This document shows positions 1-64,000 of a DNA stretch of 64,000 nucleotides, piece by piece. The notes beneath the pieces were generated by a model. It had not been told where the DNA came from. It did no database searches and worked only from the letters and a program-made list of their open reading frames with translations. The position numbers and the translations under genes are program-made. How positions within the stretch are numbered: the first letter of the stretch is position 1; every line of letters starts with the position of its first letter. This DNA comes from an uncultured Acidobacteriota bacterium (GTDB lineage Bacteria; Acidobacteriota; Thermoanaerobaculia; UBA5066; Gp7-AA6). The stretch covers positions 586,178-650,177 of the forward strand of contig CAVXRK010000004.1 of NCBI GenBank assembly GCA_963764025.1, in the 5' to 3' direction.

Positions 1-680
1 GCGAGATAGACGAGCGCTCCGACGGAGCTCGGCGTCCAGCGCATCACGGCGCCGGGCTCGAAGGCCGCCGCCAGCGCGAGCAGGAGGGCCGAGCCCGCGA
101 GAGTCTGGAGCCAGACGTTCCAGACCGGCGGCACGGCCGAGAGGTACTTCTTGTTGTAGACGTTGGCGTACGCCGCGACGAGCGAGGACGCGAGGATGAG
201 CGCGCTGCCGAGAAGGAGCGGCCGCGTCTGCGCCGAGAAGAGCGTCGCCAGGGCCGGCGCCTCGATGACCGCGACGCCGCCGAGGCCGAGGATCGCCGAC
301 CCCGCCGTTCGCGCGGTCAGCGGCTCGGCGGCGAGCATGAAGTGCGCGAAGAGCCCGGCGAAGATCGGAAACGTCGCGAAGAGGACCGCCGCGAGGCCCG
401 AGTCGATCCACTGCTCCGCGAGGAAGATGCAGGCGTAGTTGACGCCGATCTGGAGGATGCCGCTCCAGACGATGCGCCGGCCCTTGCCCCGGGCGCCCTC
501 GCGGGCGCCGCGCGCGAACGCGAAGGGGGCGAGCAGCGCGCAGGCGAGCGCCATGCGGACGCCGCCGAACCACAGGGGCGACAGGTCCCGCAGGCCGATC
601 TTGATGACGAGCCACGTCGAGCCCCAGACCGCGCACAGCGCCATGTACATCGCGAGGCGACGGCCCGAGAGCGCGGACAT
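1..680 (-). CDS. EamA/DMT-family (drug/metabolite) transporter, 3' end runs off window
   Basis: Reverse-strand translation from ATG (cat at 678-680) gives MSALSGRRLAMYMALCAVWGSTWLVIKIGL... with repeated hydrophobic helices typical of a 10-TM EamA protein. No stop before position 1. Confidence 0.65.
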   Translation of the reverse strand, partial: MSALSGRRLAMYMALCAVWGSTWLVIKIGLRDLSPLWFGGVRMALACALLAPFAFARGAREGARGKGRRIVWSGILQIGVNYACIFLAEQWIDSGLAAVLFATFPIFAGLFAHFMLAAEPLTARTAGSAILGLGGVAVIEAPALATLFSAQTRPLLLGSALILASSLVAAYANVYNKKYLSAVPPVWNVWLQTLAGSALLLALAAAFEPGAVMRWTPSSVGALVYL

Positions 681-708
681 AGGACGCGCATCCTATAGAA
701 TTCGCGCG

Positions 709-1206
709 ATGTTCGAGGCTTCGATCGACCACAGCCAGGGCAAGCCCGCGCTCTATCGCGACCTCGCAGCGTCGCTCGCCGCCATGCTCGAGGGAGAGAC
801 GGACGCCGTGGCCAACCTGTCGAACGCCTCGGGTCTCCTGGCGCAGGCGCTCGACCGCATCAACTGGTGCGGCTTCTACCTGCTGCGCTCGGGCGGACTC
901 GTCCTGGGGCCCTTCCAGGGCAAGCCGGCCTGCGTGCGCATCGCCATCGGCCAGGGCGTCTGCGGCGCGGCCGCCGCGCGTCGCGAGACTCTCGTCGTGG
1001 CGGACGTGAACGCCTTTCCGGGCCACATCGCATGCGACGCGGCGTCGCGGTCGGAGATCGTCGTTCCGATCCTCGAGGGTGGGTCGCTCCGGGGAGTCCT
1101 CGACGTGGACGCACCCGAGCCCGACCGATTCGACGCGGAGGACCGCGCGGGACTCGAAGAATTCGTCCGCGTCCTCACGCCGCGTGTCGCCTGGACGAAA
1201 CTATAG
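709..1206 (+). CDS. GAF domain protein (free methionine-(R)-sulfoxide reductase / MsrC-like family)
   Basis: ATG at 709 gives MFEASIDHSQGKPALYRDLAASLAAMLEGETD...GFYLL...VLGPFQGKPACVRIAIGQGVCG, about 165 aa. Stop tag at 1204-1206. TATAGAAT lies 8 nt upstream. Confidence 0.75.
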   Translation: MFEASIDHSQGKPALYRDLAASLAAMLEGETDAVANLSNASGLLAQALDRINWCGFYLLRSGGLVLGPFQGKPACVRIAIGQGVCGAAAARRETLVVADVNAFPGHIACDAASRSEIVVPILEGGSLRGVLDVDAPEPDRFDAEDRAGLEEFVRVLTPRVAWTKL

Positions 1207-1226
1207 CTCTAGGAGGGGCTTTCCAA

Positions 1227-1316
1227 GGGGGTCAGGTCTTCATTTTTCGGATCTCGGTTCCCGCGTCGCGTGAGCAAGACGTTCCCGAGATCTCGAAAAA
1301 GTGAAGACCTGACCCC
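1227..1316. repeat. MITE-like hairpin element, repeat family A (GGGGTCAGGTCTnnATTTTTCGG arms)
   Basis: About 30-nt inverted arms at 1227-1258 and 1286-1316 are near-perfect reverse complements. The same arm sequence recurs at 18044, 52131 and 53102. Confidence 0.7.
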
Positions 1317-1345
1317 GACCTCGTCTCGACGACCGTTCCGACGGT

Positions 1346-2551
1346 CTAGGTCAGCGGGAGACGGCCCGCGAAGCCTTCCTCGTACGAGTGGAAGTGGTTG
1401 AGCCCGGCCTCGGGGTACTTCCAGCAGTAGTAGCCGCCGCCCGAGTCGAAGTCGACGAGCCAGACGCCCTTGATCTCGAGTCCCATTCCCTGGAGCTCTT
1501 GCGCCCAGGCTCGCACGACCTCCTGCCGCGCCTCCTCGAGATCGCCCGGCAGCTTCGAGAACTGGGCCACGGCCTCGGAGGTGATCTCCTGGACTCGCGG
1601 AAGAAGCTCCCGGGCTTCCTCCAGCGTGAAGATCCGGCGCTCCGGGGCGGGCGCCTCCGCCGTCTCTTCGTCTCGTCGTTTCGATCCGTCGACGTCGATG
1701 TCGACGTCGCCCGCCTCGCCGCGCAGACGGGCGCGCACGGCCTCGATGAGCCGGGCGATGCCTTCGGCGTCCTCGCCGCCGGCCGCGGCGGCGTACGCCT
1801 CGAGCACCGGGAGCGCCTCCTCCGGCCGGCCGCACTTGACGAGCAGGAGCCCGCGCTCGCGGACGATCTCGGGATCGTCGGGCTCGAGCGCCTCGGCGCA
1901 GGCGAGCACACCGAGGGCGTCCTCCCAGCGGTCGCGCTGCTCGTAGGAGCGCCGCAGGTTGAGCAGCACGCGCGCGAGGATCGCGCGGGGCGGGTCCGGC
2001 TGCAGGATCTCGGGTCCGACGGCGACCGGCTGGCCGAAGATCGCCGCGAGCCGGCGCGCCAATCCGCCCGCTTCATAGAGCTCCCCGCCGTCGAACGGAT
2101 CCAGATACATGCCGTCCGGCAGGTCCGGGCCGCCGACGACGAAGTGGCCGGGTAGCCCGACGCCCGTCAGCCGCAGGCCGGCGAGCCGGCCGACTTCGAT
2201 CGCGAGGATCGAGAGCGTGATGGGCAGGCCGCGGTGGCGGAAGAGCGCCCGCGCGACCGAGGAGTTCGAGGGCTGGTCGTAGTCCTCTTCGTCGCCGCGG
2301 AATCCTTCCTCCTCGAAGAGCACCTCGCCGAGCGCCGCGTGGGGCGCCGCGCCCGCGGCGATCTTCTCCTCGACGCGCAAGGCAAGGGCCGCGACGGCCT
2401 CGCGGGCCGCCCCGAGGTCCTCGCCCGGGTCGACGAGCTCGGCCACGAGCAGCGCCCCCTCGAAGAGGTCGAGCTCGGGCGATGCGGCGTACCGCCGGAA
2501 CCTCGACGCGAGAGAGTCCCGTTCGCCCGCCATCCGGCTGCCCGCTTCCAC
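1346..2551 (-). CDS. SirB1/transglutaminase-like TPR-family N-terminal domain fused to DUF2203-like C-terminal domain
   Basis: 401-aa ORF. N-terminal part has a ...ARALFRHRGLPITLSILAIEVGRLAGL..GVGLPGHFVV.. signature. C-terminal part has KGVWLVDFDSGGGYYCWKYPEAGLNHFHSYEEGFAGR. Confidence 0.55.
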   Translation of the reverse strand: MEAGSRMAGERDSLASRFRRYAASPELDLFEGALLVAELVDPGEDLGAAREAVAALALRVEEKIAAGAAPHAALGEVLFEEEGFRGDEEDYDQPSNSSVARALFRHRGLPITLSILAIEVGRLAGLRLTGVGLPGHFVVGGPDLPDGMYLDPFDGGELYEAGGLARRLAAIFGQPVAVGPEILQPDPPRAILARVLLNLRRSYEQRDRWEDALGVLACAEALEPDDPEIVRERGLLLVKCGRPEEALPVLEAYAAAAGGEDAEGIARLIEAVRARLRGEAGDVDIDVDGSKRRDEETAEAPAPERRIFTLEEARELLPRVQEITSEAVAQFSKLPGDLEEARQEVVRAWAQELQGMGLEIKGVWLVDFDSGGGYYCWKYPEAGLNHFHSYEEGFAGRLPLT

Positions 2552-3186
2552 TACCCCTCCCGCCGCGCGATGGCCACACCGTCGCGGAGCGGAACGATCG
2601 CCGTCTCGAACTCCTGCAGGGCGAAGAGGCGCCGGTTGAACTGGCGGATGCCTTCCGTCGCCGCGTCCTGGACCTTCGGATCGACGACCTTGCCGGACCA
2701 GAGCACGTTGTCGGCGATGAGGTACCCGCCCCGGCGCACCCGCGGCGCCGCCGCCTGGAGGGCCTGCGGGTAGCCGTCCTTGTCGACGTCGATGAAGATG
2801 ACGTCGTAGTACCCGGTCGTCGCCTCGAGCGACGTGACGGCGTCGCCGACGCGGATCGCGACGCGGTCGAGGTACCCCAGGCGCTCGAGGTACCCCTTCG
2901 CCCGCTCGGCGTTCTCGGCGTTGCCGTCGGTATACGTCACCTGGCCGCCCTTGCCGACCGCGCGCGCGAAGAAGGCCGTCGAGTAGCCGATCGCGCTGCC
3001 GAGCTCGAAGATCCGCTGGGCGCCGATCGAGCGCGCCAGGATCTCGAGCAGGGTGGCGACGGCGGGCCCCACGATCGGGACGTCGTGCCCGGCGGCGTAG
3101 GCCTCCATCTCCGCGATCACGGGGTCGCGCGGCGGCAGCAGGTCGAGCACGTAGCGGTCGAGCTCGGGGGCGATCAATCCGGCCAT
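2551..3186 (-). CDS. Class I SAM-dependent O-methyltransferase (caffeoyl-CoA OMT-like)
   Basis: MAGLIAPELDRYVLDLLPPRDPVIAEMEAYAAGHDVPIVGPAVATLLEILARSIGAQRIFELGSAIGYSTAFFARAV...VIFIDVDKDGYP...GGYLIADNVLW. The ATG corresponds to cat at 3184-3186. The 691-aa ORF-track extension upstream is GC-frame noise. Confidence 0.8.
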   Translation of the reverse strand: MAGLIAPELDRYVLDLLPPRDPVIAEMEAYAAGHDVPIVGPAVATLLEILARSIGAQRIFELGSAIGYSTAFFARAVGKGGQVTYTDGNAENAERAKGYLERLGYLDRVAIRVGDAVTSLEATTGYYDVIFIDVDKDGYPQALQAAAPRVRRGGYLIADNVLWSGKVVDPKVQDAATEGIRQFNRRLFALQEFETAIVPLRDGVAIARREG

Positions 3187-3419
3187 GAGCGGGATCTTAT
3201 CTCCGTCGCTTCGCTTGCTCGGGGGTCTGCACCGTCGCTTCGCTTGCGAGGAGGGTCTGCGCCTGCGGCGCACCGGCGAGCGGCTCGCCTGTGGGCTCGA
3301 CCGCTCGCCTGACCTCCTCGCTGCGCTTCGCTCCCGCGGCGCGGACCTCCTCCCTCCCTTCGGTCGGGAGACTATCCGCGCCGCGAACGACAGGGACAGC
3401 GTCCTTCTATAATCCGCGG

Positions 3420-4599
3420 GTGCCGAATCCGTCAGCTCGCGTCGACAAGCTCCTGGCCGAATTCCCGAAAGAGGAGCAGGCGCTCCTCGTCGCGACGCGG
3501 CGCGACTTCCACGCGCATCCCGAGCTCGCGTACGAAGAAATGCGCACGGGCCAGGTCGTCGCGGACCGGCTCGCGGCGCTCGGCCTGACGCCGCGGCGCG
3601 GGATCGGCCGGACCGGCGTCTTCGCGGACGCGGGGCCGGACGGTCCGCGGCTGCTGCTGCGCGCCGACATGGACGCCCTGCCCATCGAGGAGGAGTCGCG
3701 GCGAGCCCTACGTCTCGCGGAGCCCGGGGCGCATGCATGCCTGCGGGCACGACGGCCACGTCGCGATCGGCCTCGCCGTCGCCGAGCGCCTCGCGCGGCG
3801 GCCGCCCGCGCGCGGGCTGCGTTTTCTCTACCAGCCCGCCGAGGAGGGCGGAGGCGGCGCGGACTCCTGCGTTCGCGACGGCGCGCTCGACGGGGTCGCG
3901 GCGGCGCTCGGGCTGCACCTCTGGAGCCCGATGCCGGTCGGAAAGATCGGGATCAATCGCGGCGCCCTGATGGCGGCGGTCGACCAGTTCTCGATCGAGG
4001 TCGAGGGCCGCGGGGGTCACGGCGCGATGCCCCACGAGGCCGTGGACCCGATCCTCGCCGCGGCGCGCATCGTCGAGTCGCTGCAGTCGGTCGTCTCGCG
4101 GGAGATCTCGCCTCTCGATTCCGCGGTCGTGACGATCGGGTCGATCCACGGCGGCACCGCCTTCAACGTCATCCCCTCGAGCGTGACGCTCGCCGGCACG
4201 GCCCGCTCCTTCACGCCGGAGACGGGCCGCGCGCTTCCCGAGAAGATCCGCCGCGTCGTCGCCGGCACCGCCGCCGCGTGCGGGGTCTCGGCGACCGTGA
4301 AATACGAGCGGACCAACGCCGCGACGGTCAACGACCCCGGGATCGCCGACATCGTGATCGAAGCGGCGGCGCGGCTCCTCGGGGAGGAGAACGTCGAGAC
4401 CGACACGCGCACCCTCGCCGGCGAGGACATGTGCGTGTACCTCGAGCGCGTTCCGGGCGCCTTCTTCTTCGTCGGCTGCGCGCGGGAAGGCGAGCCGCGG
4501 CCGCACCACTCGCCCCGCTTCGACCTCGACGAGCGGGCGCTGGCGATCGGGACGCTCGTCCTGGAAGAAGCCGCACGGGAGGTCGCGCGGCGCCTCTGA
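3420..4599 (+). pseudogene. M20-family amidohydrolase (hippurate hydrolase / N-acyl-amino acid amidohydrolase-like) with +1 frameshift near 3699
   Basis: N-terminal half (GTG 3420; ...LLAEFPKEEQALLVATRRDFHAHPELAYEE...ADMDALPIEEES) is in one frame. The conserved GEPYVSRSPGRMHACGHDGH...GGHGAMPHEAVDPI... continues in the +1 frame from about 3700. TATAAT lies 7 nt upstream of the GTG. Confidence 0.7.
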
Positions 4600-4637
4600 C
4601 GCTGCGTCGGCCGGCGTCCAAGCCATAATGCCGCGCC

Positions 4638-6032
4638 GTGCCGACGCTCCCCCTCGCGGCCCTCGCCGTCTATCTCGTCGCGGTGCTCGCGATCGGCGTC
4701 GCGTACCGGCGCCGCGCCGGCCGTGACGAGGCGTCCTACTACCTGGCCGATCGCTCGCTCGGCACGTTCTGGGGATTCACGGGCCTCGCCTCGCTGACGA
4801 CGGGCGGGTCGACGACCATCGCCCTCGCGACCCTCGTCTACACCCACGGGATCTCGGGACTCTGGCTCGACCTCGCCGGAGCCCTCGGCCTCGTCGTGCT
4901 CGGCCTCTTTCTCGCCCGCCGCGTCCGCCGCGAGGCCGCCGTCACGCTGCCCGAGATCATCGGCCGCTACTACGGCGTCGCCGCGCGGCGGGTGGCGGCC
5001 CTCCTCGTCCTCGTCTCCGAGATCGTCTGGTTCGCCCTTCTGACGGAGACGACGCAGGTCGTCCTGACGGCCGCGCTCGGGATCTCTCCCCGGCCCGCGA
5101 TCATCCTGTCGACTGCCGTCTTCGTGGCCTACACGTCGCTCGGCGGCCAGTTCGCGGTCGTGCGGACGGACCTCCTGCAATACGGCCTGATGCTCGTCGG
5201 AATCCCCGGCATCGCGCTCGTCTGCGCGCTCTCGGGGGCCGGCGGGTTGTCGGGACTGCCGAAGGAGGTCTGGAGCTTCCCCACCTCGGCCTCCTTCCAC
5301 GCTTCCGACGTTGCGGCGATGCTCGTCCTGATCGGTCTTCCGCACCTCGTCGGCAGCGACGTGTACGCGAAGCTCCTCTCCTGCCGCGACGAGAACACAG
5401 CGCGGCGCTCCGCCCTCCTGGCGGCGGCCTCGAAAGTCCTCTTCGGTTTCTCGGTCGCGGCGATTGCCCTGGCGGCAAGGAAAACCCTGCCGCCGATGGA
5501 CGCCTCCGGCGCTCTGCCGGCGGCGGTCCTGGGCTTCGCCCCGCCGGCGCTCTCGGCCCTCGTCCTCGTGGCGCTCGTCGCGACCATGCAGACCTCCGCC
5601 GACGTCGTGCTGCTCTCGGCCACGGCCGTCACCGCGCGCGACCTCGCGCCCGCTGTCCTCGGGCGGACGCTGCCGCTTTCCGGCGCACGACTGCTCGCGC
5701 CGGCCTACGGGGCTCTCGGCCTCGCCGTCGCGCTCGCCCTCGACCGCAACGTGCTCTCGACCCTGAAGCTCGGCTACTCGATCTTCGCGGCGGGACTGAT
5801 CCTGCCGGTCCTCGCGGCTTTTCTCCCGGGCCGCCTCCGCGTCCCGACCGGCGGCGCCATCGCGGCCATGGTGGCGGGCGGTGCGATGGCGGCCGCCGGA
5901 CGGTTCGCGCCGGCTGTCGCCTTCGGGCGCGACCCGGTGCTCGTCGGCACCGCCGTCAACGCGGCCGTCCTCGCCGCGGCCTTCCTCGCCGGGCTCCGCC
6001 GCGGCGGCTCGCCGGAGCCCGCCCGCGCATGA
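4638..6032 (+). CDS. Sodium:solute symporter (SSS) family transporter
   Basis: GTG start. VPTLPLAALAVYLVAVLAIGVAYRRRAG...YYLADRSLGTFWGFTGLASLTTGGSTT..., multi-TM, 464 aa. CATAAT lies 8 nt upstream. Confidence 0.75.
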   Translation: MPTLPLAALAVYLVAVLAIGVAYRRRAGRDEASYYLADRSLGTFWGFTGLASLTTGGSTTIALATLVYTHGISGLWLDLAGALGLVVLGLFLARRVRREAAVTLPEIIGRYYGVAARRVAALLVLVSEIVWFALLTETTQVVLTAALGISPRPAIILSTAVFVAYTSLGGQFAVVRTDLLQYGLMLVGIPGIALVCALSGAGGLSGLPKEVWSFPTSASFHASDVAAMLVLIGLPHLVGSDVYAKLLSCRDENTARRSALLAAASKVLFGFSVAAIALAARKTLPPMDASGALPAAVLGFAPPALSALVLVALVATMQTSADVVLLSATAVTARDLAPAVLGRTLPLSGARLLAPAYGALGLAVALALDRNVLSTLKLGYSIFAAGLILPVLAAFLPGRLRVPTGGAIAAMVAGGAMAAAGRFAPAVAFGRDPVLVGTAVNAAVLAAAFLAGLRRGGSPEPARA

Positions 6033-7330
6033 AGTGGCGGCTGCGCCCCGAGGCGCATCCCGAGCTCGTCAAGCCCGCGGGCCCCAACCTCGGCGTCGCC
6101 CCTCCCCGCGGGGCCGAGGCGCCGCGCCGCGGGATGTTCGCCTCGCTCGCGCACACGCAGTACCGGCGCTACTGGACGGGGCTCTTCCTCTCGAACGTGG
6201 GCACGTGGATGCAGTCGGTCGCGCAGGGATGGCTCGTTCTGCGTCTCTCGAACTCGGCCTTTCTCCTCGGCCTCGTCGGCTTCGTCGGGTCGATCCCGAC
6301 GCTCCTGCTCGCGCCGCTCGCCGGCGTCGCCGCGGACCGGCTCGACCGCCGCCGCCTGCTCCTCGCGACCCAGGCGACGCAGATGGCCTGCGCGTTCACT
6401 CTCGCCGTCGCGGTCTACGAAGGGTTCGTCTCGGTCCCCCTCGTGGCGGGGGTCGCCGTCGTCAACGGCATCGCCAATGCCCTGACCACGCCGGCTCACC
6501 AGACGCTCTTTCTCGACCTCGTGGGGCCCGAGGACCTGACCAACGCCATCGCGCTGAACTCGATGCAGTTCAACCTCTCGCGGATCGTCGGCCCGGCGCT
6601 CGCCGGCCTCGCGATCGGCGCCCTCGGGGAAGCCGCCTGCTTCGCCCTGAACGGGATCTCGTTCGTCGCGATCCTCGTGCCGCTCGCGATCCTTCCGGCC
6701 ATGCCCCCGTCGCGGCGCCGGGCGCGGAGCGCGTGGATCGACCTGCGCGCGGGACTGCGCTTCGCCCGGCGACATCCGTTGATCCCGCAGCTTCTCTTCC
6801 TGATCGCCTCGCTCGCCATCTTCGGGACGCCCGCGGTCACGATGGCCCCGCTCTTCGCGAAGAACCTGCTCGGCGTCGGGCCCGAGGGCCTCGGCGGCAT
6901 GCTCTCGGCGGTCGGCGTCGGCGCGGTCGCGACCGCCCTGCTCATGGCTTCCGGCGGCGATTTCGGCCACAAGGGCGCCGGCGTCCTCGCGGCGTCCACC
7001 GGCTTCGCGCTGTCGCTCGCCGGCTTCGCCCTCTCCCGAAGCTACACGCTGTCGCTCGCGTGCCTGGTGGTCCTCGGCGGCTCGATGACCTCGACGGCCT
7101 CGCTCGTCAACACGCTCCTGCAGAAGAGCGCGCCGAACCGCATGCGCGGCCGCGTGATTTCGCTCTACGCCCTGGCCTGGCTGGGGTTCGTGCCGCTCGG
7201 CAACCTGCAGGCCGGGATCGTCGCGCAGCGCTTCGGCGCTGCCTCGACCCTCCTCGTCGGCGCCGCCGGCATCACGCTGACGCTGGTGCTCCTCCGCCTC
7301 TTCCGTCCGGTGCCTCTGGAAGCGGCGTAA
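6029..7330 (+). CDS. MFS transporter (EntS/MFS_3-like)
   Basis: ATGA overlap with the upstream gene. ...YRRYWTGLFLSNVGTWMQSVAQGWLVL...LAPLAGVAADRLDRRRLL.., 12 predicted TM helices. Confidence 0.75.
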   Translation: MKWRLRPEAHPELVKPAGPNLGVAPPRGAEAPRRGMFASLAHTQYRRYWTGLFLSNVGTWMQSVAQGWLVLRLSNSAFLLGLVGFVGSIPTLLLAPLAGVAADRLDRRRLLLATQATQMACAFTLAVAVYEGFVSVPLVAGVAVVNGIANALTTPAHQTLFLDLVGPEDLTNAIALNSMQFNLSRIVGPALAGLAIGALGEAACFALNGISFVAILVPLAILPAMPPSRRRARSAWIDLRAGLRFARRHPLIPQLLFLIASLAIFGTPAVTMAPLFAKNLLGVGPEGLGGMLSAVGVGAVATALLMASGGDFGHKGAGVLAASTGFALSLAGFALSRSYTLSLACLVVLGGSMTSTASLVNTLLQKSAPNRMRGRVISLYALAWLGFVPLGNLQAGIVAQRFGAASTLLVGAAGITLTLVLLRLFRPVPLEAA

Positions 7331-7335
7331 GGCCC

Positions 7336-7363
7336 CGCCGTCCGCCGTCCGCCGTCTGCCGTC
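7336..7363. repeat. Short tandem heptamer repeat (CCGTCCG x4) in convergent intergenic region
   Basis: ccgtccgccgtccgccgtctgccgtccg. A similar motif recurs at 47641-47670. Confidence 0.5.
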
Positions 7364-7369
7364 CGACTC

Positions 7370-8545
7370 CTACGGCTTCCCGGCGGCGGGCGCCTCGCCC
7401 AGGCACTCGTACGCCGGCTCCTCGGGCGAGCGGATCAGGGCGAAGTCCCAGAGGCTCTTGTCCCCCTCCCACTCGCGCAGCGGCTGGAAGACCACCATGT
7501 GAGCCGGGCAATTGACGCGGTCGAAGTTCACGACCGCGAGTCCCGGCTGCCGCACCGTCACGTGCACGTCGCGGGCGTCGGGGTAACGCTTCTTGACGAG
7601 CTCGGTCGGGTCGAGCGCCCACGGCGCCTCGGTCGCCACCTTCTTCTGGCGCTCCTGGAGCCTGGCGAGTTCTCCGGCGAAGGTCGACTGGTGGACGAGG
7701 CCCCAGTACGAGAGATCCAGCCCGCCGCCCTCCGACCATTCCGGCTCCAGCGTCTCGGACGCGATCCGGAATTTGCGTTCGCCGAAGACGTAGTTCGTCG
7801 TCAGCGTGAAGCTCCGGTAGCGCGGCGGCAGCTCCTTGTTGATGAACGTGTCGACGGCGATCCGGCGCGTGATCCCCTCGGGCCCGAACTCGACGTCGAC
7901 CGCCGTGCGCGGCAGCACGATCGAGAACGTCGGGTCGAAACGCCCCCGGTCGAGCCGGTACATGTGCGTCTCGGAGAGACGCGGATCGCCGGGGTGGATG
8001 ACCTGGAGCGCGACCTGCGGGCGGTCGTCGAAACGGAAGTCGACGCTGCGAAAGGCGACGAGCTCGTCGCACTTGGTCGGGTCGTCGCTCTGCGAGCAGA
8101 GAAGCGGAAGGTGCCCCGCGAGCAGGAGGTCCCACTCCGTGCCCTTGCCCTTCTTGAGGACGGCAAGGATCGGGTTCTCGAACGGCAGGCGCGTGCGAGA
8201 GACGAAGCCGACGGCGGGGACGTCCGGCGGCAGGCCGCGGAACGAGCCGACGCCCTCGACGAGCGCCTCGAAGACGCCGTCGTTGTCGAGGTCGACTTCC
8301 TCGACCCGCGTCAGCTTCGTGAAGCTCACGAAGCGGTTCTCGTACCGGGTCACGCGCGTTCCCGACGCCGCGCCACGGTTCTGGCGGACCACGCGCTCCG
8401 GGGGAACGGGTGTCGGGATCGGCGTCGGAGCCAACGTCGGGCGCGGGCGCGGCCGGGGCGTCTGCCCGGAAGCCGGCGAGGGAACGCATAGCGTCGCCGC
8501 CAGGGCGAGGACGCCGGCCAGGGGCGCTCGATTGTGACGATGCAT
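7370..8545 (-). CDS. Hypothetical secreted protein (signal peptide plus Pro-rich linker)
   Basis: MHRHNRAPLAGVLALAATLCVPSPASG signal peptide, then QTPRPRPRPTLAPTPIPTPVPP, then a 330-aa globular region. No family recognised. Confidence 0.6.
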   Translation of the reverse strand: MHRHNRAPLAGVLALAATLCVPSPASGQTPRPRPRPTLAPTPIPTPVPPERVVRQNRGAASGTRVTRYENRFVSFTKLTRVEEVDLDNDGVFEALVEGVGSFRGLPPDVPAVGFVSRTRLPFENPILAVLKKGKGTEWDLLLAGHLPLLCSQSDDPTKCDELVAFRSVDFRFDDRPQVALQVIHPGDPRLSETHMYRLDRGRFDPTFSIVLPRTAVDVEFGPEGITRRIAVDTFINKELPPRYRSFTLTTNYVFGERKFRIASETLEPEWSEGGGLDLSYWGLVHQSTFAGELARLQERQKKVATEAPWALDPTELVKKRYPDARDVHVTVRQPGLAVVNFDRVNCPAHMVVFQPLREWEGDKSLWDFALIRSPEEPAYECLGEAPAAGKP

Positions 8546-8602
8546 CGGTATCCCGGGATTTTACAGGAGACGGGGGGGCGTGGATTAGGCTAGCGGCCGC
8601 GC

Positions 8603-9457
8603 ATGCGTGTCTTCGACTGCCACGTCCACGTCCAGCCCTGGGAACAGATGAAGCCGGGCGCCCGCGCCCTCATGGCGGGGGGCCGCAAGGACCTCCCGGC
8701 CATCCAGGAAGCCCTCTCCGATCCCGCCGCGCTGCTGGCGCTGATGGACCGGGAAGGGGTCGAGAAGGCCGCCCTCATCAACTACGTCGCTCCCGAAGTG
8801 ATGGGCTTCACGCCGGAGGCCAACGACTGGATCGCCCGCTACGTGCGCGGCCACGAGGACCGGCTCTACGCGGTCGGATCGGTCCATCCCCGCCACACGC
8901 GGGACGCGGCGGGCGACACCCGCCGCCTCTTCGAGTCGCTCGGCATCCGGCTTCTCAAGATCCATCCGCCCCACCAGCTCTTCGCCGCCAACGCTTACCT
9001 CTCGGGCGAGCCGGGACTGGCCGAGATCTATCGCGTCGCCGAGGAGCTCGGCCGGCCCGTGACGGTCCACACCGGCACCTCGATTTTTCCGGGCGCCCGG
9101 AATCGCTTTGCCGATCCGATGCCGGTCGACGACGTCGCGGTGGACTTTCCGAAGCTCAAGATCCTGCTCGCCCACGCCGGCCGGCCCCTCTACATGGAGA
9201 CGGCCGCATTTCTCGTGCGGCGGCACCCCAACGTGCACCTCGACCTCTCGGGCATTCCGCCGAAGAAGCTCCTCGACTATCTCCCGCGCCTCGAGGACCT
9301 CTCGGACCGCTGCCTCTGGGGGACCGACTATCCGAGCCCCGGGGTGGCCTCGATGCGCCGGAACGTCGACGACTTCCTGGCACTGCCGCTGTCGGAGGAG
9401 GCGAAAGAGCGGATCCTCTGGAGCAACGCCGCCCGGGTCTTCGGCCACTCCATATAA
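8603..9457 (+). CDS. Amidohydrolase-2 family metal-dependent hydrolase (TIM barrel)
   Basis: MRVFDCHVHVQPWEQ...LINYVAPEVMGFTPEANDW...GSVHPRH..KIHPPHQ..VHTGTSIF..LAHAGRP.., 284 aa. Confidence 0.7.
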   Translation: MRVFDCHVHVQPWEQMKPGARALMAGGRKDLPAIQEALSDPAALLALMDREGVEKAALINYVAPEVMGFTPEANDWIARYVRGHEDRLYAVGSVHPRHTRDAAGDTRRLFESLGIRLLKIHPPHQLFAANAYLSGEPGLAEIYRVAEELGRPVTVHTGTSIFPGARNRFADPMPVDDVAVDFPKLKILLAHAGRPLYMETAAFLVRRHPNVHLDLSGIPPKKLLDYLPRLEDLSDRCLWGTDYPSPGVASMRRNVDDFLALPLSEEAKERILWSNAARVFGHSI

Positions 9458-9464
9458 TCCCGGC

Positions 9465-10364
9465 ATGGCCTCCGTCCTCGTCATCGGCGCGGGCACGATG
9501 GGCCGCGGGATCGCCGGGGCATGCGCCCTCGCGGGCCACGACACGCGGGTCTTCGACGCCGATCCCGACGCGCAGCGCGCCGTGCGCGGTCACGTGGAAT
9601 CGGCCTGGAGCCGCGCCGTCGACAAAGGCAAGCTGACGGCCGCCGCGGCGGAGGGAGCCCGCCACCGGCTGCGCATCATCGAGCGGCTGAAGGACGCGAC
9701 GGAGGTCGACATCGCGATCGAAGCCGTGCCCGAGGCGCTCGACCTCAAGCAGATGCTCTTCTCGGAGCTCGACGACCTTTGTCCGCCCCGCACGATTCTC
9801 GCCTCCAACACCTCCTCGCTCTCGATCACCCGCATCGGGAAGGCCACGGGCCGCCGCGACCGGGTCATCGGGATCCACTTCTTCAACCCGGTCGCCGCGA
9901 TGCCGCTCGTCGAGATCGTCCTGGGTCACGATACCTCGGCCGAGACCGAGAGCCGGGCGCTCGAGCTCGTCCGCTCGCTCGGCAAGGAGGCGGTCCGCGT
10001 CCGCGACTCCCCCGGCTTCGCCACGTCGCGCCTGGGCGTCGCGCTGGGCCTCGAGGCGATGCGGATGGTCGAGGAGGGGATCGCGAGCGCCGAAGACATC
10101 GACCGCGCCCTCGAGCTCGGCTACGGCCACCGGATGGGCCCTCTCAAGACGACCGACCTCGTCGGCCTCGACGTGCGGCTGGCGATCGCCGAGACGCTCG
10201 CCGCGGAGCTGCCCTCGGACCGGTTCGCGCCTCCGGAGATCCTCCGCACCCTCGTGGCCGAGGGGAAGATCGGCCGGAAGTCCGGCGAGGGCTTCTACCG
10301 CTGGGAGGGCGACAAGGCCGTCGGCCCCGGCGCCCGGGCGGCCGGGCTCGCGAAGAAGCGATGA
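9465..10364 (+). CDS. 3-hydroxyacyl-CoA (3-hydroxybutyryl-CoA) dehydrogenase
   Basis: MASVLVIGAGTMGRGIAGACALAGHDTRVFD...ILASNTSSLSIT...IGIHFFNPVAAMPLVEIV..GF.TSRL. TATAAT lies 9 nt upstream of the ATG. Confidence 0.85.
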   Translation: MASVLVIGAGTMGRGIAGACALAGHDTRVFDADPDAQRAVRGHVESAWSRAVDKGKLTAAAAEGARHRLRIIERLKDATEVDIAIEAVPEALDLKQMLFSELDDLCPPRTILASNTSSLSITRIGKATGRRDRVIGIHFFNPVAAMPLVEIVLGHDTSAETESRALELVRSLGKEAVRVRDSPGFATSRLGVALGLEAMRMVEEGIASAEDIDRALELGYGHRMGPLKTTDLVGLDVRLAIAETLAAELPSDRFAPPEILRTLVAEGKIGRKSGEGFYRWEGDKAVGPGARAAGLAKKR

Positions 10365-10921
10365 ACACCACGGACCGCCGGGGCCTGAATCTCGGGATCG
10401 CGCTGATGGCGCTGGGCGTCTTCTTCCTGGTGCGCCGCGAGCTGCACCTGACCGGGCCGGGCCCGATCCTGCTTCTGATCGGGACGGTGCTCTTCGCGAT
10501 CTCGGCGCTGCGCGGCTTCCGGGGGCCGGTGGTGGCGGCGGGGGTGCTCCTCGGACTGGGAACGGGATTTCTCCTCCGGGACCCGCTCGAGCCCTGGATG
10601 CCGTCGTGGGCGACGCTCCTCGCCTTTCTCGGGGGCGGCCTGCTCCTGGCCGCGGCCGTCGACCGCTACGCCGGCCGGGAGAGGCGGCCGTCCACGCTCG
10701 TCCCCGGCCTCGTGCTCGTCGCGATCGCGGCGCTGACCGCGGCGAGCCGGAACATCGACCTGCCCGAACGCCTCTTCGAGGTCGCGTGGAGGCTCTGGCC
10801 GTGGGCGCTCGTGGGTGCGGGAGTGCTCCTCGTCGTCCAGGGGATGCGGGGGCGCAAGTGGGCGCTTGTGGGTGCGGGAGTGTCCTCGTCGTCCAGGGGA
10901 TGCGGGGGCGCGAGAACGTAG
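10361..10921 (+). CDS. Hypothetical polytopic membrane protein whose 3' end carries a 57-bp tandem duplication
   Basis: ATGA overlap with the upstream gene. MNTTDRRGLNLGIALMALGVFFLV... The last about 115 nt are two near-identical 57-nt units; the second has a 1-nt deletion that shifts frame into ...SSSSRGCGGART. Confidence 0.55.
   Translation: MNTTDRRGLNLGIALMALGVFFLVRRELHLTGPGPILLLIGTVLFAISALRGFRGPVVAAGVLLGLGTGFLLRDPLEPWMPSWATLLAFLGGGLLLAAAVDRYAGRERRPSTLVPGLVLVAIAALTAASRNIDLPERLFEVAWRLWPWALVGAGVLLVVQGMRGRKWALVGAGVSSSSRGCGGART
10802..10915. repeat. 57-bp direct tandem duplication (2 copies, second with 1-bp deletion)
   Basis: tgggcgctcgtgggtgcgggagtgctcctcgtcgtccaggggatgcgggggcgc is followed by tgggcgcttgtgggtgcgggagtgtcctcgtcgtccaggggatgcgggggcgc. 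Confidence 0.85.
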
Positions 10922-10944
10922 CGCGGAAGGCGAATCTCAGAAAA

Positions 10945-11130
10945 AACCCTCTCCCCTGAGGGGAGAGGGAAGGGTGAGGGGTTCGAAGCAAGCGCCGTCC
11001 CGGATCATTTTCTTTCGCTAGACGCGTGGGGCGCCCCTCACCCCGACCCGATACCAGCGGCTGACGCCGCTGTTGCCTGACGCCGGGGGTTTGCCTCCGG
11101 TGGACGGCTCCCGCCGGGAGAGGGGGTAGG
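10945..11130 (-). repeat. Intergenic repeat element: hairpin CCCTCTCCCC..GGGGAGAGGG plus family-B 40-nt core; homologous to 60465-60650
   Basis: The reverse complement of 11036-11128 aligns to 60463-60555 (ccctctcccggcgggagccgtccaccagaggcagaccc.cggcg.taggcaaca..ggcgt.agccg.tggtatcgggtcgggg.gagggg). Confidence 0.7.
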
Positions 11131-11196
11131 TTAGAGGCTTCGGTTGCACCATCCGATGAAAGCGGCAGTCGCGAGAATCCGCAGTCAGTCCGCGGG

Positions 11197-11763
11197 TCAG
11201 TCCAGGTTCAGCACCCTCATCGCCTCTTTCGGCTTCTCCGCCGCCGCCGGCGGCGCGGCGCGGCGGGCGGCGAGCAGGCCCGCCGTCGCCACGAGCACCA
11301 GCGCGGCGGCGGCGATCTCGAGGGAGAAGAACCCCGTCGCCAGGCGGTGGTAGCGGTCGAGAAGGATGCGGGACGGGTCGGCCGCGGGCAGGCTGTCGAT
11401 CAGGCCCGGGGCCTCCTCGCGGATCCGGTCGATCGGCGGGATCAGGAGCTGCCGGATGACGAGCGCCGCGAAGAACCCGAGGACCGGCATCCGCGTCAGC
11501 AAGGCGCGCGTCGCCTTCGGAGCGTCGCGTCGGGTCAGCAGCCAGGACGTCACGAACAGGACGCCGAAGCTCGCCTCGGCGAGCACGCACATCTTCGCGA
11601 GGATCGGGCTCTGGACCGCCGCGGCGAGGTCGCGGGTCGGCAGGACGCGGAAGACCGAGGGCGCGATGACGGCCCCGAAGAAGACGGGCGGGGCGAGGGC
11701 GAGGGCGAGCGCCGCGAGGTGGACCGTGAGGACGAGCGTGTCGAGCCGGCCGTCGGTTCTCAA
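11197..11763 (-). CDS. 4-TM membrane protein (DUF4149/TMEM205-like, tentative)
   Basis: 188-aa ORF with four hydrophobic helices (LVLTVHLAALALALAPPVFFGAVIAP; ILAKMCVLAEASFGVLFV; MPVLGFFAALVIRQLL; FFSLEIAAAALVLVATAGLLA). Confidence 0.5.
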   Translation of the reverse strand: MRTDGRLDTLVLTVHLAALALALAPPVFFGAVIAPSVFRVLPTRDLAAAVQSPILAKMCVLAEASFGVLFVTSWLLTRRDAPKATRALLTRMPVLGFFAALVIRQLLIPPIDRIREEAPGLIDSLPAADPSRILLDRYHRLATGFFSLEIAAAALVLVATAGLLAARRAAPPAAAEKPKEAMRVLNLD

Positions 11764-11764
11764 A

Positions 11765-12607
11765 CTACGAGGCCCACTCGGCCCGCACCGCCGGGGTCAG
11801 GCCCGCGGCGTGCGCCCGATCGAGGAGGGTCTGGACCGCCGTGCGTCCCGCCTCGCCGTATCCCTGCGTCCAGGCGTTGACGTACATCCCGACGAACCGG
11901 TCGGCCTTCTCCCGCGGCAGGCCCCGCGCGTACTTCATGGCGTGATCGAGGGCCGCGCCGCGGTGCGCGAGGCCGTACTCGATCGAGCGGGAGAGGGCGC
12001 GTGAGATGCGGCCGATCCGCTCGGCGCCGAGATCCCGGCGGACGACGTTGCCCCCGAGGGGAAGCGGCAGCCCGGTCTCCTCCTTCCACCAGCGGCCGAG
12101 GTCGACGATTTCCGTCAGCCCCTCGTCGCGGAAGGTGAGCTGGCCCTCGTGGATCAGCAGGCCCGCCCGCTCCCCGCCCGACGCCACGGCCTCCTGGATC
12201 CGATCGAAGGAGAGCGGCCGCATGCGCACGCCCGGCGCCCAGAGCTGGAGAGCGAGCGCCGCGGTCGTCCAGGGGCCCGGCGACGCGACGACGACGTCGC
12301 CCGCGGCGATCGCCGCGCGCTCGATGGGCTCCCGCGCGACGACGACCGGCCCGTAACCGTCGCCGAACGACGCGCCGTGGGGAAGAAGGAGGTAGCGATC
12401 GGCAAGGCGCGTGTACGCGTGGAAGGACACGGCGGTGACGGCGAGCTCCCCCGCCATCGCGCGGCGGTTGAGCGACTCGATGTCGGAGAGCTCGTGCGTG
12501 AACGCGAGGCCCTCGGTGTCGACGCGCCCCTCGGCGAGGGCGTAGAACATGAACGCGTCGTCCGAGTCGGGGCTGTGCGCGACGGTGATGGTCTCGGCGG
12601 ATGTCAC
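11765..12607 (-). CDS. MqnA/MqnD-family protein (futalosine pathway of menaquinone biosynthesis; MqnD-like)
   Basis: ITVAHSPDSDDAFMFYALAEGRVDTEG... signature. 280 aa. Stop overlaps the start of the downstream membrane protein gene. Confidence 0.65.
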   Translation of the reverse strand: MTSAETITVAHSPDSDDAFMFYALAEGRVDTEGLAFTHELSDIESLNRRAMAGELAVTAVSFHAYTRLADRYLLLPHGASFGDGYGPVVVAREPIERAAIAAGDVVVASPGPWTTAALALQLWAPGVRMRPLSFDRIQEAVASGGERAGLLIHEGQLTFRDEGLTEIVDLGRWWKEETGLPLPLGGNVVRRDLGAERIGRISRALSRSIEYGLAHRGAALDHAMKYARGLPREKADRFVGMYVNAWTQGYGEAGRTAVQTLLDRAHAAGLTPAVRAEWAS

Positions 12608-12736
12608 GGTCGGATTCTAGTCGCAGCCGGCGGCGCGCGTGCGCGTCGAGGTCGGCGAGGGAGCCGATGCGAGGCCGCGTCGCGGGTCGCGGCGAGCCCC
12701 CCGTCGGGCTCGGGAGGCGCCGCGGACGTCGCGGCG

Positions 12737-12765
12737 ACTTGACTTGCGTCCCCGCGAACGCCACA
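12737..12765 (+). promoter_or_regulatory. Putative sigma70-like promoter (TTGACT-N17-CACAAT) for the small basic peptide transcript
   Basis: ttgact tgcgtccccgcgaacgc cacaat. Followed by an approximately 220-nt lower-GC leader containing a 10-bp GC stem (aaatcgccgg...ccggcgattt, about 12826-12861). Confidence 0.35.
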
Positions 12766-12991
12766 ATGAAGTCAAGAGCGATTGCAAGGAAAAATCTTGT
12801 ACCAATGCGAGGGATGCTTCTAAAATCAAATCGCCGGCTGGGTTGCGGCCCAACCGGCGATTTTGACGAGCGTATGACCCATCAATCATTCGGCAGCGAC
12901 AGACTGAAGGCGATACGCCCTTTGACGGGGGCGGAAAAACTAGCATCTCGCCCGAAGGCTGTCAATTGGCTGTCGGGAGGGAGGTGACGTA

Positions 12992-13051
12992 ATGGCGACG
13001 AAGAAGAAGGCTGCGAAGAAAGCGAAGAAGACCACCAAGAAGAAGAAGTAA
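12992..13051 (+). CDS. Small lysine-rich basic peptide (19 aa, MATKKKAAKKAKKTTKKKK)
   Basis: Strong SD gggagggagg 6 nt upstream of the ATG. Immediately followed by an intrinsic terminator. Confidence 0.5.
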   Translation: MATKKKAAKKAKKTTKKKK

Positions 13052-13080
13052 GTCAACGACTTACGCTTCGAACACGGTTT

Positions 13081-13109
13081 CTCGGGGGCCCGCGGGCCCC
13101 CTTTTTTTT
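13081..13109 (+). terminator. Rho-independent terminator
   Basis: gggggcccgcgggccccc followed by a T-run (tttttttt). Confidence 0.8.
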
Positions 13110-13160
13110 CGCCTTGATTTTCCCCGCGAGAGGACACACTCCGGCCGAAACCCGCGCCAG

Positions 13161-13182
13161 ACTATATCTATCTTGATATAGT
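13161..13182. promoter_or_regulatory. Palindromic putative PadR operator (ACTATATC-N6-GATATAGT) overlapping a -10-like TATAGT
   Basis: actatatctatcttgatatagt sits immediately upstream of the PadR GTG start. Confidence 0.4.
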
Positions 13183-13187
13183 TGGCC

Positions 13188-13763
13188 GTGTCCCTTCCCC
13201 ACCTCCTCCTCGGCTTGCTCCAGGCCGAGCCGCGCACCGGCTACGATCTGGCGCGCGCGGTCCGGGACGAGATCGAGCCGGCGTGGAGTGCGGGCTACTC
13301 CCAGATCTACCCCGCCCTGGCGACGCTGCGCCGCCGCGGATGGGTGCTCCTCCGGACGCTCGGCCCCCGCCGCGGCCCCCCGAGGCTCCTCTACCGGGCG
13401 ACCGCCGCGGGCCGGCGGGAGCTCCAGCGTTGGCTCGGGGATCCGCCCCCTCCTCCCCGCCGCAACGACGCCATCCTCGCCCGGATCGCGCTCCTCGACG
13501 CCCTGCCCCCCGCCGCCCGCGCCGGCATCCTGTCGGGACTCGCGTCGGTGCTCGAGGCCGAGGCCGCCCGGCTCGACGCGCTCGGCGCCGGCGAGGGGTC
13601 GCGCCGCCTGGCCCGGAAGGCGGCCGCGGCGGAGCGACGGGCCCTCGCGCTCTTTCTCGAAGGCGCGGCGGTTCCGGCCCCCGCCCTCCGCCGTTCGGCG
13701 CGCTCCCGCCCCGTCTCGCCGCAAAGTTCTCCCCGAGCCCGCCGTCGGAAGTATCATCGGTAG
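13188..13763 (+). CDS. PadR-family transcriptional regulator
   Basis: (GTG)SLPHLLLGLLQAEPRTGYDLARAVRDEIEPAWSAGYSQIYPALATLRRRGWV..., PadR winged-helix signature. Confidence 0.7.
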   Translation: MSLPHLLLGLLQAEPRTGYDLARAVRDEIEPAWSAGYSQIYPALATLRRRGWVLLRTLGPRRGPPRLLYRATAAGRRELQRWLGDPPPPPRRNDAILARIALLDALPPAARAGILSGLASVLEAEAARLDALGAGEGSRRLARKAAAAERRALALFLEGAAVPAPALRRSARSRPVSPQSSPRARRRKYHR

Positions 13764-13779
13764 CCCGAGGGGAGGAGCC

Positions 13780-14487
13780 ATGAGCGAAGAGCCGAAGGGC
13801 GGCTTCACGCGTCGAGACCTCGTCCGAGGCACACTCGTCGGAGCGATCGCCGCCGGAGCACCCGTCAAGCTGCGCGCGGCCGAGACCGGGACCGTCGGGC
13901 CCGGGCCCGCGCCGCTCGAGCTCAAGGTCAACGGCGAGGTCCACCAGCTCTCCGTCGAGCCCCGCGTCACGCTCGTCGACGCGCTGCGCGACCGGATCGG
14001 CCTGACCGGCACGAAGTCGGTCTGCGGGCGCGGCGCCTGCGGCGCCTGCACGGTGCTGCTCGACGGGATGGCCGTCTGCTCCTGCCTGACGCTCGCGCAC
14101 GAGGCGGCCGGGCGGTCGATCACGACGATCGAGGGTCTCTCCGCGAACGGCGCGCTGTCTTCCCTGCAGGAGGCCTTCGTCGCGGCCGACGCCCTGCAAT
14201 GCGGCTTCTGCACCTCCGGCATGGTCCTCTCCTGCAAGGTCCTGCTGGACCACAACCCCAAACCCTCCCGCGCCGAGATCCGCGCGGCCGTGGCCGGCAA
14301 TCTCTGCCGCTGCGGAACCTACCCGCACGTCTTCGACGCGGTCGAGCGCGCGGCGGGCTTGAAGACGGCGGCGGCCGACACGGCGCGGCCGGCGACCTCC
14401 ACGCTCGAGACCCCGGGGCGGGGATTCCACGACGACTCCCGCGTCGCGCTCGCGACCGCGGAAGCCCTCGAGTCCGAGGAGGCCTGA
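13780..14487 (+). CDS. Xanthine dehydrogenase-family [2Fe-2S] small subunit with Tat signal (PaoA/CoxS-like)
   Basis: SD gaggggagga. MSEEPKGGFTRRDLVRGTLVGAIAAGAPV (twin-arginine motif), then ..CGRGACGACTV..C.C... and ..QCGFCTSGMV..CRCGTY. Confidence 0.85.
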   Translation: MSEEPKGGFTRRDLVRGTLVGAIAAGAPVKLRAAETGTVGPGPAPLELKVNGEVHQLSVEPRVTLVDALRDRIGLTGTKSVCGRGACGACTVLLDGMAVCSCLTLAHEAAGRSITTIEGLSANGALSSLQEAFVAADALQCGFCTSGMVLSCKVLLDHNPKPSRAEIRAAVAGNLCRCGTYPHVFDAVERAAGLKTAAADTARPATSTLETPGRGFHDDSRVALATAEALESEEA

Positions 14488-14488
14488 C

Positions 14489-16786
14489 ATGACCGAGAAA
14501 CTTCGCGTCGGCTTCAACGGAGAGTTTCAGACCAAGGACGTCACGGTCTCGGCGGACGATCCCGCGCCCTGGGACCCCTCGACGAAGCTGGCGATCGTCG
14601 GAACGCGCGTTCCGCGTCTCGACGGCCCGGCCAAGGCGACCGGGGAGGCGCGCTACTCGATCGACGTCCGCCTTCCCGGACTCCTTTATGCCCGGATCCT
14701 GCGGAGCCCCTGGGCCGCCGCCACGGTCAAGTCGATCGACCTCGCCCCCGCGCTGAAGCTGCCGGGCGTCCGAGCCGCGGTCGCGCTCGCCGAGCCGGGC
14801 GAGAAGGTCCGCTTCGCGGGCCAGGAGGTCGCCGCCGTCGCCGCCGACACCCCGGAGAGGGTCGGCGACGCCCTCGCGGCGATCGTCGTGGCCTACGAGC
14901 AGCGCCCCTTCGTCGTCGGCATCGAGGCCGCATCGAAGCCCGGGGCGCCCCTCGTCTTCGAGGGCCAGGCGCAGCAACGGACCTCGGCCGGGGAGGTCGA
15001 GGAGCGCAAGTCGGGACTCCCGCGCAAGGGCAACGTCATGGGCCCCCGCCAGAGCGGCAAGGGCAGCGTCGAGGCGGGCTTCCGGCAGGCCGACGCCGTC
15101 GTCGAAGCCACCTACGTCACGCAGGTCCAGCTTCACACCGCGCTCGAGACCCACGGGCTCGTGGCGTACTGGGACGGCGGGGACCTCAAAGTCTGGGCCT
15201 CGACCCAGGGCATCTTCTCGGTCCGCGACGAGCTCGCCGAGGCCTTGAAGATCCCGGCCTCGCGCATCCAGGTCGTCACCGAGTACATGGGAGGCGGCTT
15301 CGGCGCCAAGTTCGGCGCCCGCATCGAGGGCGTCGCGGCCGCGAAGCTGGCGAAGCAGGCCGGCGCCCCGGTCAAGCTCTTCCTCGACCGCAAGGAGGAG
15401 CAGCTCGCGACGGGCAATCGCCCCTCCTCGATCCAGTGGATCAAGGCCGGCGCCACGAAGGACGGGAAGCTGACGGCAATGCATCTGATCGCCCGGGGCA
15501 CCGGCGGCACCAACGGGGGCACCGGCACCTCGGGACCGATCAAGAACGTCTACGCCTGCGAAAACCTCAAGGTCGAGGAGTACGACGTCTTCACCAACGC
15601 CGGACCGTCGGCCGCGATGCGGGCGCCCGGCCACCCGCAGGGCGCCTTCGCGCTCGAAGCGACGATGGACGAGCTCGCGGCGAAGCTCGGCATGGACCCC
15701 CTCGAGTTCCGGCTGAAGAACGACCCGTCGGAGGTCCGGCGGGAGGAGTTCCGGATCGGCGCCGAGAAGATCGGCTGGAAGACCCGCGACGCCCGCCGCA
15801 AGACGGACGACCCCGCGATCCGGCGAGGCGTCGGCGTCGGGGCCGCCGTCTGGTACGACACCGGCGGCACCGGACCGCGCGCGACCGTCGCGATCAACCG
15901 GGACGGCTCCGCGGAGGTCGAGCACGGCGTCCAGGACCTCGGCACGGGCTCGCGCACGATGGTCGCGATGGTCGCGGCCGAAGAGCTCGGCCTGCCGCTC
16001 GAGAAGATCTCCGTGCGCATCGGCAACACCCGGATGCCTTTCGGGCCCGCGTCGGGCGGATCGACGACGACGCCCTCGAGCGCGCCCACCATCCGGCGGG
16101 CGGCCTGGCAGGCCAAGCAGAAGATGGCCGCAGCCGTCGCGAAGGAGTGGAAGGTGCCCGCCGCCTCGGTCTCGATCGAGCGGGGCGCCGTCACGGCCTC
16201 GGGCGAGCCGGCGAAGAAGGCGAGCTGGGAGGAGGCCTGCAAGCTCCTGCCCGAGGAAGGCGTCTCCGCCACCGCCGACCGGGCGGAGAACAACGAGGGC
16301 GCCTGGAAGCGGTTCATTTGCGGCGCCCAGTTCGCGGAGGTCCTCGTCGACACGGAAACCGGCAAGGTCACCGTCGAGAAGGTCGTTGCCGTGCACGACT
16401 GCGGCCTCGCGATCAACACGCTGACGACCGAGAGCCAGATCCAGGGCGGCGTCATCCAGGGCCTCTCGTATGCCCTGTTCGAGAACCGGGTGCTCGACCG
16501 CGGAAGCGGCCGCGTGCTCAATCCCAACGTCGAGGAGTACAAGATCGCCGGCGCGCTCGATTGCCCCGAGATCGAGACGGTCATCCTCCCGGTCTGGGCC
16601 GGAGTCAACAACACCCAGTCGACGGGGATCGGCGAGCCCGCGACGGTGCCGACGGCGGCGGCCATCGCCAACGCCGTCTCGCACGCCATCGGCGTTCGGA
16701 TCACGAAGCTCCCGATCACGCCGGAGGTCGTTCTCGCCGCCGTGGACACGGCCGCGAAGACGAAGGCGAAAGGGGGTCGCGCATGA
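14489..16786 (+). CDS. Xanthine dehydrogenase-family molybdopterin-binding large subunit (aldehyde oxidoreductase-like)
   Basis: 765 aa. MTEKLRVGFNGEF...VGTRVPRLDGPAKATGEARYSIDVRLPGLLYARILRSPWAAA... ...GGGFG.K... motifs. Confidence 0.85.
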   Translation: MTEKLRVGFNGEFQTKDVTVSADDPAPWDPSTKLAIVGTRVPRLDGPAKATGEARYSIDVRLPGLLYARILRSPWAAATVKSIDLAPALKLPGVRAAVALAEPGEKVRFAGQEVAAVAADTPERVGDALAAIVVAYEQRPFVVGIEAASKPGAPLVFEGQAQQRTSAGEVEERKSGLPRKGNVMGPRQSGKGSVEAGFRQADAVVEATYVTQVQLHTALETHGLVAYWDGGDLKVWASTQGIFSVRDELAEALKIPASRIQVVTEYMGGGFGAKFGARIEGVAAAKLAKQAGAPVKLFLDRKEEQLATGNRPSSIQWIKAGATKDGKLTAMHLIARGTGGTNGGTGTSGPIKNVYACENLKVEEYDVFTNAGPSAAMRAPGHPQGAFALEATMDELAAKLGMDPLEFRLKNDPSEVRREEFRIGAEKIGWKTRDARRKTDDPAIRRGVGVGAAVWYDTGGTGPRATVAINRDGSAEVEHGVQDLGTGSRTMVAMVAAEELGLPLEKISVRIGNTRMPFGPASGGSTTTPSSAPTIRRAAWQAKQKMAAAVAKEWKVPAASVSIERGAVTASGEPAKKASWEEACKLLPEEGVSATADRAENNEGAWKRFICGAQFAEVLVDTETGKVTVEKVVAVHDCGLAINTLTTESQIQGGVIQGLSYALFENRVLDRGSGRVLNPNVEEYKIAGALDCPEIETVILPVWAGVNNTQSTGIGEPATVPTAAAIANAVSHAIGVRITKLPITPEVVLAAVDTAAKTKAKGGRA

Positions 16787-17754
16787 AGCCATTCACGCTG
16801 GTCCACGCGAAGTCGCTCGCCGAGGCCTCCCGAGCCGCCGAAAAGCCGGACGCCGAGCTGAAGGCCGGAGGGGTCGACCTGCTCGATCGGATGAAGGAGG
16901 GCTGCGACAGCCCGAGCACAGTGGTCTCGATCGCGGGGGTGTCGGGCCTCGACCGGATCGAGGCAGGCCCGCCCGGGAAGATCGGCGCCCTGGCGACGCT
17001 CGCGAAGATCGCCGCCGACCCGGGGCTCCGGAAGCACTACCCCGCCCTCGCGGCGGCGGCGGACGGGGCGGCGACGCCGCAGATCCGGAACATGGCGACC
17101 CTCGGCGGCAACCTCTGCCAGCGGCCGCGCTGCTGGTACTACCGCCTGGAGGAGTTCGACTGCCGCAAGAAGGGCGGCAACGACTGCTTCGCCCGCGACG
17201 GCGAGAACCGCTTCCACGCGATCTTCGACTCGAACCTCACCTGCTGCTGCGTCCACCCCTCGGCCACGGGCGCCGCCCTCTCCGCCTATGGCGCGAGCCT
17301 CGAAGTCGTGTCGTCGAAGGGACGGCGGATGCTTCCGATGGACAAGTTCTTCTTCCGGCCGGTCGACGACGCGACGCACGAGAACACCCTGTCGGCCGGT
17401 GAGATCGTCGAGACGGTCGTGCTGCCGGCGCCGGCGGAAGGCGCCCGCTCCGTCTACCGGAAGCTCAAGGAGAAGGAGTCGTTCGACTGGCCGATCGTCG
17501 AGGTCTGCGTGGCGTTGACGATGTCGGGGGGCACGATCCGCAACCCGCGCGTCGTGTTCGGCTCGGTGGCCCCGACCCCGTACCGCTCCCCCGAAGCCGA
17601 GGCGGTCTTGAACGGCGCGAAGCCGGGCCCCGAGATCGCCCGCAAGGCGGCCGAGGCCGCGGTCGCATCGGCGAAGCCGCTGTCCCAGAACGCGTACAAG
17701 GTCCGCCTCGCGAAAGTCGAGCTCGAGCGGGCGCTCAAGGAGGTCTTCGCCTGA
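16783..17754 (+). CDS. Xanthine dehydrogenase-family FAD-binding medium subunit (CoxM/PaoB-like)
   Basis: ATGA overlap with the upstream gene. MKPFTLVHAKSLAEA...AGGVDLLDRMKEG...LATLGGNLCQRPRCWYYR. Confidence 0.8.
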   Translation: MKPFTLVHAKSLAEASRAAEKPDAELKAGGVDLLDRMKEGCDSPSTVVSIAGVSGLDRIEAGPPGKIGALATLAKIAADPGLRKHYPALAAAADGAATPQIRNMATLGGNLCQRPRCWYYRLEEFDCRKKGGNDCFARDGENRFHAIFDSNLTCCCVHPSATGAALSAYGASLEVVSSKGRRMLPMDKFFFRPVDDATHENTLSAGEIVETVVLPAPAEGARSVYRKLKEKESFDWPIVEVCVALTMSGGTIRNPRVVFGSVAPTPYRSPEAEAVLNGAKPGPEIARKAAEAAVASAKPLSQNAYKVRLAKVELERALKEVFA

Positions 17755-17774
17755 CCGACGACCCTCTCGGGCCG

Positions 17775-18242
17775 ATGCGGCGCTTCGTCCGGAAGGGCGA
17801 GGCGCCGATCGAGCCCGACGCCCTTCTCTGCCGCCACCTGCGGACCAAGACCTGGTTCTCCCCCGACGCCTTCGGCGAGGGGGATCCGCGCCAGTCGCCG
17901 TCGACGGCCCAGTACTGGTGCCTCCGGACGATGCGCCCCAGCGGGCCCGACGGCGATCTCGCCCTGCCCGAGGAGTGCACGGACGAGCGCGTCTGCTTCG
18001 AGCCGCTCATCGCAAAGGGCGGGGACTCGAGCCGAAAAAGCCGGGGGTCAGGTCTGGAATTTTCGGTTGGGCATGGGGAAGGTCATGTTCGGCCGTCCGG
18101 GTGCAGGTCCCGATCCGAAAAATCGAGACCTGACCCTATCTCTTCTTCAGGTCCATCAGGACCTGGCGCGCCACGGCTTTCAGCGTGTCGAACACCCCGG
18201 CGCCGGTCGTCGCGACGGCCTCGAAGGTCGGCTCGCGCTTGA
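17775..18242 (+). CDS. Hypothetical Cys-rich small protein; ORF reads through a MITE-like element
   Basis: [79 protein letters not shown] with strong GC3 bias. No stop until 18242 because the repeat at 18044-18136 is in frame. Confidence 0.3.
18044..18136. repeat. MITE-like hairpin element, repeat family A
   Basis: gggggtcaggtctggaattttcggttggg ... cccgatccgaaaaatcgagacctgaccc (inverted arms). Confidence 0.7.
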
Positions 18243-18720
18243 TGTTCAGCCGCCGGTACATCTCGTCGGCCGCCATCGAGGTCGGCAGGTCCCGCTTGTT
18301 GAACTGCAGCACGTACGGCACGTTGCCGATGTCGTAGCCCTGGTCCTTGAGGTTCTTGTCGAGGTTGCGGATCGATTCGATGTTGGCCTCGAGGCGCGCC
18401 TCCTGCGAATCCGCCACGAAAACGACGCCGTCGACGCCCTTCAGGATCAGCTTGCGCGAGGCGTCGTAGAAGACCTGGCCGGGCACGGTGTAGAGGTGGA
18501 ACCGGGTCTTGAAGCCCTTGACCGTGCCGAGGTCGAGCGGCAGGAAGTCGAAGAAGAGCGTCCGGTCCGTCTCGGTCGCGAGCGAGATCAGCTTTCCCTT
18601 GGCGGACGGGTTCGTCCGGTCGTAGATGTACTGGAGGTTCGTCGTCTTCCCGCAGAGGCCGGGCCCGTAGTAGACGATCTTGCAGTTGATCTCCCGGGCC
18701 GCGTAATTGATGAAAGTCAT
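18136..18720 (-). CDS. mglA: Ras-like small GTPase MglA
   Basis: [33 protein letters not shown]...[11 protein letters not shown]...[15 protein letters not shown]...LQFNKRDLP. Confidence 0.9.
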
Positions 18721-18758
18721 GAGGGTGCCTTCGCCCGCCGATCCCGACCGTCCGCCGC

Positions 18759-19259
18759 CTACTCCGAGAAGAGACGGTCGATGTCCTCGTCCGTGATCTC
18801 GGCGAAGGGCGAGTCGAAGTCGGCCTGAAGGGCCTGCTTTTCCTTCTCGGCCTTGCGGGCGATGTCCTGGAAGATCGTCTCGAGCTCGGCCATGGCCCGC
18901 CGGACCCGCAGGCGCACGAGGCCGAGGGAGGTGCGCTCGTCGAAGATCACGACGAGGATGACGCGCTGCGCGACGATCGAGATGTGAATGTTGTCGCGCT
19001 CGCCCTCGTGGAACAGGATCGAGAACTCCTTCTCCCCGATCAGCCGGGCGAGGCCGTCGGTCGCGGCGACGTTGCCGGCCGTCAGCGAGGCGAGCGACGT
19101 CGTGTCGAGCGACTGGAGATCGCCGACGGCCGCGATCTGCTGGCCGTTCTTGTCCACCAGGAAGACCACGTTCGCGTTGGCGTCCGAGGCCAGGCGGTGG
19201 AGCGACTCCTTGATCTTCCGGAATTCCTCGTCGTAGAGGACGAGGTCAGGCAGCGTCAT
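18759..19259 (-). CDS. mglB: MglB (Roadblock/LC7 domain, MglA GAP)
   Basis: 166 aa. ...[68 protein letters not shown]..., immediately upstream of mglA. Confidence 0.8.
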
Positions 19260-19285
19260 GGATTAACTGATTCTCCTGTGAGGAC

Positions 19286-19915
19286 TTATTCTAACAGCAT
19301 TTCTCTGGCGGCCTTTCTTACAAGCTCGCGCCGGTTCTCCAGCGACCTCGCCATCGTCACCTCGTCGGCATATTCGATGTCTCCGCCGACCGGCAGGCCG
19401 AAGGCGATGCGGGTCACCCGCACGCCGGACGGCTTGAGGCGCCGGGCGAGATACAGGGCCGTCGCCTCGCCCTCGACGTTGGGGTTGGTCGCGATCACGA
19501 CCTCCCGGACCTCGGGGGTGACCCGCGACACCAGGCCGGCGACGTCGATCTCGTCGGGCCCGATTCCCTTCAGCGGCGAGAGGGCTCCCCAGAGGACGTG
19601 GTACCGGCCCCGGAACTCCCGCGTCTTCTCCACCGCCGCGAGATTGCCGGGCTCCTCGACGACGCAGAGCAGGGACGCGTCCCGCTGCGGGTCGGAGCAG
19701 ATGTCGCACGGGTCTTCCTCGGTCAGCGTGTTGCAGGTCGAGCAGCGCTTGACCGTGGAGCGCGCCTGCGCGATCGCGTGGGCGAGCCGTTCGGCGTCCT
19801 CGGCGGGCGACCGGAGCAGGTAGTAGGCCAGCCGCGCGGCGCTCTTGGCGCCGATCCCGGGCAGGCGCTGGAACTCGGCGGCCAGCCGCTCCAGCGATTT
19901 CGGGGTTCCGGGCAA
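19286..19915 (-). CDS. recR: Recombination protein RecR
   Basis: TTG start. ..LERLAAEFQRLPGIGAKSAARLAYYLL... C4 zinc finger CSTCNTLTEEDPCDIC. Toprim ..VVEEPGNLAAVEKT.. Confidence 0.9.
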   Translation of the reverse strand: MPGTPKSLERLAAEFQRLPGIGAKSAARLAYYLLRSPAEDAERLAHAIAQARSTVKRCSTCNTLTEEDPCDICSDPQRDASLLCVVEEPGNLAAVEKTREFRGRYHVLWGALSPLKGIGPDEIDVAGLVSRVTPEVREVVIATNPNVEGEATALYLARRLKPSGVRVTRIAFGLPVGGDIEYADEVTMARSLENRRELVRKAAREMLLE

Positions 19916-19919
19916 GGCC

Positions 19920-20216
19920 TTAGCGCATCCCCGGCATCATTCCGCCGAGCATCGACGCCGTCTTCTTCTGCACGGCCTCGTCGACGCGGCGCGAAGCCTC
20001 GCGCGCCGCGGCGAGGACCAGGTCCTGCAGCGTTTCGACGTCCTCGGGATCGACGGCGGCCTTCTCGATGTGGACCGCGAGGACCTCTTTCGTCCCCGAC
20101 ATCTCGATCTTGACCATCCCGCCGCCCGAGGTCGCCTCGACCCGCATGGCGGTGAGCTCTTCCTGCAGCCTGGTCTGCATGGCCTGGGCCTGCTGCATCA
20201 TCTTCTGGATGTTCAT
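19920..20216 (-). CDS. ybaB: Nucleoid-associated protein YbaB/EbfC
   Basis: MNIQKMMQQAQAMQTRLQEELTAMRVEATSGGGMVKIEMSGTKEVLAVHIEKAAVDPED... ATGA overlap with the dnaX stop. Confidence 0.85.
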   Translation of the reverse strand: MNIQKMMQQAQAMQTRLQEELTAMRVEATSGGGMVKIEMSGTKEVLAVHIEKAAVDPEDVETLQDLVLAAAREASRRVDEAVQKKTASMLGGMMPGMR

Positions 20217-21845
20217 TCCTCTTCCTTGATCTCCGTCAGCTCGCCGTGGAAGAGCTCCATGGCCGAGCGCACCATCGGGTCCGCTTCCGCGCGCGTGCTG
20301 GCCCGCTCGCGCGAGATCGTCGAGCGCGGCACCTCGCGCGCGGCCTTGCCGAGATCGCCGTCGGCCGGCGGGCCGGTCTTCAGCACGATCTTCAGAGGCC
20401 GGCCGAAGGCCTCCCGCGCGACCTCCGAGAGCAGCTTCTTCGCGGCGTGCTCCTCGAGGGCCTCCTTGGCGGCCGCGCGGTCGATTCCGAAGCGCAGGAC
20501 GAGGTCCTCGCCGGCCACACCGATCGACTCGGCCAGGCTGACCTGGGCGGCCGTCACCCGGCGGCGCGAGTCCAGGATCTCGTGAAACCGCTCGATCGGG
20601 TCGCCGGCCACGGGGGCTGCCGCGACCTCGCGGGGCTCCGGCTCGGGCTCGACCGGCACGAGGGAGACGATCCGGGGTCCGGCGTCTGCCGCACGGCGCG
20701 GGGCGCGGCGGCGGCGGGACGCTGCGGGCCGGAGTCGCCCCGCCGATCGACGCCTCGATGTCGCGCAGCCGCGGCAGCTCGGCGAGCTTCAGGACGAGCA
20801 TCTGCACGACGAGGCCCGGGTCGTCGACGCGGCGCACCTGTTCCTCGGCCTGCAGCGTCAGCGAGACGGCGCGCAGCAGGTTCTCGTACGGCATCGCCCG
20901 CGCGAGCGCCGCCATCCGCGCCTGCTCTTCCTTCGGGAGGTCGCTCGCGGCGCCGGCCGCCGAGAGCAGCGCCCGGCGCAGGAAGACGACGAACTCGCGG
21001 AGCACGTGCCGCGGGTCGGCGCCGCCCTCGGTCAGGCGCGCCAGGCTCGCGATCGCCGCGGCCCGGTCGCCGCCCGCGACCGCCGAGTACATGGCCTCGA
21101 GCAGCGTCGAATCGACGAGCGCGAGGATCTCGGCGCAGCGCGCCTCGTCGACCCTGCCCGCGGCGAGGGTCGCCGCCTGGTCGAGAAGCGAGAGCGCGTC
21201 GCGCATGCTGCCTTCGGCCGCGCCCGCCAGGAGACGCAAAGCCCCCGGCGTCACGTCGATCTTTTCGGCCTTCGCCACCTTCGCCAGTTGCGCCGTGATC
21301 TCGGGGACCGTCAGCGCGCGGAAGGCGAACCGCTGGCAGCGCGAAATGATCGTCGCGGGGATCTTGTGGAGCTCGGTCGACGCGAGGATGAACCGCGCGT
21401 GGGGCGGCGGCTCCTCGAGGGTCTTCAGGAGCGCGTTGAAGGCCTCGGTCGTGAGCATGTGGACTTCGTCGATGATCGCGATCCGGTAGCGGTCGCGCTG
21501 CGGGGCGTAGCGCACCGTCTCGATCAGCTCCCGGGCGTTCTCGATCTTGCGATTCGAGGCGCCGTCCATCTCGTGGACGTCGAGCGACTCGCCCCGATCC
21601 AGGATCTCGCGGCAGGATGCGCACTCTCCGCACGGGCGGATCGTCGGCCCCTTGTCGCAGTTGAGCGCCCGGGCGAGCATCCGCGCGGTCGAGGTCTTCC
21701 CGACGCCGCGAGGTCCCGTCAGCAGGTAGGCCTGCGCCACGCGCCCGTCGGCGATCGCGTTGGAGAGCGTGCGCGCGACGGCCTCCTGGCCGACCAGGTC
21801 TTCGAAGATGCGGGGCCGCCATTTGCGGGGAAGCGCGAGGTGCAT
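20213..21845 (-). pseudogene. dnaX: DNA polymerase III subunit gamma/tau DnaX, frameshifted in the Pro-rich linker near 20700
   Basis: N-terminal AAA+ domain in one frame (MHLALPRKWRP..LLTGPRGVGKTSTARMLARALNC..CGECASC...IIDEVHML...). C-terminal domain (..VEPEPEPREVAAAP...LKIVLKTG...ELFHGELTEIKEEE*) in another frame. The two frames coincide through PARSVPPPPRP and then diverge. Confidence 0.8.
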
Positions 21846-22068
21846 CGGGGGTATCTTAATCGGTCGCTCGACGCGACCGGACGGGAGCGGAGAGCAAGTT
21901 CGGCAAGATCGAGTGCCTCTGAGGTACCCGGCGGCCGAAGATGAGCTCAGGTTGACCTGCGGCGCACGGTGGCGCCTCCTGATCGCTGCTTCCTTCCGGA
22001 CCTGACGAGGTTCGGAGACTTCCGTCGCACAGGGCCCGAACTCATCTTCCGCCGCCGGACGGACGATT

Positions 22069-22271
22069 CTATCCCACGGGAGAACGTCGGCGCGGACGCA
22101 GGAACGCCGCGAGGAGCACGGCGCCGAAGAGCAGGCCCGCGGCGAGATCCGAGCCGTGCAGGAATCCTTCCGGCGGAAGGCCCCACGCGCCGAAGGCGGA
22201 GCCCGCCGAAAAGACCAGCGCGAACGCGGCCAGCCATCCCGCGCTCACGGCCGCGACGCGGGCGGGCGTCA
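22069..22271 (-). CDS. Putative small 2-TM membrane protein, GTGA-coupled downstream of the anti-sigma factor
   Basis: GTG overlapping the anti-sigma TGA. VTPARVAAVSAGWLAAFALVFSAGSAFGAWGLPPEGFLHGSDLAAGLLFGAVLLAAFLRPRRR. Confidence 0.3.
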
Positions 22272-22523
22272 CTCCTTGTCCCGACACCGCGTGCGCACGA
22301 ACTCCATGACGACCTGGGCGAGGTTTCGAGGGATCTCGCGCGGTTTGAGCATCCGGAGCGTCCGGCCCGTCGCCCGATACGTCTTGAGGAAGACCACACA
22401 CGGCGGGCAGTGCGAGAGGTGCTTCTCGAGGTCCAGGCGGACGGCCTCGGGCATCGAGCCGTCCTCGTAGTCCGCGAGGTAGTCGACGATGATCTTCCGG
22501 CAGGACATCTCGTCGTGGCTCAT
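22269..22523 (-). CDS. Zinc-finger anti-sigma factor (ChrR/RsrA-like HxxxCxxC)
   Basis: MSHDEMSCRKIIVDYLADYEDGSMPEAVRLDLEKHLSHCPPCVVFLKTYRAT... 4-bp overlap with the sigma-factor stop. Confidence 0.7.
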   Translation of the reverse strand: MSHDEMSCRKIIVDYLADYEDGSMPEAVRLDLEKHLSHCPPCVVFLKTYRATGRTLRMLKPREIPRNLAQVVMEFVRTRCRDKE

Positions 22524-23158
22524 GGCGCCACCCTCCGCTCCGCCGCCCGGCGGTCCGGGGGCGCCGAGGCGACTTCCGTCAGCCTCTGGCGCACGTAGAG
22601 ACGGGCGCGGTGCAGGCGCGACTTCAGGGCCGGGAGCGAGATCTCGAGGGTCTCGGCCACGTCCGCCGGCTTCATCTCTTCGACGTCGACCATCCAGATC
22701 GCGTCCCGATACGTCGGGGACAGCTCGGCGATGAAGCCCTCGGCGCGCTCGGCCAGATCGCGGGCGATCGCCTCGTTCTCGGTGCCGTCGACCCAGGCCG
22801 CGAACTCCGAGGAGGGCGCCTGCCCGTCGCCGCCGAACCGCGGCATGTAGTCCTCGAGCGAAACCGTCGAGCCGGCCGACTTGCGCCGCCGTGCGCGCGT
22901 GTAGGCCGAGTTCAGGGCGACGCGGTAGAACCAGGAAAAGAACTTCTTCGACTCGTCGAAGGTCCCGATCTTCCGGTAGAGCGTCAGGAACGTGTCCTGG
23001 GTCGCCTCCTCCGCGTCTTCCGGGTTTCGGAGGACGCCGTAGGAGAGCGAGTAGACGCGAGCGTTGTATCGGTCGACCATGTCTCGAAAGGCTTGATCGT
23101 CGCCCCTCTTGATCCGCTGGACGAGCTCGAGGTCGGAGGCGTTGGGATCGTCTGCCAT
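22520..23158 (-). CDS. RNA polymerase sigma-70 factor, ECF subfamily
   Basis: ...LVQRIKRGDDQAFRDMVDRYNARVYSLSYGVLRNPEDAEEATQDTFLTLYRK (region 2) ... DVAETLEISLPALKSRLHRARLYV (region 4 HTH). Confidence 0.85.
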   Translation of the reverse strand: MADDPNASDLELVQRIKRGDDQAFRDMVDRYNARVYSLSYGVLRNPEDAEEATQDTFLTLYRKIGTFDESKKFFSWFYRVALNSAYTRARRRKSAGSTVSLEDYMPRFGGDGQAPSSEFAAWVDGTENEAIARDLAERAEGFIAELSPTYRDAIWMVDVEEMKPADVAETLEISLPALKSRLHRARLYVRQRLTEVASAPPDRRAAERRVAP

Positions 23159-23350
23159 CGGGAAATACGCTATCGCGGCGGGGGGTGGTTCGGGAAATGA
23201 GATGGGCGGGTTGGGCGATTTGGACGCGGAATGGCCGGATTTGGGCGCTGATCACGCTCGTGAGACCCTGGGTCGGAACCTGACCGTCGATCGATGGCCT
23301 ACGTTTCGAACTTGGCGGTACGATGGGGGGATTACCGCCGTCCGTCGGTC

Positions 23351-23537
23351 CAAGCGTGCTCCTTAAGCCACTCGGACACCTCTCCGGGGCGGGGAATCCT
23401 ACAACACCGGCGGCAGTCCCATGCGAGTGAACGCCGCGCTCCGCGCGGCGTTGCCTACTGCCGGGGTTTGCCTCTGGTGGTCGGCTCCAAGCGTGCTCCT
23501 TAAGCCACTCGGACACCTCTCCGGGGCGCGGAATCCT
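23351..23537. repeat. Two direct 57-bp repeats (tccaagcgtgctccttaagccactcggacacctctccggggcg.ggaatcctaaca) flanking a family-B core copy
   Basis: Copies at 23351-23407 and 23481-23537. Between them, gcgttgcctactgccggggtttgcctctggtggtcggctcc is the reverse complement of the family-B motif. Confidence 0.75.
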
Positions 23538-23625
23538 AACAGGGTCCTGCGACTTAACGAAGAGTCGGCTCAGCGCATTCGACCTCGCCCCGGCGTTTTG
23601 GGGTTAGGAGGGTTACACTGCCGGG

Positions 23626-24258
23626 GTGACGGGAGAGCGGGCGGAGAAGAGCCGGACCGACTTCGTGTTCGTGGCCGGGCATCCCTGCCTCGACTTCCTC
23701 AACACGCGGCCGTTCGTCCGAGGACAGGCGGTCGAGTTGCTGCCGGATCTGGAGGCCTTCGTCCGCTGGCTCGGACGGGCCGGCCGGCTCGACGCCCGAC
23801 TGGCGACCGACTCGCTCAAGCGGTGGGGCGAAGGGCCCGAAGGCGTCCGCATCGCGGAGCGCGCCCGGGTCTTCCGCGAGACGCTCCGGCACACGATCGA
23901 CGGCCTGACGCGGGGACGCGGCGTTTCGACGGAGGGGTTCGCCGCGATCAACTTCATCCTGGCCGAGAACGACGGGAACTTGCGCCTCGAACGCACCGCC
24001 GGTGGGTTCCGGACGCGGTTCACAGCGCGCCCCACGCACCCGATCTCGCTCCTCGGCAACGTGGCCGAGGCGGCGGCGGATCTCCTCGGCGCAAGGAAGC
24101 CGGAGCTCATCCGCCGCTGCGGCAATCCGGACTGCGTCCTCTTCTTCTACGACGCGACGCGCAATCACCGCCGCCAGTGGTGCGCGATGGGAACCTGCGG
24201 GAACCTGATGAAGGTGCGGGCCTTCCGGCGGCGGCACCGCCGGCGACCCCAGGCTTAG
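23626..24258 (+). CDS. CGNR zinc-finger (ABATE domain) putative stress-responsive regulator
   Basis: GTG start. ...FVFVAGHPCLDFLNT... C-terminal CGNPDCVLFFYDATRNHRRQWCAMGTCGN. Confidence 0.75.
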   Translation: MTGERAEKSRTDFVFVAGHPCLDFLNTRPFVRGQAVELLPDLEAFVRWLGRAGRLDARLATDSLKRWGEGPEGVRIAERARVFRETLRHTIDGLTRGRGVSTEGFAAINFILAENDGNLRLERTAGGFRTRFTARPTHPISLLGNVAEAAADLLGARKPELIRRCGNPDCVLFFYDATRNHRRQWCAMGTCGNLMKVRAFRRRHRRRPQA

Positions 24259-24262
24259 GAAC

Positions 24263-24571
24263 TCAGGTCACCGAGCCCATCCGCCGCAGCGACTCGAAGG
24301 AATAGATCCCGTCGTTGTGGCCGTCGGCCCAGTCGATCTGCAGGGCGTAGGAGCCGACCCAGCGGTGGGCCGCCGCCTGGACCGAGAGTGGCGTGAGTGG
24401 TCGGTCCGGCCCGCGGTAGACCTTGCCGAAGAGGTCGGGCTCCCCCTTGCACATGGCGCACGGGCAGGCGCGGCGGAGCTTCTCGAGCGAGAGGTAGTCC
24501 TCGCGTCCGTCGTCCCAGACGATCACGAGCTCCTGGCCCAGAACCATGACCTGCTTCGGGACCGAGATCAC
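24263..24571 (-). CDS. DUF971-family small protein, GTGA-coupled to the kinase K1 stop
   Basis: (GTG)ISVPKQVMVLGQELVIVWDDGREDYLSLEKLRRACPCAMCKGEP...SYALQIDWADGHNDGIYSFESLRR. The kinase TGA and this GTG overlap in cgGTGAtc. Confidence 0.6.
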   Translation of the reverse strand: MISVPKQVMVLGQELVIVWDDGREDYLSLEKLRRACPCAMCKGEPDLFGKVYRGPDRPLTPLSVQAAAHRWVGSYALQIDWADGHNDGIYSFESLRRMGSVT

Positions 24572-27171
24572 CGAATGCCCTCGGCGAGGAAGAGGTCCGA
24601 GAGGATGCGGTTGTAGGAGTAGACGTACGCCTTCCCGTCGGGCGTCAGCGCGGGCGGCGAGAGCGTGCTGATCCCGGCGGGGTCGAGCGGAACCAGTTCC
24701 CTCCAGAGCTCGCGCTTGCCCGTGGCGAGATCGATCCGGTAGACCCGGCCCGGCAGGGCTCCCCGGTCGAAGGCGAACAGCGCGCGATCGCCGGCCCAGC
24801 CCGTCGGATCTTCCTGCGCCTCGAGGCCCGGGATCGGCGCCGGCTCGCCGCCGTCGAGCGGATACAGATAGCGCCGTCGATCGGGCCCCTGGACGGCCGC
24901 CAGTCGGCCATCGGGCGAAATGGCGCGCAGGAAGGCCCGGTAACCCGCCGGCGAGACGGCCCGCGGTTTTCCTTCGGCGCCATCGAGAAGGAACAGGCGA
25001 CTGCCCTTGCCCGGCTCGCGGGCGGTCAGGAGGATCCGCTTTCCGTCGGGAAACCACTCCGCACCCGATGCAACGAGATCCCCGGTCGGGACGGTCCTCG
25101 CTTCTCCCGCTCCGGCCGGCAGGACGACGACCTTCGGACCGGTCCCAACGTTGGTGACGCCGAGGACCCAGCGGCCGTCCGGAGAGATCGACATGGGGAC
25201 GCCCTCTCCCAACCGCACCGGGGGCGACCCGTCCATGCGCCTCAGGTAGGCCGAATAGCCGGCGCCTCCGCCCTCTCCGGACTCGACGAACACGAACGAC
25301 TTCCCGTCCGGCGAGATGTCCCGGACGCCGGACCAGTCGAGCCATGAAAGGTCCTTCTCCCGCGAGTCTCCCGGCGAGAATCCGAGGATTCCGGAGCGCA
25401 GCGTGTCGTGGGCGATGAGCACCCGCCCGTCCTTCGCGACGTCGTGCAGCGTAAGATTTCCGGTGACCCGCGCGACGACACGGTGGGCGCCGGCCCGGTT
25501 GACGGCATGGAGCGCGCGGTTTCCGCCGACATCTGCTGCCGTGAACCAGACCTCCCGGCCCCGAGGCCCCCACGCCAGACCGCCGGCCGTGGAGAATCCC
25601 GTCGCGAGCGTCTTCAACTTTCCGGAGGCGTCGACGACCGCGATCGAGCCGCCGTCGTCGCCAATGGTCGGGTGGTCGATGAAGGCGACAAGGTCCCCCG
25701 TCGGCGACACGCGCACGTTGCTGACCCAGCCCGTGGTCTCGTAAAGGACCTTGCCGACGGGATACTCGATCCGGTTCCTCGCCCCGACGAGGCGGACGAT
25801 CGCGAGGGTCTGTCCGTCCGGCGCCCAGTCCGCGAAGAGCACGTCGTCCTGGATCTCCCGGGGGGTCCCGCCGCCCGTCATCCCGATCCGCGCGAGCATC
25901 CCGCCGTACTCGAAGGGCCCGACAAAGTGGCGGTTGAGATTCACGGCCATCTCGCCCGAGGCCGAAATGGAGAGAAGGTCCGCCCCCGCCAGCCCGAAGG
26001 GCCGCGCTTCCGGGCTGTCCAGGCGGCTGACGAAGATCTCGATCGGACGGCCCTCCCAGCCCGCGGCATAGATCACTGTCTGGCCGTCGGGCGCGAACCG
26101 GGCATTCATGATCTCGCCGCGCTGGAACGTCAGCTCGCGGAAAGACGGCGGCGTAACGGTCCCCGCTTTTCTTCCGACCGCGAACGCGGCCACGCCGACC
26201 ATCGCCGCCAGAACGGCCGCGCCGAGGAGCCAGGGCCAGCGGCGCCGGCCCGAGCGCACCGCCGCCGCGGCCGCGGCCGTCTGGTCCGTCGTCGTCGAGA
26301 ACGAGGCTTCCGAGAGGTGGTCGCGCACGTCGGCGAGGTCGCGCGCCAGATCCTTCGTCGTTCCGAACCGGTCCTCGGGGTCCTTCGCGAGACAGCGCTC
26401 GACGAGCCACCGCACGGGCGACGGCACTTTCGGGTTGACCTGTCCGACGGGGTCCGGCTCTTCCCGGATGATCGCCGTCAGCGTCTCGGCGGTCGTCGAT
26501 CGCTCGAAAGCGCGCTTGCCCGTCGCGAGCTCGTAGACGATCGAGCCGAAGGAGAACTGGTCGGAGCGAAAGTCGACGACCCGTCCCGCGGCCTGCTCGG
26601 GCGACATGTAGCCGACCGTTCCCATGACCATGCCCGGCCGCGTCGGATCTCCGACCGCCGTCCTCAGGGCCGAGACCTCCTGGTCCTCCGGCGTCACGAG
26701 CTTGGCGAGGCCGAAGTCCAGGATCTTCGCGAACCCGTGCTTGGAGACCATGACGTTCTGCGGTTTGAGGTCGCGGTGCACGATTCCGGCGGCGTGGGCC
26801 GCCGCGAGGCCCTCGGCGATCTGCACCGAGATTTCGAGAAGCTTCTTGACGGGCACCGGACCGGAGGCCGAAAGGTCCTTCAGCGTCCCGCCCTCGACGA
26901 GCTCCATGGCGATGTAGATGGTCGAATCGTGGGAGCCGATGTCGTAGACGGTCAGGATGTTCGGATGCGAGAGGCCCGAAGCCGCGCGCGCCTCCCGCTC
27001 GAAGCGGGAACGCCGCTCGGGATCAGACGCGAGCTCGGGAGGCAGCACCTTGATCGCGACGTCGCGCTTGAGACGCTCGTCGCGCGCGCGGTACACCTCC
27101 CCCATCCCTCCCGCACCGATTGGCACGAGGATCTCGTAGGGGCCGAGCTTCGTTCCGGCGGCGAGCGTCAT
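24568..27171 (-). CDS. Ser/Thr protein kinase with TM helix and C-terminal TolB/PD40-like beta-propeller (K1, intact, divergent subtype)
   Basis: 867 aa. [43 protein letters not shown]...HRDLKPQNVMV..DFGLAK...GTVGYMSPEQ; TM WPWLLGAAVLAAMVGVAAFAV; then repeated ..SPDG../..PDGK.. blades. Confidence 0.9.
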   Translation of the reverse strand: MTLAAGTKLGPYEILVPIGAGGMGEVYRARDERLKRDVAIKVLPPELASDPERRSRFEREARAASGLSHPNILTVYDIGSHDSTIYIAMELVEGGTLKDLSASGPVPVKKLLEISVQIAEGLAAAHAAGIVHRDLKPQNVMVSKHGFAKILDFGLAKLVTPEDQEVSALRTAVGDPTRPGMVMGTVGYMSPEQAAGRVVDFRSDQFSFGSIVYELATGKRAFERSTTAETLTAIIREEPDPVGQVNPKVPSPVRWLVERCLAKDPEDRFGTTKDLARDLADVRDHLSEASFSTTTDQTAAAAAAVRSGRRRWPWLLGAAVLAAMVGVAAFAVGRKAGTVTPPSFRELTFQRGEIMNARFAPDGQTVIYAAGWEGRPIEIFVSRLDSPEARPFGLAGADLLSISASGEMAVNLNRHFVGPFEYGGMLARIGMTGGGTPREIQDDVLFADWAPDGQTLAIVRLVGARNRIEYPVGKVLYETTGWVSNVRVSPTGDLVAFIDHPTIGDDGGSIAVVDASGKLKTLATGFSTAGGLAWGPRGREVWFTAADVGGNRALHAVNRAGAHRVVARVTGNLTLHDVAKDGRVLIAHDTLRSGILGFSPGDSREKDLSWLDWSGVRDISPDGKSFVFVESGEGGGAGYSAYLRRMDGSPPVRLGEGVPMSISPDGRWVLGVTNVGTGPKVVVLPAGAGEARTVPTGDLVASGAEWFPDGKRILLTAREPGKGSRLFLLDGAEGKPRAVSPAGYRAFLRAISPDGRLAAVQGPDRRRYLYPLDGGEPAPIPGLEAQEDPTGWAGDRALFAFDRGALPGRVYRIDLATGKRELWRELVPLDPAGISTLSPPALTPDGKAYVYSYNRILSDLFLAEGIR

Positions 27172-27182
27172 TGGGAGCGGGG

Positions 27183-27192
27183 GGATTCTACC
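27183..27192 (-). promoter_or_regulatory. GGTAGAATCC motif (TAGAAT -10-like) 12 nt upstream of K1 ATG
   Basis: Coding-strand ggtagaatccccccgctcccaATG. The same motif recurs 10-14 nt upstream of the K3 and K7 start codons. Confidence 0.3.
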
Positions 27193-27198
27193 GGAGGC

Positions 27199-29780
27199 CT
27201 ACTTCAGGCCTTCGACGAGCTGGAGGTAGGACAGCACCCGCAGATAGCTGTACGCGTAGAAGCGGCCGTCGGGGGTGGTGACGAAGCGGCTGGCGCCGGC
27301 CAGACCCGCAGCATCGGCTGGCGAGACTTCCTTCCAAAGGTCGAGCCGGCCAGTGGCCGGGTCGTACCTGGAGACCTGCATCGGGAGCCGGTTGGCGTCC
27401 TGCACGAAGAGACTCCGCCCGTCCGGCGTCCAACGGATCGGGCGATGGATGGAGGTGAGGCCCGGGAGGGCCGTGGGCTCGCCGCCCCCGACGGCGTAGA
27501 GATAGATCCGCTGATCCGGGCCGCTCACGACGACGGACTTTCCGTCGGGCGTCACGGTCCCCCGGAACAGCGAGTAGCCCTCTGGAGATATCGCACGGGC
27601 CTTCGCTCCCGCGATGTCTCGCACGTACAGCCGTGTTCCGCGGCCGGCCTCGGACGCGGTGAAGATCAGGCTCTTCCCGTCCGGAAGAAAGTCGGCGTTG
27701 AACACGTCGAGGCCATCGTGCGAAAGCGCCCGGGGCTCCCCCACGCTCGTGGGGAGCATGTGAATCTGCGGTGTGGCCGTGTGGGTGATCGCAATCGCCC
27801 ACGCGCCGTCGGGCGAGAACGCCTCGGTCGAGCCATCGCCGAGCCGCACCGCCGGCGAGCCGTCGAAGCCCCGCAGGTACGCGGAGTAAGAGGGACCTCC
27901 CCCTCTCCCGACTCCGTGATGAGGATCTTGCTGCCGTCGGAGCGGATGTCGGTCACGAGCGAGTAGTCGAGCCACGACAGCTCCCGTTCCTTCGCCTCTC
28001 CCGGCCCGAGCGCAAGAATTCCGAGACGGGCGCTCTCGTTGGTCATCAGCACCCGCCCCTGCTGTGAGATGTCACGAATCGTGCTGATCCCGGGCACGCG
28101 CCCGACCAGGCGCACTTTTCCGGAAAGCGTGACGCCGTGCACGGCCCGATTGAAGCCGCCCACCGCCGCGGTGTACCAGATCTCGCCGCCGTCCGGCCTC
28201 CAGACGAGGCCCTGGGCCGTCGCATAGAGGGGCGACACGTCCCGCTTCTTCCCGGCCCGATCCACGACTGAGACAACCCCCCCGTCGTCGTTGGGGACCT
28301 GATGGTCGAGGAAGGCGACGAGCCCTCCGTCCGGGGAGACCCGAGGGTGGCTGATCCAGCCCGAGGTCTCGTAGAGAACCTTCCCGATCGGAAACTCGAC
28401 GCGACACTTCGGACCGACGTCCCGGACGATCGCCAGGTCCTTCCCGTCCGGCGACCAGTCCGCGAACTGGACGTCGTCGAGGATGTCGCGCGGTGCGCCG
28501 CCCGCGATCGAGATTCGCGCGAGCCGACCCGTCGTCACGAACGCCTTCGTGCGACGGGGAGCCAGCTTGATCGCCATCTCACCGGACCTCGAGATGGCGA
28601 GAACCTCGGCTGGGGGCAGGCCGAAGGGCCGGGATTCCGGGCTCTCCGGCCGGTTGATGAAGATCTCGAAGGGTGCCCCTTCCCAGGCGGCGGAATAAAC
28701 GACCGTCTGGCCGTCCGGCGCGAAGAGCGAACCGGCAACCTCGCCGCGCGAGAAGGTTATCTGGTGAAACTCCGGCGGTTCGACGACGCCGGCCTTCTTG
28801 CCGGCGGAGTAGATGAACGGCGATGCGATGGCCGCGCCGAGGACCGCCGCGAGCGCCAGCGCGGCCCAGGGCCGTTTCTTCCCGGCCGCCGGCAGGGCGC
28901 GCACGCCGGTCGTCGTCGCTCCGGAGAGGCTCGACAGCGCCTCGAGGTCGAACGCGACGTCGCGGGCCGACTCGAAGCGTTCTTCGGGGTTCTTTTCCAG
29001 GCAGTGGCGAACGATCCGGTCGAGGCCCGGGTGGACGTCCTTGTTCGTCGTCGAGAGATCCGGCGGCTCTTTCGTCAGGATCGCCGTGATCGTGTCCGCC
29101 GCCGTGTCCCCGCGGAAGGCGCGCTGGCCCGAGAGCATCTCGTACAGGATCGTCCCGAAGGCGAAGAGGTCCGACCGCTTGTCCGCGGCCTTCCCGCGCA
29201 CCTGCTCGGGCGCCATGTAGCCCATCGTCCCGAGCACGACGCCGGGCTGCGTGCCGCCGGAGACGGTGCCCATGTCCGTCTGTCCGCTCTCGTCCTGCTG
29301 GGTCTTGAGCTTCGCGAGCCCGAAGTCGAGAATCTTGACCCGGCCGTCCTTCGTCAGGAAAAGGTTCTCGGGCTTCAGGTCCCGGTGGACGATCCCCTTC
29401 TCGTGCGCCGCCGCGAGCCCGCGGGCAATCTGGACGGCGTAGTCGATTGACTTGCGCACCGGGAGCGAACCCGTCAGCAGCCGCGCACGCAGGGTCTCCC
29501 CTTCGAGGAGCTCCGTGACGATGTACGGGGCGCCGTCGTGCGTGCCGAAGTCGTAGACCGCGGTGATGCCGGGATGGTTCAGGACCCCCGCCGCCCTCGC
29601 TTCCTGCTCGAACCGCTTGAGGCGATCCGGGTCCTGCGAGAAGGTTGCGGGCAGGACCTTGATCGCGACCTCGCGGCCGAGACGCGGATCCTTGGCCCGG
29701 TAGACCTCTCCCATCCCCCCCGCCCCGATCGGCGCGAGGACCTCGTACGGCCCGAGCTTCGAGCCCGCAACGAGCGTCAT
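27199..29780 (-). pseudogene. STK-TolB propeller kinase paralog K2 (subtype A), single -1 frameshift in a G-run near 27895
   Basis: N-terminal 704-aa [47 protein letters not shown]...[16 protein letters not shown].. reads to ..ILITESGEGE and then shifts. The C-terminal 258-aa ORF continues GGGPSYSAYLRGFDGSPAVRLG...LQLVEGLK in another frame. Confidence 0.75.
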
Positions 29781-32361
29781 TTCAAACCGTCGACCAGGTA
29801 GAGGTCCGAGAGCGTCCGCTGGAAGCCGTAGACGTAGGAAGCGCCATCGGGAGTGGTGATGATGGGTGCGATGTCCACGATTCCCGACCCGTCGGCTGGC
29901 ATGACTTCGCGAACGAGCTCCTTCTTTCCGCTGGCGAGGTCCAGCCGATACAGGCGCCCGGGGAGGTCGCGGCGGCGGTAGACGTAGAGGGACTTACCGT
30001 CCGCGCCCCACCCGCCCGGCGACTCGTCGTCGGCGAGTCCCGGGACCGGCGCGGGCTCCCCGCCGGCGAGCGGATAGAAGTAGCGTTTTCGGTCGGGCCC
30101 GCTGACCAGGACCCGGGCGCCGTCCGGCGTCACGCCGCGGGAGAACGATCGGTAGCCCTCCGGGGTCAGCGCCCGCGGTTTTCCGCCGTCGATCGCGATG
30201 ACATAGATGCGCGGTCCCCGATCCGGCTCGTTCGCCGTGAAGACGATGCTCTTTCCGTCGGGCGTGAACGAGCTCCCGCCCTGGGTCTCGAGATCACCCG
30301 TCGCCAGGACCTTTTTCTCGCCGGCCCCCGTCGGATAGAGCGTGATCGTGCGCTTCGGGCGTCCGACCTGGACCGCGGCCCACTGGCCGTCGGGCGACAG
30401 CGCCTGGCCGCCGCCCTCGCCGAGGCGGACCGGAGGCGCGCCATCCGTGCTGCGAATGAAGGTCGAGTACGCCGGGCCGGAGCCCTCGCCGGTCTCGGAA
30501 AAGAGAATCGTCTTCCCGTCATTCGAAAGGTCGAAGAGCGACGACCAGTCGAGCCAGGCGAGCTCCTTCTCCTTGGGCTGGCCTCCTTTTCCGGCGAGGA
30601 TCCCGATGCGGATCGAGTCGTGCGCGACGAGAACGCGCCCGTCCCGCGACACATCCTGCAGCGTGAGGCTCTGCGTCACACGGGCGAGAAGGCGCTCTCC
30701 GCCGTCCAATGAGAAGGCGTGAATGGCCCGATTGCCGCCGACCTTCGCCCCGGTGACCCAGATCTCCTTCCCGCTCGGCGACCATGCGAGGCCGTATTCC
30801 GACGAGAACTCTCCGGCGAGCGAGGTCTTTTTTCCCGACCGGTCGACGACCGCGACCACCCCGCCGTCGTCCCCGCGCTGCGGGTGATCGAGAAAGGCGA
30901 CGTGATTCCCGTCGGGCGAGACCCGCGGATGGCTGATCCAGCCGGCGGTCTGGTAGAGCATCTTGCCCGCGGGAAATTCGAGCTGGTTGCGCAGGTTCAC
31001 GTCCCGGACAATCGCCAGGTCCTTGCCGCCCGGCCCCCAGTCCGCCCACTGCACTTCCTTGTGGATCTCGCGGGGAGCGACGCCACCGCTGACCCCGACT
31101 TCTGCGAGCGTCCCGCTCCGGGTGAACGGTCCGTCGTTGTGGCGATCGAGCGAAACCGCCATTTCCCCGCTCTCCGAGATCGCCAGCAGGTCCGCGCCGA
31201 CGAGGCCGAAGACTCGCGACTCGGGGCGATCCGTCCGGGTCGAGAAGAGCTCGACCGGCCTTCCGTCCCATGCGGCCGCGTAAACCACCGTTTGCCCGTC
31301 AGGCGCGAACCTCGCGGAGTAGACCTCGCCGCGCCGGAAAGTCAGCTGCTGGTAGTTCGGCGGTGGGACGTAGCCCGCCTTCTTGCCGTACCGAAATCCG
31401 GCCGCCAGGCCCGCGGCGATGCCGACCGACGCGGCCAGAAGGGCCGGCCCGATCCAGCGCGACCTCTTCGACACCACGGGCGTCGAAACCGCACCCGTCT
31501 GCGTCGAGATGCTCGAGAGCGACTCCAGGTCGAACGCGACGTCGCGCGCCGACTCGAACCGCTCCTCCGGGTTCTTCTCGAGGCAGTGGCGAACGATCCG
31601 GTCGAGCCCCGGGTGGATTTCCTTGTTGGTCTGCGACAGGTCCGGCGGCTCCTTCGTCAGAATCGCCGTGATCGTGTCCGCCGCCGTGTCGCCCCGGAAC
31701 GCGCGCTGACCGGCCAGCATCTCGTAGAGGATCGTCCCGAAAGCGAAGATGTCCGACCGCCGGTCGGCCGGCTTGCCGCGCACCTGCTCCGGCGCCATGT
31801 AGCCCATCGTCCCGAGCACGACGCCCGGCTGCGTGCCGCCCGAGACCGTTCCCGCATCCGTCTGGCCGGTCTCGCCGCCCTCGATCTTCAGCTTCGCGAG
31901 GCCGAAGTCGAGGATCTTGACCCGCCCGTCCTTCGTCAGGAACAGGTTCTCGGGCTTCAGGTCCCGGTGGACGATCCCCTTCTCGTGCGCCGCGGCGAGT
32001 CCCTTCGCGATCTGGACGGCGTAGTCGATGGCCTTGCGCACCGGGAGCGACCCGGAGAGGAGTCGCGCCCGGAGCGTCTCGCCCTCGAGAAGCTCCGTGA
32101 CGATGTACGGAGCGTCGTCGTGCGTCCCGAAGTCGTGGACCGCCGTGATGTTGGGGTGGTTCAGGACCCCGCGGCCCGCGCCTCCTGCTCGAAGCGCTTC
32201 AGCCGGTCCGGATCCTGCGAGAACGACGCCGGCAGCACCTTGATCGCCACCTCGCGGCCGAGGCGCGGGTCCTTCGCCCGGTAGACCTCTCCCATCCCTC
32301 CGGCGCCCAGCGGCGCGAGGATCTCGTAGGGACCGAGCTTGTTTCCGGCGGAGAGCGTCAT
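29777..32361 (-). pseudogene. STK-TolB propeller kinase paralog K3 (subtype A), 1-bp deletion in a G-run near 32165
   Basis: 66-aa N-terminal [47 protein letters not shown]...EQEARAAGS*; the correct continuation [15 protein letters not shown]... is in the next frame. The 754-aa ORF then carries the rest of the kinase, the TM helix and the propeller (...LYLVDGLK). ATGA overlap with K2. Confidence 0.75.
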
Positions 32362-32387
32362 TAAGGCGGCAGGATTCTAACCGCGAA

Positions 32388-34962
32388 TCACTTGACGCCG
32401 TCGACGAGGTAGAGGTCGGACAGCAGCCGGAAGTAGCCGTAGACGTAGGACTGGCCGTCGCTCGCCGGTCCAGGATTGATGTTCGAGACGCCTGCGGCGT
32501 CGGCCGGCATCAGCGTTCGCCAGAGCTCCTTCTTCCCCGTGGCGAGCTCCAGGCGGTAGGTCTTCGCCGGCACTTCGCTGCGTCGGTGAACATAGAGAAA
32601 GCGGCCGTCGGCGCTGCGCTGGTCGACCGAGTCGTCGTCGTCGAGCCCCGGTATGGGAGCAGGTTCTCCGCCCGCGAGCGGATAGAGGTAACGCCGTCGA
32701 TCCGGGCCGCCGACCACGGTCCACTTTCCGTCGGGAGCGGTGACTCCGGCCAGCGAGTAGCCCTCCGGAGTCAGGGCCCGAGGCTTGCCGCCCGCCACGT
32801 CGAGCCGGAAGACCCGCGAGCCGCGGCCCGGTTCGGCCGCCTCGATGAGAACGCTCTTCCCGTCGGGAACCCAGCCGGCTCCGAAAACCCTGAGACCGTC
32901 GGTCTTGAAGACCTTCATCTCTCCCGCCCGGGTCGGATACGCAACGAGGCGCGGATCGGAGGACGGTGCGCTGGATCGCCAGCGCCCACTCCCCGTCCAG
33001 CGACAGGTCCCGGGCTCCGCCCTCGCCCAGCCTCACGGCCGGCGAGCCGTCCGTCTTCCGTATGTAGACGGAGTACCCGGCGCCTCCTCCCTCCCCGGTC
33101 TCGGAGAAGAGGATCGTCCGGCCGTCGGCGGCGATGGCGGCGCCGAGCGTCCAGTCGAGCCAGGTCATGTCGCGCTCCTTCGTCTCGCCCGGAGCCAGGC
33201 CGACCATCTCGGAACGAAGCGTGTCGCGCGTGACGAGCATGCGGCCTTCCCGCGAGATGTCCTGGAGCGTGAGGCACCCCGGCACCGCGGCGCGGAGCGC
33301 CGCCTTCCCCGAAAGGGTGGTCACGTAGAGAGCGCGGTTGCCCCCGACCTCCGTCGGCCGTGAACCAGATCCGCCCGTCGGCGCCCCACGCGAGCCCCTG
33401 CGCCGACGCAAACGACTGCGAGGCTGTCCGCTTCTTCCCGGAGCGGTCGACCACGGCGATCGACCCGCCGTCGTCCCCGGGCGTGGGATGGTCGTCGAAG
33501 GCCACGAGCTCGCCGTCGGGCGAAACGCGCAGGTGGCTGACCCATCCGCTCGTCTCGTAAACGGTCTTGCCGACCGGGTACTCGATTCGGCTCTTTCCGG
33601 CTCCTCGGAGAGAGACGGCGAGGGCCTTGCCGTCGGGCGCCCAGTCCGCCCACTCCACCCGTTCGAGGATCTCGCGCGGCGCCGCGCCCCCGGCGACGGA
33701 GATCTGCGCGAGCGTTCCCTGGCGGCGGAACCCACTCGACGGATCTCCGGTTGAGCGACACGGCCATGTCGCCCGTTCGCGAGATCGCGAGGACCTCCGC
33801 ACCGACGAGGCCGAACGGCCGCGATTCCGGGCTCTCGGGACGGCCCACGAAGATCTCCATGGGGCCGCCGTCCCAGGCGGAGGAGTAGACGACGGTCTGG
33901 CCGTCCGGTGCGAAGCGCGCGGCATAGATCGTGCCGCGGCGGAAGGTGAGCTGACGGAACGACGGCGTGTCGAACTTCACCGTTCGGCGTCCGAGAAAGA
34001 AGGTCGCCGCCATCCCCGCGAGCGCCAGCGCGGCGGCGAGGAGGAGCGCCCGGCGCGGCCGCGACATCGCCACACCCTTCGCCGCCGCGGCGGCCGCCGC
34101 CGGGGTCGACCCGGACAGCGCCTGGAGGTCGAACGCCAGGTCGTGCGCCGAGTGGAAGCGCTCCTCGGGGTTCTTCTCGAGGCAGTGGCGAACGACGCGC
34201 TCGAGGCCCGGCGCCACGTTCTTGTTCGTCGCCGAGAGGTCGGGCGGCTCCTCGCGCAGGATCGCCGACATGGTCTCGGCGGCCGTGTCGCGGTGGAACG
34301 CGCGCGACCCCGACAGCATCTCGTACAGCACGGCCCCGAACGCGAAAATGTCGGAGCGCGCGTCGGCTGACTTCCCCTTGACCTGCTCGGGCGCCATGTA
34401 GCCGAGCGTCCCGAGGACGACCCCGGGCTCCGTCCCGTCCGCGGTCGGCAGGTTGGTTTGCGGGTTCGGCTGCCCTTCCGGCTGCGTCAGCTTCGCCAGC
34501 CCGAAGTCGAGGATCTTGACCCGCCCGTCCTTCGTCAGGAAGAGGTTCTCGGGCTTCAGGTCGCGGTGGACGATCCCCTTCTCGTGCGCCGCCGCGAGGC
34601 CGCGCGCGATCTGGGTCGCGTAGTCGGTGGCCTTGCGGACCGGCAGGGCGCCGCCCGAGAGCCGCGCCCGGAGCGTCTCGCCCTCGAGGAGCTCCGTGAC
34701 GATGTACGGCGCGCCGTCGTGCGTGCCGAGATCGTGGACCGCCGTGATGTTCGGGTGGTTGAGCCCGCCCGCCGTCTGGGCTTCCTGCTCGAAGCGCCGC
34801 AGGCGCTCGGGATCTCCCGAGTAAGACGCGGGCAGGACCTTGACCGCGACCTCGCGCTTCAAGCCGCTCGTCGCGCGCCCGGTAGACCTCTCCCATCCCT
34901 CCGGCGCCGATCGGCGCGAGGACTTCGTAGGGTCCGAGCTTCGTTCCGGCAGCGAGGCTCAC
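32388..34962 (-). pseudogene. STK-TolB propeller kinase paralog K4 (subtype B), at least 3 frameshifts
   Basis: Four ORF fragments: 34962-34860 [34 protein letters not shown], broken by an extra base in cttGaag; 34862-33321 kinase plus TM; 33925-32915 mid-propeller; 32918-32388 C-terminus ...LYLVDGVK. Confidence 0.7.
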
Positions 34963-37553
34963 TTCAATCCTTCGACCAGGTACAAGTTCGAGAGGTTCCG
35001 GAAGTAGCTGTAGGCATAGGCGCCGTTCGGCGCGTTGACCGGAAGGCGATCAGACTGTTGATCCCGGTCGCGTCGGACGGAAAGAACTCGCGCCAGAGCT
35101 CCTCCCGGCCGGTGTCCGGGATCGAGCGCGAAAAGCCGCATCGGCATCTCGGTCGAGGTCCCCTTGCGCACGAGGATTCGACCGTCCGGGGTCCAGCCCG
35201 CGAGCGAAGACGTCGTCTCGTATCCCGGCACCGGCTTCGGCTCTCCTCCGTCGACCGAGACGACGAATGCCTCGCCCTTCGGTCCCCTTAAGGCGACACG
35301 CTTTCCGTCCGGCGAGACCAGGATCCCCCGGTAGCCCTCCGCGGTCAGCGGCCGCGGTGCGCCGCCCTCGGCGTCGAAGACGTACGTTCGCGCGCCGCGT
35401 GCCCTTTCTCGACGGCGACGCGCGAGAAAGTGCCGCCCGTCGGGCAGCCATCGGGCGATCCGAACGGCGAGATCCGCCGTCCGGGACCTTCTTCGCTTCG
35501 CCGGCGCCCGTCGGATACACGACGATCTCGGGCGCGTCGGGCGCGCCCACGAACGCCAGCACGCGCTTGCCGTCGGCCGAAATGGATTGGGCGTTGCCCT
35601 CTCCCAACCGCACCGCCGGCGAACCGTCGATCGCGCGCAGGTAGACCGAATAGCCCTTTCCTCCGCCCTCGCCCGCTTCGCTGAAAAGCACGGATCGCGC
35701 CGTCGGCGGAGATGTCCGGCATAAGGCTCCAGTCGAGCCAGCTCAGGTCGATTTCCTTCGCGTCGGCCGGCGCCGCGGGCGAGGATGCCGATCTGTCCGG
35801 TGTCGTGCGAGATCAGGACGCGGCCGTCCCGCGATGACGTCCTCGAGCGTCAGCGATCCCGCGACGCGGGCGAGCGTGCGAGTCCGGCCCGAAAGCGTGG
35901 CGGAATGGAGAACACGGTTGCTGCCGACCTCCGCCGCCGTGAACCAGACCTCCGAGCCGTGCGGGCGACCAGGCGAGCCCGTTCGACGACGCGTAGACCG
36001 GGCGAGATGGTCGTCTTTCTTCCCGGCGCGGTCGACCACGGCGACGGATCCGCCGTCATCGTTGACGGCGGGATGGTCCAGGAAAGCGATCCGGGCGCCG
36101 TCGGGCGAGAACCGGGGGTTGCCGATCCAGCCCGCGGTCTCGTACAGGACCTTTCCCGTCGGGAACTCGAGCCGGCACTTGCGGTTCAGGATCCGCACGA
36201 TCGCGAGGTCCTTGCCGTCGGGGGACCAGTCGGCGTACTCGACGTTCTCGAGGAGCTCGCGCGGCGCGCCGCCGGTCGCGCTGACCCGCGCGAGCGTGCC
36301 GGTACGCGTGAAGGCCGTGTCGAAGTCGGCTTTGAGGATGACGGCCACCTCTCCCGATGCGGAGACGGCGGCGACGTCGGCGCCGGGAAGGCCGAACGGC
36401 CGCGACTCGGGGCTGTCGGGCCGGCTGACGTAGATCTCGGCCGGCTTTCCGTCCCAGGCCGCCGTCGTCAGGATCGTTTTTCCGTCGGAGCCGAAGCGCG
36501 CGCCCCAGATGGCGCCCTTGCGGAAGGTGAGCTGGCGGAAGGTCGGGGGCTCGGCTCGTTCCCTTCCCGTGGCCGAGGAAGTAGCCCAGGGCGACGGCCG
36601 CCGCGAGAGCGGCGGCGCCGACGGCGTACGGAACGACGCGCGCCCGGGCCGGCCGATCGGGCACCGCCGAAACCGCCGTCGACGCCGGTCGTGCCCGACA
36701 GCGCCTCGAGATCGAACGCCAGGTCGTGCGCCGAGTGGAAGCGCTCCTCGGGATTCTTTTCGAGGCAGTGCCGCACGACGCGGTCGAGCCCCGGCGCGAC
36801 GTTCTTGTTCGTCGCCGAGAGGTCCGGCGGGTCCTCCCGCAGGATCGCCGACATCGTCTCCGCCGCCGAGTCGCGGTGGAAGGCGCGCGAGCCCGAGATC
36901 ATCTCGTAGAGGACGGCGCCGAACGAGAAGATGTCCGAGCGCGCGTCGGCCTTCTTTCCCTTGACCTGCTCGGGCGCCATGTAGCCGAGCGTGCCGAGGA
37001 CGACGCCGGGCTCGGTGCCGTCGGCGGTCGGCAGGTTCGTCTGCGGCCCGGCCGCGCCGTCGGCCTGCGTCAGCTTGGCGAGACCGAAGTCGAGGATCTT
37101 GACCCGGCCGTCGTTCGTGACGAAGAGGTTCTCGGGCTTCAGGTCCCGGTGAACGATCCCCTTCTCGTGCGCCGCGGCGAGCCCGCGGGCGACCTGGATC
37201 GCGTAGTCGGTGGCCTTGCGCACGGGCAGCGCGCCGCCCGAGAGCCTCGCCCGCAGCGTCTCGCCCTCGAGGAGCTCCGTGACGATGTACGGCGAACCCT
37301 CGAACGCGCCGAGCTCGTAGACCGAGGTGATGTTCGGGTGGTTGAGCCCGCCGGCCGACTGCGCCTCCTGCTCGAACCGGCGCAGGCGCTCGGGGTCCTG
37401 CGCGAACGACGAGGGCAGCACCTTGACCGCGACGTCCCGCTTCAGCCGCTCGTCGCGCGCCCGGTAAACCTCGCCCATCCCTCCGGCGCCGAGGAGGCCG
37501 AGGACCTCGTAAGGACCCAACTTCGTCCCGGCGGCGAGACTCAAAGGGACCAC
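34959..37553 (-). pseudogene. STK-TolB propeller kinase paralog K5 (subtype B), multiple frameshifts
   Basis: N-terminal 361-aa kinase ORF (..[53 protein letters not shown]..). Propeller pieces in two other frames (..[24 protein letters not shown]..; ..MLFSEAGEGGGKGYSVYLRAIDGSPAVRLG..; ..LYLVEGLK). ATGA overlap with K4. Confidence 0.7.
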
Positions 37554-37698
37554 CGCACTTTCTGCCCGTCATTCCGAGGAGCGAAGCGACGAGGAATCCC
37601 GCGCTCGACGCGCCGCCGGGTGGTCCGAGCCCGGGATGCCTCGCTGCGCTCGGCATGACGGCGAGTGTCGAGAATCAATTTCAACCCTTCTAACCGAC

Positions 37699-40270
37699 TC
37701 ATTTGAGGTTCTTCACCTGATACAGCGTCGAGAGAACCCGAACGACCCCGACGATCACCGTCCGACCGTCCGGCGTCACGCGCACCGGTCCGAAGGAGGT
37801 CACACCCCCGGAATCGCCGCCGGAGAGCTCCCGGACTCGGGTCCGACGGCCGGAAGCGATGTCGATCAGGTCGAGCTTGCACGGGATCCCCTGCTGGGAG
37901 ACGTACAGGCCCTTCCCGTCCGCCGTCCATCCCGCCGGCGAGTCCGCGGGCAGGGAGGCCGCCAGATCGGTCGCGGACCCTCCGCCGAGCGGGTAGAGGT
38001 GCACCCGCGTATCCGGGCCGATGGCGGCGATCCAGCGCGAGTCCGGAGAGACGAAGTGACGCGCCGAGGAGATTCCCTCCTGGCTGATCGCTTTCGGCGC
38101 GCCTCCGGCGAGGTCCTGCACGTAGAGGCGGCTCCCCCGCCCCGGGGCGTTCGCCACGAATACGAACTTCGTTCCGTCTGGAACGAAGGCCCCATACGAC
38201 GTTCGTCCGAGGTCGTCGGGCGGAAAAGACTTCGGCTGTCCGATCTTCACCGGCACGAGCACGAAGTGCTGCGGATTCGAAAACACCCGGGTCAGCGCCC
38301 ACGCGGAATCGGGCGACAGGGCGATTCCGACGCCGTCACCCAGCCGAACGGCGGGAGCGCCGTCCGTCGGCCGCAGGTACACTCCGCCCGCCGGCCCTCC
38401 GCCTTCCCCCGACTCGTCGAACAGCATGAGCTTGCCGTCCACCGAGAGGGCGCGGTCGCTCGACCAGTCGAACCAGGTCAGATCCTTCCCGGCCGGCTCC
38501 CCGGGCCCGAAGACGGCCACGCTCGACCGGTAATCGTCCTCCGTGATCAGAGCGCCTCCGTCCTTCCTCACGTCGAGAAGCGCCGGAGTTCCCTGCATCG
38601 TCCGGATCAGCCGGAGCTTGCCCGCCGGAGTGACGCCGTAGACCATGCGCTCGATGCCTTCCCGCGCCGCCGTGAACCAGATTTCGCGACCGTCCGGCGA
38701 CCACGCCAGGCCCTGCACCGTGGCCCATCCTTCGGAGAGATCGGTCTTCTTGCCGGCGAGATCGACGATCGCGATCGCGCCGTCGTCTCCCGCCGAAGAG
38801 TGGTCGATGAACGCGATCCTGCGTCCGTCCGGAGCAAAGCGCGGATTCTGCATCCAGCCCGCCGTCTCGTAGAGAACCTTGCCGATCGGATATTCCAGTC
38901 GATCCTTGCCTCCCGTGCGGCGCATCACGGCGAGCTCGGACCCTCCCGGCGCCCATTCGGCGTAGCCGACGTCGGCCAGCACTTCCTTGGGAGCTGCGCC
39001 CGACAGCGGCACTCGGGCGAGCGTCCCGTGGAGCGCGAAGCCGTTCACGTTGTAATTCGGCTCGAGCAGGACCGCCATCTCGCCGGAGGACGAGATCGAC
39101 AACAGTTCCGCCGCCGGCAGCGGAAGCGTGGAGGATTCCGGGTTCCCGGGTCGCAGCGAGTAGATCCGGGGAGCAGCCCCGCTCCAGGCGGCCGTGTAGT
39201 AGACCGTGCTGCCGTCGGGCCCGAATCGCGCCGTGCTGACGGTGCCGCGCTGAAACGTCAGGCGCTGAAAGGTCGGCTGTGTCGACGATCCGGTGCGGCG
39301 GCCGCGCGTACAGCCCCAGGAGGGCGCCCACGACGGCCGCCAACCCCAGAAGAGCCCAGGGCCGTCGCGCGCGTTTCGCGGGGAGCGCCCGCACGCCCGT
39401 GATCGCCGGTGACGACAGACCCGAAAGCGCTTCGAGATCGAAGGCGACGTCCCTCGCCGACTCGAACCGCTCCTCCGGATTCTTCTCGAGACAGTGCCGC
39501 ACGATCCGGTCCAGCCCGGGTGGCACGTCCTTGTTCGTCTGCGAAAGATCCGGCGGCTCCTTCGACAGGATCGCCGTGATCGTGTCCGCCGCGGTGTCGC
39601 CGCGAAACGCCCTCTGCCCCGAGAGCATCTCGTACAGGATCGTCCCGAAGGCGAAGAGATCGGACCGCTTGTCGGCCGACTTCCCGCGCACCTGCTCGGG
39701 CGCCATGTAACCCATCGTCCCGAGCACGACTCCCGGCTGAGTCCCGCCCGAGACCGTTCCGGCGTCCGTCTGACCGCTCTCCGCGCCGTCCAGCTTCAGC
39801 TTCGCGAGGCCGAAGTCGAGGATCTTGACCCGCCCATCCTTCGTCAGGAACACATTCTCGGGCTTCAGGTCGCGGTGGACGATCCCCTTCTCGTGCGCGG
39901 CCGCGAGACCCTTCGCGATCTGCACGGCATAGTCGATCGCTTTGCGCGGCGAGATGGCGCCGGGCCCGAGCCGGCTGCGCAGAGTCTCGCCTTCGAGGAG
40001 CTCCGTGACGATGTACGGCGCGTCGTCGTGCTCGCCGAAGTCATAGACCGCCGTGATGTTCGGATGGTTCAGCGCCCCGGCCGCCTGGGCCTCCTGCTCG
40101 AAGCGCTTCAGGCGATCCGCGTCCTGCGAAAACGACGCCGGCAGCACCTTGATCGCCACGTCGCGCTTGAGCCGCTCGTCCCGCGCGCGGTAGACCTCCC
40201 CCATCCCGCCCGCCCCGATCGGCGAGAGGATCTGGTAGGGACCGAGCTTCGTGCCGGCGGCCAGGGTCAT
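37699..40270 (-). pseudogene. STK-TolB propeller kinase paralog K6 (subtype A), single +1 insertion near 39270
   Basis: 644-aa N-terminal ORF ([44 protein letters not shown]...TM..TADL) and 467-aa C-terminal ORF (..[16 protein letters not shown]...VLSTLYQVKNLK). An extra T in gaccTTTcag separates them; correcting it gives [27 protein letters not shown]. Confidence 0.75.
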
Positions 40271-40271
40271 T

Positions 40272-40480
40272 TCAGATTCCGGGTCCAGTAAAGAGTCGAG
40301 AGAACAGAGTGAACCCCAACGTCATCGTTTTCCCGTCGGGCGTGACGCGTGCCGAACCACGGGCTGTCATGCCGGCGAGGTCAGTGGCAGACAGGTCGCG
40401 AACGTGCGTTCGAGCTCCGGAGACGATGTCGAACGAGTGAACGAGCGACTTGCCTTCCCATTTGCCGCCGAGGCAAACGC
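40272..40480 (-). pseudogene. 3' remnant (last ~70 codons) of a further kinase-propeller paralog
   Basis: ..[56 protein letters not shown] resembles the K6 C-terminus (..LIDIASGRRTRVRELSG..VRVTPDGRTVIVG..LSTLYQVKNLK). Its stop lies 1 nt before the K6 ATG. Confidence 0.55.
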
Positions 40481-40585
40481 CGGTCTGACGACCGGCGTCA
40501 AGCTCGGCGTCGCCTCCGGCAGGCGGTCTGCCTTCGGTGGCCGGCTCCACGGTCCGCGAAGCGGACCGCTAGAGGTCCGTGCCAT

Positions 40586-43165
40586 CTACCGGAGACCATC
40601 CACGACGTAGAGATCCGCGAGACTGCGCGCGAAGGAGTAGGCGTAGTACTTCTCGTCGGGCGTGATCCAGACTGGCGAGATCAGCCAGATGCCGGCCGGG
40701 TCGGGAGGCATGAGCTCTTTCCAGAGCTCCTTGCGACCCGTGGCGACATCGAGCTTCATGACGCGCTGCGGCACTTCTCCGCGGACGCGCACGAACAGGA
40801 AGCGGCCGTCGGCAGTCCAACCGCTCGGAATGTCTCCCTTCACGAGCCCCGGGATCGGCGCTGGCTCTCCGCCCGCGACCGGATAGAGATAGAAGCGCTG
40901 GTCCGGGCCGACCACCGTCAGAGCCTTGCCATCGCGAGAGCCTCCCCTCGCGAACATCCGGTAGCCCTCCGGTGAGACGGGCTTCGGTTTCGCGTCGTCC
41001 AACCCCTGCACCCAGAGGCGCGACCCGCGATCCGGCTCGCTTCCGGAGAAGACGATCCGGCGGCCGTCCGGCAGCCAGTCCGCCTGCTCGATCCGGATCG
41101 CCGTCGCCGGCAGCATCTTCGGCTCGCCCGCGCCTATCGGATAGATCGCGAAGCGATAGAGCGCGCCCTGCTTGACGATCCCGAGCGCCACGCGGCCATC
41201 CGGAGAAAATTCCGCGGCCACGCCGCCCCCGAGTCGCACCGCGGGCGACCCATCCGCCTTCCGAACGTAGACGGTGTTACCGCCCGAGCCTTCGCCGCTC
41301 TCGTCGAAGAGCAGCGTCTGGCCGTCGGGAGTGACGTCGCGAATGAGCGACCAGTCGAGCCAGGCGAAGTCGCGTTCCTTCTCTCCACCGGGGAGCAACC
41401 CGGAGATCCCCTGGCGGGCTTTCTCCTGCGTGACGAGCACTCGCCCGCTCTTTGCGACGTCCTGGATCGTGAAACCGCCGGTCCCCTGGGCGAGGATTCG
41501 GACTCGGCCGGAGCGGGAGGCGGCGCAGAGCGCCCGCGTGAAGCCCTCCTTCGCCCCCGTGAACCAGACCTCGGAGCCGTCCGGCGACCACGCGAGCCCC
41601 TGTGCGCTGACGAAGAGGCCGGAGATCACGACTCGCTTACCCGAGCGGTCGACGATCATTGCCGTTCCCGCGTCGTCGCCCTGAGCCGGGTGGTCGAGAA
41701 ACGCCACCTCGTCGCCCTTCGGCGAGACCCGCGGATGGGAGATCCAACCGGCGGTCTCGTACAGGACCTTGCCGACGGGATACTCGAGCCGGACCTTTCC
41801 GCCCTGCTGCCGAACGATGGCGAGACTCTGGCCGTCCGGGGCCCAATCGGCCCACAGCACGTCCTCGAGGACCTCCTTCGGCGTGCCGCCGCCCGTCATG
41901 CCGAGGCGCGCGAGCGTGCCGGTACGAGTGAACGGGATCGAGCCGTGGCGATTCAGCGACACCGCCATCTCTCCGGAAGGCGAGACCGCCAGCACCTCCG
42001 CGTTCGCCAGGCCGAACAGGCGCGACTCCGGATTGTCCAGCCGCGAGACGAACACCTCCATGGGGCGGCCGTCCCAGTTCGCCGAGTACAGGATCGTCTG
42101 TCCGTCCGGAGCGAAGCGCGCGGAGGCCATCACGCCCCGCCGGAACGTGAGCTGGTGAAACGTCGGCGGCGGCACGTATCCGGCGCGCTTCCCGACCCAG
42201 TAGGCCGCCGCGATTGCCGCGAGCGCAACGCCGACGCCGACCAGAAGCGGCAGGCGGCGGCCTCCGACCGGCACGCGCAACTTTTCGAGAGTGGGCTTTG
42301 AAGCGGAGGACCCGGAGAGCGCCTCGAGATCGAAGGCGAGGTCGTGTGCCGAGTGGAACCGCTCCTCGGGGTTCTTCTCCAGGCAATGGCGCACGACGCG
42401 CTCGAGGCCCGGCTGCACGCTCTTGTTCGTCGCCGACAGATCCGGCGGCTCCTCCCGCAGAATGGCCGACATCGTCTCGGCCGCGGTGTCCCGATGGAAA
42501 GCGCGAGCGCCCGAGAGCATCTCGTAGAGCACCGCCCCGAACGCAAAAATGTCGGAGCGCGCGTCGGCGGTCTTGCCCTTGACTTGCTCCGGCGACATGT
42601 AGCCGAGCGTCCCCATCACGACGCCCGGCTCCGTCGCCGGAGGCGCGGTCGGGAAATTCGTCTGCGGACCCACCGCGCCGTCGGCCTGCGTCAGCTTGGC
42701 GAGACCGAAGTCCAGGATCTTGATCCTCCCGTCGTTGGTCACGAACACGTTCTCGGGCTTGAAGTCCCGGTGAACGATTCCTTTCTCGTGCGCCGCGGCG
42801 AGGCCCCGGGCCATCTGGATCGCGTAGTCCGTGGCCTTCCGCACGGGAAGGGCTCCCCCGGAGACGCGGGCGCGCAGCGTCTCCCCCTCGAGAAGCTCGC
42901 TGACGATGTATGGAGAGCCCTCGTAGGAACCCAGCTCGAACACCGCGGTGATGTTGGGATGGTTGAGCGACCCTGCGGCCTGCGCCTCCTGCTCGAACCG
43001 CTTGAGGCGATCGGTGTCCTGCGTGAACGACGGTGGGAGGACCTTGACCGCGACGCTGCGTTTCAAACGCTCGTCCCTGGCGCGGTAAACCTCGCCCATT
43101 CCCCCGGCGCCGATCGGCGCGAGGATCTCGTAGGGGCCGAGCCTTGTTCCCGAGGACAGCGTCAT
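40586..43165 (-). CDS. Ser/Thr protein kinase with TM helix and C-terminal TolB/PD40-like beta-propeller (K7, intact, subtype B)
   Basis: 859 aa from ATG (cat at 43163-43165). [44 protein letters not shown]...HRDFKPENVF..DFGLAK..; TM LPLLVGVGVALAAIAAAYWV; propeller to ..LYVVDGLR. GGGTAGAATCG lies 14 nt upstream. Confidence 0.9.
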   Translation of the reverse strand: MTLSSGTRLGPYEILAPIGAGGMGEVYRARDERLKRSVAVKVLPPSFTQDTDRLKRFEQEAQAAGSLNHPNITAVFELGSYEGSPYIVSELLEGETLRARVSGGALPVRKATDYAIQMARGLAAAHEKGIVHRDFKPENVFVTNDGRIKILDFGLAKLTQADGAVGPQTNFPTAPPATEPGVVMGTLGYMSPEQVKGKTADARSDIFAFGAVLYEMLSGARAFHRDTAAETMSAILREEPPDLSATNKSVQPGLERVVRHCLEKNPEERFHSAHDLAFDLEALSGSSASKPTLEKLRVPVGGRRLPLLVGVGVALAAIAAAYWVGKRAGYVPPPTFHQLTFRRGVMASARFAPDGQTILYSANWDGRPMEVFVSRLDNPESRLFGLANAEVLAVSPSGEMAVSLNRHGSIPFTRTGTLARLGMTGGGTPKEVLEDVLWADWAPDGQSLAIVRQQGGKVRLEYPVGKVLYETAGWISHPRVSPKGDEVAFLDHPAQGDDAGTAMIVDRSGKRVVISGLFVSAQGLAWSPDGSEVWFTGAKEGFTRALCAASRSGRVRILAQGTGGFTIQDVAKSGRVLVTQEKARQGISGLLPGGEKERDFAWLDWSLIRDVTPDGQTLLFDESGEGSGGNTVYVRKADGSPAVRLGGGVAAEFSPDGRVALGIVKQGALYRFAIYPIGAGEPKMLPATAIRIEQADWLPDGRRIVFSGSEPDRGSRLWVQGLDDAKPKPVSPEGYRMFARGGSRDGKALTVVGPDQRFYLYPVAGGEPAPIPGLVKGDIPSGWTADGRFLFVRVRGEVPQRVMKLDVATGRKELWKELMPPDPAGIWLISPVWITPDEKYYAYSFARSLADLYVVDGLR

Positions 43166-43230
43166 GAAAGCTGGCGCGATTCTACCCGCAGTCGTGGCGT
43201 ATTCTTGCGCCGCTTCCAAGAGAGGTGAAC

Positions 43231-45438
43231 ATGCTGCGTCGAGGAACTTCGAGCCATGCCGCGATCCTCCTGCTCGCCGCGCTCCCGGCGCTGGCCCAGA
43301 CGCCCCGCGATCTGACCGTCGACTGGATCTACGGCGAGGAAGCGACCTCGGCTGCGAAGGTCCCGAAGTTCGCCTGGACGAGCGGAGGCGAGCTGCTCCT
43401 CCTCGACGAAACCGCACCGCCGGCGACGCGCACGATCGAGCGGGTGACGCCAAAGACGGGGCAGCGGACGGCGGCCGTCGATGCGGCGGCGGCCCTGGCG
43501 AGCCTGAAGGCCATCTCGCCGAAGTCGGTGCCCGAGACCCTGCCCTGGCCCGAGGCGCTCGATCCCGCCGGGAGGACGGCCATCTACGTGATCGGCGACG
43601 ATCTCTATTCGCTCGATCTGGCGGCATCTCGTTTCGAGCGCCTGACGCGGACCGACGCGGCCGAGTCGCTCCCGCGTGTCTCCCCGGATGGACGAAGGGT
43701 CGCCTTCGTGCGCGCCAACGACCTGTGGGTCCTCGACCTCGCGACGAAAGCCGAGACCCGGCTGACCTCTGACGGCAGCGACACGATCCTGAACGGCACG
43801 TTGTCCTGGGTCTACTGGGAGGAAATCTTCGACCGCGGGGACACGGGGTTCTGGTGGTCTCCCGACTCCTCCGCGATCACGTTCCTGCGGACCGACGAGT
43901 CCGCGGTCGACGTCTCGCTGTTCACCGACTTCTCGCCCGCGGTTCCGCGCGTCATCAAGCAGCGCTATCCGCGGACCGGCGGCGCCAACCCCACAGTCCG
44001 CCTCGGCATCGCCGACGTCTCCGGCCGGAAGACGGCGTGGATGGATTCCTCGGAAGTCCCGTACGAGTACGTCCTCGGCGTCGATTGGCTGCCGGACAGC
44101 CGCTCGGTCGCCGTTCAGACGACCAACCGCGCCCAGACGAAGCTCGACGTCTGGCGGTTCGACCGCGCGACGGGCAAGACGGCGCTGGTGCTCTCCGAGG
44201 CCGACCCGGCCTTCGTCTACCAGAAAGAGATCCAGTTCTCCGACGGCGGAAAGACCTGGATCGTGACTTTCGAGAGCGGCGGCCACACGCACCTTTTCCG
44301 CTACGGCGCCGATGGTGTCCGCCGGAACGCCGTGACGCAGGGCCCCTGGTCGGTCCGCGGGCCGGGCACGTTCTACGGCGCGCCCAAGGGCTCGGCCTTC
44401 GTCGACGACGCCGCGGGCCTCGTCTACTTCACCTCGATCGAGAAGTCGCCCCTCGAGCGCCACCTCTACCGGATCCGGCCGGACGGAACGGGGATGGCGC
44501 GCATCACCCGCGAGGACGGCATGCACCGGGTCGCCCTCTCACCCGACCGCCGCTACTACGTCGACACGTATTCGAACCGCGACACCCTGCCGTCGCTTTC
44601 CCTCCACGACATCTCGGGCAAGAGCGTCGCGACCCTGTCCCCGAGCCGGATGGAGGTCCTCGCGCCGTACGCCCTCGCGAAACGGGAGCTCATCACGATC
44701 CCCGCGCCCGACGGGTTCGCCATTCCGGCGAGCCTGTTGAAGCCCGCGTCCCTCGACTCCTCGAAGAAGTACCCCGTCCTCATCCACGTTTACGGCGGCC
44801 CCGGCGCGCCGATCGTCCAGAACCGATGGGAACGCGACGGCCTGTTCGACCAGCTTCTCGTCTCGCAGGGCTACGTCGTGGCCTCGTTCGATCCGCGGAG
44901 CGCGACCGGGCAGAGCAAGGCCCTCGAGGATCTGGTCGTCCGCCGGATGATGAGCGACGTCGAGCTCGGCGATCTCCAGACGGCGGTCAAGTGGCTCAAG
45001 GCTCAGTCCTGGGCCGACCCGGCGCGGTTCGGCATCTGGGGCTGGAGCGGCGGCGGCTCGTACACGCTCCTCGCGATGACGCGCACGCAGGAGTTCAAGG
45101 CCGGCATCTCCGGCGCACCCGTCACCGACTGGCACTTCTACGATTCCAAGTTCGGCGAGGCCTACATGAAGACCGCCGAGGACAACCCCGAGGGGTACGC
45201 GCTGACGTCGTTCGTCAAGCGTGCGAAGGACCTGTCGGGGCGCCTGCTCCTCGTCTTCGGGTCCTATGACGACAACGTCCACCCGCAGAACGAGTGGGCC
45301 TTCGCCGACGCCCTGATCGCGGCAGGAAAGCCGTTCGACATCATGGTCTACCCGATGCGCAAGCACGGCTTCGTCGACAAGCCGGCGATCCGCCACCGGG
45401 CCGCAAAGATGCTGGAGTTCTGGAAGCTGTACCTGTAG
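43231..45438 (+). CDS. Dipeptidyl-peptidase IV (S9B prolyl oligopeptidase family: N-terminal propeller plus alpha/beta hydrolase), secreted
   Basis: SD aagagagg. MLRRGTSSHAAILLLAALPALAQ signal. ..WSPDGRRVAFVR.. propeller. C-terminal ..GIWGWSGGGSYTLLAM... (GWSGG nucleophile elbow). Confidence 0.85.
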   Translation: MLRRGTSSHAAILLLAALPALAQTPRDLTVDWIYGEEATSAAKVPKFAWTSGGELLLLDETAPPATRTIERVTPKTGQRTAAVDAAAALASLKAISPKSVPETLPWPEALDPAGRTAIYVIGDDLYSLDLAASRFERLTRTDAAESLPRVSPDGRRVAFVRANDLWVLDLATKAETRLTSDGSDTILNGTLSWVYWEEIFDRGDTGFWWSPDSSAITFLRTDESAVDVSLFTDFSPAVPRVIKQRYPRTGGANPTVRLGIADVSGRKTAWMDSSEVPYEYVLGVDWLPDSRSVAVQTTNRAQTKLDVWRFDRATGKTALVLSEADPAFVYQKEIQFSDGGKTWIVTFESGGHTHLFRYGADGVRRNAVTQGPWSVRGPGTFYGAPKGSAFVDDAAGLVYFTSIEKSPLERHLYRIRPDGTGMARITREDGMHRVALSPDRRYYVDTYSNRDTLPSLSLHDISGKSVATLSPSRMEVLAPYALAKRELITIPAPDGFAIPASLLKPASLDSSKKYPVLIHVYGGPGAPIVQNRWERDGLFDQLLVSQGYVVASFDPRSATGQSKALEDLVVRRMMSDVELGDLQTAVKWLKAQSWADPARFGIWGWSGGGSYTLLAMTRTQEFKAGISGAPVTDWHFYDSKFGEAYMKTAEDNPEGYALTSFVKRAKDLSGRLLLVFGSYDDNVHPQNEWAFADALIAAGKPFDIMVYPMRKHGFVDKPAIRHRAAKMLEFWKLYL

Positions 45439-45459
45439 CCGGATCGCCGGCGATCAGGT

Positions 45460-46293
45460 CTAGCCCCGCATCGCCAGAAGCCGACGGATCCTCTCTTCGA
45501 GCGGCGGGTGGGTCGAAAAGAGCGCCATGAGCCCACCGCCCGCGAGGGGATTGACGATGCAGAGGTGGGCGTTCGTCGGGCTCGCGCCCTCGAGCGGAAT
45601 GCGCCCCGAAGCGGCCCCGAGCTTCTCGAGCGCGCTCGCGAGCGGGCGCGGGTCGCCCATGAGCGTCGCTCCCGACGCGTCGGCGCCGTATTCCCGGCTC
45701 CGGCTGACGGCGAACTGGATGAGCATCGCGGCGATCGGAGCGAGGATGATGAACAGCAAGGCCAGCGGGTTCCCGCCGCCGCGGCGGTCGTCGCCGCTCC
45801 TCGGCGTCATGTAGGCAAAGCGCGTCAGAAACGTCAGCGCGCCGGCGAGAGTCGCGGCGATCGACGAGGTCAGAATGTCGCGATTCAGGACATGGGAGAT
45901 CTCGTGGGCGAGAACGCCTTCGAGCTCGGCCTCGTTCATCGCCTGGAGGATGCCCTCCGTCGCGGCGACCGCGGCGTGCTGCGGATTCCGTCCGGTCGCG
46001 AAGGCGTTCAAGGCGGGGCTCGGCACGACGTAGAGCCGCGGCATCGGAATGCCGGCCTTGCTCGCCAGGCGCTGGACGATCGCATGCAGCTTCGGCGCCT
46101 CGGCCTCGGTGACGGGCTGCGCCCGATACGCCGCGAGCGCCAGCTTGTCGCTGAAAAAGTACGAGACGAAGTTCATCACCGCCGAGAACGCGAGGGCGAG
46201 GAGCATCCCCTGGTCGCCGCCGAGGGCGTACCCGACGAAAAGGAAGAGCCCGGTCAGGAGGCCGAGCAGGATCGTCGTCTTCATCATGTTCAT
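45460..46293 (-). CDS. htpX: Protease HtpX (M48 zinc metalloprotease)
   Basis: MNMMKTTILLGLLTGLFLFVGYALGG...HEISHVLNRD (HExxH) ...EYGADASGATL. Confidence 0.9.
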   Translation of the reverse strand: MNMMKTTILLGLLTGLFLFVGYALGGDQGMLLALAFSAVMNFVSYFFSDKLALAAYRAQPVTEAEAPKLHAIVQRLASKAGIPMPRLYVVPSPALNAFATGRNPQHAAVAATEGILQAMNEAELEGVLAHEISHVLNRDILTSSIAATLAGALTFLTRFAYMTPRSGDDRRGGGNPLALLFIILAPIAAMLIQFAVSRSREYGADASGATLMGDPRPLASALEKLGAASGRIPLEGASPTNAHLCIVNPLAGGGLMALFSTHPPLEERIRRLLAMRG

Positions 46294-46344
46294 CGCCGCA
46301 CCTCCGCCGCGCGAACGACGATACCGCTCTCCCGGCGGGACGGG

Positions 46345-47622
46345 CTACTCGTACCGGAGCGCCTCGATCGGGTCCAGCCGGGACGCCTTCACGGCCGGGT
46401 AGAGGCCGAAGAAGATCCCGACCGACAGCGAGACGGCGAGGCCGAGGATCACGGACCACAAGGGCGTCTCCGCCGGCAGCGCGTCGAAGACCGCCTTGAT
46501 CGCCGCCGGGACCGCGACGCCGACGGCGACGCCGATGATGCCGCCGAGGACCGAAAGGGTCGTGGCCTCCGTCAGGAACTGCAGCACGATGTCCCGGCGA
46601 AAGGCGCCCACGGCCTTGCGCACGCCGATCTCCCGCGTCCGCTCCGTCACCGACACGAGCATGATGTTCATCACCCCCACGCCGCCGATCACGAGCGACA
46701 CGAACGCGATGAAGATCATGGCCAGGGTGATGCCCTGGGTGATCCCGCGGAAGCTCTCGATCATCTTGTCCGGCGTGACGATACCGAAGTCGTTCGGCTG
46801 GTCGAAACGGACGTGGCGCCGGGTCCGCAGGACCTGCTGCACCTTGTCGATCAGCTCCGGGACCTGGTCCGGCCGGTGCGGCACCATGGCGATCCGGAGT
46901 GCGTCGCCTTCCATCCCGCCGACCCTGATCCAGGGGAAGCGCCGGTCGAACGTCGTCAGCGGGATCGTGACGAAGTTGTCCTGCGACTCGCCGAACATCT
47001 TCCCCTTCTTCTCGAAGACCCCGATCACCGTGTAGGCGTCGTGACCCAGCGTCAGCCGCTTCTGCAGGGGATCCTCCCGAGGGAAGAGCTTCTCCGCGAT
47101 CTCCGCGCCGAGCACGATGACGTCGGCCGAGTGCTCCACGTCGAGCTCGTTCAGGAAACGTCCCTGCGACACGAAGCGGCTCAGGGCGACGGCGTAGGGC
47201 TCCATGACGCCGAAGACCCTCGGCGACTGGACCTCGTTGTCGCGGTACTTCAGGTGGAAGTTCGAGTTGTCCCAGAGGTAGCGCTGCGGCGAGACGGCCC
47301 GCGCCTCCGGCACCTGCTCCCGGATCGCGTCGGCGTCGGCGAGGGTCAGGTCCTTCCTCCGGAGCTCGCCTTCCGGGCGCGGGCCGCCGGGCCCGAAGCG
47401 CGGCTCGTACTTCTGGATCATGACGAGGCTCGCGCCGAAGCTCTGGAAGTTGCGGACCATGTTGTTGTTGAAACCGGTGACGATCGAGACCATCGCGATG
47501 ACCGTCGCCACCCCGACGACGATCCCGAGAACCGTCAACCCGGCGCGCAGCTTGTGCAGGCGCACGGCGAGCATCGCAAACCGCAGGTTCTCCCCGAACC
47601 CGCGACGGAGGTGCTGAAACAC
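46345..47622 (-). CDS. ABC transporter permease, MacB/FtsX-like (copy 3, intact)
   Basis: 425 aa. N-terminal TM, large periplasmic domain, C-terminal FtsX fold ..GGVGVMNIMLVSVTERTREIGVRKAVGAFRRDIVLQFLTEA...ALRYE. Confidence 0.8.
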   Translation of the reverse strand: MFQHLRRGFGENLRFAMLAVRLHKLRAGLTVLGIVVGVATVIAMVSIVTGFNNNMVRNFQSFGASLVMIQKYEPRFGPGGPRPEGELRRKDLTLADADAIREQVPEARAVSPQRYLWDNSNFHLKYRDNEVQSPRVFGVMEPYAVALSRFVSQGRFLNELDVEHSADVIVLGAEIAEKLFPREDPLQKRLTLGHDAYTVIGVFEKKGKMFGESQDNFVTIPLTTFDRRFPWIRVGGMEGDALRIAMVPHRPDQVPELIDKVQQVLRTRRHVRFDQPNDFGIVTPDKMIESFRGITQGITLAMIFIAFVSLVIGGVGVMNIMLVSVTERTREIGVRKAVGAFRRDIVLQFLTEATTLSVLGGIIGVAVGVAVPAAIKAVFDALPAETPLWSVILGLAVSLSVGIFFGLYPAVKASRLDPIEALRYE

Positions 47623-47640
47623 GGGCGGAAACTATCAGCA

Positions 47641-47670
47641 GTCTGCGGCGTCTGCCGTCCGCCGTCCAGT
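47641..47670. repeat. Short heptamer-like tandem repeat (gtctgccgtccgccgtcc) in intergenic region
   Basis: Resembles the repeat at 7336-7363. Confidence 0.4.
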
Positions 47671-47675
47671 TCCGT

Positions 47676-48955
47676 CTACTCGTACCGGAGCGCTTCGATC
47701 GGGTCGAGCCGCGAGGCCTTCACGGCCGGGTAGAGCCCGAAGAAGATGCCGACCGACATCGACACGAGGAGGCCGACGAGGATCGCCCAGAAGGGCGTCT
47801 CCGCGGGAAGGGCCGCGAAGGCCGCCTTGATCCCGGCCGGGACGGCGACCCCGACGACGACGCCGATGACGCCGCCGAGCAGCGACAGCGTCGTGGCCTC
47901 GGTCAGGAACTGGAGGACGATGTCGCGGCGGAAGGCGCCGACGGCCTTGCGCACGCCGATCTCCCGCGTCCGCTCCGTCACCGAGACGAGCATGATGTTC
48001 ATCACGCCGACTCCGCCGATCAGGAGCGAGATGAAGGCGATGAAGATCATCGCGCCCGTGACGCCGTTGGTGATGCCGCGGAAGCTACTCGATCATCTTG
48101 TCGGGCGTCAGGATGTAGAAGTCGTCCTCGGCGTTGAACGGCACGCCCCGGCGCGCGCGCAGGAGGGCCCGTCCCTTCTCGATCGACCGCGTCGACCTGG
48201 TCCGGCCGGTACGGGACCGTGGCGATGTGGATCGTGTCGCCCCGGCTGCTCTTGATCTGCGGGAACTGGTGGTCGAAGGTCGAGAAGGGAATGAAGAACC
48301 AGTGGTTGCTGGAACCGCCCCCGAAGTCGCCCTTCTCCTCCATGATCCCGATGACCGTGTACTTCCAGCCGTTCAGCTCGACCGTCTTGTTGAGCGGGCT
48401 CTCGTTGGGGAAGAGCGCCTTCTGGACGTCCGTGCCGATGACGCAGACTTCGGACGAGTGCGCGATGTCCGTCTCCGTGAAGAAGCGGCCATGCTCGACG
48501 AAGTGATTGTTCGCGAGCGTGTAGTCGGGATAGACGCCTGCGACGGTCGGCGACGTTGACTCGTTGCCGCGGTACTTGACCGTGACGTTGGTGCCGTCGA
48601 AGAGGTACCGCTCGGGCGACACCCCGCGGATCTCGGGGATCTGGGCCTTCAACGCCAGCGCGTCCTCGAGCGTCAGGTCCTTGCGGTTGCGCTCGGTGTC
48701 GGAGCGGTGACCGGGCCCGAACCGCATCGAGAACTTCTGGAACTGCACGAGGGTCGCGCCGAAGCTCTGGAACTGGCGCGCCATGCTGTTGTTGAAGCCG
48801 TTGACGATCGAAACCATCGCGATGACCGTCGACACGCCCACGACGATGCCGAGCACCGTCAGCGAGGCCCGCAGCTTGTGGGCGCGGACCGCGAGCATCG
48901 CGAAGCGCATGTTCTCGCCGAAGCCGCGACGCAGGTGGGAGATCAGGGAGGACAT
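47676..48955 (-). pseudogene. MacB/FtsX-like ABC permease paralog (copy 2) with several frameshifts around 48060-48250
   Basis: 302-aa N-terminal ORF (MSSLISHLRRGFGENMRFAMLAVRAHKLRASLTVLGIVVGVSTVIAM...) and 124-aa C-terminal ORF (MIFIAFISLLIGGVGVMNIMLVSVTERTREIGVRKAVGAFRR...ALRYE) in different frames. Compared with copy 3, there is an extra a in ggaagctActcgatcat and further indels. Confidence 0.7.
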
Positions 48956-48967
48956 GGCAACGGGCCC

Positions 48968-50182
48968 CTATTCGTAGCGAAGCGCTTCGACCGGCGGCAG
49001 CTTGCTCGCCTGCGAGGAGGGGATCCAGCCGGCCAGGATGCCCGTCACCGTGGCGACGCCGACCCCGAGCAGGATGAAGGAGAGCCGCACCTGCGCCGGG
49101 AAGACCTGCCTGACCGCGAGCGCGATGAGGGTGCCGAGGATCACGCCGATGACGCCGCCGATCGACGACAGGAGGGCCGCTTCGAGGAGGAACTGAAGGC
49201 GGATGTCCTTGCGCCGCGCGCCGAGGGCCCGCCGCACGCCGATCTCCTTGGTCCGCTCGACGACCGAGACGAACATGATGTTCGCGACGACGATCGCGCC
49301 GACGACGAGCGAGATCCCCGAGATGAGGACCATCAGCAGGAACATCCCCGCCGAGATGCCGCGCCACAGGGTCTGGAGGAGCTCCGCCGTGACGAGGCCG
49401 AACGGATCGTCCTTCTCGAAGCCCGTCTTGCGCAGCGCCCGCAGGATCGTGCGCACCTCGTCGGTCGCGGCCGTCACGCCCTCGACGCCGCCCTTGGGCT
49501 TGAGGAAGATCCCGATGTCCTCGCTCGGCGCGATGTGCTTGTGGAAGAGCGTCAGCGGGATGTAGATCACGTTGTCCTGGCTCTGACCCAGGACCGAGCC
49601 CTGCTTGGCGAGCGTCCCGATGACCTTGACCGGATAGCCGTCGATCTTCATCACCCGGCCGATCGGGTCGATGTTCGGGAAGAGCTCGTCCTGCACGTCC
49701 CAGCCGATGACGGCGACGGGGAACGACTGGTTGTACTCGGTCTCGGTGAAGTAGCGCCCGTTGACGATGTCGAACTTCATCGCCTCGCCCATGTTCGGCG
49801 TGTGGCCCTGGATCTCGACCTGCGGGAGCTTCCGGTCCTCGTATTTGACGGGACGGTTGCGTTCGCCGCGCGCGCCGATCGACGCACAGAGCTTGCACTC
49901 GCGGCGCACGACCTCCATGTCGGTCAGCGTGAGGTCCTTGCGCTTGCGGGCCATGAGCCACTCTTCGCGGCTCGTGATGATCCCGTACTTCGTGAAGATC
50001 ACGATGTCGGGATTGAGGCCGATTACCTTGTCCTTGACGTAGGCGTTCAGCCCCGAGATGACCGAGACGACGCCGACGACCGTGGCGACCCCGATGATGA
50101 CGCCGAGCAGCGTCAGGAACGCGCGGAGCTTGTGACGCGTGAGCGCCGACCCCGAGACGCGGAAGAGCTCGGCGGTCGTCAT
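48968..50182 (-). CDS. MacB/FtsX-like ABC permease (copy 1), in frame with the upstream MFP with no intervening stop
   Basis: MTTAELFRVSGSALTRHKLRAFLTLLGVIIGVATVVG...ERTKEIGVRRALGARRKDIRLQFLLEA...ALRYE. ATG (cat 50180-50182) overlaps a TGA in the -1 frame (gggATGAcg). Confidence 0.7.
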   Translation of the reverse strand: MTTAELFRVSGSALTRHKLRAFLTLLGVIIGVATVVGVVSVISGLNAYVKDKVIGLNPDIVIFTKYGIITSREEWLMARKRKDLTLTDMEVVRRECKLCASIGARGERNRPVKYEDRKLPQVEIQGHTPNMGEAMKFDIVNGRYFTETEYNQSFPVAVIGWDVQDELFPNIDPIGRVMKIDGYPVKVIGTLAKQGSVLGQSQDNVIYIPLTLFHKHIAPSEDIGIFLKPKGGVEGVTAATDEVRTILRALRKTGFEKDDPFGLVTAELLQTLWRGISAGMFLLMVLISGISLVVGAIVVANIMFVSVVERTKEIGVRRALGARRKDIRLQFLLEAALLSSIGGVIGVILGTLIALAVRQVFPAQVRLSFILLGVGVATVTGILAGWIPSSQASKLPPVEALRYE

Positions 50183-51331
50183 CCCTTCTTCGGTCCGTCC
50201 TTGCCGGGGCCTCTCCTTCTCGATGATGACCCGGTCGCCTTCCTTGATCTGCCGCAGCACCTTGAAGGGCCCCGTCACGATCTCCTGGCCGACGGCCGGG
50301 CCCGACTTGACCTCGATCATGAGCTCGCCGGCGATTCCCGGCTCGACCTTCGTGAAGGCGATCTTGCCGTCCTTGATGGTGTACACGCCTTCCTCGGTCT
50401 CGGGGCGGCCGGTCGACGGCGCCTTGCCCTTCTTGTCGACGTCGCGGACGATGAGCGCCTGGATCGGGATCGTCGTCGCGCCGTCGCGGCGGCCGGTGAC
50501 GATGTCGGCCGTCACCGAGAAGCCGGGGCGAATCGTGTCCGGCGGGTTGTCGATCTTGATCTTGACCTTGAAGTTGATCGCCTCCGAATTGGCGGTCAGC
50601 GCGAGCAGGTCCGGGTCGTTCTTGGGGATCGGCGAGGAGCCGACTTCGGTGACCGTGCCGACGAACTTGGTGTTCGGGTAGGCGTCGATCGAGAGGGTCG
50701 CCTTCTGGCCGATCTTGACCTGCGGCACGGAGGTCTCGTCGACCATCATGACCGCCTCGACCGTCGCCATGTCGGAAATCGTCATGAGCTGCGTGCCCGC
50801 GTTGTTCATGGTGCCGATGACCGTGACCTCGCCCTCCTTGATCGGAAGCGCCGTCACGACGCCTTCGAGCGGCGCCGTCACGGTGGTCTTCGACAGCGAG
50901 TCGCGGCTCGCCACGAGGCTCGCCGAGGTGGAGCGCATGCGCTGCTCGGTGGCCGCGAGCGTCGCCTCCGCCGTGTCGAGGTTCGACTTGGCCTTCTGCA
51001 GGTCGGCCTCGGCGAGGATGTTGCCCTTGAAGTTCGCGGCGGCGCGTTCGTAGTCGAACTTCGCCTGCGCCGCGGTCGCCTTGGCCGCGTCGAGGTCGTG
51101 GCGCATCGCCTCGAGATTCGACTCCGCCCCCTGGGCCTGGGCGGCGAGCTGCGCGCGGTCGATCTGGAGAAGGAGCTGGCCTTTCTTGACGTGGTCGCCT
51201 TCCTTGACGGCGAGGTTCACGATCTGCCCCATGACCAGGGCGGACATGTCGACCTTGCGCTGGGCCTGGATCTTGCCGTTGGCCGTGACTTTGGAAACGA
51301 GGTCCAGCTTCTCGACCTTGGCGGTCGTCAC
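50183..51331 (-). CDS. HlyD/MacA-like periplasmic adaptor (membrane fusion protein), translationally fused to the downstream permease in this sequence
   Basis: MTTAKVEKLDLVSKVTANGKIQAQRKVDMSALVMGQIVNLAVKEGDHVKKGQLLLQIDRAQLAAQAQ..(coiled coil)..VTAPLEGVV..beta-barrel..KEGDRVIIEKERPRQGRTEEG. Reads straight into the permease as one 787-aa ORF. Confidence 0.65.
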
Positions 51332-51561
51332 GCGCGGGACGTCCTTGTCCCGGCCTGCGGATGAAGGCGGTCAGGGCGCCGATGACGGCGACCCCCAGGA
51401 TGGCCCCCCCGATGATTTTGGTCCTCTTCGACATGGCCCTCAATCCTCCGGTCTAACGCGGTTTTCCTGCGTATTCCTTTCTACGGAACGGCTCCGGGAA
51501 AGTTCAATTCCCCGGAGCCCATTGAAAAGACTGGGGCTTTTCGCTAGCCTTCCGCTCCCCT

Positions 51562-51638
51562 GCGCCCATAGCTCAATTGGATAGAGCGTCTGACTACGGA
51601 TCAGGAGGTTGGGGGTTCGACTCCCTCTGGGCGCACCA
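51562..51638 (+). tRNA. tRNA-Arg (anticodon ACG)
   Basis: gcgcccatagctcaattggatagagcgtctgaCTACGGAtcaggaggttgggggttcgactccctctgggcgcacca. Acceptor gcgccca/tgggcgc. Anticodon loop ctACGga. CCA encoded. Confidence 0.9.
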
Positions 51639-51693
51639 CTTCGAACTGGAGTAGCCTCCCCGCGATGTCTTTCACGACCAGGACCGCCGTTTC

Positions 51694-52122
51694 ATGGCCG
51701 AGGCCCTGGCCTTCGCCCGGATCGCCTACGCCGAGCAGGAGGTCCCGATCGGGGCAGTCGTCGTCCGGGGCGGCCGGATGATCGGCCGGGGGCGCAACCG
51801 GCGCGAACGGCTGGCCGACCCGACCCACCACGCCGAGATCGAGGCCATCCGGGAGGCCGCCCGGGAAGTCGGCCACTGGCGCCTCGAGGATTGCACTCTC
51901 TACGCCACCCTGGAGCCCTGCCCGATGTGCGCCGGCGCCGCGGTCAACGCCCGGATCCGCCGGATCGTCTTCGGTTGCACGGACCCCAAGGCCGGATACT
52001 GCGGGACCCTCGGCAACATCCCGGGAGACGCGCGGCTGAACCACCGACCCCAGGTCGAGGGAGGACTGCTGGCCGAAGAGTCGGCCGACATGCTCAAACA
52101 GTTCTTCCAGGCGAAACGCTGA
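51694..52122 (+). CDS. tadA: tRNA-specific adenosine deaminase TadA
   Basis: MAEALAFARIAYAEQEVPIGAVVVRGGRMIGRGRNRRE...HAEIEAIREAAR...TLYATLEPCPMCAGA (HAE and PCxxC zinc motifs). Confidence 0.85.
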   Translation: MAEALAFARIAYAEQEVPIGAVVVRGGRMIGRGRNRRERLADPTHHAEIEAIREAAREVGHWRLEDCTLYATLEPCPMCAGAAVNARIRRIVFGCTDPKAGYCGTLGNIPGDARLNHRPQVEGGLLAEESADMLKQFFQAKR

Positions 52123-52130
52123 GGGCTGAC

Positions 52131-52153
52131 GGGGTCAGGTCTTCATTTTTCGG
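52131..52153 (+). repeat. Solo arm of repeat family A (ggggtcaggtcttcatttttcgg)
   Basis: Identical to the left arm at 1229-1251. Confidence 0.6.
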
Positions 52154-52175
52154 TTCCCGATCGAAGCCCGCCGGG

Positions 52176-52562
52176 TCAGGCCCGCTGGTAGATCTGGATC
52201 AGGTTGCCGCAGGTGTCGGCGAAGACCGCCATCGTGACGGGCCCGGCCGGAGTCGGCTCCATGGTGAACGCCACGCCCTTCTCCTTGAGCTTCGCGCACT
52301 CGCCCCGGATGTCGGACGACTCGAATGCCGCGAGCGGGATCCCCTGGGCGAACATCGCCTCCTGGAACTTTTTCGCCGCCGGGTTCGCGTTGGGCTCCAG
52401 CGCGAGCTGCACGTCGTCGCCCCCCTCCGGCGAGACGACGGTGATCCACCGGTACTCGCCGACGGGAAAGTCGAGCTTCGTCTTGAATCCCAGGACCTCC
52501 GTGTAGAACTTCTGCGCCCGGGCTTGGTCCTGGACCATGACGCTCGTCAGCTTGATCTTCAT
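52176..52562 (-). CDS. VOC-family (glyoxalase/bleomycin-resistance fold) protein
   Basis: MKIKLTSVMVQDQARAQKFYTEVLGFKTKLDFPVGEYRWITVVSPEGGDDVQLALEPN...FESSDIRGECAKLKEKGVAFTMEP...IQIYQRA, 128 aa. Confidence 0.75.
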   Translation of the reverse strand: MKIKLTSVMVQDQARAQKFYTEVLGFKTKLDFPVGEYRWITVVSPEGGDDVQLALEPNANPAAKKFQEAMFAQGIPLAAFESSDIRGECAKLKEKGVAFTMEPTPAGPVTMAVFADTCGNLIQIYQRA

Positions 52563-52615
52563 CGTCTCGCCCCTTTCTGCTCCGACCGGGCGGGAGTCTG
52601 CCCGAAGGCCGGGAG

Positions 52616-53101
52616 TCAGGCTTCTCGAAAACTGCGAAACGCCGACCGGGGCAGGCGGCCCATGAGCGACAAGCAGCCCGGGAAGAGCTCCTTCGGCAAC
52701 CCGCCGGGCACGCGGACCATCGACCGGGCCCGCCGCCGGAAGCCCGACGGCGTCTCGCCGACGCGGCGCGTGAAGAGATCGCTGAAGCTGCCGAGGCTCG
52801 AGAAGCCGACCTCCATGCAAACTTCCGTGACGGAAAGTTCGCCAATGGCCAGCAGACGCCGGGCCCGATCGAGCCGCGCCTCGATTCGGTACTGATGCGG
52901 CGTCGAGCCGAACAGGGCATCGAACTGGCGGATGAGGTGGAAAGGCGAGATCCCGACCAGCCGAGCCACTTCCTCGACCGACGGGGATCGGTCGGAGATC
53001 CGCTGCAGGACCTCCCGGCGGCGCGGCAAAGTGCCCGGAAGGACTCGGGCGAGAGCCTCATCGAAGACAAAGTCTAGCCGCAGACCAATCCGAAAGATCA
53101 C
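52616..53101 (-). CDS. AraC-family HTH regulator, apparently lacking the usual N-terminal sensor domain
   Basis: Possible GTG start at 53099-53101. ..EEVARLVGISPFHLIRQFDALFGSTPHQYRIEARLDRARRLLAIGELSVTEVCMEVGFSSLGSFSDLFTRRVGETP (tandem AraC HTH). The longer ORF-track N-terminus is translation of a family-A repeat arm. Confidence 0.5.
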   Translation of the reverse strand: MIFRIGLRLDFVFDEALARVLPGTLPRRREVLQRISDRSPSVEEVARLVGISPFHLIRQFDALFGSTPHQYRIEARLDRARRLLAIGELSVTEVCMEVGFSSLGSFSDLFTRRVGETPSGFRRRARSMVRVPGGLPKELFPGCLSLMGRLPRSAFRSFREA

Positions 53102-53127
53102 GGGGTCAGGTCTCGATTTTTCGGTCT
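53102..53127 (+). repeat. Solo arm of repeat family A (ggggtcaggtctcgatttttcggtc)
   Basis: Adjacent to the tRNA-Ser repeat complex and to the 5' end of the AraC-like gene. Confidence 0.6.
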
Positions 53128-53174
53128 TCGGACCTGGGTGGGGTCGGCACCTGACTTCACGCTCGGTTTCCGCG

Positions 53175-53619
53175 CTAGGATGCGCCCCTTCCACCCGAGC
53201 GGAGAGGTGCTGGAGTGGTTGATCAAGCCGGTCTCGAGCCGACCACCGACCCGACCACCGAAGGCAGGCCCCCGGCAGTAGGGAACGCCGTGCGAAGCAC
53301 GGCGGTTTCGGCAGACCCCCAGCAGTAGGCAGCGTCGCGCGAAGCGCGGCGCTTACGCGGTAGGCCCGACCGGGCTGCCACTTTCAGCGCACCTGACATC
53401 GCGCCCCGATTCCGCTAGGATTCGCCGTCCCACCCGCGCGGAGAGGTGCTGGAGTGGTTGATCAGGCCGGTCTCGAGCCGACCACCAGAGGCAGACCCCC
53501 GGCAGTAGGCAGCGTCGCGCGAAGCGCGGCGCTTACCCGGTAGGCCCGACCGGGCTGCCACTTTCAGCGCACCTGACATCGCGCCCGGATTCCGCTAGGA
53601 TTCGCCGTCCCACCCGCGC
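53175..53619 (+). repeat. Tandem repeat (units of about 239 and 180 bp) duplicating the upstream region plus the first 37 nt of tRNA-Ser, each fused at the anticodon loop to a family-B-containing ~100-bp element
   Basis: cgctagga...ccacccg.gcGGAGAGGTGCTGGAGTGGTTGATCA.GCCGGTCTCGA|gccgaccacc..cagtaggcagcgtcgcgcgaagcgcggcgcttac.cggtaggcccgaccgggctgccactttcagcgcacctgacatcgcgccc.gattc occurs twice (5' halves begin at 53201 and 53440) before the complete tRNA at 53620. Confidence 0.85.
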
Positions 53620-53709
53620 GGAGAGGTGCTGGAGTGGTTGATCAGGCCGGTCTCGAAAACCGGTAGGCCCGAAAGGGTCTCGTGGGTTCAAATCCCACCC
53701 TCTCCGCCA
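53620..53709 (+). tRNA. tRNA-Ser (anticodon CGA), class II with long variable arm
   Basis: ggagaggtgctggagtggttgatcaggccggtCTCGAaaaccggtaggcccgaaagggtctcgtgggttcaaatcccaccctctccgcca. Confidence 0.9.
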
Positions 53710-53881
53710 TTAATGCTGCCTCGAGACAGTCGTGGGTTCACCCGACCACCAGCGGCAGACCCCCGGCCGTAGGGAGCCGACCAGCGGAGATCCACCCCCC
53801 GGCCGTAGGCAACGCTGGTCCGAAGGCCAGCGGTAACCCACGCTGCGCGCAGCGCAGCGGTAAATCCCACCCTCTCCGCCA
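53710..53881 (+). repeat. Downstream repeat block: two family-B cores and a duplicated 3' end of tRNA-Ser (att-like)
   Basis: ..gaccaccagcggcagacccccggccgtaggg.. and ..caccccccggccgtaggcaac.. followed by aaatcccaccctctccgcca (53862-53881), identical to the last 20 nt of the tRNA. Confidence 0.75.
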
Positions 53882-53967
53882 CTTCGATCCACCTGCCGAA
53901 GGTCACCGGATCGGATCGATCGGCGTGCGCTTGGGCTCCTTGCCGAAGCGGATCCGGGACTTCTCGA

Positions 53968-54207
53968 TCATGCTTGCGGATCTCGACATCGCGATCCTTC
54001 GGCGGGGCGCTGCGTCACCCACCCATGGACCAGGCGCTCGGCCGCCGCAGCGACCTCGTCCACCGTGCGATGGAACAACGCTTCATTGGCGCGCGAGGGT
54101 TTGTTGGCCCCGCTCAGCTTGCGGACGAACTGAAGCGAGGAGGCTCGGATCTCGGCCGCGGTGGCCGGGGGCGCGAAGTTGGCCAGGGTACGGATGTTGC
54201 GGCACAT
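53968..54207 (-). CDS. DUF2277-family small protein
   Basis: MCRNIRTLANFAPPATAAEIRASSLQFVRKLSGANKPSRANEALFHRTVDEVAAAAERLV... (MCRNI.TL.NF.PPAT signature). Confidence 0.7.
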   Translation of the reverse strand: MCRNIRTLANFAPPATAAEIRASSLQFVRKLSGANKPSRANEALFHRTVDEVAAAAERLVHGWVTQRPAEGSRCRDPQA

Positions 54208-54299
54208 GCGTCCAGACTAACCCAGCCCCCCGGGGACGGCTGGTGTCCGACTTTCCTTAAACCCCGCCCCAAGGAATCCGTAATAATCCGCGAGCCCCC

Positions 54300-55226
<927 letters not shown>

Positions 55227-55233
55227 GGCCCGA

Positions 55234-56558
55234 ATGAACTGGAAGAAGACCTTCGCGATCGTCCGGCGGGAGTACATCGAGCGTGTCCGCACGAAGTCGT
55301 TCTGGATCGCGACGCTCCTCATCCCCTTCCTCTTCCTCGCGTACATCGCGTTCCAGATCTCCTCGTCCCGCAAGACCGGCGGCGAGCGGACGATCGTCGT
55401 CGTCGACCAGACCGGCACGCTCTACGCCCCGCTCGAGAAGGAGCTCGCGGCGACCGAAGCCGAACAACAGGCGAAGGGCTCCGGAAACAAGGGGCCGCAC
55501 TGGAACCTGAAGCCCGCAGCGGCCGGCGGAGATCTCGAGGCGACGAAGGAAGGCTTCGCCAGCAGGTGCTCGCGAAGAAGATCAACGGCTACCTGGTCCT
55601 CGAGCCGCAGAAGATCAAGAACGACGAGGTCGAGTACTACTCGACGACGGTCTCGGACTTCATCGCCTTGAACCAGCTCGAACGCTCCCTCAACCGCGTG
55701 CGGATGCGCGAGAAGATGCAGGACCGCGGTCTGCCGACGGATCTCGCCGGCGAGCTCGAGAAGCGCGTCGACTTCAAGGCGTTCAAGGTGACCGAGAAGG
55801 GCACCTCCGAGGAGAAGGGAGCCGGCATCATCGCCGCGATCATTTTCATGGTCCTGATGTACACGACCTTCTTCGTGTACGGCGGCCAGGTCATGCGCGG
55901 CGTCATCGAGGAGAAGTCGAGCCGGATCGTCGAGATCATCATCGCTTCCGTGCGGCCGACCGAGCTCATGCTCGGCAAGATCATCGGCATCGGTCTCGTC
56001 GGCCTGACGCAGTACCTGGTCTGGTCGATTCTCGCGATGAACCTGTCGCTCCCCGGAATCGCCACCGTCCTCTCGTCGAGCGACATGGGCGTTCCCCGGA
56101 TCCCGGTCGCGATGCTCGGCTACTTCATCCTGTTCTTCGTGCTCGGCTACTTCGTCTACGCCAGCGTCTACACGACGATCGCGGCGCCGTTCAACAGCGA
56201 GCAGGAAGCCACGCAGTTCATGATGATCCCGATCGTCCTCATCCTCGCCGGCTTCATGGTGTACCCGGCCGTGATGAACAACCCCAACGGCAACGTGGCG
56301 CTCTTCTTCTCCCTCTTCCCCTTCACGTCCTCGCTCGTCATGTTCCTGCGAACGGCCGTCTCCGAGCCCCCCGCCTGGCAGGTCCTGCTGTCGATCTTTC
56401 TTCTGATCGCGACGACGGTCGGCCTCGCCTGGTTCGCCGGCCGCGTCTACCGCGTCGGCATCCTCATGTACGGCAAGAAGCCCACGATCCCCGAGATCCT
56501 CCGGTGGGTGCGGTACACCCCCGGCAAGGTCGCCCAGCCGGCGGCGAAGGCGCCGTAG
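55234..56558 (+). pseudogene. ABC-2 family (NatB-like) transporter permease with a 1-bp frameshift near 55558
   Basis: 145-aa N-terminal ORF (MNWKKTFAIVRREYIERVRTKSFWIATLLIPFLFLAYIAF...EATKEGFAS) then a frame change to ..QVLAKKINGYLVLEPQKI..(6 TM)..VGILMYGKKPTIPEILRW. Confidence 0.75.
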
Positions 56559-56626
56559 GAAGGGCACGGGGGGGGGCACCGGGTTGCCCCTTTCGCCTTG
56601 CCTGTGCTAACTTCCGCGCCCCGTTC

Positions 56627-56701
56627 GGCCCATTCGTCTAACGGTTAGGACGCGGCCCTCTCAAGGCCGAAATACGGGTTCGATTCCCGTATGGGCTACC
56701 A
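56627..56701 (+). tRNA. tRNA-Glu (anticodon CTC)
   Basis: ggcccattcgtctaacggttaggacgcggccctCTCaaggccgaaatacgggttcgattcccgtatgggctacca. Confidence 0.85.
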
Positions 56702-56729
56702 CGATCTCCCGGCGCGATAAGTTGGGCGC

Positions 56730-56823
56730 CGCGTCCTACGGACGCAGCCCTCTCAAGGCGGCATCCTCTGTACCGCGCGCCCTTCCGGGCGCGACACGGG
56801 TTCGACTCCCGTGGGGGCTACCA
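56730..56823 (+). pseudogene. tRNA-like sequence / pseudo-tRNA: tRNA-Glu anticodon and 3' portion with an inserted GC hairpin, no matching 5' acceptor strand
   Basis: ggacgcagccctctcaaggc matches the tRNA-Glu D/anticodon region. A hairpin ccgcgcgcccttccgggcgcg follows, then acacgggttcgactcccgtgggggctacca (T-arm, 3' acceptor, CCA). Upstream lacks the complementary agccccc. Confidence 0.45.
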
Positions 56824-56875
56824 CTCAAATCAAAGGCCTTAGCCTCGCGCTCGGCCTCCCCTTGCATGTTGGCAA

Positions 56876-56901
56876 TCCGTGCGCTATATACTGAACTATA
56901 T
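56876..56901. promoter_or_regulatory. 26-bp near-perfect palindrome (tatactgaactatatggttcagtata) overlapping the ArsR start, putative autoregulatory operator; TATACT -10-like
   Basis: ArsR/SmtB regulators bind 12-2-12 inverted repeats at their own promoters. Confidence 0.45.
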
Positions 56902-57265
56902 GGTTCAGTATACGCGGGCCTGCCTCGATGCCTCGTTCGCCGCGCTCTCGGACGCCACCCGACGCGGCGTTCTGGAGCAGCTCGGCCGTTCCGACGCTTC
57001 GATCACGGACCTTGCCGAGAGGTTCCACATGACCCTCACGGGCATGAAGAAGCACGTCGGCGTCTTGGAGCAGGCCGGGCTCGTCGCCACGGAAAAGGTC
57101 GGGCGCGTGCGGACCTGCAAGATCGGCCCGCGCCGATTGGAGGAAGAGACGGCCTGGATCGAGAGGTATCGCCAGCTTTGGGACGCACGCTTCGACGAGT
57201 TGGACAAGGTTGTCGAGGAATTGAAACGGAAGGAGAAGGTCGATGGACGCAAGAAGAGAGAGTGA
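56900..57265 (+). CDS. ArsR/SmtB-family transcriptional regulator
   Basis: MVQYTRACLDASFAALSDATRRGVLEQLGRSDASITDLAERFHMTLTGMKKHVGVLEQAGLVATEKVGRVRTCKI (HTH). Confidence 0.8.
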   Translation: MVQYTRACLDASFAALSDATRRGVLEQLGRSDASITDLAERFHMTLTGMKKHVGVLEQAGLVATEKVGRVRTCKIGPRRLEEETAWIERYRQLWDARFDELDKVVEELKRKEKVDGRKKRE

Positions 57266-57275
57266 GGTTGCCCCC

Positions 57276-57758
57276 ATGAAGAACCGTACGACGGTGGAGC
57301 GGAAGTCCGAGCGTGAGCTCGTCGTCACGCGAACTTTCAACGGCCCGGCGCGCCTCGTGTTCGAGGCGTGGACCAAGCCCGAGCTGTTCAGGCAGTGGTG
57401 GGTGCCGAAGTCGATGGGAATGTCCCTGCTTTCCTGCGAAATGGATGTTCGTGTCGGGGGCAGGTACCGTTTGGAGTTCGCACACGGGGACTCACAGTCG
57501 GCGTTCTTCGGCACGTACAAGGAAGTAACACCGCACTCGCGCCTCGTCTGGACCAATGAGGAAAGTGACGAGGGTTCCGTCACGACGGTGACCTTCGCGG
57601 AAAAAGGCGGCAAGACGTTGCTGGTCATGCACGAGCTTTATCCCTCGAAGGAAGCTCTCGACGCCGCCGGCACCGGGGCGGCGGATGCGATGGGAGAGAC
57701 GTTCGAGCAACTGGACGAGCTTCTCGTCACCCTGGGCGCGAGCGTGGGACGGTCATGA
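57276..57758 (+). CDS. SRPBCC/AHSA1-family protein (activator of Hsp90 ATPase homolog-like)
   Basis: SD agagagagtgagg. MKNRTTVERKSERELVVTRTFNGPARLVFEAWTKPELFRQWWVP......HGDSQSAFFGTYKEVTPHSRLVWT. Confidence 0.75.
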   Translation: MKNRTTVERKSERELVVTRTFNGPARLVFEAWTKPELFRQWWVPKSMGMSLLSCEMDVRVGGRYRLEFAHGDSQSAFFGTYKEVTPHSRLVWTNEESDEGSVTTVTFAEKGGKTLLVMHELYPSKEALDAAGTGAADAMGETFEQLDELLVTLGASVGRS

Positions 57759-58165
57759 AGTCGTCGACTTCCGGTCCGCCGCCTGGCTCATTCGTTCTAA
57801 CTTCGGTCCCTCGTGGCACACCCATAAGCGAGTGGGCAATCGGTCCTCATGGCTGACCTCGCGCGCTGCTTGCCCCGGCCGGCATGGCTCACATGCAGGC
57901 CGGGGCTACCGGGCCGCGCCGTGAAAATTCGACGATGACGTTCTCGATCGGGGCGCCCTCGACGTGGGCCGTCTTGACTCGCCTCCTTGGTCCCACGACC
58001 CTGCTTCGGCAACGACCTGCTCCGGTTCTCGGTCCGTCCGGCGCCCCCCGAAGTCACGGGGGGCGCCGGCATCACCATCCGCGCACGCGTAGCAAGACTT
58101 GGGATCAAGCGGCGCGAAGCGACTCGAGATCCCGCAGGAACTGGGCCAGCTGGTTCCATGTAGGG

Positions 58166-58180
58166 CCCGTATGGGCTACC
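58166..58180 (+). other. 15-nt direct repeat of the tRNA-Glu 3' end (cccgtatgggctacc), att-like island boundary
   Basis: Identical to 56686-56700 within tRNA-Glu. Lies 1.46 kb downstream of it. Confidence 0.55.
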
Positions 58181-58249
58181 GCTTCCAGCCGGCTTTGTCA
58201 GCGATCGCTGCGTCCTGGGACGCGCCGAGCATTAGCGTCGTGAGCGCGG

Positions 58250-59608
58250 TCAGAACTCGCGTGGCAGGTCCATTTTTTTCAGGCGATCGTCAAATCGCGG
58301 ATCATCGCGCAGGCCGTCCCAATCCGGTGCGACCGCCAGGTGAACCAGTGCCGGGTCGCGCTGCGCGATGGCCTGATCAAGGCAGTCGAACGCTTCATCG
58401 AGCCGGCCTGCTGCCCCATAAATTCTGGCGCGGAAGAATGGCATCTTGAGCAACACGTCGAAGTCCAGCTGCGGGTTCGGGATTTGTTCCACCCAGAATC
58501 GGTTCACTCCGGAGAGGCCGGCAGTCGCGTACACCTGCTGCGCGTCCGCGGTGACCTGCTTCAACACCGCCACCATCTCTTCGGGTAATCCGAACTCGAT
58601 AGCCACGCTGACGGCCCAGGCGGCGAATCGATTGATGTCCCCGATCTTCAAATAGACGTAACTAATGAATTGGCACGCCTGCGCATGCTTTGGGTTGACG
58701 TCAATCGCTCGCTGGGCCCAGACAAGCGCGTCGGCGTACTTCCGCTGATTCCAATACGAGATGGCGATCTGCAGCAGAACGCCGGGCGATCGCGGATCGC
58801 GCGCGAGCGCCTGTTGCTTCGAACGCAGCCCATCGTCGAGCCGCCCAAGCGCTTCCTGGAGCGACCCATACTGCAGGAGCGCCTCGGTGTGATCCGGATT
58901 GATTTCGAGCGCATGGCGCAGGCTGCGCTCCGCCGCCGTCCAGTCCCACTCGCTGAGAAAAAGGACCGTGCCAAGGGCTACCTGCGCGTCCGCCGAGGCG
59001 CTGTCCATCGCCAGCGCGCGTAAGGCAGACGCCTTCGCCTCTGCAAACGCTTCCTGGTGCGGCACCGCGTGAGACGCTGCGAGCACGCACCGTGCGCGCG
59101 CCAGCCCGGCGTGCGCCGGCGCATAGGTCGGATCGATCTCGATCGCGGAACGAAAGGCGTCCACGGCGGCCGGCAGTTCGAAAAACGAGTCAGACAACAG
59201 GTGAGAGCGGCCGCGGCCGACAAGCTCGTAAAGTTCGACGGGTCGCGCCACGGCGCTCGATGCGAATGGCTTCTCGTCGTCCGAATCAAACCTGACTGCA
59301 GCGATGAAGCGGTACCCGGACCCCGCCACCGTTTCGATATAGATCGGCCGGTGGGCGTCCTCGTGAAGCGCCTTGCGCAGCGCCGACATGTGAACCGTGA
59401 GACCGCCTTCTTCGACGAATGACTCGGGCCAGATGCGCTTCAGCAATTCGTCCTTCGTGACCAGGCGGCCCCGCTGCTGCACCAACGCAACCAGCACATC
59501 GTAGGCCTTCGGTGACACGCGGACGACTTCCGCGCCGCGCAGGAGACGCCGCTCTCGCACGTCGAGCGTGAACTCGTCGAAATGAAATACCTCACTGCTG
59601 GTGGCCAT
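58250..59608 (-). CDS. Winged-helix (OmpR/CadC-type trans_reg_C) DNA-binding domain plus TPR-repeat regulator; lower-GC gene
   Basis: MATSSEVFHFDEFTLDVRERRLLRGAEVVRVSPKAYDVLVALVQQRGRLVTKDELLKRIWPESFVEEGGLTVHMSALRKAL.. then multiple TPR-like helices. Visibly more AT-rich than its surroundings. Confidence 0.7.
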   Translation of the reverse strand: MATSSEVFHFDEFTLDVRERRLLRGAEVVRVSPKAYDVLVALVQQRGRLVTKDELLKRIWPESFVEEGGLTVHMSALRKALHEDAHRPIYIETVAGSGYRFIAAVRFDSDDEKPFASSAVARPVELYELVGRGRSHLLSDSFFELPAAVDAFRSAIEIDPTYAPAHAGLARARCVLAASHAVPHQEAFAEAKASALRALAMDSASADAQVALGTVLFLSEWDWTAAERSLRHALEINPDHTEALLQYGSLQEALGRLDDGLRSKQQALARDPRSPGVLLQIAISYWNQRKYADALVWAQRAIDVNPKHAQACQFISYVYLKIGDINRFAAWAVSVAIEFGLPEEMVAVLKQVTADAQQVYATAGLSGVNRFWVEQIPNPQLDFDVLLKMPFFRARIYGAAGRLDEAFDCLDQAIAQRDPALVHLAVAPDWDGLRDDPRFDDRLKKMDLPREF

Positions 59609-59693
59609 CAGATTTCGGCGAATCTTAGCAAATCCTTAAGGACGCGTCACGGCCGGGACAGCTGTCATGAACGCGCTTTCAAAGGAGAAGAAA

Positions 59694-60229
59694 ATGAGCA
59701 TCCGATCGTCAGCCGCCGTCATTCTGATCTGCGGATTCACAGCACTCTCACTCGCACAAGCCCCACCAGAGCCCCCGAAGCCCGGCCCCGAGCACAAGAA
59801 GTTGGAGTACTTCGTTGGCACTTGGAGAATGGAAGGCGAGATTAAAGCCGAACGACGTATATGCCGGCCGGTAAGAGTGTCATCACCCCAACATATACAT
59901 TGGGTCCGGGGGGATTCTTTGTCGAGTTCCGCGGTGAAGGGGAAAATTACCCGACGACCCACGGAATCATGGCCTACGACAGCCAGGCGAAGCTCTACAC
60001 ACAATTTTACGCGAGCAGTGCCGGACTCATGGGTGGCGGCACAGCAACGGTTGACGGAAACACCTGGACGTGGATGCTTGAAGACAAGTGGGTTGGCAAA
60101 GCATTCAAAGGAAGAACGACAGTCACCGTCAAATCGGCCTCTCAGTTCACGGCCAAGTATGAATATCTCGACCCGAACGGCAGTTATGTAACGCTCGCAG
60201 AAGGCACCGCCACCAAAGTCGCGCCTTAG
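59694..60229 (+). pseudogene. DUF1579-family secreted protein, 1-bp deletion near 59853
   Basis: SD aaaggagaag. MSIRSSAAVILICGFTALSLAQA signal. ..KLEYFVGTWRMEGEIKAE then frame change to ..TTYMPAGKSVITPTYTLGPGGFFVEFRGEGEN... Confidence 0.6.
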
Positions 60230-60392
60230 AGACGCAGGCACCGCCGTTCGAAGTGGAGCAGAACCTGGTCCTCGCCCTCGACGCGAAGCGGGCTCGCCTC
60301 CCGGATCCGGACTTGGCGTCGATCCGAACCAGCTTCTCGACGCCTGCAGCGAGGTCTAGCAGGGGTTCACGGCGCTCCTGGAGCACGGCTTT

Positions 60393-60688
60393 CTAGGTGT
60401 GATTTCTCAACACGTTGTTCACGGCCACGGATCGCGGCTGGGCGGCCTTTTTCCCCCTCTCCCGGCGGGAGCCGTCCACCAGAGGCAGACCCACGGCGGT
60501 AGGCAACACCGGCGTGAGCCGGTGGTATCGGGTCGGGGCGAGGGGAACTCCTCGCTCGATCTGCCCACAACGCTCCTCATCTGGCCCGAGGTCCCAACCC
60601 CCTCACCCTGCCCTCTCCCCCTTTCGGGGGGAAGGGTTCTCCTATTTGACGTTCACCGGTGAACAACGTCCTGAGAAACGACACCTAG
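60393..60688. mobile_element. 296-bp non-autonomous MITE-like element bounded by ~30-bp imperfect terminal inverted repeats, carrying a family-B core and a CCCTCTCCCC hairpin
   Basis: Left ctaggtgtgatttctcaacacgttgttcac versus reverse complement of right ctaggtgtcgtttctcaggacgttgttcac (26/30). Interior 60463-60650 is homologous to 10945-11130 (reverse complement). Confidence 0.5.
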
Positions 60689-60742
60689 GTCAACCTTCAG
60701 TCTTCCCAGCTGCGTGAGCCAGTCTTGGATCTGGTTCCAACC

Positions 60743-60757
60743 GGGTTCGATTCCCGT
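60743..60757 (+). other. 15-nt fragment identical to the tRNA-Glu T-arm (gggttcgattcccgt), second att-like remnant
   Basis: Matches 56677-56691 of tRNA-Glu. Confidence 0.4.
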
Positions 60758-60882
60758 TCGGTCGAAACGACCGTCTCCTGATTTCTCGGCAATTTCCTAC
60801 GCGTCATTCACGACTGAACCGGGTTGCCGCGAGGCGCGACTTTACTCAGGAGCAACGCGAAAGAAGAAGGGACAATCGGGGG

Positions 60883-61428
60883 ATGACTCGCAGAACCGCC
60901 CGTCTTTTCGACGAGTATCTCGCCGCCGCCGCGCGAGCCGGCGACCGCGCCGCCTTCGGCCGTCTCGCCGAACGCTGGCAGCCGAAGCTCCTCTCCCACG
61001 CCTGGCGGTTGATGGGCGAGGCGGAGGCGGCGCGCGATGTCGTGCAGGACGCGTGGGCCGACATCGTGCGCGGGCTTGCGCGTCTCGACGATGCCGCCCT
61101 CTTTCCGGCCTGGGCTTATCGCATCGTATCGCGCCGCGCCGCGGATGCGATCCGGAAGCGCGGCCGCGCGCGACGGATCGGAACGACCTATGCCGCACAA
61201 GCTCCGCAAGCGGACGATAGGGCACGACGGATGGAGGCGGCAGCGGATGCGGGACCGCTCGCGAGAGCGATCGCAGGCCTTCCGCCGGATCAGCGTGCAA
61301 CAGTCGCGCTGTTCTACATCGAGGATTTTAGCGTCGCGGAAATCGCCGCGGCGACGGGCGTTCCGGCGGGCACCGTGAAGACCCGCCTGATGCATGCGCG
61401 GGCGAAATTGCGCGCCGCGCTTACTTAA
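60883..61428 (+). CDS. RNA polymerase sigma-70 factor, ECF subfamily
   Basis: ..LSHAWRLMGEAEAARDVVQDAWADIVRGLARLDD...FPAWAYRIVSRRAADAIRKR (region 2) ... VAEIAAATGVPAGTVKTRLMHARAKLR (region 4). Confidence 0.85.
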   Translation: MTRRTARLFDEYLAAAARAGDRAAFGRLAERWQPKLLSHAWRLMGEAEAARDVVQDAWADIVRGLARLDDAALFPAWAYRIVSRRAADAIRKRGRARRIGTTYAAQAPQADDRARRMEAAADAGPLARAIAGLPPDQRATVALFYIEDFSVAEIAAATGVPAGTVKTRLMHARAKLRAALT

Positions 61429-61439
61429 AGGAGAAGGCC

Positions 61440-61889
61440 ATGGATGATCTTGATCGGAAGATTGAAGAAGCCCTGAGCGTGGAAGACCGCGCCATCCTCG
61501 AGAAGTTCGGCGAGCAGGGCGTGTTTGGCTTGTGGTCCGGCGTCTATTCCGGCGCCATGGGCGGCCTTGCGGCTCTTGCGACGGTCGTCACATTTGCATT
61601 GTTTCTGGGCGCGGTTTACTGCGGCTGGAAGTTCTTCGGCGCGAGTGAGGCCATCGACGCCGCGCGCTGGGGCGTCGGCGCGGTCATGCTCATGGTGATG
61701 GTCGGCTTTCTGAAGTTGTGGTTCTGGCTTCGAATGGAATCGAACCGCGTCTTGCGCGAGGTAAAGCGTCTCGAATTGCAGATTCGCGCGCGCGAATGCT
61801 CGGTGAGAACACGCGGCGGCGCCAAAACAACGATGCGCGCGTCCGCTGCGTTCGTGTTGGCGTCGCCACGTTGCAGGCATGCTCCATGA
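61440..61889 (+). CDS. Small membrane protein downstream of the ECF sigma (possible anti-sigma or accessory factor)
   Basis: MDDLDRKIEEALSVEDRAILEKFGEQGVFGLWSGVYSGAMGGLAALATVVTFALFLGAVYCGWKFFG..AVMLMVMVGFLKLWFWL... C-terminal about 40 aa is of doubtful frame. Confidence 0.5.
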   Translation: MDDLDRKIEEALSVEDRAILEKFGEQGVFGLWSGVYSGAMGGLAALATVVTFALFLGAVYCGWKFFGASEAIDAARWGVGAVMLMVMVGFLKLWFWLRMESNRVLREVKRLELQIRARECSVRTRGGAKTTMRASAAFVLASPRCRHAP

Positions 61890-61922
61890 GAAGATTCAGA
61901 CCGCTGAGTAACGGAGCACGGC

Positions 61923-62264
61923 ATGACATGTCCTCCGAGGTTTGGCGGATGGCTGCTTGGCGCCGCTGCGCTGCTTCTCACCGCTGGCACAGGGGCTGGC
62001 CGAGGCCCCGGACCGAAGACGGACTCGCCAAAAGCCGACTGCGCTTTCAGCAACCGCAATTGGTCCGGCTGGTGCAGAGTGACTGTTTCATTGCCGCGGG
62101 ACCAAACGCCCCTGCAAGCCTGCGCCGTGGTCCTGAGTTGTCTCAACGGCAACAGCTCTGTCTGCCAGGGAAACATCATCCCTTGCCACGCATACGATGT
62201 TCGCAGTGGCTGGAAGATGGAAGAAGCTGTTCCAGCGCGACCGCAACCGACGCCAACTCGCTGA
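61923..62264 (+). CDS. Hypothetical small secreted Cys-rich protein (8 Cys), lower-GC
   Basis: MTCPPRFGGWLLGAAALLLTAG signal-like N-terminus. ..CAFSNRNWSGWCRVTVS..CAVVLSCLNGNSSVCQGNIIPCHAY.. Confidence 0.35.
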   Translation: MTCPPRFGGWLLGAAALLLTAGTGAGRGPGPKTDSPKADCAFSNRNWSGWCRVTVSLPRDQTPLQACAVVLSCLNGNSSVCQGNIIPCHAYDVRSGWKMEEAVPARPQPTPTR

Positions 62265-62400
62265 CCGATCCAATCAGCCGTAACGGCTACCGCGACTCCG
62301 CGGCTTCGCCAATTCAAGCCGCGTCCTCCGGACGCGACCCTCTCCAGGCGACGTCCATCGATAGAATCCTCCCTGCATCCGGATCCCAGATGCCTCGTGC

Positions 62401-63600
62401 GTGCTGCAAGATGGGGGAAGCTTGAGAGTCGCGATCAACGGAATCGGAGTCGGGGGTCCGACGCTGGCCTACTGGTTGCGCCGGTACGGCCACGATCCCG
62501 TGCTTTTCGAGAAGGCGCCGGCTCTGCGCTCGGAAGGCTACCTCATCGACTTCTGGGGCCTCGGCTACGCCATCGCCGAGCGCATGGGCCTTCTTCCGAC
62601 ACTGCACCAGAGCTGCTACCTGATGGAACGGCTGCGCATGGTGGACGCCGCCGGTCGCGATGACGCGACGCTCGACCTCGCCCCGATGCGCGAGATGCTC
62701 CGGGGGCGCTTCATCAGCCTCGCGCGGGCCGATCTCGCGAAGGCGCTCTTCGAAGCCTGTGGCGCGGTCCCGGCGCACTTCGGCGTATCGGTCACGGCGA
62801 TCGATCAGGATCACGACGAGGTCCTCGCCACCCTCTCCGACGGTCGGCAGGAGCGCTTCGATCTCGTGGTCGGCGCCGACGGGCTGCACTCGCGCGTGCG
62901 GGAGCTCGTGTTCGGCCCGGAAGCTCGCTTCGAGAAGTCGCTGGGCTGCTACGTCGCCGCCTTCCGGATCCGCGGATATCCCCGCCGCGACGAGCTCAGC
63001 TACGTCTCGCATACCGTCCCCAAGCGCCAGGTTGCTCGCGTCGCGCTCCGCAACGACGAGACCCTGGCCTTGCTCGTGTGCCGTGCGGAGCTCATCGACG
63101 GCGGTCTTCCCGAGGTGCCGCCGAAGGAGGCTCTTCGGCGGGCGTTCGGCGGAATGCGCTGGGAGGTGCCCGAGATCCTGGATGCCATGGATCGGTCCGA
63201 CGATTTTTATTTCGATCGCGTGAGCCAGATCCATTTGCCGAGGTGGTCCTCGGGGCGCGTCGGCCTGCTCGGCGACGCCGCCGCCTGCGCATCCCTTCTC
63301 GCCGGGGAAGGAACGGGGCTGGCGATGCTCGAAGCGTACGTGCTCGCCGGCGAGCTGCATCGGGCCGACGGCGATTTCGCGCGAGCTTTTGAGTCCTACG
63401 ACGCGCGACTGCGCTCGTTCATAACGGCCAAGCAGAAGGCCGCCCTGGGCTTCCGCGGATTCTTCGCTCCGCAGACCGCGCTGGGCCTGAAGGCGAGAAA
63501 CGCTCTCGTCAACGCCCTGTCCATCGGGTTCCTCGCGAAGCGCTTTCTCGCAACTCAACTGCGCGACGATTTCGAGCTGCCCGAGTATTCGGCGCCGTGA
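62401..63600 (+). CDS. FAD-dependent monooxygenase (FAD_binding_3, aromatic-ring hydroxylase family)
   Basis: GTG 62401, or TTG 62422 giving (M)RVAINGIGVGGPTLAYWLRRYGHDPVLFEKAP (GxGxxG) ...DLVVGADGLHSRVRE... ..GRVGLLGDAAA.. Confidence 0.8.
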   Translation: MLQDGGSLRVAINGIGVGGPTLAYWLRRYGHDPVLFEKAPALRSEGYLIDFWGLGYAIAERMGLLPTLHQSCYLMERLRMVDAAGRDDATLDLAPMREMLRGRFISLARADLAKALFEACGAVPAHFGVSVTAIDQDHDEVLATLSDGRQERFDLVVGADGLHSRVRELVFGPEARFEKSLGCYVAAFRIRGYPRRDELSYVSHTVPKRQVARVALRNDETLALLVCRAELIDGGLPEVPPKEALRRAFGGMRWEVPEILDAMDRSDDFYFDRVSQIHLPRWSSGRVGLLGDAAACASLLAGEGTGLAMLEAYVLAGELHRADGDFARAFESYDARLRSFITAKQKAALGFRGFFAPQTALGLKARNALVNALSIGFLAKRFLATQLRDDFELPEYSAP

Positions 63601-63801
63601 ACGAGCCGATTTCGGATTCGGCTGGCGAAACATGCTGGAGGATCGCGCGTTCCTCCCGCGCCGCGCTCCCCGGCGGACGCTCGCCCTCGACAACGTCCGG
63701 TCGTGCGACGACGACCTCGCCGGCCGCGTCGCGGTCGAGCTGACGAGACGCAGCCCGTGTGACAACGCTCGATGCAACCCGAACCGGTTCGACGCGATAT
63801 T

Positions 63802-64000
63802 TCACCCCAGCTTGATGAAACCCCCCGGATCCGTCCATTGACCGCGCTCGTAAAGGAAGCGGACGGCCTTATCCACGACGATCTGCCCGTCCTCGGGAGA
63901 AATCTCGATCTCTGCGCGCTCGAGCGGCCTTGGTGTCGGGCCCTCGAAGTTGATTCCCGAGACGTAGTAACCCGAACCGTGGCAGGGACACTTGAATTTG
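63802..64000 (-). CDS. Rieske [2Fe-2S] domain protein, C-terminal part (5' end beyond window)
   Basis: Reverse-strand translation ..KFKCPCHGSGYYVSGINFEGPTPRPLERAEIEISPEDGQIVVDKAVRFLYERGQWTDPGGFIKLG* contains the second Rieske box CPCHGS.Y. Confidence 0.6.
   Translation of the reverse strand, partial: KFKCPCHGSGYYVSGINFEGPTPRPLERAEIEISPEDGQIVVDKAVRFLYERGQWTDPGGFIKLG

Follow-up and report, generated by a model that had tools for sequence, protein, structure and literature searches.

Frame breaks in a tandem array of kinase/beta-propeller genes from an uncultured Acidobacteriota bacterium are probably consensus errors

The window analysed here, a 64,000-nucleotide stretch of DNA from an uncultured Acidobacteriota bacterium, contains seven tandem paralogues (K1 to K7) on the minus strand at 24568-43165, each coding for a Ser/Thr kinase joined to a beta-propeller domain. 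K1 and K7 are whole, and the reading frames of K2 to K6 are broken. Comparison with intact orthologues makes it very probable that K2 to K6 are functional genes whose frames have been broken by errors in an unpolished, Nanopore-type long-read metagenome consensus. These errors would be overwhelmingly spurious single-base insertions, together with two dropped bases at G-rich sites, concentrated in K4 and K5. An earlier note on this DNA had described the inner copies as decayed; apart from the indels, however, they contain no stop codons and retain all kinase motifs.

Organisation of the array

The array comprises the following features.

24568-27171, minus strand: K1, an intact Hanks-type Ser/Thr kinase with a transmembrane segment and a Tricorn_N/PD40 beta-propeller, 867 aa in a single open reading frame
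27199-29780, minus strand: K2, a full-length kinase gene with one base missing at ~27900-27903 (G5 for G6)
29777-32361, minus strand: K3, a full-length kinase gene with one base missing at ~32166-32167 (GCGGG-GTCC)
32388-34962, minus strand: K4, a full-length kinase gene interrupted by four +1 insertions
34959-37544, minus strand: K5, a full-length kinase gene whose 13 insertion events amount to 15 extra bases
37699-40270, minus strand: K6, a full-length kinase gene whose frame is shifted by an extra base within CTGTACGCGCGGCCGCCGC (39313-39295)
40270-40442, minus strand: remnant of a further K6-like copy, its last ~57 codons, frame-broken, between K6 and K7
40586-43165, minus strand: K7, an intact kinase of 859 aa when read from MTLSSG at 43165

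The seven copies share 45-85% amino acid identity with one another. K1 and K7, which had been called intact, are indeed single open reading frames. K1 aligns with its orthologues in the related assemblies L002 and L009 as a single full-length HSP (91% amino acid identity); its sensor half falls into two allele classes among the relatives, and its C-terminal half is of an allele class unlike that of the near-conspecific L082. For K7 a GC3 frame model places the start of coding at ~43167, and the 154-codon upstream extension of the open reading frame to 43627 is probably spurious. The same model calls the remnant stretch non-coding, and blastx matches it to K6 residues 803-851 (49% identity, E=9e-10), with residues 841-857 in another frame. 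It had been reported as a 3' fragment at 40272-40480; its identity as a C-terminal remnant stands, with its extent revised to ~40270-40442, and it is plausibly the sole true pseudogene fragment of the array. Between close relatives the array varies in copy number and allele class, with five to seven copies at the same place. A scan against Rfam gave no match relevant to the array.

Domains and catalytic motifs

The Pfam Pkinase model (PF00069, gathering cut-off 31.7 bits) was scanned against K1, K7 and the frame-corrected K2, K4 and K5, with scores of 173 and 169 bits for K1 and K7 and of 167.5, 175.8 and 172.9 bits for corrected K2, K4 and K5 respectively. PD40 scores in the same five proteins are 40-52 bits, so that for both domains the corrected copies are on a par with the intact ones. 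Homologues have precomputed hits to PF26549/PF26550 (Tricorn_N/Tricorn_2nd) and PF07676, and in all five proteins a PD40/Tricorn_N beta-propeller is predicted C-terminal to the kinase. The Gly-rich loop, the VAxK lysine and the HRDxKxxN, DFG and APE motifs are present in each of the reconstructed K2 to K6; the catalytic loop of K7 reads HRDFKPEN.

Lesions in the individual copies

Frameshift-aware alignment with intact orthologues reconstructs products of 856-861 aa with zero stop codons and 88-98% identity to full-length intact orthologues. In K2 there is one -1 event. The window reads GAGGGGGAGG (G5) where L082, L002, L009 and L003 read GAGGGGGGAGG/GAGGGGGGCGG (G6), bearing out the earlier proposal of a single shift in a G run; elsewhere the site is GGGCGGC (L080) or GGGAGGC (L006). 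L080 and L082 served as references for K2, as the K2 open reading frame of L003 contains out-of-frame stretches that generate false events. K3 also has one -1 event and is 93% identical in amino acid sequence to the intact L001 orthologue. At this site L082 and L002 read GCGGGCGTC and L001 reads GCGGGGCTT. The claim that K3 has lost one base is therefore correct, but the base need not have been a G of the run, since the near-identical L082 has GCGGGCGTC; L082, L002 and L080 have GGGC here.

At least three shifts had been suspected in both K4 and K5, and the alignments agree. K4 contains exactly four +1 insertions (~34863/34865, 33738, 33357 and 32966) and no deletions, and the same four extra bases are found against both intact orthologues, L001 and L080. 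Once corrected, it is 97.9% identical to L001 K4. The 861-aa open reading frame that spans the gene (32377-34962) coincides with the true frame along only about one-fifth of its length. The insertions in K5 lie at 36683, 36555, 36018, 35999, 35961, 35835, 35766, 35699, 35476, 35422, 35405 (two bases), 35121 and 35039 (two bases), that is, 13 events in 1.65 kb (36683 to 35038), again with no deletions and at the same sites against L001 and L080. They are densest in the poorly conserved propeller half. Corrected K5 (856 aa) matches the intact P0001 at 93% identity across its entire length.

K6 has one frame change, caused by an extra base in CTGTACGCG-C-GGCCGCCGC at 39313-39295. The earlier note was right in counting one single-base shift but placed it at an extra T in gaccTTTcag (39274-39265), a site that we reject because the intact orthologues (855-861 aa, 83-89% identity) have QPTFQRL already in the downstream frame; they place the junction at GLYA|GRRT, upstream of it. 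For corrected K5 and corrected K6 alike there are many intact proteins of ~856 aa, some of them from JGI metagenome contigs, that cover 100% of the query; the best identities are 93% and 88% respectively.

Selection on the corrected copies

The corrected copies are under purifying selection. Against intact orthologues dN/dS is 0.06 for corrected K4 (0.059 with L001) and 0.14-0.16 for K5, compared with 0.12-0.15 for intact K1 and 0.14-0.17 for pairs of intact orthologues; over K2 to K5 as a whole the values (0.06-0.21) are in the range of the intact copies. On the branch specific to the window, K4 has 39 synonymous and 5 nonsynonymous changes and K5 has 39 and 19, where neutrality would give 2.8 nonsynonymous changes for every synonymous one. 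None of the signs of a decaying pseudogene that we looked for in K2 to K5 (dN/dS near 1, stops, deletions of more than 1 nt) was found; only the remnant qualifies.

Spectrum and distribution of the frame breaks

Two further frame breaks occur in the window outside the array.

20687-20760, minus strand: frame break in dnaX (open reading frame 19920-21845), with the tau C-terminal domain in another frame
3680-3735, plus strand: frame break in an M20-type amidohydrolase, where the frame of ...RADMDALPIEEES gives way to the next frame with ...GEPYVSRSPGRMHACGHDGH..., as seen in the GC3 frame model and translations

The frame of the N-terminal part of dnaX continues into ybaB, whereas the L006 dnaX codes for tau in one frame and has the same C-terminal end (...ELFHGELTEIKEEE); relative to it, the window has at 20705-20719 a net indel that is not a multiple of three. 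To judge by its motifs, the amidohydrolase probably belongs to the M20 family.

Insertions greatly outnumber deletions, with 20 events against two (P=6e-5 under equal rates). By count from the alignments, 14 insertions can be placed unambiguously; in about seven of these the extra base does not repeat an adjacent one, and no insertion among the 14 falls within a run of at least four. Many of the contexts do not fit slippage. The events are also strongly clustered: 20 of the 22 fall within 13 kb, which is 20% of the window (binomial P=2e-12); the flanking ~50 kb is for the most part free of frame breaks, and the absence of events from K1 and K7 has a probability of ~4e-4 at the rate of the inner array. 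Uniform random error is thus insufficient and a local cause must be assumed. On inspection by eye the insertion contexts had no evident common sequence, methylation-like motif or sign of mixed alleles, in which the inserted base would be the alternative allele of relatives. Nor did the alignments to orthologues show a slippery site, common motif or conserved position at the insertion sites of K4 and K5.

Related assemblies and the sequencing platform

None of the lesions of the window was found in L001, L002, L080 or L082. In exact-protein look-ups the ECF sigma factor of the window matched L082, and K1, YbaB, HtpX and the ABATE protein had no exact match. In L080 and L002 K1 to K5 are whole, as are K3 to K5 in L001, and L082, whose allele is 97-99% identical at K2, has in-frame G6 and GGGCG at the K2 and K3 sites. 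Other related assemblies have lesions of their own at other sites. L003 shows ~16 events, all of them insertions, most of which fall in a stretch of ~700 nt in the K4 orthologue; the orthologues of K4 and K2 in L006 carry single extra bases, and its more divergent K1 comparison gives mixed indels; and K3 is interrupted by dozens of indels in L082, a noisy contig of 12 kb that comes from another sample. In L080 and L003 similar clusters also affect genes other than kinases, and related ENA contigs of the same naming have them at other positions. Three of the sister assemblies with such clusters are documented as Nanopore-only MAGs. The lesions are therefore absent from related assemblies while similar ones recur elsewhere in assemblies from the same platform, as expected of a long-read artefact.

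L001-L003, L006 and L009 are Microflora Danica MAGs, assembled from Nanopore reads only with metaFlye and one round of Medaka (PMC12313526), and the window probably derives from an assembly of the same Nanopore-type kind. Nanopore-only bins below ~40x coverage keep indels that fragment gene calls (PMC9262707). Like the assembly indels behind the IDEEL-test problem with R9 and R10 data, the present lesions are single bases that break conserved reading frames; as in such error, too, they differ between independent related assemblies and strike unrelated genes (dnaX, M20, FtsX). Consensus errors on this platform are, however, usually described as homopolymer indels (PMC9262707), whereas most events here are non-homopolymer insertions and strongly clustered. 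Their local concentration may mark a stretch of poor consensus caused by low effective coverage or mixed strains.

The earlier note had listed systematic error in a hard-to-assemble repeat among its possibilities. Sequencing or assembly error is indeed favoured, but the collapse of identical repeats is not the cause, as the paralogues are only 45-85% identical at the protein level. Collapse or cross-mapping of near-identical repeats was likewise rejected as a sole cause, the densest K5 errors lying in the divergent propeller half. A more probable cause is the quality of the local consensus or the heterogeneity of strains.

Alternative origins of the frame breaks

The strongest alternative is very recent real pseudogenisation, in which the redundant inner paralogues of this strain were inactivated by indels and have not yet accumulated substitutions. 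The breaks are strongly enriched in the inner copies, with K1, K7 and most of the ~50-kb flanks clean; the array is dynamic, as seen in its copy number, the remnant at 40270-40442 and the two K1 allele classes; redundancy could relax selection; and if the insertions were real and had arisen in a very recent burst, dN/dS would not have changed. Bacterial pseudogene decay likewise involves indels that break the frames of redundant paralogues, and the remnant fits that pattern. Bacterial pseudogenes, however, show a deletional bias and far more substitutions than indels, whereas K2 to K6 are dominated by insertions and lack stops, deletions of more than 1 nt and any rise in dN/dS. K5 alone would have had to gain 15 inserted bases, with no deletion and no stop, on a branch with only 19 nonsynonymous changes. 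Spontaneous +1 events are, as a rule, duplications in runs, yet about half of the insertions are not duplications, and independent sister assemblies have comparable clusters at sites of their own, some of them in the non-kinase genes of L080 and L003. Pseudogenisation, one of the readings offered earlier, is contradicted by the purifying selection, the lack of stops, the spectrum, the intact orthologues and the lesions of the sister assemblies, and we regard even its very recent form as unlikely.

A second alternative is slipped-strand phase variation at the short G runs of K2 and K3, with mixed run lengths in the population and an assembly that caught the OFF state. In its favour, K2 differs by one G from four relatives, including the 97-99% identical L082 allele, much as the homopolymer tracts of contingency loci do, and the K3 break is G-rich too. 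The tracts of known contingency loci are longer than the 4-6 bases seen here. Those of K2 (G5/G6) and K3 (G4) are short, not conserved and interrupted in several orthologues, and G5/G6 runs are common at 70% GC. Slippage of this kind, also raised by the earlier note, could apply at most to K2 and possibly K3, or one to two of the 22 events; it leaves K4, K5 and K6 unexplained. It is very unlikely as an account of the array.

The clustered +1 insertions might instead be real and form a footprint left on the hypervariable tandem sensor-kinase arrays of Thermoanaerobaculia by localised error-prone DNA synthesis or recombination, for example gene-conversion or break-induced repair. If so, it would explain insertion bursts within the array in independent genomes (K4/K5 in the window, K4 in L003, K2/K4 in L006), and would fit the trans-specific allele classes of the K1 sensor half. 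We consider this extremely unlikely.

Programmed recoding, in which real extra bases would be bypassed by ribosomal +1 frameshifting, transcriptional slippage or editing to yield full-length kinases, is scarcely credible: every frame can be restored perfectly and shows purifying selection, and the break in dnaX affects a gene known in other bacteria as a classic case of recoding, but the insertion contexts are heterogeneous and without a common motif, the orthologues are in frame without the extra bases, the dnaX pattern is the opposite of known dnaX recoding, in which full-length tau is the zero-frame product, and we know of no bacterial precedent for 13 recoding events in one gene.

Consequences for annotation

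With consensus error as the preferred explanation, caution is due in reading such loci, as at face value the pattern would pass for paralogue decay or phase variation in a signalling array. Out-of-frame reading frames stay open in DNA of 70% GC, and automatic annotation would thus mix apparently intact nonsense proteins with fragments. Reference-guided frameshift correction, in contrast, recovers seven apparently functional kinases.

The underlying biology is ordinary for Acidobacteriota: a copy-number-variable array of kinase/beta-propeller genes with one remnant and allele-class variation in K1. The copies have the features of the Hanks-type (eukaryotic-like) kinases with a C-terminal TolB/PD40-Tricorn_N beta-propeller that abound in Acidobacteriota and Thermoanaerobaculia, namely a Pkinase domain with all motifs, a hydrophobic segment and PD40/Tricorn_N repeats, and they belong to a known family with thousands of homologues of ~855-865 aa annotated as 'protein kinase' or 'Tol biopolymer transport system component'. 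Beside other Hanks-type PD40 kinases the array is unremarkable; seven copies and a remnant make it large, yet its relatives approach or equal that number.

Organisation of the kinase array

The window has a GC content of ~70%, and its minus strand between 24568 and 43165 carries seven head-to-tail paralogues, K1 to K7, each of ~857-867 codons, in which a Hanks-type Ser/Thr kinase domain at the N terminus is followed by a hydrophobic segment and, at the C terminus, by a β-propeller of the PD40/Tricorn_N type. Since the proteins share only 45-85% identity with one another, the array is an old gene family rather than a set of near-identical repeats. Among public genomes the nearest are metagenome-assembled genomes (MAGs) of Acidobacteriota/Thermoanaerobaculia, mostly from Microflora Danica (MFD), in which a syntenic array is found at 84-95% nucleotide identity and with differing copy number. 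K1-K7 are unexceptional members of the very large Acidobacteriota kinase and β-propeller family, for which >7900 homologues are found at E≤1e-100. The K5/K4 (34959-34962) and K3/K2 (29777-29780) junctions are 4-nt overlaps of stop and start codons (GTGA/ATGA), as are their equivalents in L080, a related assembly (ENA ERZ25039554); to judge from sequence, this suggests co-transcription and translational coupling inside the array.

Frame breaks in the array

Reading frames were followed by tblastn with K1 and K7 as queries, by a GC3-based six-frame HMM and by frameshift-aware protein-to-DNA alignment, all of which agree. Events in K4 and K5 were placed by aligning the DNA with intact orthologues from two independent assemblies, L080 and the MFD MAG L001, and are identical in both comparisons.

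Array genes and their frame-breaking events
24568-27171 (-): K1, intact
27199-29780 (-): K2, one base missing at ~27900
29777-32361 (-): K3, one base missing at ~32166
32388-34962 (-): K4, four extra single bases, at ~34863-34865, 33738, 33357 and 32966
34959-37544 (-): K5, 15 extra bases at 13 places, from 36683 to 35038
37699-40270 (-): K6, one extra base at 39313-39295
40270-40442: remnant of a further K6-like copy
40586-43165 (-): K7, intact, true start MTLSSG

The earlier note was largely right in outline, its details needing correction. All three analyses concur that the outer copies are intact, K2 and K3 have the single lesion each that it described, and the multiple shifts that it put at three or more in both K4 and K5 number four and 13, respectively, with no deletion in either gene in the alignments to L001 and L080. 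The single extra base of K6 also stands, at another site: because seven intact orthologues (83-89% identity) show the protein reading across it, the base is placed in CTGTACGCG-C-GGCCGCCGC, and on the same reading a shift in gaccTTTcag (39274-39265) is rejected. A 3' fragment of another copy does exist between K6 and K7, extending over ~40270-40442 rather than 40272-40480. It comprises the last ~57 codons of the K6-like copy (49% identity to K6, E=9e-10), is itself frameshifted and is the only credible pseudogene fragment.

Twenty of the 22 frame-breaking events of the window fall inside K2-K6, which span 13 kb (P=2e-12), a concentration strong enough to need a local cause. Insertion events outnumber deletions by 20 to 2 when the two breaks outside the array are included (P=6e-5 under equal rates). 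Spontaneous +1 frameshifts come from slippage in runs, and a deletional bias is typical of bacterial pseudogenes. Among the 14 insertions of unambiguous context in the K4 and K5 alignments, about half duplicate neither neighbour (for example ccgtCgagt, cgtcAtcgc, tcgaTcccg, ccggcGtcga and acgaGccga) and none lies within a run of four or more. This spectrum fits neither process and looks like base-calling or consensus noise. Programmed recoding, by which the copies would be read across their shifts, has a very small probability.

Selection on the inner copies

The inner copies had been described as decayed; apart from the indels they are not. No stop codon is present in any copy reconstructed by frameshift-aware alignment, each being 856-861 aa long, and every one retains the kinase motifs (Gly-rich loop, VAx... 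and APE). Corrected K2, K4 and K5 have Pkinase and PD40 scores like those of intact K1 and K7; corrected K4 shares 97.9% identity with an intact orthologue, and corrected K5 93%, at full length, with an intact 856-aa protein. Values of dN/dS (Nei-Gojobori, against intact orthologues) are 0.059 for K4 and 0.14-0.16 for K5, compared with 0.12-0.15 for intact K1 and 0.14-0.17 between intact orthologues. Substitutions unique to the window lineage are 39 synonymous and 5 nonsynonymous in K4, and 39 and 19 in K5, where neutrality predicts 2.8 nonsynonymous per synonymous change and stops from 3% of random substitutions. So few nonsynonymous changes indicate that K4 and K5 were under purifying selection essentially to the present. 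Real pseudogenisation of the inner copies would thus have to be very recent, and its probability is small: the 15 insertions of K5, if real, would have had to arise before ordinary substitutions had time to accumulate. We conclude that the supposed decay of K2-K6 is no real biological feature.

Frame breaks outside the array

Only two more breaks were found by the GC3 frame model across ~50 kb outside the array.

19920-21845 (-): dnaX, break near 20687-20760, in the Pro-rich linker
~3400-4599 (+): M20-type amidohydrolase gene (family assigned by motif only), break at ~3695 (~3680-3735)

The N-terminal frame of dnaX continues into ybaB as an ORF of 641 aa that fuses DnaX to YbaB, and the tau C-terminal domain (...ELFHGELTEIKEEE) sits in another frame; in the MFD MAG L006, tau is encoded in a single frame. 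Because dnaX is essential and single-copy, a break of the same kind in it makes real lesions hard to accept. The M20-type break, between ...RADMDALPIEEES and GEPYVSRSPGRMHACGHDGH..., is consistent in sequence with a +1 insertion.

Comparison with related assemblies

K1-K5 are all intact (856-868 aa) in L080 and in the MAG L002, and K3-K5 in L001. Related long-read assemblies have indel clusters of their own, at other sites than those of the window.

Indel clusters in related assemblies (contig coordinates)
L003: 8085-8778 and 276-2021
L006: 5823, 12767-13757 and 16327-17800
L080: 1-694
L082: 756-3600

In the MAG L003, the K4 orthologue contains ~16 events, all of them insertions and most of them inside a stretch of ~700 nt; flanking genes of the FtsX type are broken as well. 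One extra base is present in the K4 orthologue of L006 and three in its K2. The clusters are insertion-only in L003 and in these two L006 orthologues; L006 K1 has frame breaks too, its divergent alignment yielding mixed indels. An FtsX gene of L080 is broken, and sister clusters also hit FtsX/MacB-type permease genes.

L082, a 12-kb contig from a different sample, matches the window at 99% identity across the sigma-factor flank and at 97-99% over much of K2. Its K3 is full of indels, in both directions. It is in frame at both window lesion sites, with G6 in K2 against G5 in the window, and GGGCG in K3 against GGGG. Phase variation at these G runs, a rival reading for K2 and K3, is given a small probability.

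The propeller half of K1 (24568-26100; L082 7070-8575) falls into two allele classes of ~74% nucleotide identity, one in the window, L002 and the MAG L009 and the other in L082, L006 and L080. These classes cut across kinase-half relationships: between the window and L082 the kinase half and flanking genes are 93-99% identical, the flank 99%. The sequences suggest that recombination replaced the sensor domain, or that the L082 contig is a chimera.

Origin and consequences of the frame breaks

The frame breaks of the window are very probably errors in the consensus of a long-read metagenome assembly, which we infer rather than see. Strain heterogeneity over K4-K5, a plausible local cause of the clustering in an array that varies between relatives in copy number and in K1 allele class, would lower effective coverage or mix haplotypes. 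L001-L003, L006 and L009 are all MFD MAGs, made from Nanopore reads only, with metaFlye assembly and one Medaka polishing round (PMC12313526). Nanopore-only bins below ~40-fold coverage retain indels that fragment gene calls, according to the group behind MFD (PMC9262707). The pattern in the window matches the known indel errors of long-read-only assemblies and is unusual only in its insertion richness and tight clustering.

The main value of the result is as an annotation warning for high-GC long-read MAGs, in which out-of-frame ORFs remain open and would mislead automatic annotation.

32377-34962 (-): 861-aa ORF covering all of K4, in the true frame only at the start and in a ~390-nt middle stretch
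40586-43627 (-): K7 ORF with a 154-codon Arg/Pro-rich upstream extension
25408-27966 (+): 852-aa ORF antisense to K1 and K2

Other features of the window

A conserved intergenic motif, GAGCCGNCCACCNNAGGCANNCCCCCGGCAGTAGGCAACGCCG, is present in seven copies (0 expected by chance) and matches no Rfam family at gathering score.

11082-11110 (-): motif copy
23459-23487 (-): motif copy
40519-40547 (-): motif copy, between K7 and the remnant
53248-53276 (+): motif copy
53475-53503 (+): motif copy
53739-53767 (+): motif copy
60469-60497 (+): motif copy
51562-51635: tRNA
53620-53706: tRNA
56627-56698: tRNA
21942-22041 (-): bacterial small SRP RNA (Rfam RF00169, 68 bits)

Several motif copies are followed by a GC-rich hairpin, and three flank the tRNA at 53620-53706. 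The SRP RNA, across which several spurious ORFs run, is located directly upstream of dnaX.

Follow-up and report, generated by a model that had tools for sequence, protein, structure and literature searches.

Introduction

Small structured repeats and integrase attachment sites are the described systems closest to the locus analysed here. GTAG-tagged REPs, which are mobilised by RAYT/TIRYT Y1 (HUH) transposases, are short, high-copy and extragenic; their 6–13-bp imperfect stems, the REP criterion, fall into compensatory sub-families with G·T pairs and 1-nt bulges (PMC3733652). Acidobacteria have a distinct group of RAYT/TIRYT-type Y1 transposases (PMC3733652). Elements of the IS200/IS605 'peel and paste' type insert 3' of a short sequence without target duplication; each of their ends carries a sub-terminal hairpin, and the right end is cleaved at a defined site. 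Rickettsia palindromic elements (RPEs; PMC3733652) are small structured repeats within genes, including RNA genes, and are tolerated in-frame in functional genes. In addition, partial tRNA duplications of the attL/attR type accompany an intact gene and break off in the anticodon loop, in the T loop or at the 3' end (PMC9897764).

In the window, by which we mean the whole stretch of 64,000 nucleotides that was analysed, from an uncultured bacterium of the Thermoanaerobaculia (Acidobacteriota), a tRNA-Ser(CGA) gene stands among partial copies of itself that carry what a first-pass annotation called the family-B motif. This motif is an interspersed element of 60–70 nt, hereafter B. As in GTAG-tagged REPs, a GTAG lies 5' of a 9–10-bp GC-rich hairpin, the stems form compensatory sub-families with G·T pairs and a single bulged or mismatched base, copies are short, numerous and extragenic, target-site duplications are absent, and inheritance is apparently vertical within one lineage. 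B differs from REPs in its length (60–70 against 20–40 nt), in an extra conserved arm of ~29–30 nt with a covarying 3-bp helix, in the many copies that sit in the loops of stem-loops, tRNA loops included, and in its tie to gene-end duplication. It resembles IS200/IS605 elements in inserting 3' of a short sequence (mostly GA^A) without target duplication and, by analogy with them and their miniatures, may share a fixed strand orientation and a dependence on folded single-stranded DNA; however, B has one main hairpin and a variable 3' end. Unlike RPEs, B is confined to duplicated gene ends that the cell can spare, and the functional copy never has it. The partial tRNA copies and their breakpoints recall attL/attR duplications, but here there is no island or integrase, the 5' halves bear promoters, and what interrupts the copies is a repeat spread over the genome.

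No account of B or of this tRNA-Ser anatomy was found in a literature search. If our reading is correct, B is an undescribed, lineage-specific, high-copy structured repeat family that pervades the Thermoanaerobaculia, a poorly studied soil lineage, and it would explain the recurrent puzzling anatomy of the serine tRNA loci of this lineage.

Results

One intact tRNA-Ser(CGA) gene among interrupted partial copies

ARAGORN and Rfam both identified a single intact tRNA-Ser(CGA) gene at the locus (Table 1), with the same sequence as in L016, L019, L113 and L047 (L numbers designate loci of the B census below). The promoter region and tRNA nt 1–37 are present in triplicate at spacings of 239 and 180, which reproduces the three tandem 5' copies that the first-pass annotation had described with these periods in bp, including its observation that the third copy alone continues into a complete tRNA. 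The repeated tRNA part terminates in ...CCGGTCTCGA, that is, up to and including the third anticodon base. Copies 2 and 3 of this unit constitute a 180-bp tandem repeat of 98% identity. Copy 1 is 87% identical to the functional unit over 91 nt and by its sequence is older than copies 2 and 3; its promoter occupies the ancestral position, adjoining an AraC-type gene, and the −10 region variant of this promoter (GATGCGCCCCTTCC) is that of the sole promoter in L019.

Both upstream 5' parts are joined to B at the anticodon loop, as had been annotated, yet by inserts of 151 nt (two B, one 5'-truncated) and 92 nt (one B) and not by a uniform element of ~100 bp. The accompanying claim that the 5' halves are broken at the anticodon loop is right in placing B there, but the copies resume after the interruption: CCGGTAGGCCCGA follows B in both of them (53357–53374 and 53537–53554) and matches tRNA nt 41–53, and in L016 the counterpart of this remnant agrees with the tRNA at 18 of 18 nt. 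Upstream B therefore interrupts a longer partial copy within its anticodon loop and does not mark where that copy ends. Element 1 contains a 12-nt internal duplication of its own 5' end (TRF) and a hairpin, CGCCGTGC-GAA-GCACGGCG, predicted by DNA folding; orthologues of element 3 with an identical hairpin sequence are present in L077, L113 and L016. Altogether, five B cores are present at the locus, more than chance would produce, as 100 shuffles gave no match.

Downstream, the last 20 nt of the tRNA, AAATCCCACCCTCTCCGCCA, recur after two B cores, 152 nt past the gene, again as first annotated. In front of them stands GTCGTGGGTTCA, the T stem's 5' strand and one half of the T loop, which shows the downstream module to be a fragment from the T arm to the 3' end; two B are inserted in its T loop, element 4 at TTCA^AAT. 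The pair of elements 4 and 5 is found twice in L019. We rejected a tRNA intron or split gene, as the upstream modules lack the T arm and 3' end, the downstream module lacks nt 1–60, and the interrupted copies carry substitutions as well.

Table 1. Features of the tRNA-Ser(CGA) locus (window coordinates).
Feature	Position	Strand	Basis or remark
Upstream/promoter region, copy 1	53147..53200	+	repeat analysis; 87% identical, −50..+37
tRNA-Ser(CGA) nt 1–37, dead copy 1	53201..53237	+	one substitution, in anticodon stem
B element 1, full length	53238..53309	+	nhmmer 53248–53309, E=2e-14
B element 2, 5'-truncated, without GCCGACCACCnnA	53310..53362	+	nhmmer, profile positions 17–69, E=4e-10
tRNA nt 41–53 remnant (GCGGTAGGCCCGA...) and ~15 nt of junction sequence	53357..53388	+	repeat comparison
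Promoter region copy 2	53389..53439	+	CTGACA-17 nt-TAGGAT, 53393–53421; promoter by consensus match only
tRNA-Ser(CGA) nt 1–37, dead copy 2	53440..53476	+	99% identical over −59..+37
B element 3, canonical	53477..53542	+	in anticodon loop 3' of ...CTCGA; nhmmer E=2e-16
tRNA nt 41–53 remnant (CCGGTAGGCCCGA) and junction sequence	53537..53568	+	repeat comparison
Promoter region copy 3, for functional gene	53569..53619	+	CTGACA-17-TAGGAT, 53573–53601; consensus match
Intact tRNA-Ser(CGA); nt 1–37 at 53620–53656	53620..53709	+	ARAGORN; Rfam 56.6 bits
Spacer 3' of tRNA, 19 nt	53710..53728	+	same spacer in L019, L077, L113
T-arm 5' piece (GTCGTGGGTTCA) of dead 3' fragment	53729..53740	+	tRNA-relative nt 61–71
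B element 4, core only, hairpin absent	53741..53775	+	nhmmer profile positions 3–40, E=6e-7
B element 5, variant core (GAGATCCACCCCCCGGCCGTAGG)	53776..53861	+	nhmmer E=2e-5; own hairpin and second short hairpin (fold)
Rest of T loop, T-stem 3' strand, acceptor 3' strand and CCA of dead fragment	53862..53881	+	20/20 identical

The first-pass annotation had read this anatomy as scars of repeated tyrosine-integrase integration and excision, with crossover in the anticodon or T loop; B would then be a remnant of the element or an att core. Integrases that target tRNA genes reportedly favour the anticodon loop, the T loop and the 3' CCA end, which are also the sub-locations of B, the downstream T-arm-to-3'-end module looks like an attR fragment, and tandem repeats of the tRNA 3' end without any B are present in L047 and L090. 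However, tRNA duplications made by integrases normally span from the crossover point to the tRNA 3' end, and the upstream repeats span −59 to +37, comprising the 5' part plus 59 nt of promoter DNA, so that only the downstream fragment fits the pattern of an att scar. The repeats are just 92–151 nt apart, and B occurs at more than 160 unrelated sites, including the 3' ends of protein genes and the loops of other hairpin repeats. The B core pattern had no match in a scan of viral contigs, and B had none by BLAST against phages and plasmids. Pfam scans of 20 ORFs between 43.8 and 63.6 kb, a span that reaches about 10 kb to each side of the locus, detected no domain of an integrase, recombinase or transposase, in agreement with the earlier remark that no integrase is nearby. 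Taken together, the promoter-bearing 5' repeats, their short gaps, the lack of an integrase and the many unrelated B sites do not support integrase scars, which we regard as very improbable. The earlier reading does hold in that the insert is a repeat that appears to be mobile.

B is a structured repeat with a precise 5' boundary

A scan with the core pattern identified at least 113 stretches with B, in assemblies recorded as Acidobacteriota or Thermoanaerobaculia with the exception of one Bryobacteraceae. With nhmmer, 164 B copies were found in total, nine of them within the 64-kb window and the others in 113 census loci (8-kb contig blocks), all chosen for containing B. Most copies are intergenic (148 of 164, 90%), divergent spacers being depleted, and B also lies between the arms of other hairpin repeats. 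Clustered B are direct repeats; unlike in REPIN/BIME, inverted dimers are almost absent, with oppositely oriented nearby copies only in L034 and L109 (2 of 164 copies). The 5' boundary is precise over all 164 copies and the 3' end is variable, with a short form ...GGTAA and a long form ...GGTAACTCGA. Since the loci, all preselected for B, yielded no filled/empty pair for a simple B insertion, its mobility is argued from dispersal, precise boundaries and nesting.

Structure statistics were obtained from an alignment of 98 sequences, in which B folds into a 3-bp helix, closing a loop of 29 conserved nt, that is stacked on a 10-bp hairpin. Cells were paired in 93.8%, compared with 79.5% after shuffling and at most 36% when partners were slid, and 168 compensatory cells were observed where 51 were expected. 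In the 3-bp helix, the first pair is unbroken throughout: 69 sequences have G-C, 26 have C-G and 3 have U-A. Wobble pairs comprise 17 G·T against 2 A·C, and this excess indicates that the tRNA-sense strand is the folding strand, an assignment made on the 10-bp hairpin alone; on the opposite strand the core could form a longer helix with G·T pairs. Within the GTAG, T37, A38 and G39 never vary and conservation of G36 is 90% or higher; the 10-bp hairpin starts 3 nt further on. Hairpin loops of the form C-GNA-G, an extraordinarily stable DNA mini-hairpin motif (PMC13037366, PMC3201870), are present in 67 of the 98 sequences. No terminal inverted repeat was seen at the ends of B when the alignment was inspected by eye.

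Rfam 15 contained no family matching B, tRNAs and SRP RNA being the only matches at threshold across the window, and a search of 53000–54000 at E values up to 10 placed nothing credible on B. An opposite-strand match to 'Pseudomon-groES' was dismissed as sub-threshold (28 bits; gathering score 50).

B is linked to serine tRNAs and its arrays turn over among relatives

tRNA-Ser genes, representing all four isoacceptors, make up 24 of the 41 tRNAs in B-containing loci, and B lies within 400 nt of 22 of these 24. B is co-oriented with the tRNA in 28 of 29 cases, which in the 8-kb contig blocks is the sole proxy for an orientation bias to the lagging-strand template. In partial tRNA copies it sits in the D, anticodon or T loop or directly 3' of the CCA; in an intact tRNA gene it was never found. 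Intact B copies have junctions such as TCGA^AAA, TGGA^AAG, TTCGA^ATC, ATGA^ACA and AGGA^ACA, mostly 5'-GA^A-3' and often within hairpin loops. Among tRNAs, only tRNA-Ser, with its NGA anticodon followed by A37, provides GA^A in the anticodon loop; a preference for GA^A in exposed loops would, if correct, account for the link of B to serine. A search of the flanks for a short target-site duplication found none: flank repeats accompany 24.8% of copies at k≥6 and 16% at k≥15, compared with 6% in controls, with the 6–11-nt class hardly enriched. For this reason a classical DDE-type MITE was rejected.

Comparison of orthologous Ser-CGA loci showed that the number of interrupted modules varies. The window has two upstream and one downstream; L019, the closest relative (91.7% identity), has none upstream and two downstream, L077 one and one, L113 two (one degraded) and one, and L016 one and none. 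This variation, together with the near-identity of copies 2 and 3, bears out the tandem amplification proposed by the first-pass annotation. That annotation had also named a stable, conserved multi-promoter array in related strains as an outcome that would speak against mobile origin. This outcome was not observed: the relatives, which represent several species, share the architecture, but with copy numbers ranging from 0 to 2 upstream and 0 to 2 downstream. Variants common to the copies of one genome are absent from their orthologues, a sign of concerted evolution.

Conservation of the architecture could alternatively mean that the array is functional at the RNA level, B being an RNA motif (for instance one that acts in processing or stability, or a small RNA) and the promoter-5'-half-B units being kept for regulatory chimeras resembling tRNA halves in serine decoding. 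Such a role would fit the promoter-like CTGACA-17-TAGGAT kept in every unit, the position of B on the tRNA strand, its strand-specific covariation with G·U-compatible wobble, and the recurrence of the arrangement in several species and at all serine isoacceptors. Yet partial copies carry disruptive substitutions and deletions at 87–90% identity (window copy 1, L016), one unit is deleted in L113 and one degraded in L047, and the closest relative does without upstream units. At protein genes, B is antisense and lies between useless 3' gene fragments, and its loops are of the DNA type and its sequence belongs to no Rfam family. We therefore consider a functional RNA array unlikely. An origin at the RNA level, by reverse splicing or tRNA-primed reverse transcription, is also unlikely, because promoter DNA from 5' of the transcription start forms part of the units, protein genes are interrupted by B in antisense orientation, and the loops of B are of the DNA mini-hairpin type.

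B is associated with duplication of gene ends

The 40 nt 5' of B recur downstream of it in 28% of copies, compared with 1.3% of controls, and 11 of 13 young (≥90% identical) long-period tandem repeats include B. The order gene fragment, B, intact gene is also present at uvrB and in a family of secreted-protein genes. Statistically, B is thus associated with duplication of the gene end that it interrupts, protein genes included. Around 72–84% of B copies, depending on the measure, have no flank duplication. Where duplications occur, they are 18 to 145 nt long, and the duplication junction coincides exactly with B at Ser-GGA, Ser-TGA, uvrB and the secreted-protein genes.

The junction position at Ser-GGA, uvrB and other sites suggests that insertion and duplication are coupled, and the location of B inside a longer partial copy at Ser-CGA is compatible with an order in which duplication came first. 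In its strongest form, coupling would make B a loop-targeting single-stranded DNA element whose insertion mechanistically regenerates the gene end it interrupts ('self-healing' insertion), through hairpin-stalled replication or transposase-primed re-synthesis that re-copies 20–150 nt. We put this forward tentatively, as a possibility rather than an expectation. Tandem duplication of a pre-existing unit of B plus flank was rejected as the primary event, as in most arrays no B stands left of the first gene fragment.

Junctions of this kind might also arise with no dedicated enzyme, if B were a hot spot of replication and recombination at which microhomology-driven template switching (MMBIR/FoSTeS-like) alone duplicates gene ends and brings in B as filler from another locus. 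In line with this, most junctions show short GA microhomology, young tandem duplications predominantly contain B, duplication lengths vary, and B is placed exactly at the junctions listed above. On the other hand, most B copies lack a flank duplication, the 5' boundary is precise across the family, and the conserved 29-nt core with its covarying helices points to recognition by a protein and not to passive copying. We consider a hot spot of this type improbable.

Discussion

Overall, we think it probable that B is a REP-like single-stranded DNA element residing in redundant copies of gene ends, in arrays resized by unequal recombination; the steps of movement and duplication are what we infer from this anatomy. 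At the Ser-CGA locus, one working gene would lie between decaying, redundant partial copies, each with B in a tRNA loop. B would fold as a single strand of tRNA sense and enter exposed loops at GA^A without a short target duplication. Since an insertion into the functional gene would kill the cell, B is observed only where a short local duplication has rendered a gene-end copy dispensable. Movement as single-stranded DNA might be catalysed in trans by a HUH/Y1 enzyme, RAYT- or IS200-like, encoded elsewhere. No RAYT gene flanked by B was found: a tblastn search with a Y1 transposase query (E. coli RAYT), a weak test, had no match in 927 kb, and the inverted B pair of L034 was rejected as a transposase cassette because the gene it encloses looks like proC (translation, by eye). 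Replication may stall at the B hairpin and switch template to the sister strand, so that the gene end would be copied again, with selection retaining only those duplications that regenerate the gene. Once two units are present, unequal homologous recombination between 180-bp units could expand or collapse the array.

If our reading is correct, the association with duplicated gene ends suggests how small selfish DNA could get into essential genes while the host survives, and such entry would also yield promoter-bearing gene fragments and tandem arrays. Were insertion indeed 'self-healing', a selfish repeat could colonise essential single-copy genes, here the genes of all four serine tRNAs, uvrB and an extensive family of secreted-protein genes, and would seed tandem arrays that are later able to delete the gene. 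In practice, fragments bearing B will mislead tRNA annotation and those island finders that take partial tRNA repeats as att sites.

B may also remove genes. At the tRNA-Ser(GGA) locus of the window, near 23.4 kb, the gene appears to have been lost between two B copies.

Structure of the tRNA-Ser(CGA) locus

The first-pass annotation described the tRNA-Ser(CGA) locus correctly. The gene is one of three tRNAs that ARAGORN finds in the window. The repeat finder showed three tandem copies, spaced 239 and 180 bp apart, of a segment made up of tRNA nt 1-37 and ~59 nt of the DNA preceding them; Tandem Repeats Finder also recovered the 180-bp unit (1.9 copies, 98% identity). The reported second copy of the last 20 nt was found downstream. 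The family-B motif, core of a 60-70-nt interspersed, hairpin-forming repeat (B), has five occurrences at the locus and another at 60484, with zero matches in 100 shuffles. In both upstream copies the sequence after B, CCGGTAGGCCCGA, matches tRNA nt 41-53, so these partial copies extend beyond B, which sits within their anticodon loop. The downstream copy, a T-arm/3′-end fragment whose T loop holds two B elements, starts with GTCGTGGGTTCA, that is, the T-stem 5′ strand and half of the T loop.

Features of the window
Feature	Position	Strand	Basis or remark
56-nt unit, repeated twice	10801-10911		96% identity
B copy	11067-11110	-	profile search; 3′-truncated
tRNA-Ser(GGA) remnant locus	23300-23560	-	
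B copy	23417-23487		profile search; full
Seven tandem paralogous genes	24568-43876	-	period ~2.6-2.9 kb
B copy	40487-40547	-	profile search
tRNA nt 1-37, copy 1	53201-53237		repeat finder
tRNA nt 1-37, copy 2	53440-53476		repeat finder
Possible 11-bp helix in B core	53477-53510	opposite to tRNA	
tRNA-Ser(CGA)	53620-53709	+	ARAGORN; Rfam 56.6 bits
tRNA nt 1-37, copy 3	53620-53656		repeat finder
Last 20 nt of tRNA, second copy	53862-53881		
Five B copies	tRNA-Ser(CGA) locus		profile search
Region of hairpin-type repeats, one holding B	60440-60650		
B copy	60469-60529		profile search
Similar hairpin-type repeat without B	~60590-60640		

The annotation had read this structure as scars of integrase-mediated integration and excision, or as tandem amplification of a module containing an att site. 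Integrated elements usually cross over in the anticodon loop, in the T loop or at the 3′ end, as Williams reportedly described in 2002. Partial tRNA genes are a classical sign of such elements (PMC9897764). An integrase origin was not borne out: each upstream repeat combines a 5′ part of the tRNA with promoter DNA, the repeats are separated solely by B and promoter DNA, and the wide dispersal of B is ill-suited to an att core. As already pointed out in the annotation, no integrase is nearby: in the 20 open reading frames scanned against Pfam between 43.8 and 63.6 kb there were no integrase or transposase domains and housekeeping functions only (MacB/FtsX exporters, tRNA adenosine deaminase, glyoxalase, AraC-type regulator, DUF2277, ABC transporter and ECF sigma factor). 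The seven tandem paralogues (60-89% nucleotide identity) look by motif like Ser/Thr kinases with a repeat-rich C-terminal part.

Module turnover among orthologous loci

We compared the locus with its orthologues among 113 B-containing loci from related assemblies, counting upstream modules (promoter, tRNA 5′ part and B) and downstream modules (T-arm/3′-end fragment and B). A stable, conserved tandem structure, which the annotation had considered as evidence against a mobile-element origin, was not seen: B-bearing modules are common to several relatives, but their number varies from 0 to 2 on either side. Among these loci the window is closest to L019 (91.7% identity over 3 kb), where the AraC-type and DUF2277 neighbours recur and a single promoter and tRNA are accompanied by two downstream modules in tandem and no upstream one. 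L077 has one module on each side, L113 two upstream (one degraded) and one downstream, and L016 one upstream and none downstream. Module copy number has changed repeatedly among these loci. The upstream B hairpin sequence is identical in the window, L077, L113 and L016, indicating that the insertion is old and shared. Copies within a genome have variants in common that orthologues lack, which would be the expected outcome of unequal recombination and gene conversion between units. The partial tRNA copies are decaying (87% identity for window copy 1, 90% in L016; one unit deleted in L113, one degraded in L047), which argues against a conserved function. The tRNA array is probably a by-product: dead gene-end copies with a selfish repeat inside, changed in size by recombination. 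What stands out is the B family itself, with its preferred sites, its presence at all serine tRNA genes and its apparent coupling to regenerating duplications.

Tandem repeats of the tRNA-Ser(CGA) 3′ end, ~19 nt each and free of B, were seen at L047 (7790-7840) and, on the minus strand, in L090 directly 3′ of the tRNA at 6334-6423. L090 also carries an inverted T-loop/3′-end module with B upstream of tRNA-Ser(CGA).

Distribution and fold of B

An exact scan for GGCAGACCCMCGGCNGTAGG, in which a single genome stood for each species, found at least 113 stretches; among the matches listed, all but one come from assemblies labelled Acidobacteriota or Thermoanaerobaculia, the exception being labelled Bryobacteraceae. 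The same scan of the viral collection gave no match, nor did searches of phage and plasmid records, and no Rfam family matched. A profile built from the stretches located 164 copies in the 113 loci and the window, nine of them in the window. B is 90% intergenic and rarer in divergent, promoter-containing spacers. In a 98-sequence alignment (A1) the consensus, preceded by GA, is GCCGACCACCrrAGGCAGACCCCCGGCAGTAGGCAAC-hairpin-GGTAA(C), with GTAG invariant.

Two helices were defined with RNAalifold and by counting pairs: a 3-bp helix that closes a conserved 29-nt segment (first pair G-C 69, C-G 26, U-A 3, broken 0) and an adjoining 10-bp hairpin with numerous compensatory changes. In these helices 93.8% of cells are paired, whereas shuffles gave 79.5% and slid controls no more than 36%; 168 cells show double changes, compared with 51 expected. 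Wobbles on the tRNA-sense strand (17 G.T versus 2 A.C) indicate that this is the folding strand. Two thirds of the hairpins have C-GNA-G loops (GAA 34, GCA 23, GGA 7, GTA 3); as C-GNA-G is an extraordinarily stable DNA mini-hairpin motif (PMC13037366, PMC3201870), these loops point to DNA-level over RNA-level structure.

On the strand opposite the tRNA, the conserved core could form an 11-bp helix with four G.T pairs; core positions 18-19 vary between purines only, and this pairing would survive. The copy at 40487-40547, directly downstream of a kinase-like paralogue, has a second small hairpin nested in its main hairpin loop, a form also found in L042, L053, L076, L084 and L111. The truncated copy lies ~150 nt from the repeated 56-nt unit.

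Insertion sites and the serine link

Where an uninterrupted copy of the flank exists, the junction (caret) is mostly GA^A: TCGA^AAA, TGGA^AAG, TTCGA^ATC, ATGA^ACA and AGGA^ACA. Exceptions are B in the tRNA-Ser(TGA) D loop, which comes after GGTTT, and a few loci whose intact copy lacks GA at the junction. We found no short target duplication at B flanks. Many copies sit in the loops of stem-loops, namely in tRNA D, anticodon and T loops or, in other hairpin repeats, between the two arms, and others directly after CCA. In the window, the B at 60469-60529 separates CCCCTCTCCC from GGGGCGAGGGG, the two arms of one hairpin-type repeat, 3′ of which lies a similar repeat without B. This hairpin family reads GGGGTGAGGGG in most other loci and GGGGCGAG in the window; GGGGTGAGGGG matches the GGGGWSAS motif of repeats flanking TIRYT transposase genes (PMC3733652).

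Serine tRNAs make up 24 of the 41 tRNAs in B-containing loci, with CGA, GGA, TGA and GCT all represented; 22 of the 24 lie within 400 nt of B. The tRNA strand carries B in 28 of 29 cases, and no intact tRNA-Ser gene is interrupted. From the genetic code we infer that the serine link stems from site choice, because only an NGA anticodon with A37 places GA^A in the anticodon loop. At tRNA-Ser(GGA) loci, promoter and nt 1-37 followed by B occur in one to three copies; at tRNA-Ser(TGA) loci B occupies the D loop, and at tRNA-Ser(GCT) loci a 3′ fragment holds it in its T loop.

The window has a second serine locus, Ser-GGA, with two copies of a TAGGAT promoter plus nt 1-37. The full B comes after the first copy; after the second, an internally deleted B (CCGAC/GGACGGCGGTAAT) joins a degenerate 3′ end, TCCCCCCATCGTACCGCCA. 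An intact tRNA-Ser(GGA), present in orthologous L074, L087, L101 and others, is not detected by ARAGORN in the window. The window gene looks to have been lost when upstream and downstream B copies recombined. In L013 (6700-7110), the two strands of a B hairpin (AGCGGCGGCCGC ... GCGGCCGCCGCT) enclose an intact tRNA-Ser(GGA) and its promoter. An older pseudo-copy harbours this B in its T loop and has a further B in its anticodon loop.

Duplicated gene ends at B

The 40 nt on the 5′ side of B recur within 400 nt downstream at 28% of copies, compared with 1.3% of random positions, and B is present in 11 of the 13 young tandem repeats of long period. Beyond tRNAs, the order gene fragment, B, intact gene was found at the uvrB 3′ end (L014, L103; identified by eye from C-terminal sequence) and in many genes for large secreted proteins of one family, which accounts for 37 of 198 genes adjoining B (L086, L029, L053, L064, L084, L092, L096 and others). 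These proteins have, by eye, a sugar-dehydrogenase-like N-terminus and repeated VTRAQMA modules, and inspected members end in ...VKTFNLQ* or a close variant. B usually lies ~27 nt ahead of the stop codon on the opposite strand, with the gene end regenerated.

The duplicated stretches are 18-145 nt long. B is exactly at the duplication junction in Ser-GGA, Ser-TGA, uvrB and the secreted-protein genes, and within a longer partial copy in Ser-CGA and L013. Tandem copies of a tRNA 3′ end occur without B at two loci, and most B copies have no duplication. Gene interruption appears to be the common feature of those that do, and we conclude that in-gene insertions are kept by selection only where the gene end is regenerated. 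Because the fragment-B-gene pattern is so frequent, it suggests that B itself provokes duplication. Plausibly, the very stable hairpin would stall replication, the nascent strand would pair with the sister nascent strand and copy the B-free gene end, and re-annealing would follow at, or just past, B. The product would be fragment-B-(tail)-intact gene with variable breakpoints, which would cover both architectures. In L034 (1675-2650), a gene judged by translation to be proC-like (pyrroline-5-carboxylate reductase) is flanked by two inverted B copies, each preceded by the same 17 nt, TTTTGAGCGGCGCTCGA.

Relation of B to known repeats

The nearest described family is the GTAG-tagged REPs, which are mobilised by RAYT/TIRYT tyrosine (HUH) transposases; Acidobacteria have their own group of such enzymes (PMC3733652). 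A tblastn search of 927 kb with an approximate RAYT query gave no match, and because no partner enzyme was identified we take B to function, probably, as a single-strand DNA element in the manner of REPs or IS200-type elements and claim no family membership. Like these REPs, B is extragenic, with a GTAG head, a GC-rich hairpin, compensatory sub-families, G.T pairs and small bulges. Unlike them, it differs in size, has an additional conserved, covarying 5′ module, nearly lacks inverted dimers, often sits in stem-loop loops and is tied to gene-end duplication.

Follow-up and report, generated by a model that had tools for sequence, protein, structure and literature searches.

Islands seeded by tRNA genes are a well-known kind of genomic island, exemplified by those of Prochlorococcus (bioRxiv 10.1101/2020.12.28.424599). 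The locus described here, from a soil acidobacterium, matches the Prochlorococcus islands; what is unusual about it is an elaborate repeat derived from the tRNA, together with the failure to find any recombinase gene in the arrays. It is a hypervariable array of 7.1 kb, extending from a tRNA-Glu(CTC) gene (56627) to a conserved Rieske gene (~63.8 kb) in the window, i.e. the whole 64,000-nt stretch analysed, and it was compared with 11 related Acidobacteriota MAGs and ~35 soil-metagenome contigs (~45 arrays). We propose that the tRNA-Glu(CTC)-to-Rieske interval is probably an additive flexible genomic island made of small cassettes, independently exchangeable and inserted singly. In the window four cassettes follow the tRNA, in the order tRNA-psi-A-B-C-D:

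54300-56558, plus strand: natA/natB-like ABC transporter genes, core left flank (Pfam; cross-genome identity)
56627-56701, plus: tRNA-Glu(CTC), intact, array anchor (ARAGORN; Rfam RF00005, 64.3 bits)
56702-56823, plus: spacer (56702-56730) and psi1 repeat unit (same unit after tRNA-Glu in relatives)
56731-56745: psi1 first hairpin, GCGTCC-TAC-GGACGC
56748-56762: psi1 anticodon-loop-like CCCTCTCAAGGCGGC
56775-56793: psi1 extra hairpin, GCGCGCCC-TTCC-GGGCGCG, in variable-loop position
56796-56812: psi1 T arm
56808-56823: psi1 core, CCCGTGGGGGCTACCA
56824-58180, plus: cassette A, ArsR and AHSA1 with a non-coding tail (Pfam; junction comparison)
56887-56912: operator palindrome at ArsR
56900-57265, plus: ArsR-type repressor from its ATG (frame 56879-57265; Pfam HTH_20/ArsR-type)
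57243-57758, plus: AHSA1/SRPBCC protein (Pfam AHSA1, 9e-23)
58105-58165: RE_A, conserved right end, minus-strand reading ...VAHTGPTWNQLAQFLRDLESLRAA-stop
58181-58240, plus: psi2, degenerate spacer and psi, keeping the CCGGCTTTGTCAG spacer motif and a hairpin, the rest eroded
58209-58222: psi2 hairpin, GCGTCC-TG-GGACGC
58241-60741, no single strand: cassette B, wHTH-TPR, DUF1579 and MITE (Pfam; alignment to intact copies)
58250-59608, minus: wHTH(Trans_reg_C)-TPR regulator (Pfam Trans_reg_C and TPR)
59667-60229, plus: DUF1579 protein, split over two frames (Pfam)
60393-60688: MITE with its 4-bp CTAG target duplication (60393-60396, 60685-60688)
60397-60684: MITE proper, 288 bp, 26-bp terminal inverted repeats GTGTGATTTCTCAACACGTTGTTCAC
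60689-60741: RE_B, right end (...GATCTGGTTCCAAC), interrupted by the MITE
60742-60757, plus: psi remnant, T arm only (repeat search; comparison with L008 and L005)
60758-62276, plus: cassette C, ECF sigma, DUF6768 and small secreted ORF (Pfam)
60883-61428, plus: ECF sigma factor (Pfam)
61440-61889, plus: DUF6768, putative membrane partner (Pfam)
61923-62264, plus: small Cys-rich ORF with a signal-peptide-like start
62277-62352, plus: psi3, degenerate and truncated unit (comparison with other units)
62277-62291: psi3 core-like GCCGTAACGGCTACC
62321-62335: psi3 hairpin GCGTCC-TCC-GGACGC, after the spacer
62338-62352: psi3 CCCTCTCCAGGCGAC
62353-63801, plus: cassette D, FAD monooxygenase and HTH regulator fragment (Pfam)
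62401-63600, plus: FAD-dependent monooxygenase (Pfam)
~63632-63750: HTH regulator gene fragment, similar to L002 20632-20720
63802-64000, minus: 3' part of the Rieske [2Fe-2S] protein gene (translation; match to L007)

The features listed by an earlier sequence-only reading of this DNA are all present, at its coordinates or a few bases off, and are not due to chance. That reading ended the segment at 60757, but the array runs on to ~63.8 kb: the ECF sigma/DUF6768 and FAD monooxygenase blocks are array cassettes too, bounded by psi3 (62277-62352) and the Rieske gene (63802). The Rieske flank is 79% identical to L007 18442-18638 (Pfam finds Rieske at L007 18440-19171), and the gene is the right border of the L007 array as well. 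On the left, natAB is 77-93% identical in L001-L008 and L013 and 73-74% in L009 and L010, and the tRNA-Glu is 100% identical to that of L001, L002, L007 and L008. Between these borders the block is accessory and atypical in composition, as had been proposed, with a GC of 0.637 vs 0.692 in the rest of the window and a GC3 of 0.63-0.83 vs 0.895 +/- 0.045 in 21 background genes; the genes are indeed lower in GC, but markedly so only over DUF1579 (0.53-0.56). Synteny of the block is not conserved: the cassettes of relatives are either the same or quite unlike, and are ordered differently, the window and L007 share natAB and tRNA-Glu on the left and Rieske on the right with no cassette in common, and 50 of the 63 protein clusters found over L001, L002, L003, L005, L006, L007, L008 and L013 are confined to one locus. 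Cassette C (GC3 0.63-0.75) occurs in none of the 11 relatives and none of the metagenome loci.

The cassettes are organised around a repeated core, M4, which is the last 16 nt of tRNA-Glu, CCCGTATGGGCTACCA (56686-56701); at 16-17 nt, it comprises the 3' T-stem, the acceptor 3' strand and the CCA. Core copies lie in the tRNA, in psi units and at the right end of resident cassettes, and the repeat units all share the tRNA's orientation. The exact 15-mer CCCGTATGGGCTACC recurs at 58166-58180, where it closes cassette A, with three matches at up to two mismatches in 64 kb vs 0.05 expected (0 of 100 shuffles reach three), and the T-arm fragment noted near 60743 is an exact 16-mer, CGGGTTCGATTCCCGT, at 60742-60757 (three matches vs 0.17 expected). 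Since the core flanks each cassette on both sides, it is a direct repeat around the cassettes, and any copy in the array can serve as a landing site. Cassettes hold 1-3 genes; in the five arrays where spacing was measured, consecutive core copies lie ~0.8-3.6 kb apart. As a rule they start right after ...GGGCTACCA, and their conserved right end leads into CCCGTATGGGCTACCA; among the exceptions, cassettes C and D have no canonical right end, and some cassettes adjoin the T loop (GGGTTCGA followed directly by cargo) rather than the core.

The junctions of cassette A are the clearest illustration. Its left junction, ...GGGCTACCA joined to CTCA, is the same in five different upstream contexts, among them an intact psi, psi units bearing either a 52-nt insert or a T loop expanded by 7 nt, and another cassette's right end; at its right junction (RE_A and core) four different sequences come next. 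Cassette B has equally precise ends, seen in ~15 loci. Cassette A is 98.7% identical in L002, 98.0% in L008 and 94.9% in L005, and cassette B 94.0% in L001, 93.8% in L008, 96.3% in L005, 92.2% in L003 and 89.7% in L006, and also found in 12 metagenome loci. Core DNA (44.3-51.5 kb) is 85.5% identical in L001, 83.5% in L008, 82.3% in L002, 79.8% in L005 and 78.2% in L006. Thus A and B are ~90-99% identical across genomes with 78-86% core-DNA identity, and cassettes common to different species so far above core-genome identity are, judging by these comparisons, horizontally exchanged. Their order varies, from tRNA-psi-X-B-psi-A-...-psi-PEP mutase in L008 to an inverted A-B block in L005.

These data bear on a more conventional view, the sequence-only reading taken at its word, in which one or two large integrated elements (prophage or ICE) would have eroded in this lineage until their integrase and most of their genes were gone. 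The direct repeats of the tRNA 3' end, the missing integrase, the frameshifted gene, the truncated regulator fragment and the degenerate repeat units would all fit, but the frameshift is possibly an assembly error, and the Pfam and PHROGs scans of array proteins revealed neither whole nor fragmentary genes for phage functions, conjugation or replication (for the 146-protein scans, among the 25 commonest families). Above all, lineage-specific erosion cannot account for small cassettes that recur in other species, differently ordered yet 90-99% identical and with exactly matching ends; the cassette identities and exact junctions already largely refute this view, which we regard as extremely improbable. 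The suggestion of serial integration followed by decay thus stands in part: direct repeats of the tRNA-Glu 3' end delimit the cassettes, as repeated integration there would leave, and internal repeat units decay (e.g. 58181-58240, 60742-60757 and 62277-62352), but the units are discrete 1-3-gene cassettes with precise ends and not the remains of a large island.

Psi1 had been listed as a pseudo-tRNA and tRNA-like remnant, but its distribution shows that it is no decayed or one-off relic. Its tRNA-like copy (56731-56823) is 82% identical to the tRNA over a 38-nt T-arm/acceptor part and 95% over a 20-nt anticodon-arm part, and the 5' acceptor strand is absent. Psi is a conserved, multi-copy unit of 95-120 nt that occurs in all close relatives, sometimes in tandem, and directly follows tRNA-Glu in eight genome loci (window, L001, L002, L003, L006, L007, L008, L013) and more than 30 metagenome contigs. 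In L007 it is repeated up to five times, with perfect 118-nt tandem copies, and some units carry a 7-nt or 52-nt T-loop insertion. Internal units are in various states of erosion: the position homologous to psi2 is fuller in L001 and more eroded in L005; L008 and L005 have a core, a spacer and both hairpins between RE_B and the point of the T-arm remnant, all deleted in the window; and psi3 is without second hairpin and T arm.

One could imagine that psi is primarily a functional, tRNA-like structured RNA co-transcribed with tRNA-Glu (e.g. a processing signal or decoy), and that cassettes gather there merely because integrases are drawn to tRNA-like DNA. The stems of psi do not vary, unlike its spacer and hairpin loops (the loops often UUCG-type); the unit can adopt a cloverleaf-like fold (an AGCCC/GGGCU stem beside ACCA, two arms and the T arm), with -49 kcal/mol (z = -2.6) for an L007 unit; an L108 copy is called tRNA-Ser(GCT) by ARAGORN; and psi is retained beside tRNA-Glu in all close relatives. 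We nevertheless consider this very unlikely: none of the 21 predicted pairs shows compensatory changes (covariation term -0.09 kcal/mol), the window psi folds no better than shuffles suggest (z = -1.8) and is called by neither ARAGORN nor Rfam, the acceptor stem of the ARAGORN call contains two mismatches, its 'anticodon' varies, Rfam matches are absent, internal copies decay freely, and the distribution of psi tracks cassette boundaries.

The second shared element is the right end, common to unrelated cassettes (23 copies, 21 distinct sequences), of ~60 nt (...GATCTGGTTCCA and 7 nt) before the core copy. Its minus-strand frame reads W-N-Q-[IL]-A-x-F-L-x-D-[LF]-x-x-L-R-x-A-A-stop; synonymous codon differences number 667 there vs 177-471 in the other five frames (a moderate excess, 19% of codon differences), with Leu written CTC, CTT, CTG, CTA or TTA and Asp GAT or GAC. 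The motif is possibly the fossil of a gene 3' end from an ancestral autonomous element, possibly its recombinase. This 'gene fossil' is still without its gene, since no carrier of the tail was found among database proteins (5.8 billion by word-indexed search, 1.84 billion by exhaustive search) and no long in-frame ORF lies next to core copies at the loci examined. Judged by eye, the right end also resembles psi at the DNA level (TCACGCGGCG...CCTCAAGGC...GGTTCCA).

No recombinase gene was found in the ~45 arrays, in agreement with the sequence-only reading that no integrase remains: Pfam on ~40 array proteins taken singly, summary Pfam and PHROGs tables for 34 metagenome loci (146 proteins; 25 commonest families) and a six-frame motif scan of the window, L001-L014 and L082-L161, which detects XerC/D-like enzymes only, were all negative for recombinases. 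As neither a recombinase, an excised circle nor a same-species empty/occupied pair was seen, we infer site-specific recombination from anatomy only. Insertion would take place at the 16-17-nt core; cassettes would land one by one, any core copy in the array being a possible target. Psi (spacer, two hairpins, T arm and core) behaves as a cargo-less cassette that offers landing sites outside the tRNA and can amplify in tandem. Because ~45 arrays encode none, the recombinase would be supplied in trans rather than simply lost. As in SSV-type 'suicidal' integrases, the ancestral gene would have held the attachment core, its 3' end being left as the right-end motif. Internal units would later have been eroded by deletion. 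The predicted circle junction is right end-7 nt-CCCGTATGGGCTACCA joined to the cassette left end, e.g. ...GGTTCCATGTAGGGCCCGTATGGGCTACCA joined to CTCAAATCAAAGG; the T-loop-abutting cassettes and the 7/52-nt T-loop insertions of psi would need a second crossover point, or deletions.

The missing recombinase could also mean that no dedicated enzyme exists and that homologous recombination alone shapes the array, the 95-170-nt tRNA-derived repeats serving as portable homology: DNA from relatives (e.g. via transformation) would replace, add, delete or invert segments between repeats, and unequal crossing-over would yield tandem psi. The window and L002 have in common a 98.5%-identical block that runs from the tRNA T arm over the spacer, psi1 and cassette A to the next core, and therefore includes the flanking unit; the perfect 118-nt copies of L007, the cassette swapped between similar psi units at the same relative position in L001 and L008, and the internal deletions that stop inside repeats are also as expected. 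Exchange of this kind explains neither the first placement of unrelated cargo between repeats nor the recurrence of one right-end motif just ahead of the core, and would drag the neighbouring unit along, which leaves unexplained the exact left end of cassette A after ACCA in four kinds of unit; moreover, at some junctions identity is limited to the 16-nt core. We therefore judge homologous recombination unlikely as the sole mechanism.

Local changes are superimposed on the cassettes. The DUF1579 frameshift is real in the window sequence, where two extra bases (59847 and 59857) are missing in the intact 186-aa copies (L008, L087, L090), and an assembly error is possible, given that natB, a core gene, also has a 1-nt deletion (55552). 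The 'perfect' ArsR operator is so in its 9-6-9 core, but complementarity over its 13-nt arms is 92%. The 296-bp element noted earlier is a genuine MITE, which would be a later, unrelated insertion: the inverted repeats are real (60393-60422 and 60659-60688, 30 nt, 87% complementary, none expected in shuffles), but the element proper is 288 bp plus the CTAG duplication, with repeats of 26 and not 30 bp. The empty site is TTTCTAGGTCAAC in L005 and TTTCCAGGTCAAC in L001 and L008, and L002 117-355 holds a second copy, which has these inverted repeats too and is likewise flanked by CTAG.

The segment downstream of tRNA-Glu(CTC) matches an additive flexible genomic island at a tRNA gene: the flanks are conserved, genomes differ by whole cassettes, repeats of the tRNA core (the last 16 nt of tRNA-Glu(CTC)) stand behind the cassettes, and cassette identity between species lies above that of the core DNA. 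In the window, the tRNA gene is followed by psi, a tRNA-Glu-derived repeat unit, and then by cassettes A, B, C and D.

Layout of the array in the window (genes named by Pfam)
56627-56701: tRNA-Glu(CTC) (ARAGORN; Rfam, 64 bits)
Spacer of 29 nt between the tRNA and psi
56731-56823: psi
Cassette A: ArsR-type HTH and AHSA1
58166-58180: core copy of cassette A
58181-58240: eroded spacer and psi, with the hairpin GCGTCC-TG-GGACGC kept
Cassette B: Trans_reg_C + TPR (wHTH-TPR regulator), DUF1579 (in two frames) and a MITE; right end ...GATCTGGTTCCAAC, ending at 60741
60742-60757: psi T arm alone
Cassette C: ECF sigma factor, DUF6768 and a small Cys-rich ORF, up to the degenerate core
62277-62291: degenerate core, then spacer and first half of psi (62321-62352), 3' of cassette C
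Cassette D: FAD monooxygenase and an HTH regulator fragment, ending at the Rieske stop codon (63802-63804)

The sequence-only reading had proposed serial integration at tRNA-Glu followed by decay, in a segment closing at 60757. Its accessory status was borne out but its extent was not: the segment covers about 7.1 kb rather than 4.1 kb, because cassettes C and D run on to the conserved Rieske gene. The repeats pointed out in that reading are real, and both occur far above shuffle expectation: the core, CCCGTATGGGCTACC(A), directly follows cassette A, its exact 15-mer CCCGTATGGGCTACC recurring at 58166, and an exact 16-nt T arm recurs at 60742. Behind cassette B, the window has only a remnant T arm, and behind cassette C only a degenerate copy of the core, whereas two relatives (L008 and L005) carry core, spacer and psi behind the end of cassette B. 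The non-coding tail of cassette A includes a perfect 13-bp GC hairpin at 58038-58069 (CCGGCGCCCCCCG / CGGGGGGCGCCGG, 6-nt loop). Between the FAD monooxygenase and Rieske genes, a short ORF fragment at 63632-63750 (LALDNVRSCDDDLAGRVAVELT) is similar to a portion of an HTH regulator gene of another relative (L002, 20632-20720) and is truncated in the window.

The locus was compared with those of relatives L001-L013, species-representative genomes scanned with NatA (Acidobacteriota / Thermoanaerobaculia MAGs, 67-95% protein identity), and with 93 metagenome stretches retrieved with the psi-specific 18-mer GGCGCGACACGGGTTCGA. The tRNA-Arg and tRNA-Ser genes and natAB, the ABC transporter genes of the left flank, are kept in all of these relatives, and tRNA-Glu(CTC) in most of them. 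By blastn, natAB and tRNA-Glu are collinear in all the close relatives, the left flank being present in L001-L008 and L013, and the right flank, formed by the Rieske gene, is common to the window and L007. Downstream of tRNA-Glu, cassettes A and B occur in some relatives only and in a different order or orientation (blastn). The order in L008 is tRNA-psi-(lipocalin + DUF6134)-B-psi-A-...-psi-(PEP mutase), and the A-B block is inverted in L005. Between the same two flanks as in the window, L007 holds psi five times in tandem and, after these units, MarC, DUF1254/DUF1214, a 375-aa unknown protein and a P450. Cassettes C and D were absent from all the relatives and metagenome loci compared. When the array proteins of the window and eight relatives were clustered, 50 of the 63 clusters were confined to one locus; the cargo is miscellaneous and accessory (alpha/beta hydrolases, methyltransferase, NIPSNAP, OmpA, ClC channel, catalase, LysM, regulators). 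Complete psi motifs, usually adjoined by tRNA-Glu(CTC), are present in at least about 35 metagenome stretches among the 80 of 93 listed.

Identity to the window of core DNA (44.3-51.5 kb) and of cassettes A and B
L001: core DNA 85.5%; cassette A absent; cassette B 94.0%
L002: core DNA 82.3%; cassette A 98.7%; cassette B absent
L003: core DNA not compared; cassette A absent; cassette B 92.2%
L005: core DNA 79.8%; cassette A 94.9%; cassette B 96.3%
L006: core DNA 78.2%; cassette A absent; cassette B 89.7%
L008: core DNA 83.5%; cassette A 98.0%; cassette B 93.8%

Between species, the cassettes are thus 90-99% identical vs 78-86% for the core DNA, and they are younger than the surrounding genome. 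Composition differs as well: GC is 0.692 in window positions 1-56600 vs 0.637 in 56702-63750, and GC3 is 0.895 +/- 0.045 in 21 long background genes vs 0.63-0.83 in the array genes. Judged by the presence and identity of the cassettes and by the GC and GC3 figures, the block clearly has neither uniform composition nor conserved synteny, and its reading as accessory stands. An array created by misassembly or chimerism is ruled out by the occurrence of the same architecture in independent MAGs and metagenome assemblies.

Motif mapping and junction listings place the start of the cassettes directly after a core copy, ...CCCGTATGGGCTACCA, and their end at a conserved right end with the consensus ...CGAGATCnCnnAGGAAnnnnnnCGATCTGGTTCCA plus 7 nt, after which the next core copy follows. 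The right-end set holds 23 copies, 21 of them distinct, from relatives and metagenome loci, and a core lies behind all 23. The left junction of cassette A (...GGGCTACCA / CTCA, the slash marking the boundary) is identical in five different contexts: it follows an intact psi in the window and in L002, a psi whose T loop bears a 52-nt insert in L008, a psi with a 7-nt T-loop expansion in L111 and the right end of another cassette in L118. Four different sequences lie behind the right junction of cassette A, and the units within an array are all co-oriented with the tRNA. Insertion of cassettes into the T loop (GGGTTCGA / cargo) was considered and dropped, since junction comparison sets the consistent boundary of cassettes A and B after ACCA; the T-loop junctions of this type are kept as unexplained or secondary.

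The psi unit repeats the anticodon-arm region of tRNA-Glu (20 nt, 95%) and the part from the T arm to CCA (38 nt, 82%), with a short hairpin, GCGTCC-TAC-GGACGC, in place of the D arm and another, GCGCGCCC-TTCC-GGGCGCG, at the variable-loop position. Across 45 aligned units it is laid out as a tRNA-like row of three separate hairpins ending in CCCGTATGGGCTACCA. The whole unit (spacer, hairpins, T arm and core) is bounded by core copies and behaves as a cargo-less cassette. Perfect 118-nt copies stand in tandem in L007, and L002, L003 and several metagenome contigs have 2-3 each. The anatomy first described for the window copy, a tRNA-like unit with an inserted hairpin, was correct, but the unit is conserved and multi-copy and not a remnant left by decay in this genome.

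Could psi be a functional tRNA? On the minus strand of metagenome contig L108 (4026-4117), ARAGORN calls a psi unit a 92-nt class-II 'tRNA-Ser(GCT)', the GC hairpin serving as the long variable arm, with two acceptor-stem mismatches and G33. The window psi (56731-56823) received no tRNA call from ARAGORN and no Rfam match. The L007 copy folds cloverleaf-like with z = -2.6, the window copy is not outstanding (z = -1.8) and a third single sequence reached -0.6. RNAalifold predicted 21 pairs from 18 distinct units, nearly all of them invariant or changed on one side only, and compensatory changes were seen in 0 of the 21, a result that leaves a conserved structure neither backed nor disfavoured. 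We thus reject a tRNA function on the lack of covariation, the three z values, the lack of an Rfam family and the missing 5' acceptor strand.

Many psi T loops contain a 50-52-nt two-hairpin insert (AGCGCCGGGCGGACCCGGCGCT-TGTC-GCGGCGCTTTCGCGCCGC-TCGGTGC), placed exactly between GGGTTCGATT and CCCGT (L001 12501-12552; L008 16242-16292; also L087, L090, L096, L097, L114 and L120). Other psi units show at the same point a 7-nt expansion (ACTGGCG, ACTAGGG or AGTCGGG) of the same kind as the 7 nt of cassette right ends. These inserts and expansions suggest that the psi T loop has a second site of recombination or insertion.

Read on the minus strand, core and right end give (L/V)VAHTG-x-x-x-WNQ(I/L)AxFLxD(L/F)xxLRxAA-stop, with the stop at the same position in most copies (for cassette A of the window, VAHTGPTWNQLAQFLRDLESLRAA and then the stop). 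The right-end motif reads as the final 17-18 codons of an open frame passing through the core, or as about 25 codons when the residues encoded by the core are counted. Synonymous codon differences number 667 in the motif frame vs 177-471 in the other five frames, the codon variants including Leu CTC/CTT/CTG/CTA/TTA and Asp GAT/GAC. A DNA inverted repeat (AGATCG...CGATCT) is not the main constraint on the motif, for variants break the repeat and keep the peptide. Compared by eye, the DNA of the motif also looks like a diverged psi. Tentatively, a gene with the attachment core inside it might be the ancestor of the right end, which would derive from its 3' end.

The search for such a gene and for a recombinase covered several collections. 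No protein with the right-end tail was found at E <= 10 in a word-indexed search of a large protein collection, and an exhaustive HMMER search gave 4 matches, all to unrelated repetitive proteins. Across the loci scanned, no long in-frame ORF adjoins any core copy, the open frames there being of low GC3 only. No tyrosine or serine recombinase family of Pfam was detected in the window cassettes or in about 40 array proteins of the relatives, and none is among the 25 commonest Pfam and PHROGs families listed for 146 proteins of 34 metagenome loci, a list behind which a single integrase could be hidden. A six-frame regular-expression scan for the tyrosine-recombinase box II and a resolvase motif matched only an unrelated XerC/D-like gene in a non-array locus (L089). 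The absence of an integrase, noted earlier for the segment, thus extends by Pfam, PHROGs and motif scan to the window array, the arrays of eight relatives and 34 metagenome loci. No helper element was present in the loci read (+/-10 kb of each relative's contig). Viral contigs were scanned with five patterns (psi hairpin/T arm; two of right end plus core; tRNA T arm to CCA; core plus spacer), four of which had no match and one of which hit an irrelevant phage contig (L081). A recombinase, if one exists, would act in trans.

Among known systems, the additive flexible islands of Alteromonas (Lopez-Perez and Rodriguez-Valera, PMC4898812) come close: they too are hotspots beside a tRNA gene with conserved flanks, made of small cassettes in a new combination per strain or species, with near-identical cassettes in divergent species while the core drifts, and with regulators, transporters and stress or envelope functions as cargo. 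Unlike in Alteromonas, the repeat here goes beyond a partial tRNA: it is a conserved module of 95-170 nt, derived from the tRNA, with additional hairpins and with a right-end motif common to the cassettes. A cargo-less copy of this module has a standing place behind the tRNA and is open to tandem amplification, and the bacteria belong to an uncultured lineage of soil Acidobacteriota (Thermoanaerobaculia-like). The tycheposons and tRNA-seeded islands of Prochlorococcus similarly show serial tRNA integration with older elements pushed inward, partial tRNAs between neighbouring elements, and degenerate remnants with extra partial tRNAs scattered about; tycheposons have replication modules and a recombinase of the tyrosine or serine type, and leave fragmented integrases in the islands (bioRxiv 10.1101/2020.12.28.424599). 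By contrast, about 45 arrays here showed neither a recombinase nor any piece of one, and the units hold only 1-3 genes.

CIMEs, known from the ICESt1 family of Streptococcus thermophilus, are att-flanked elements without an integrase or excisionase of their own that accrete in tandem at the 3' end of a tRNA or other gene and can be mobilised in trans by the integrase of a related element. The cassettes here are likewise att-flanked and devoid of recombination genes; they differ from CIMEs in being much smaller, in an att-bearing unit far longer than a typical att core, and in that no helper was found. Integrons and CALINs share with the arrays the co-oriented small cassettes, the one structured recombination unit per cassette end and the reshuffling between genomes, and CALINs are likewise arrays without an adjacent integrase. 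However, there is no intI or attI here, the cassettes carry their own regulators and genes on both strands, and inspection of the 45 aligned psi units revealed none of the features of attC (R''-L''/L'-R' imperfect palindrome, GTTRRRY core or inverse core site). With no recombinase found and no attC seen by inspection, the locus belongs neither to the integrase-bearing islands or tycheposons nor to the integrons. The SSV-type 'suicidal' integrases of Archaea enclose a tRNA-derived attachment core in an ORF, and their integration leaves a gene fragment at the element end (PMC7253208). The present case differs in that the lineage is bacterial, integration would detach no more than the extreme C-terminus, and the gene body was not found in our searches. 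An integrase as the product of the putative gene behind the right-end tail would be conjecture. What seems unusual about the locus is the long conserved tRNA-derived module with its standing cargo-less copy, the ORF-like right end and the consistent absence of a recombinase.

It is tempting to speculate further, although we consider it unlikely, that the arrays form an integron-like system native to a clade of soil Acidobacteriota, with a cargo-less module behind tRNA-Glu as a protected landing pad. Cassettes of 1-3 genes, each with a tRNA-Glu-derived module of about 120-170 nt, would be moved between species by a trans-acting recombinase. Its own gene would hold the core in its last ~25 codons and so be cut in two when it integrates, which would make it a bacterial counterpart of the archaeal suicidal integrases. 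Additive islands anchored at tRNA genes are thought to be a major route of adaptive gene swapping in free-living bacteria, and the flexible island described here offers an unusually clean anatomy (exact ends, shared right-end motif, cargo-less landing unit) in an uncultured, abundant soil phylum. This anatomy predicts circle junctions, such as ...CAGCTGGTTCCATGTAGGGCCCGTATGGGCTACCA joined to CTCAAATCAAAGGCCTTAGCC for cassette A, and a recombinase C-terminus, ...VAHTG(P)SWNQIAxFLRDLxxLRRAA (...VAHTGIEPV... once integrated); long-read metagenomes of soil lend themselves to a search for both. Should the recombinase be found, Acidobacteriota would have a compact cassette-exchange system; should it not, the locus would be a well-documented, ordinary flexible island.

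The frameshift in DUF1579 consists of two extra bases, at 59847 and 59857, that intact 186-aa copies lack. The sequence-only reading was right to see it, but it cannot be used as evidence of decay, because natB (55234-56558) has a 1-nt deletion at 55552 relative to L001 that splits this ABC-2 permease gene into two frames, natB of L008 is truncated likewise, and the MFD-series relatives appear to be long-read MAGs. The natB deletion at 55552 is probably an assembly error.

The 296-bp element of cassette B is a true MITE. Its recognition as an element bounded by terminal inverted repeats holds, with its details revised: 288 bp with CTAG on both sides and 26-bp repeats, ending in GTGTSRTTTCTCARSACGTTGTTCAC. 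Empty sites are seen as TTTCTAGGTCAAC in L005 and TTTCCAGGTCAAC in L001 and L008, and a second copy at 117-355 in L002 shares these ends and is flanked by CTAG, but lacks an internal stretch of 57 nt. The element is like IS5-type MITEs in its repeats, its 4-bp CTAG duplication, the lack of an ORF, the empty sites and the copy in another genome; it entered the right end of cassette B once this cassette had diverged from those of the relatives. Duplications of 4 bp of the type CTAG/YTAR are typical of the IS5 group, and the CTAG duplication suggests a transposase of that group. At 10945-11126 (minus strand) lies a copy of the MITE interior (186 bp, 77% identity), without terminal inverted repeats. 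A short dispersed repeat, CCACCAGAGGCAGACCCNCGGCNGTAGGCA, usually with a GC hairpin 3' of it, is found in intergenic positions and inside the MITE (window 23446, 40488, 53475, 53742 and 60468; also in L001, L002, L003, L005, L008, L097 and L157) and may be REP-like. The interior of the MITE seems to be a patchwork assembled from other short repeats of this genome.

The tRNA genes further upstream may also be hotspots, because the distances from tRNA-Arg to tRNA-Ser to natA differ by kilobases among relatives. Around tRNA-Ser(CGA) (53620-53709; region 53150-53900), a promoter-like region and the tRNA's 5' half, as far as the anticodon loop, are repeated upstream of the gene (period 180, 1.9 copies, 98% identity), with a third, older copy at 53193-53237 and GCCGACCACCAGAGGCAGACCCCCGGCAGTAGGCA... 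behind each truncated copy. Downstream of the gene, a tRNA-Ser T arm at 53729-53880 is interrupted by about 125 nt of inserted sequence.
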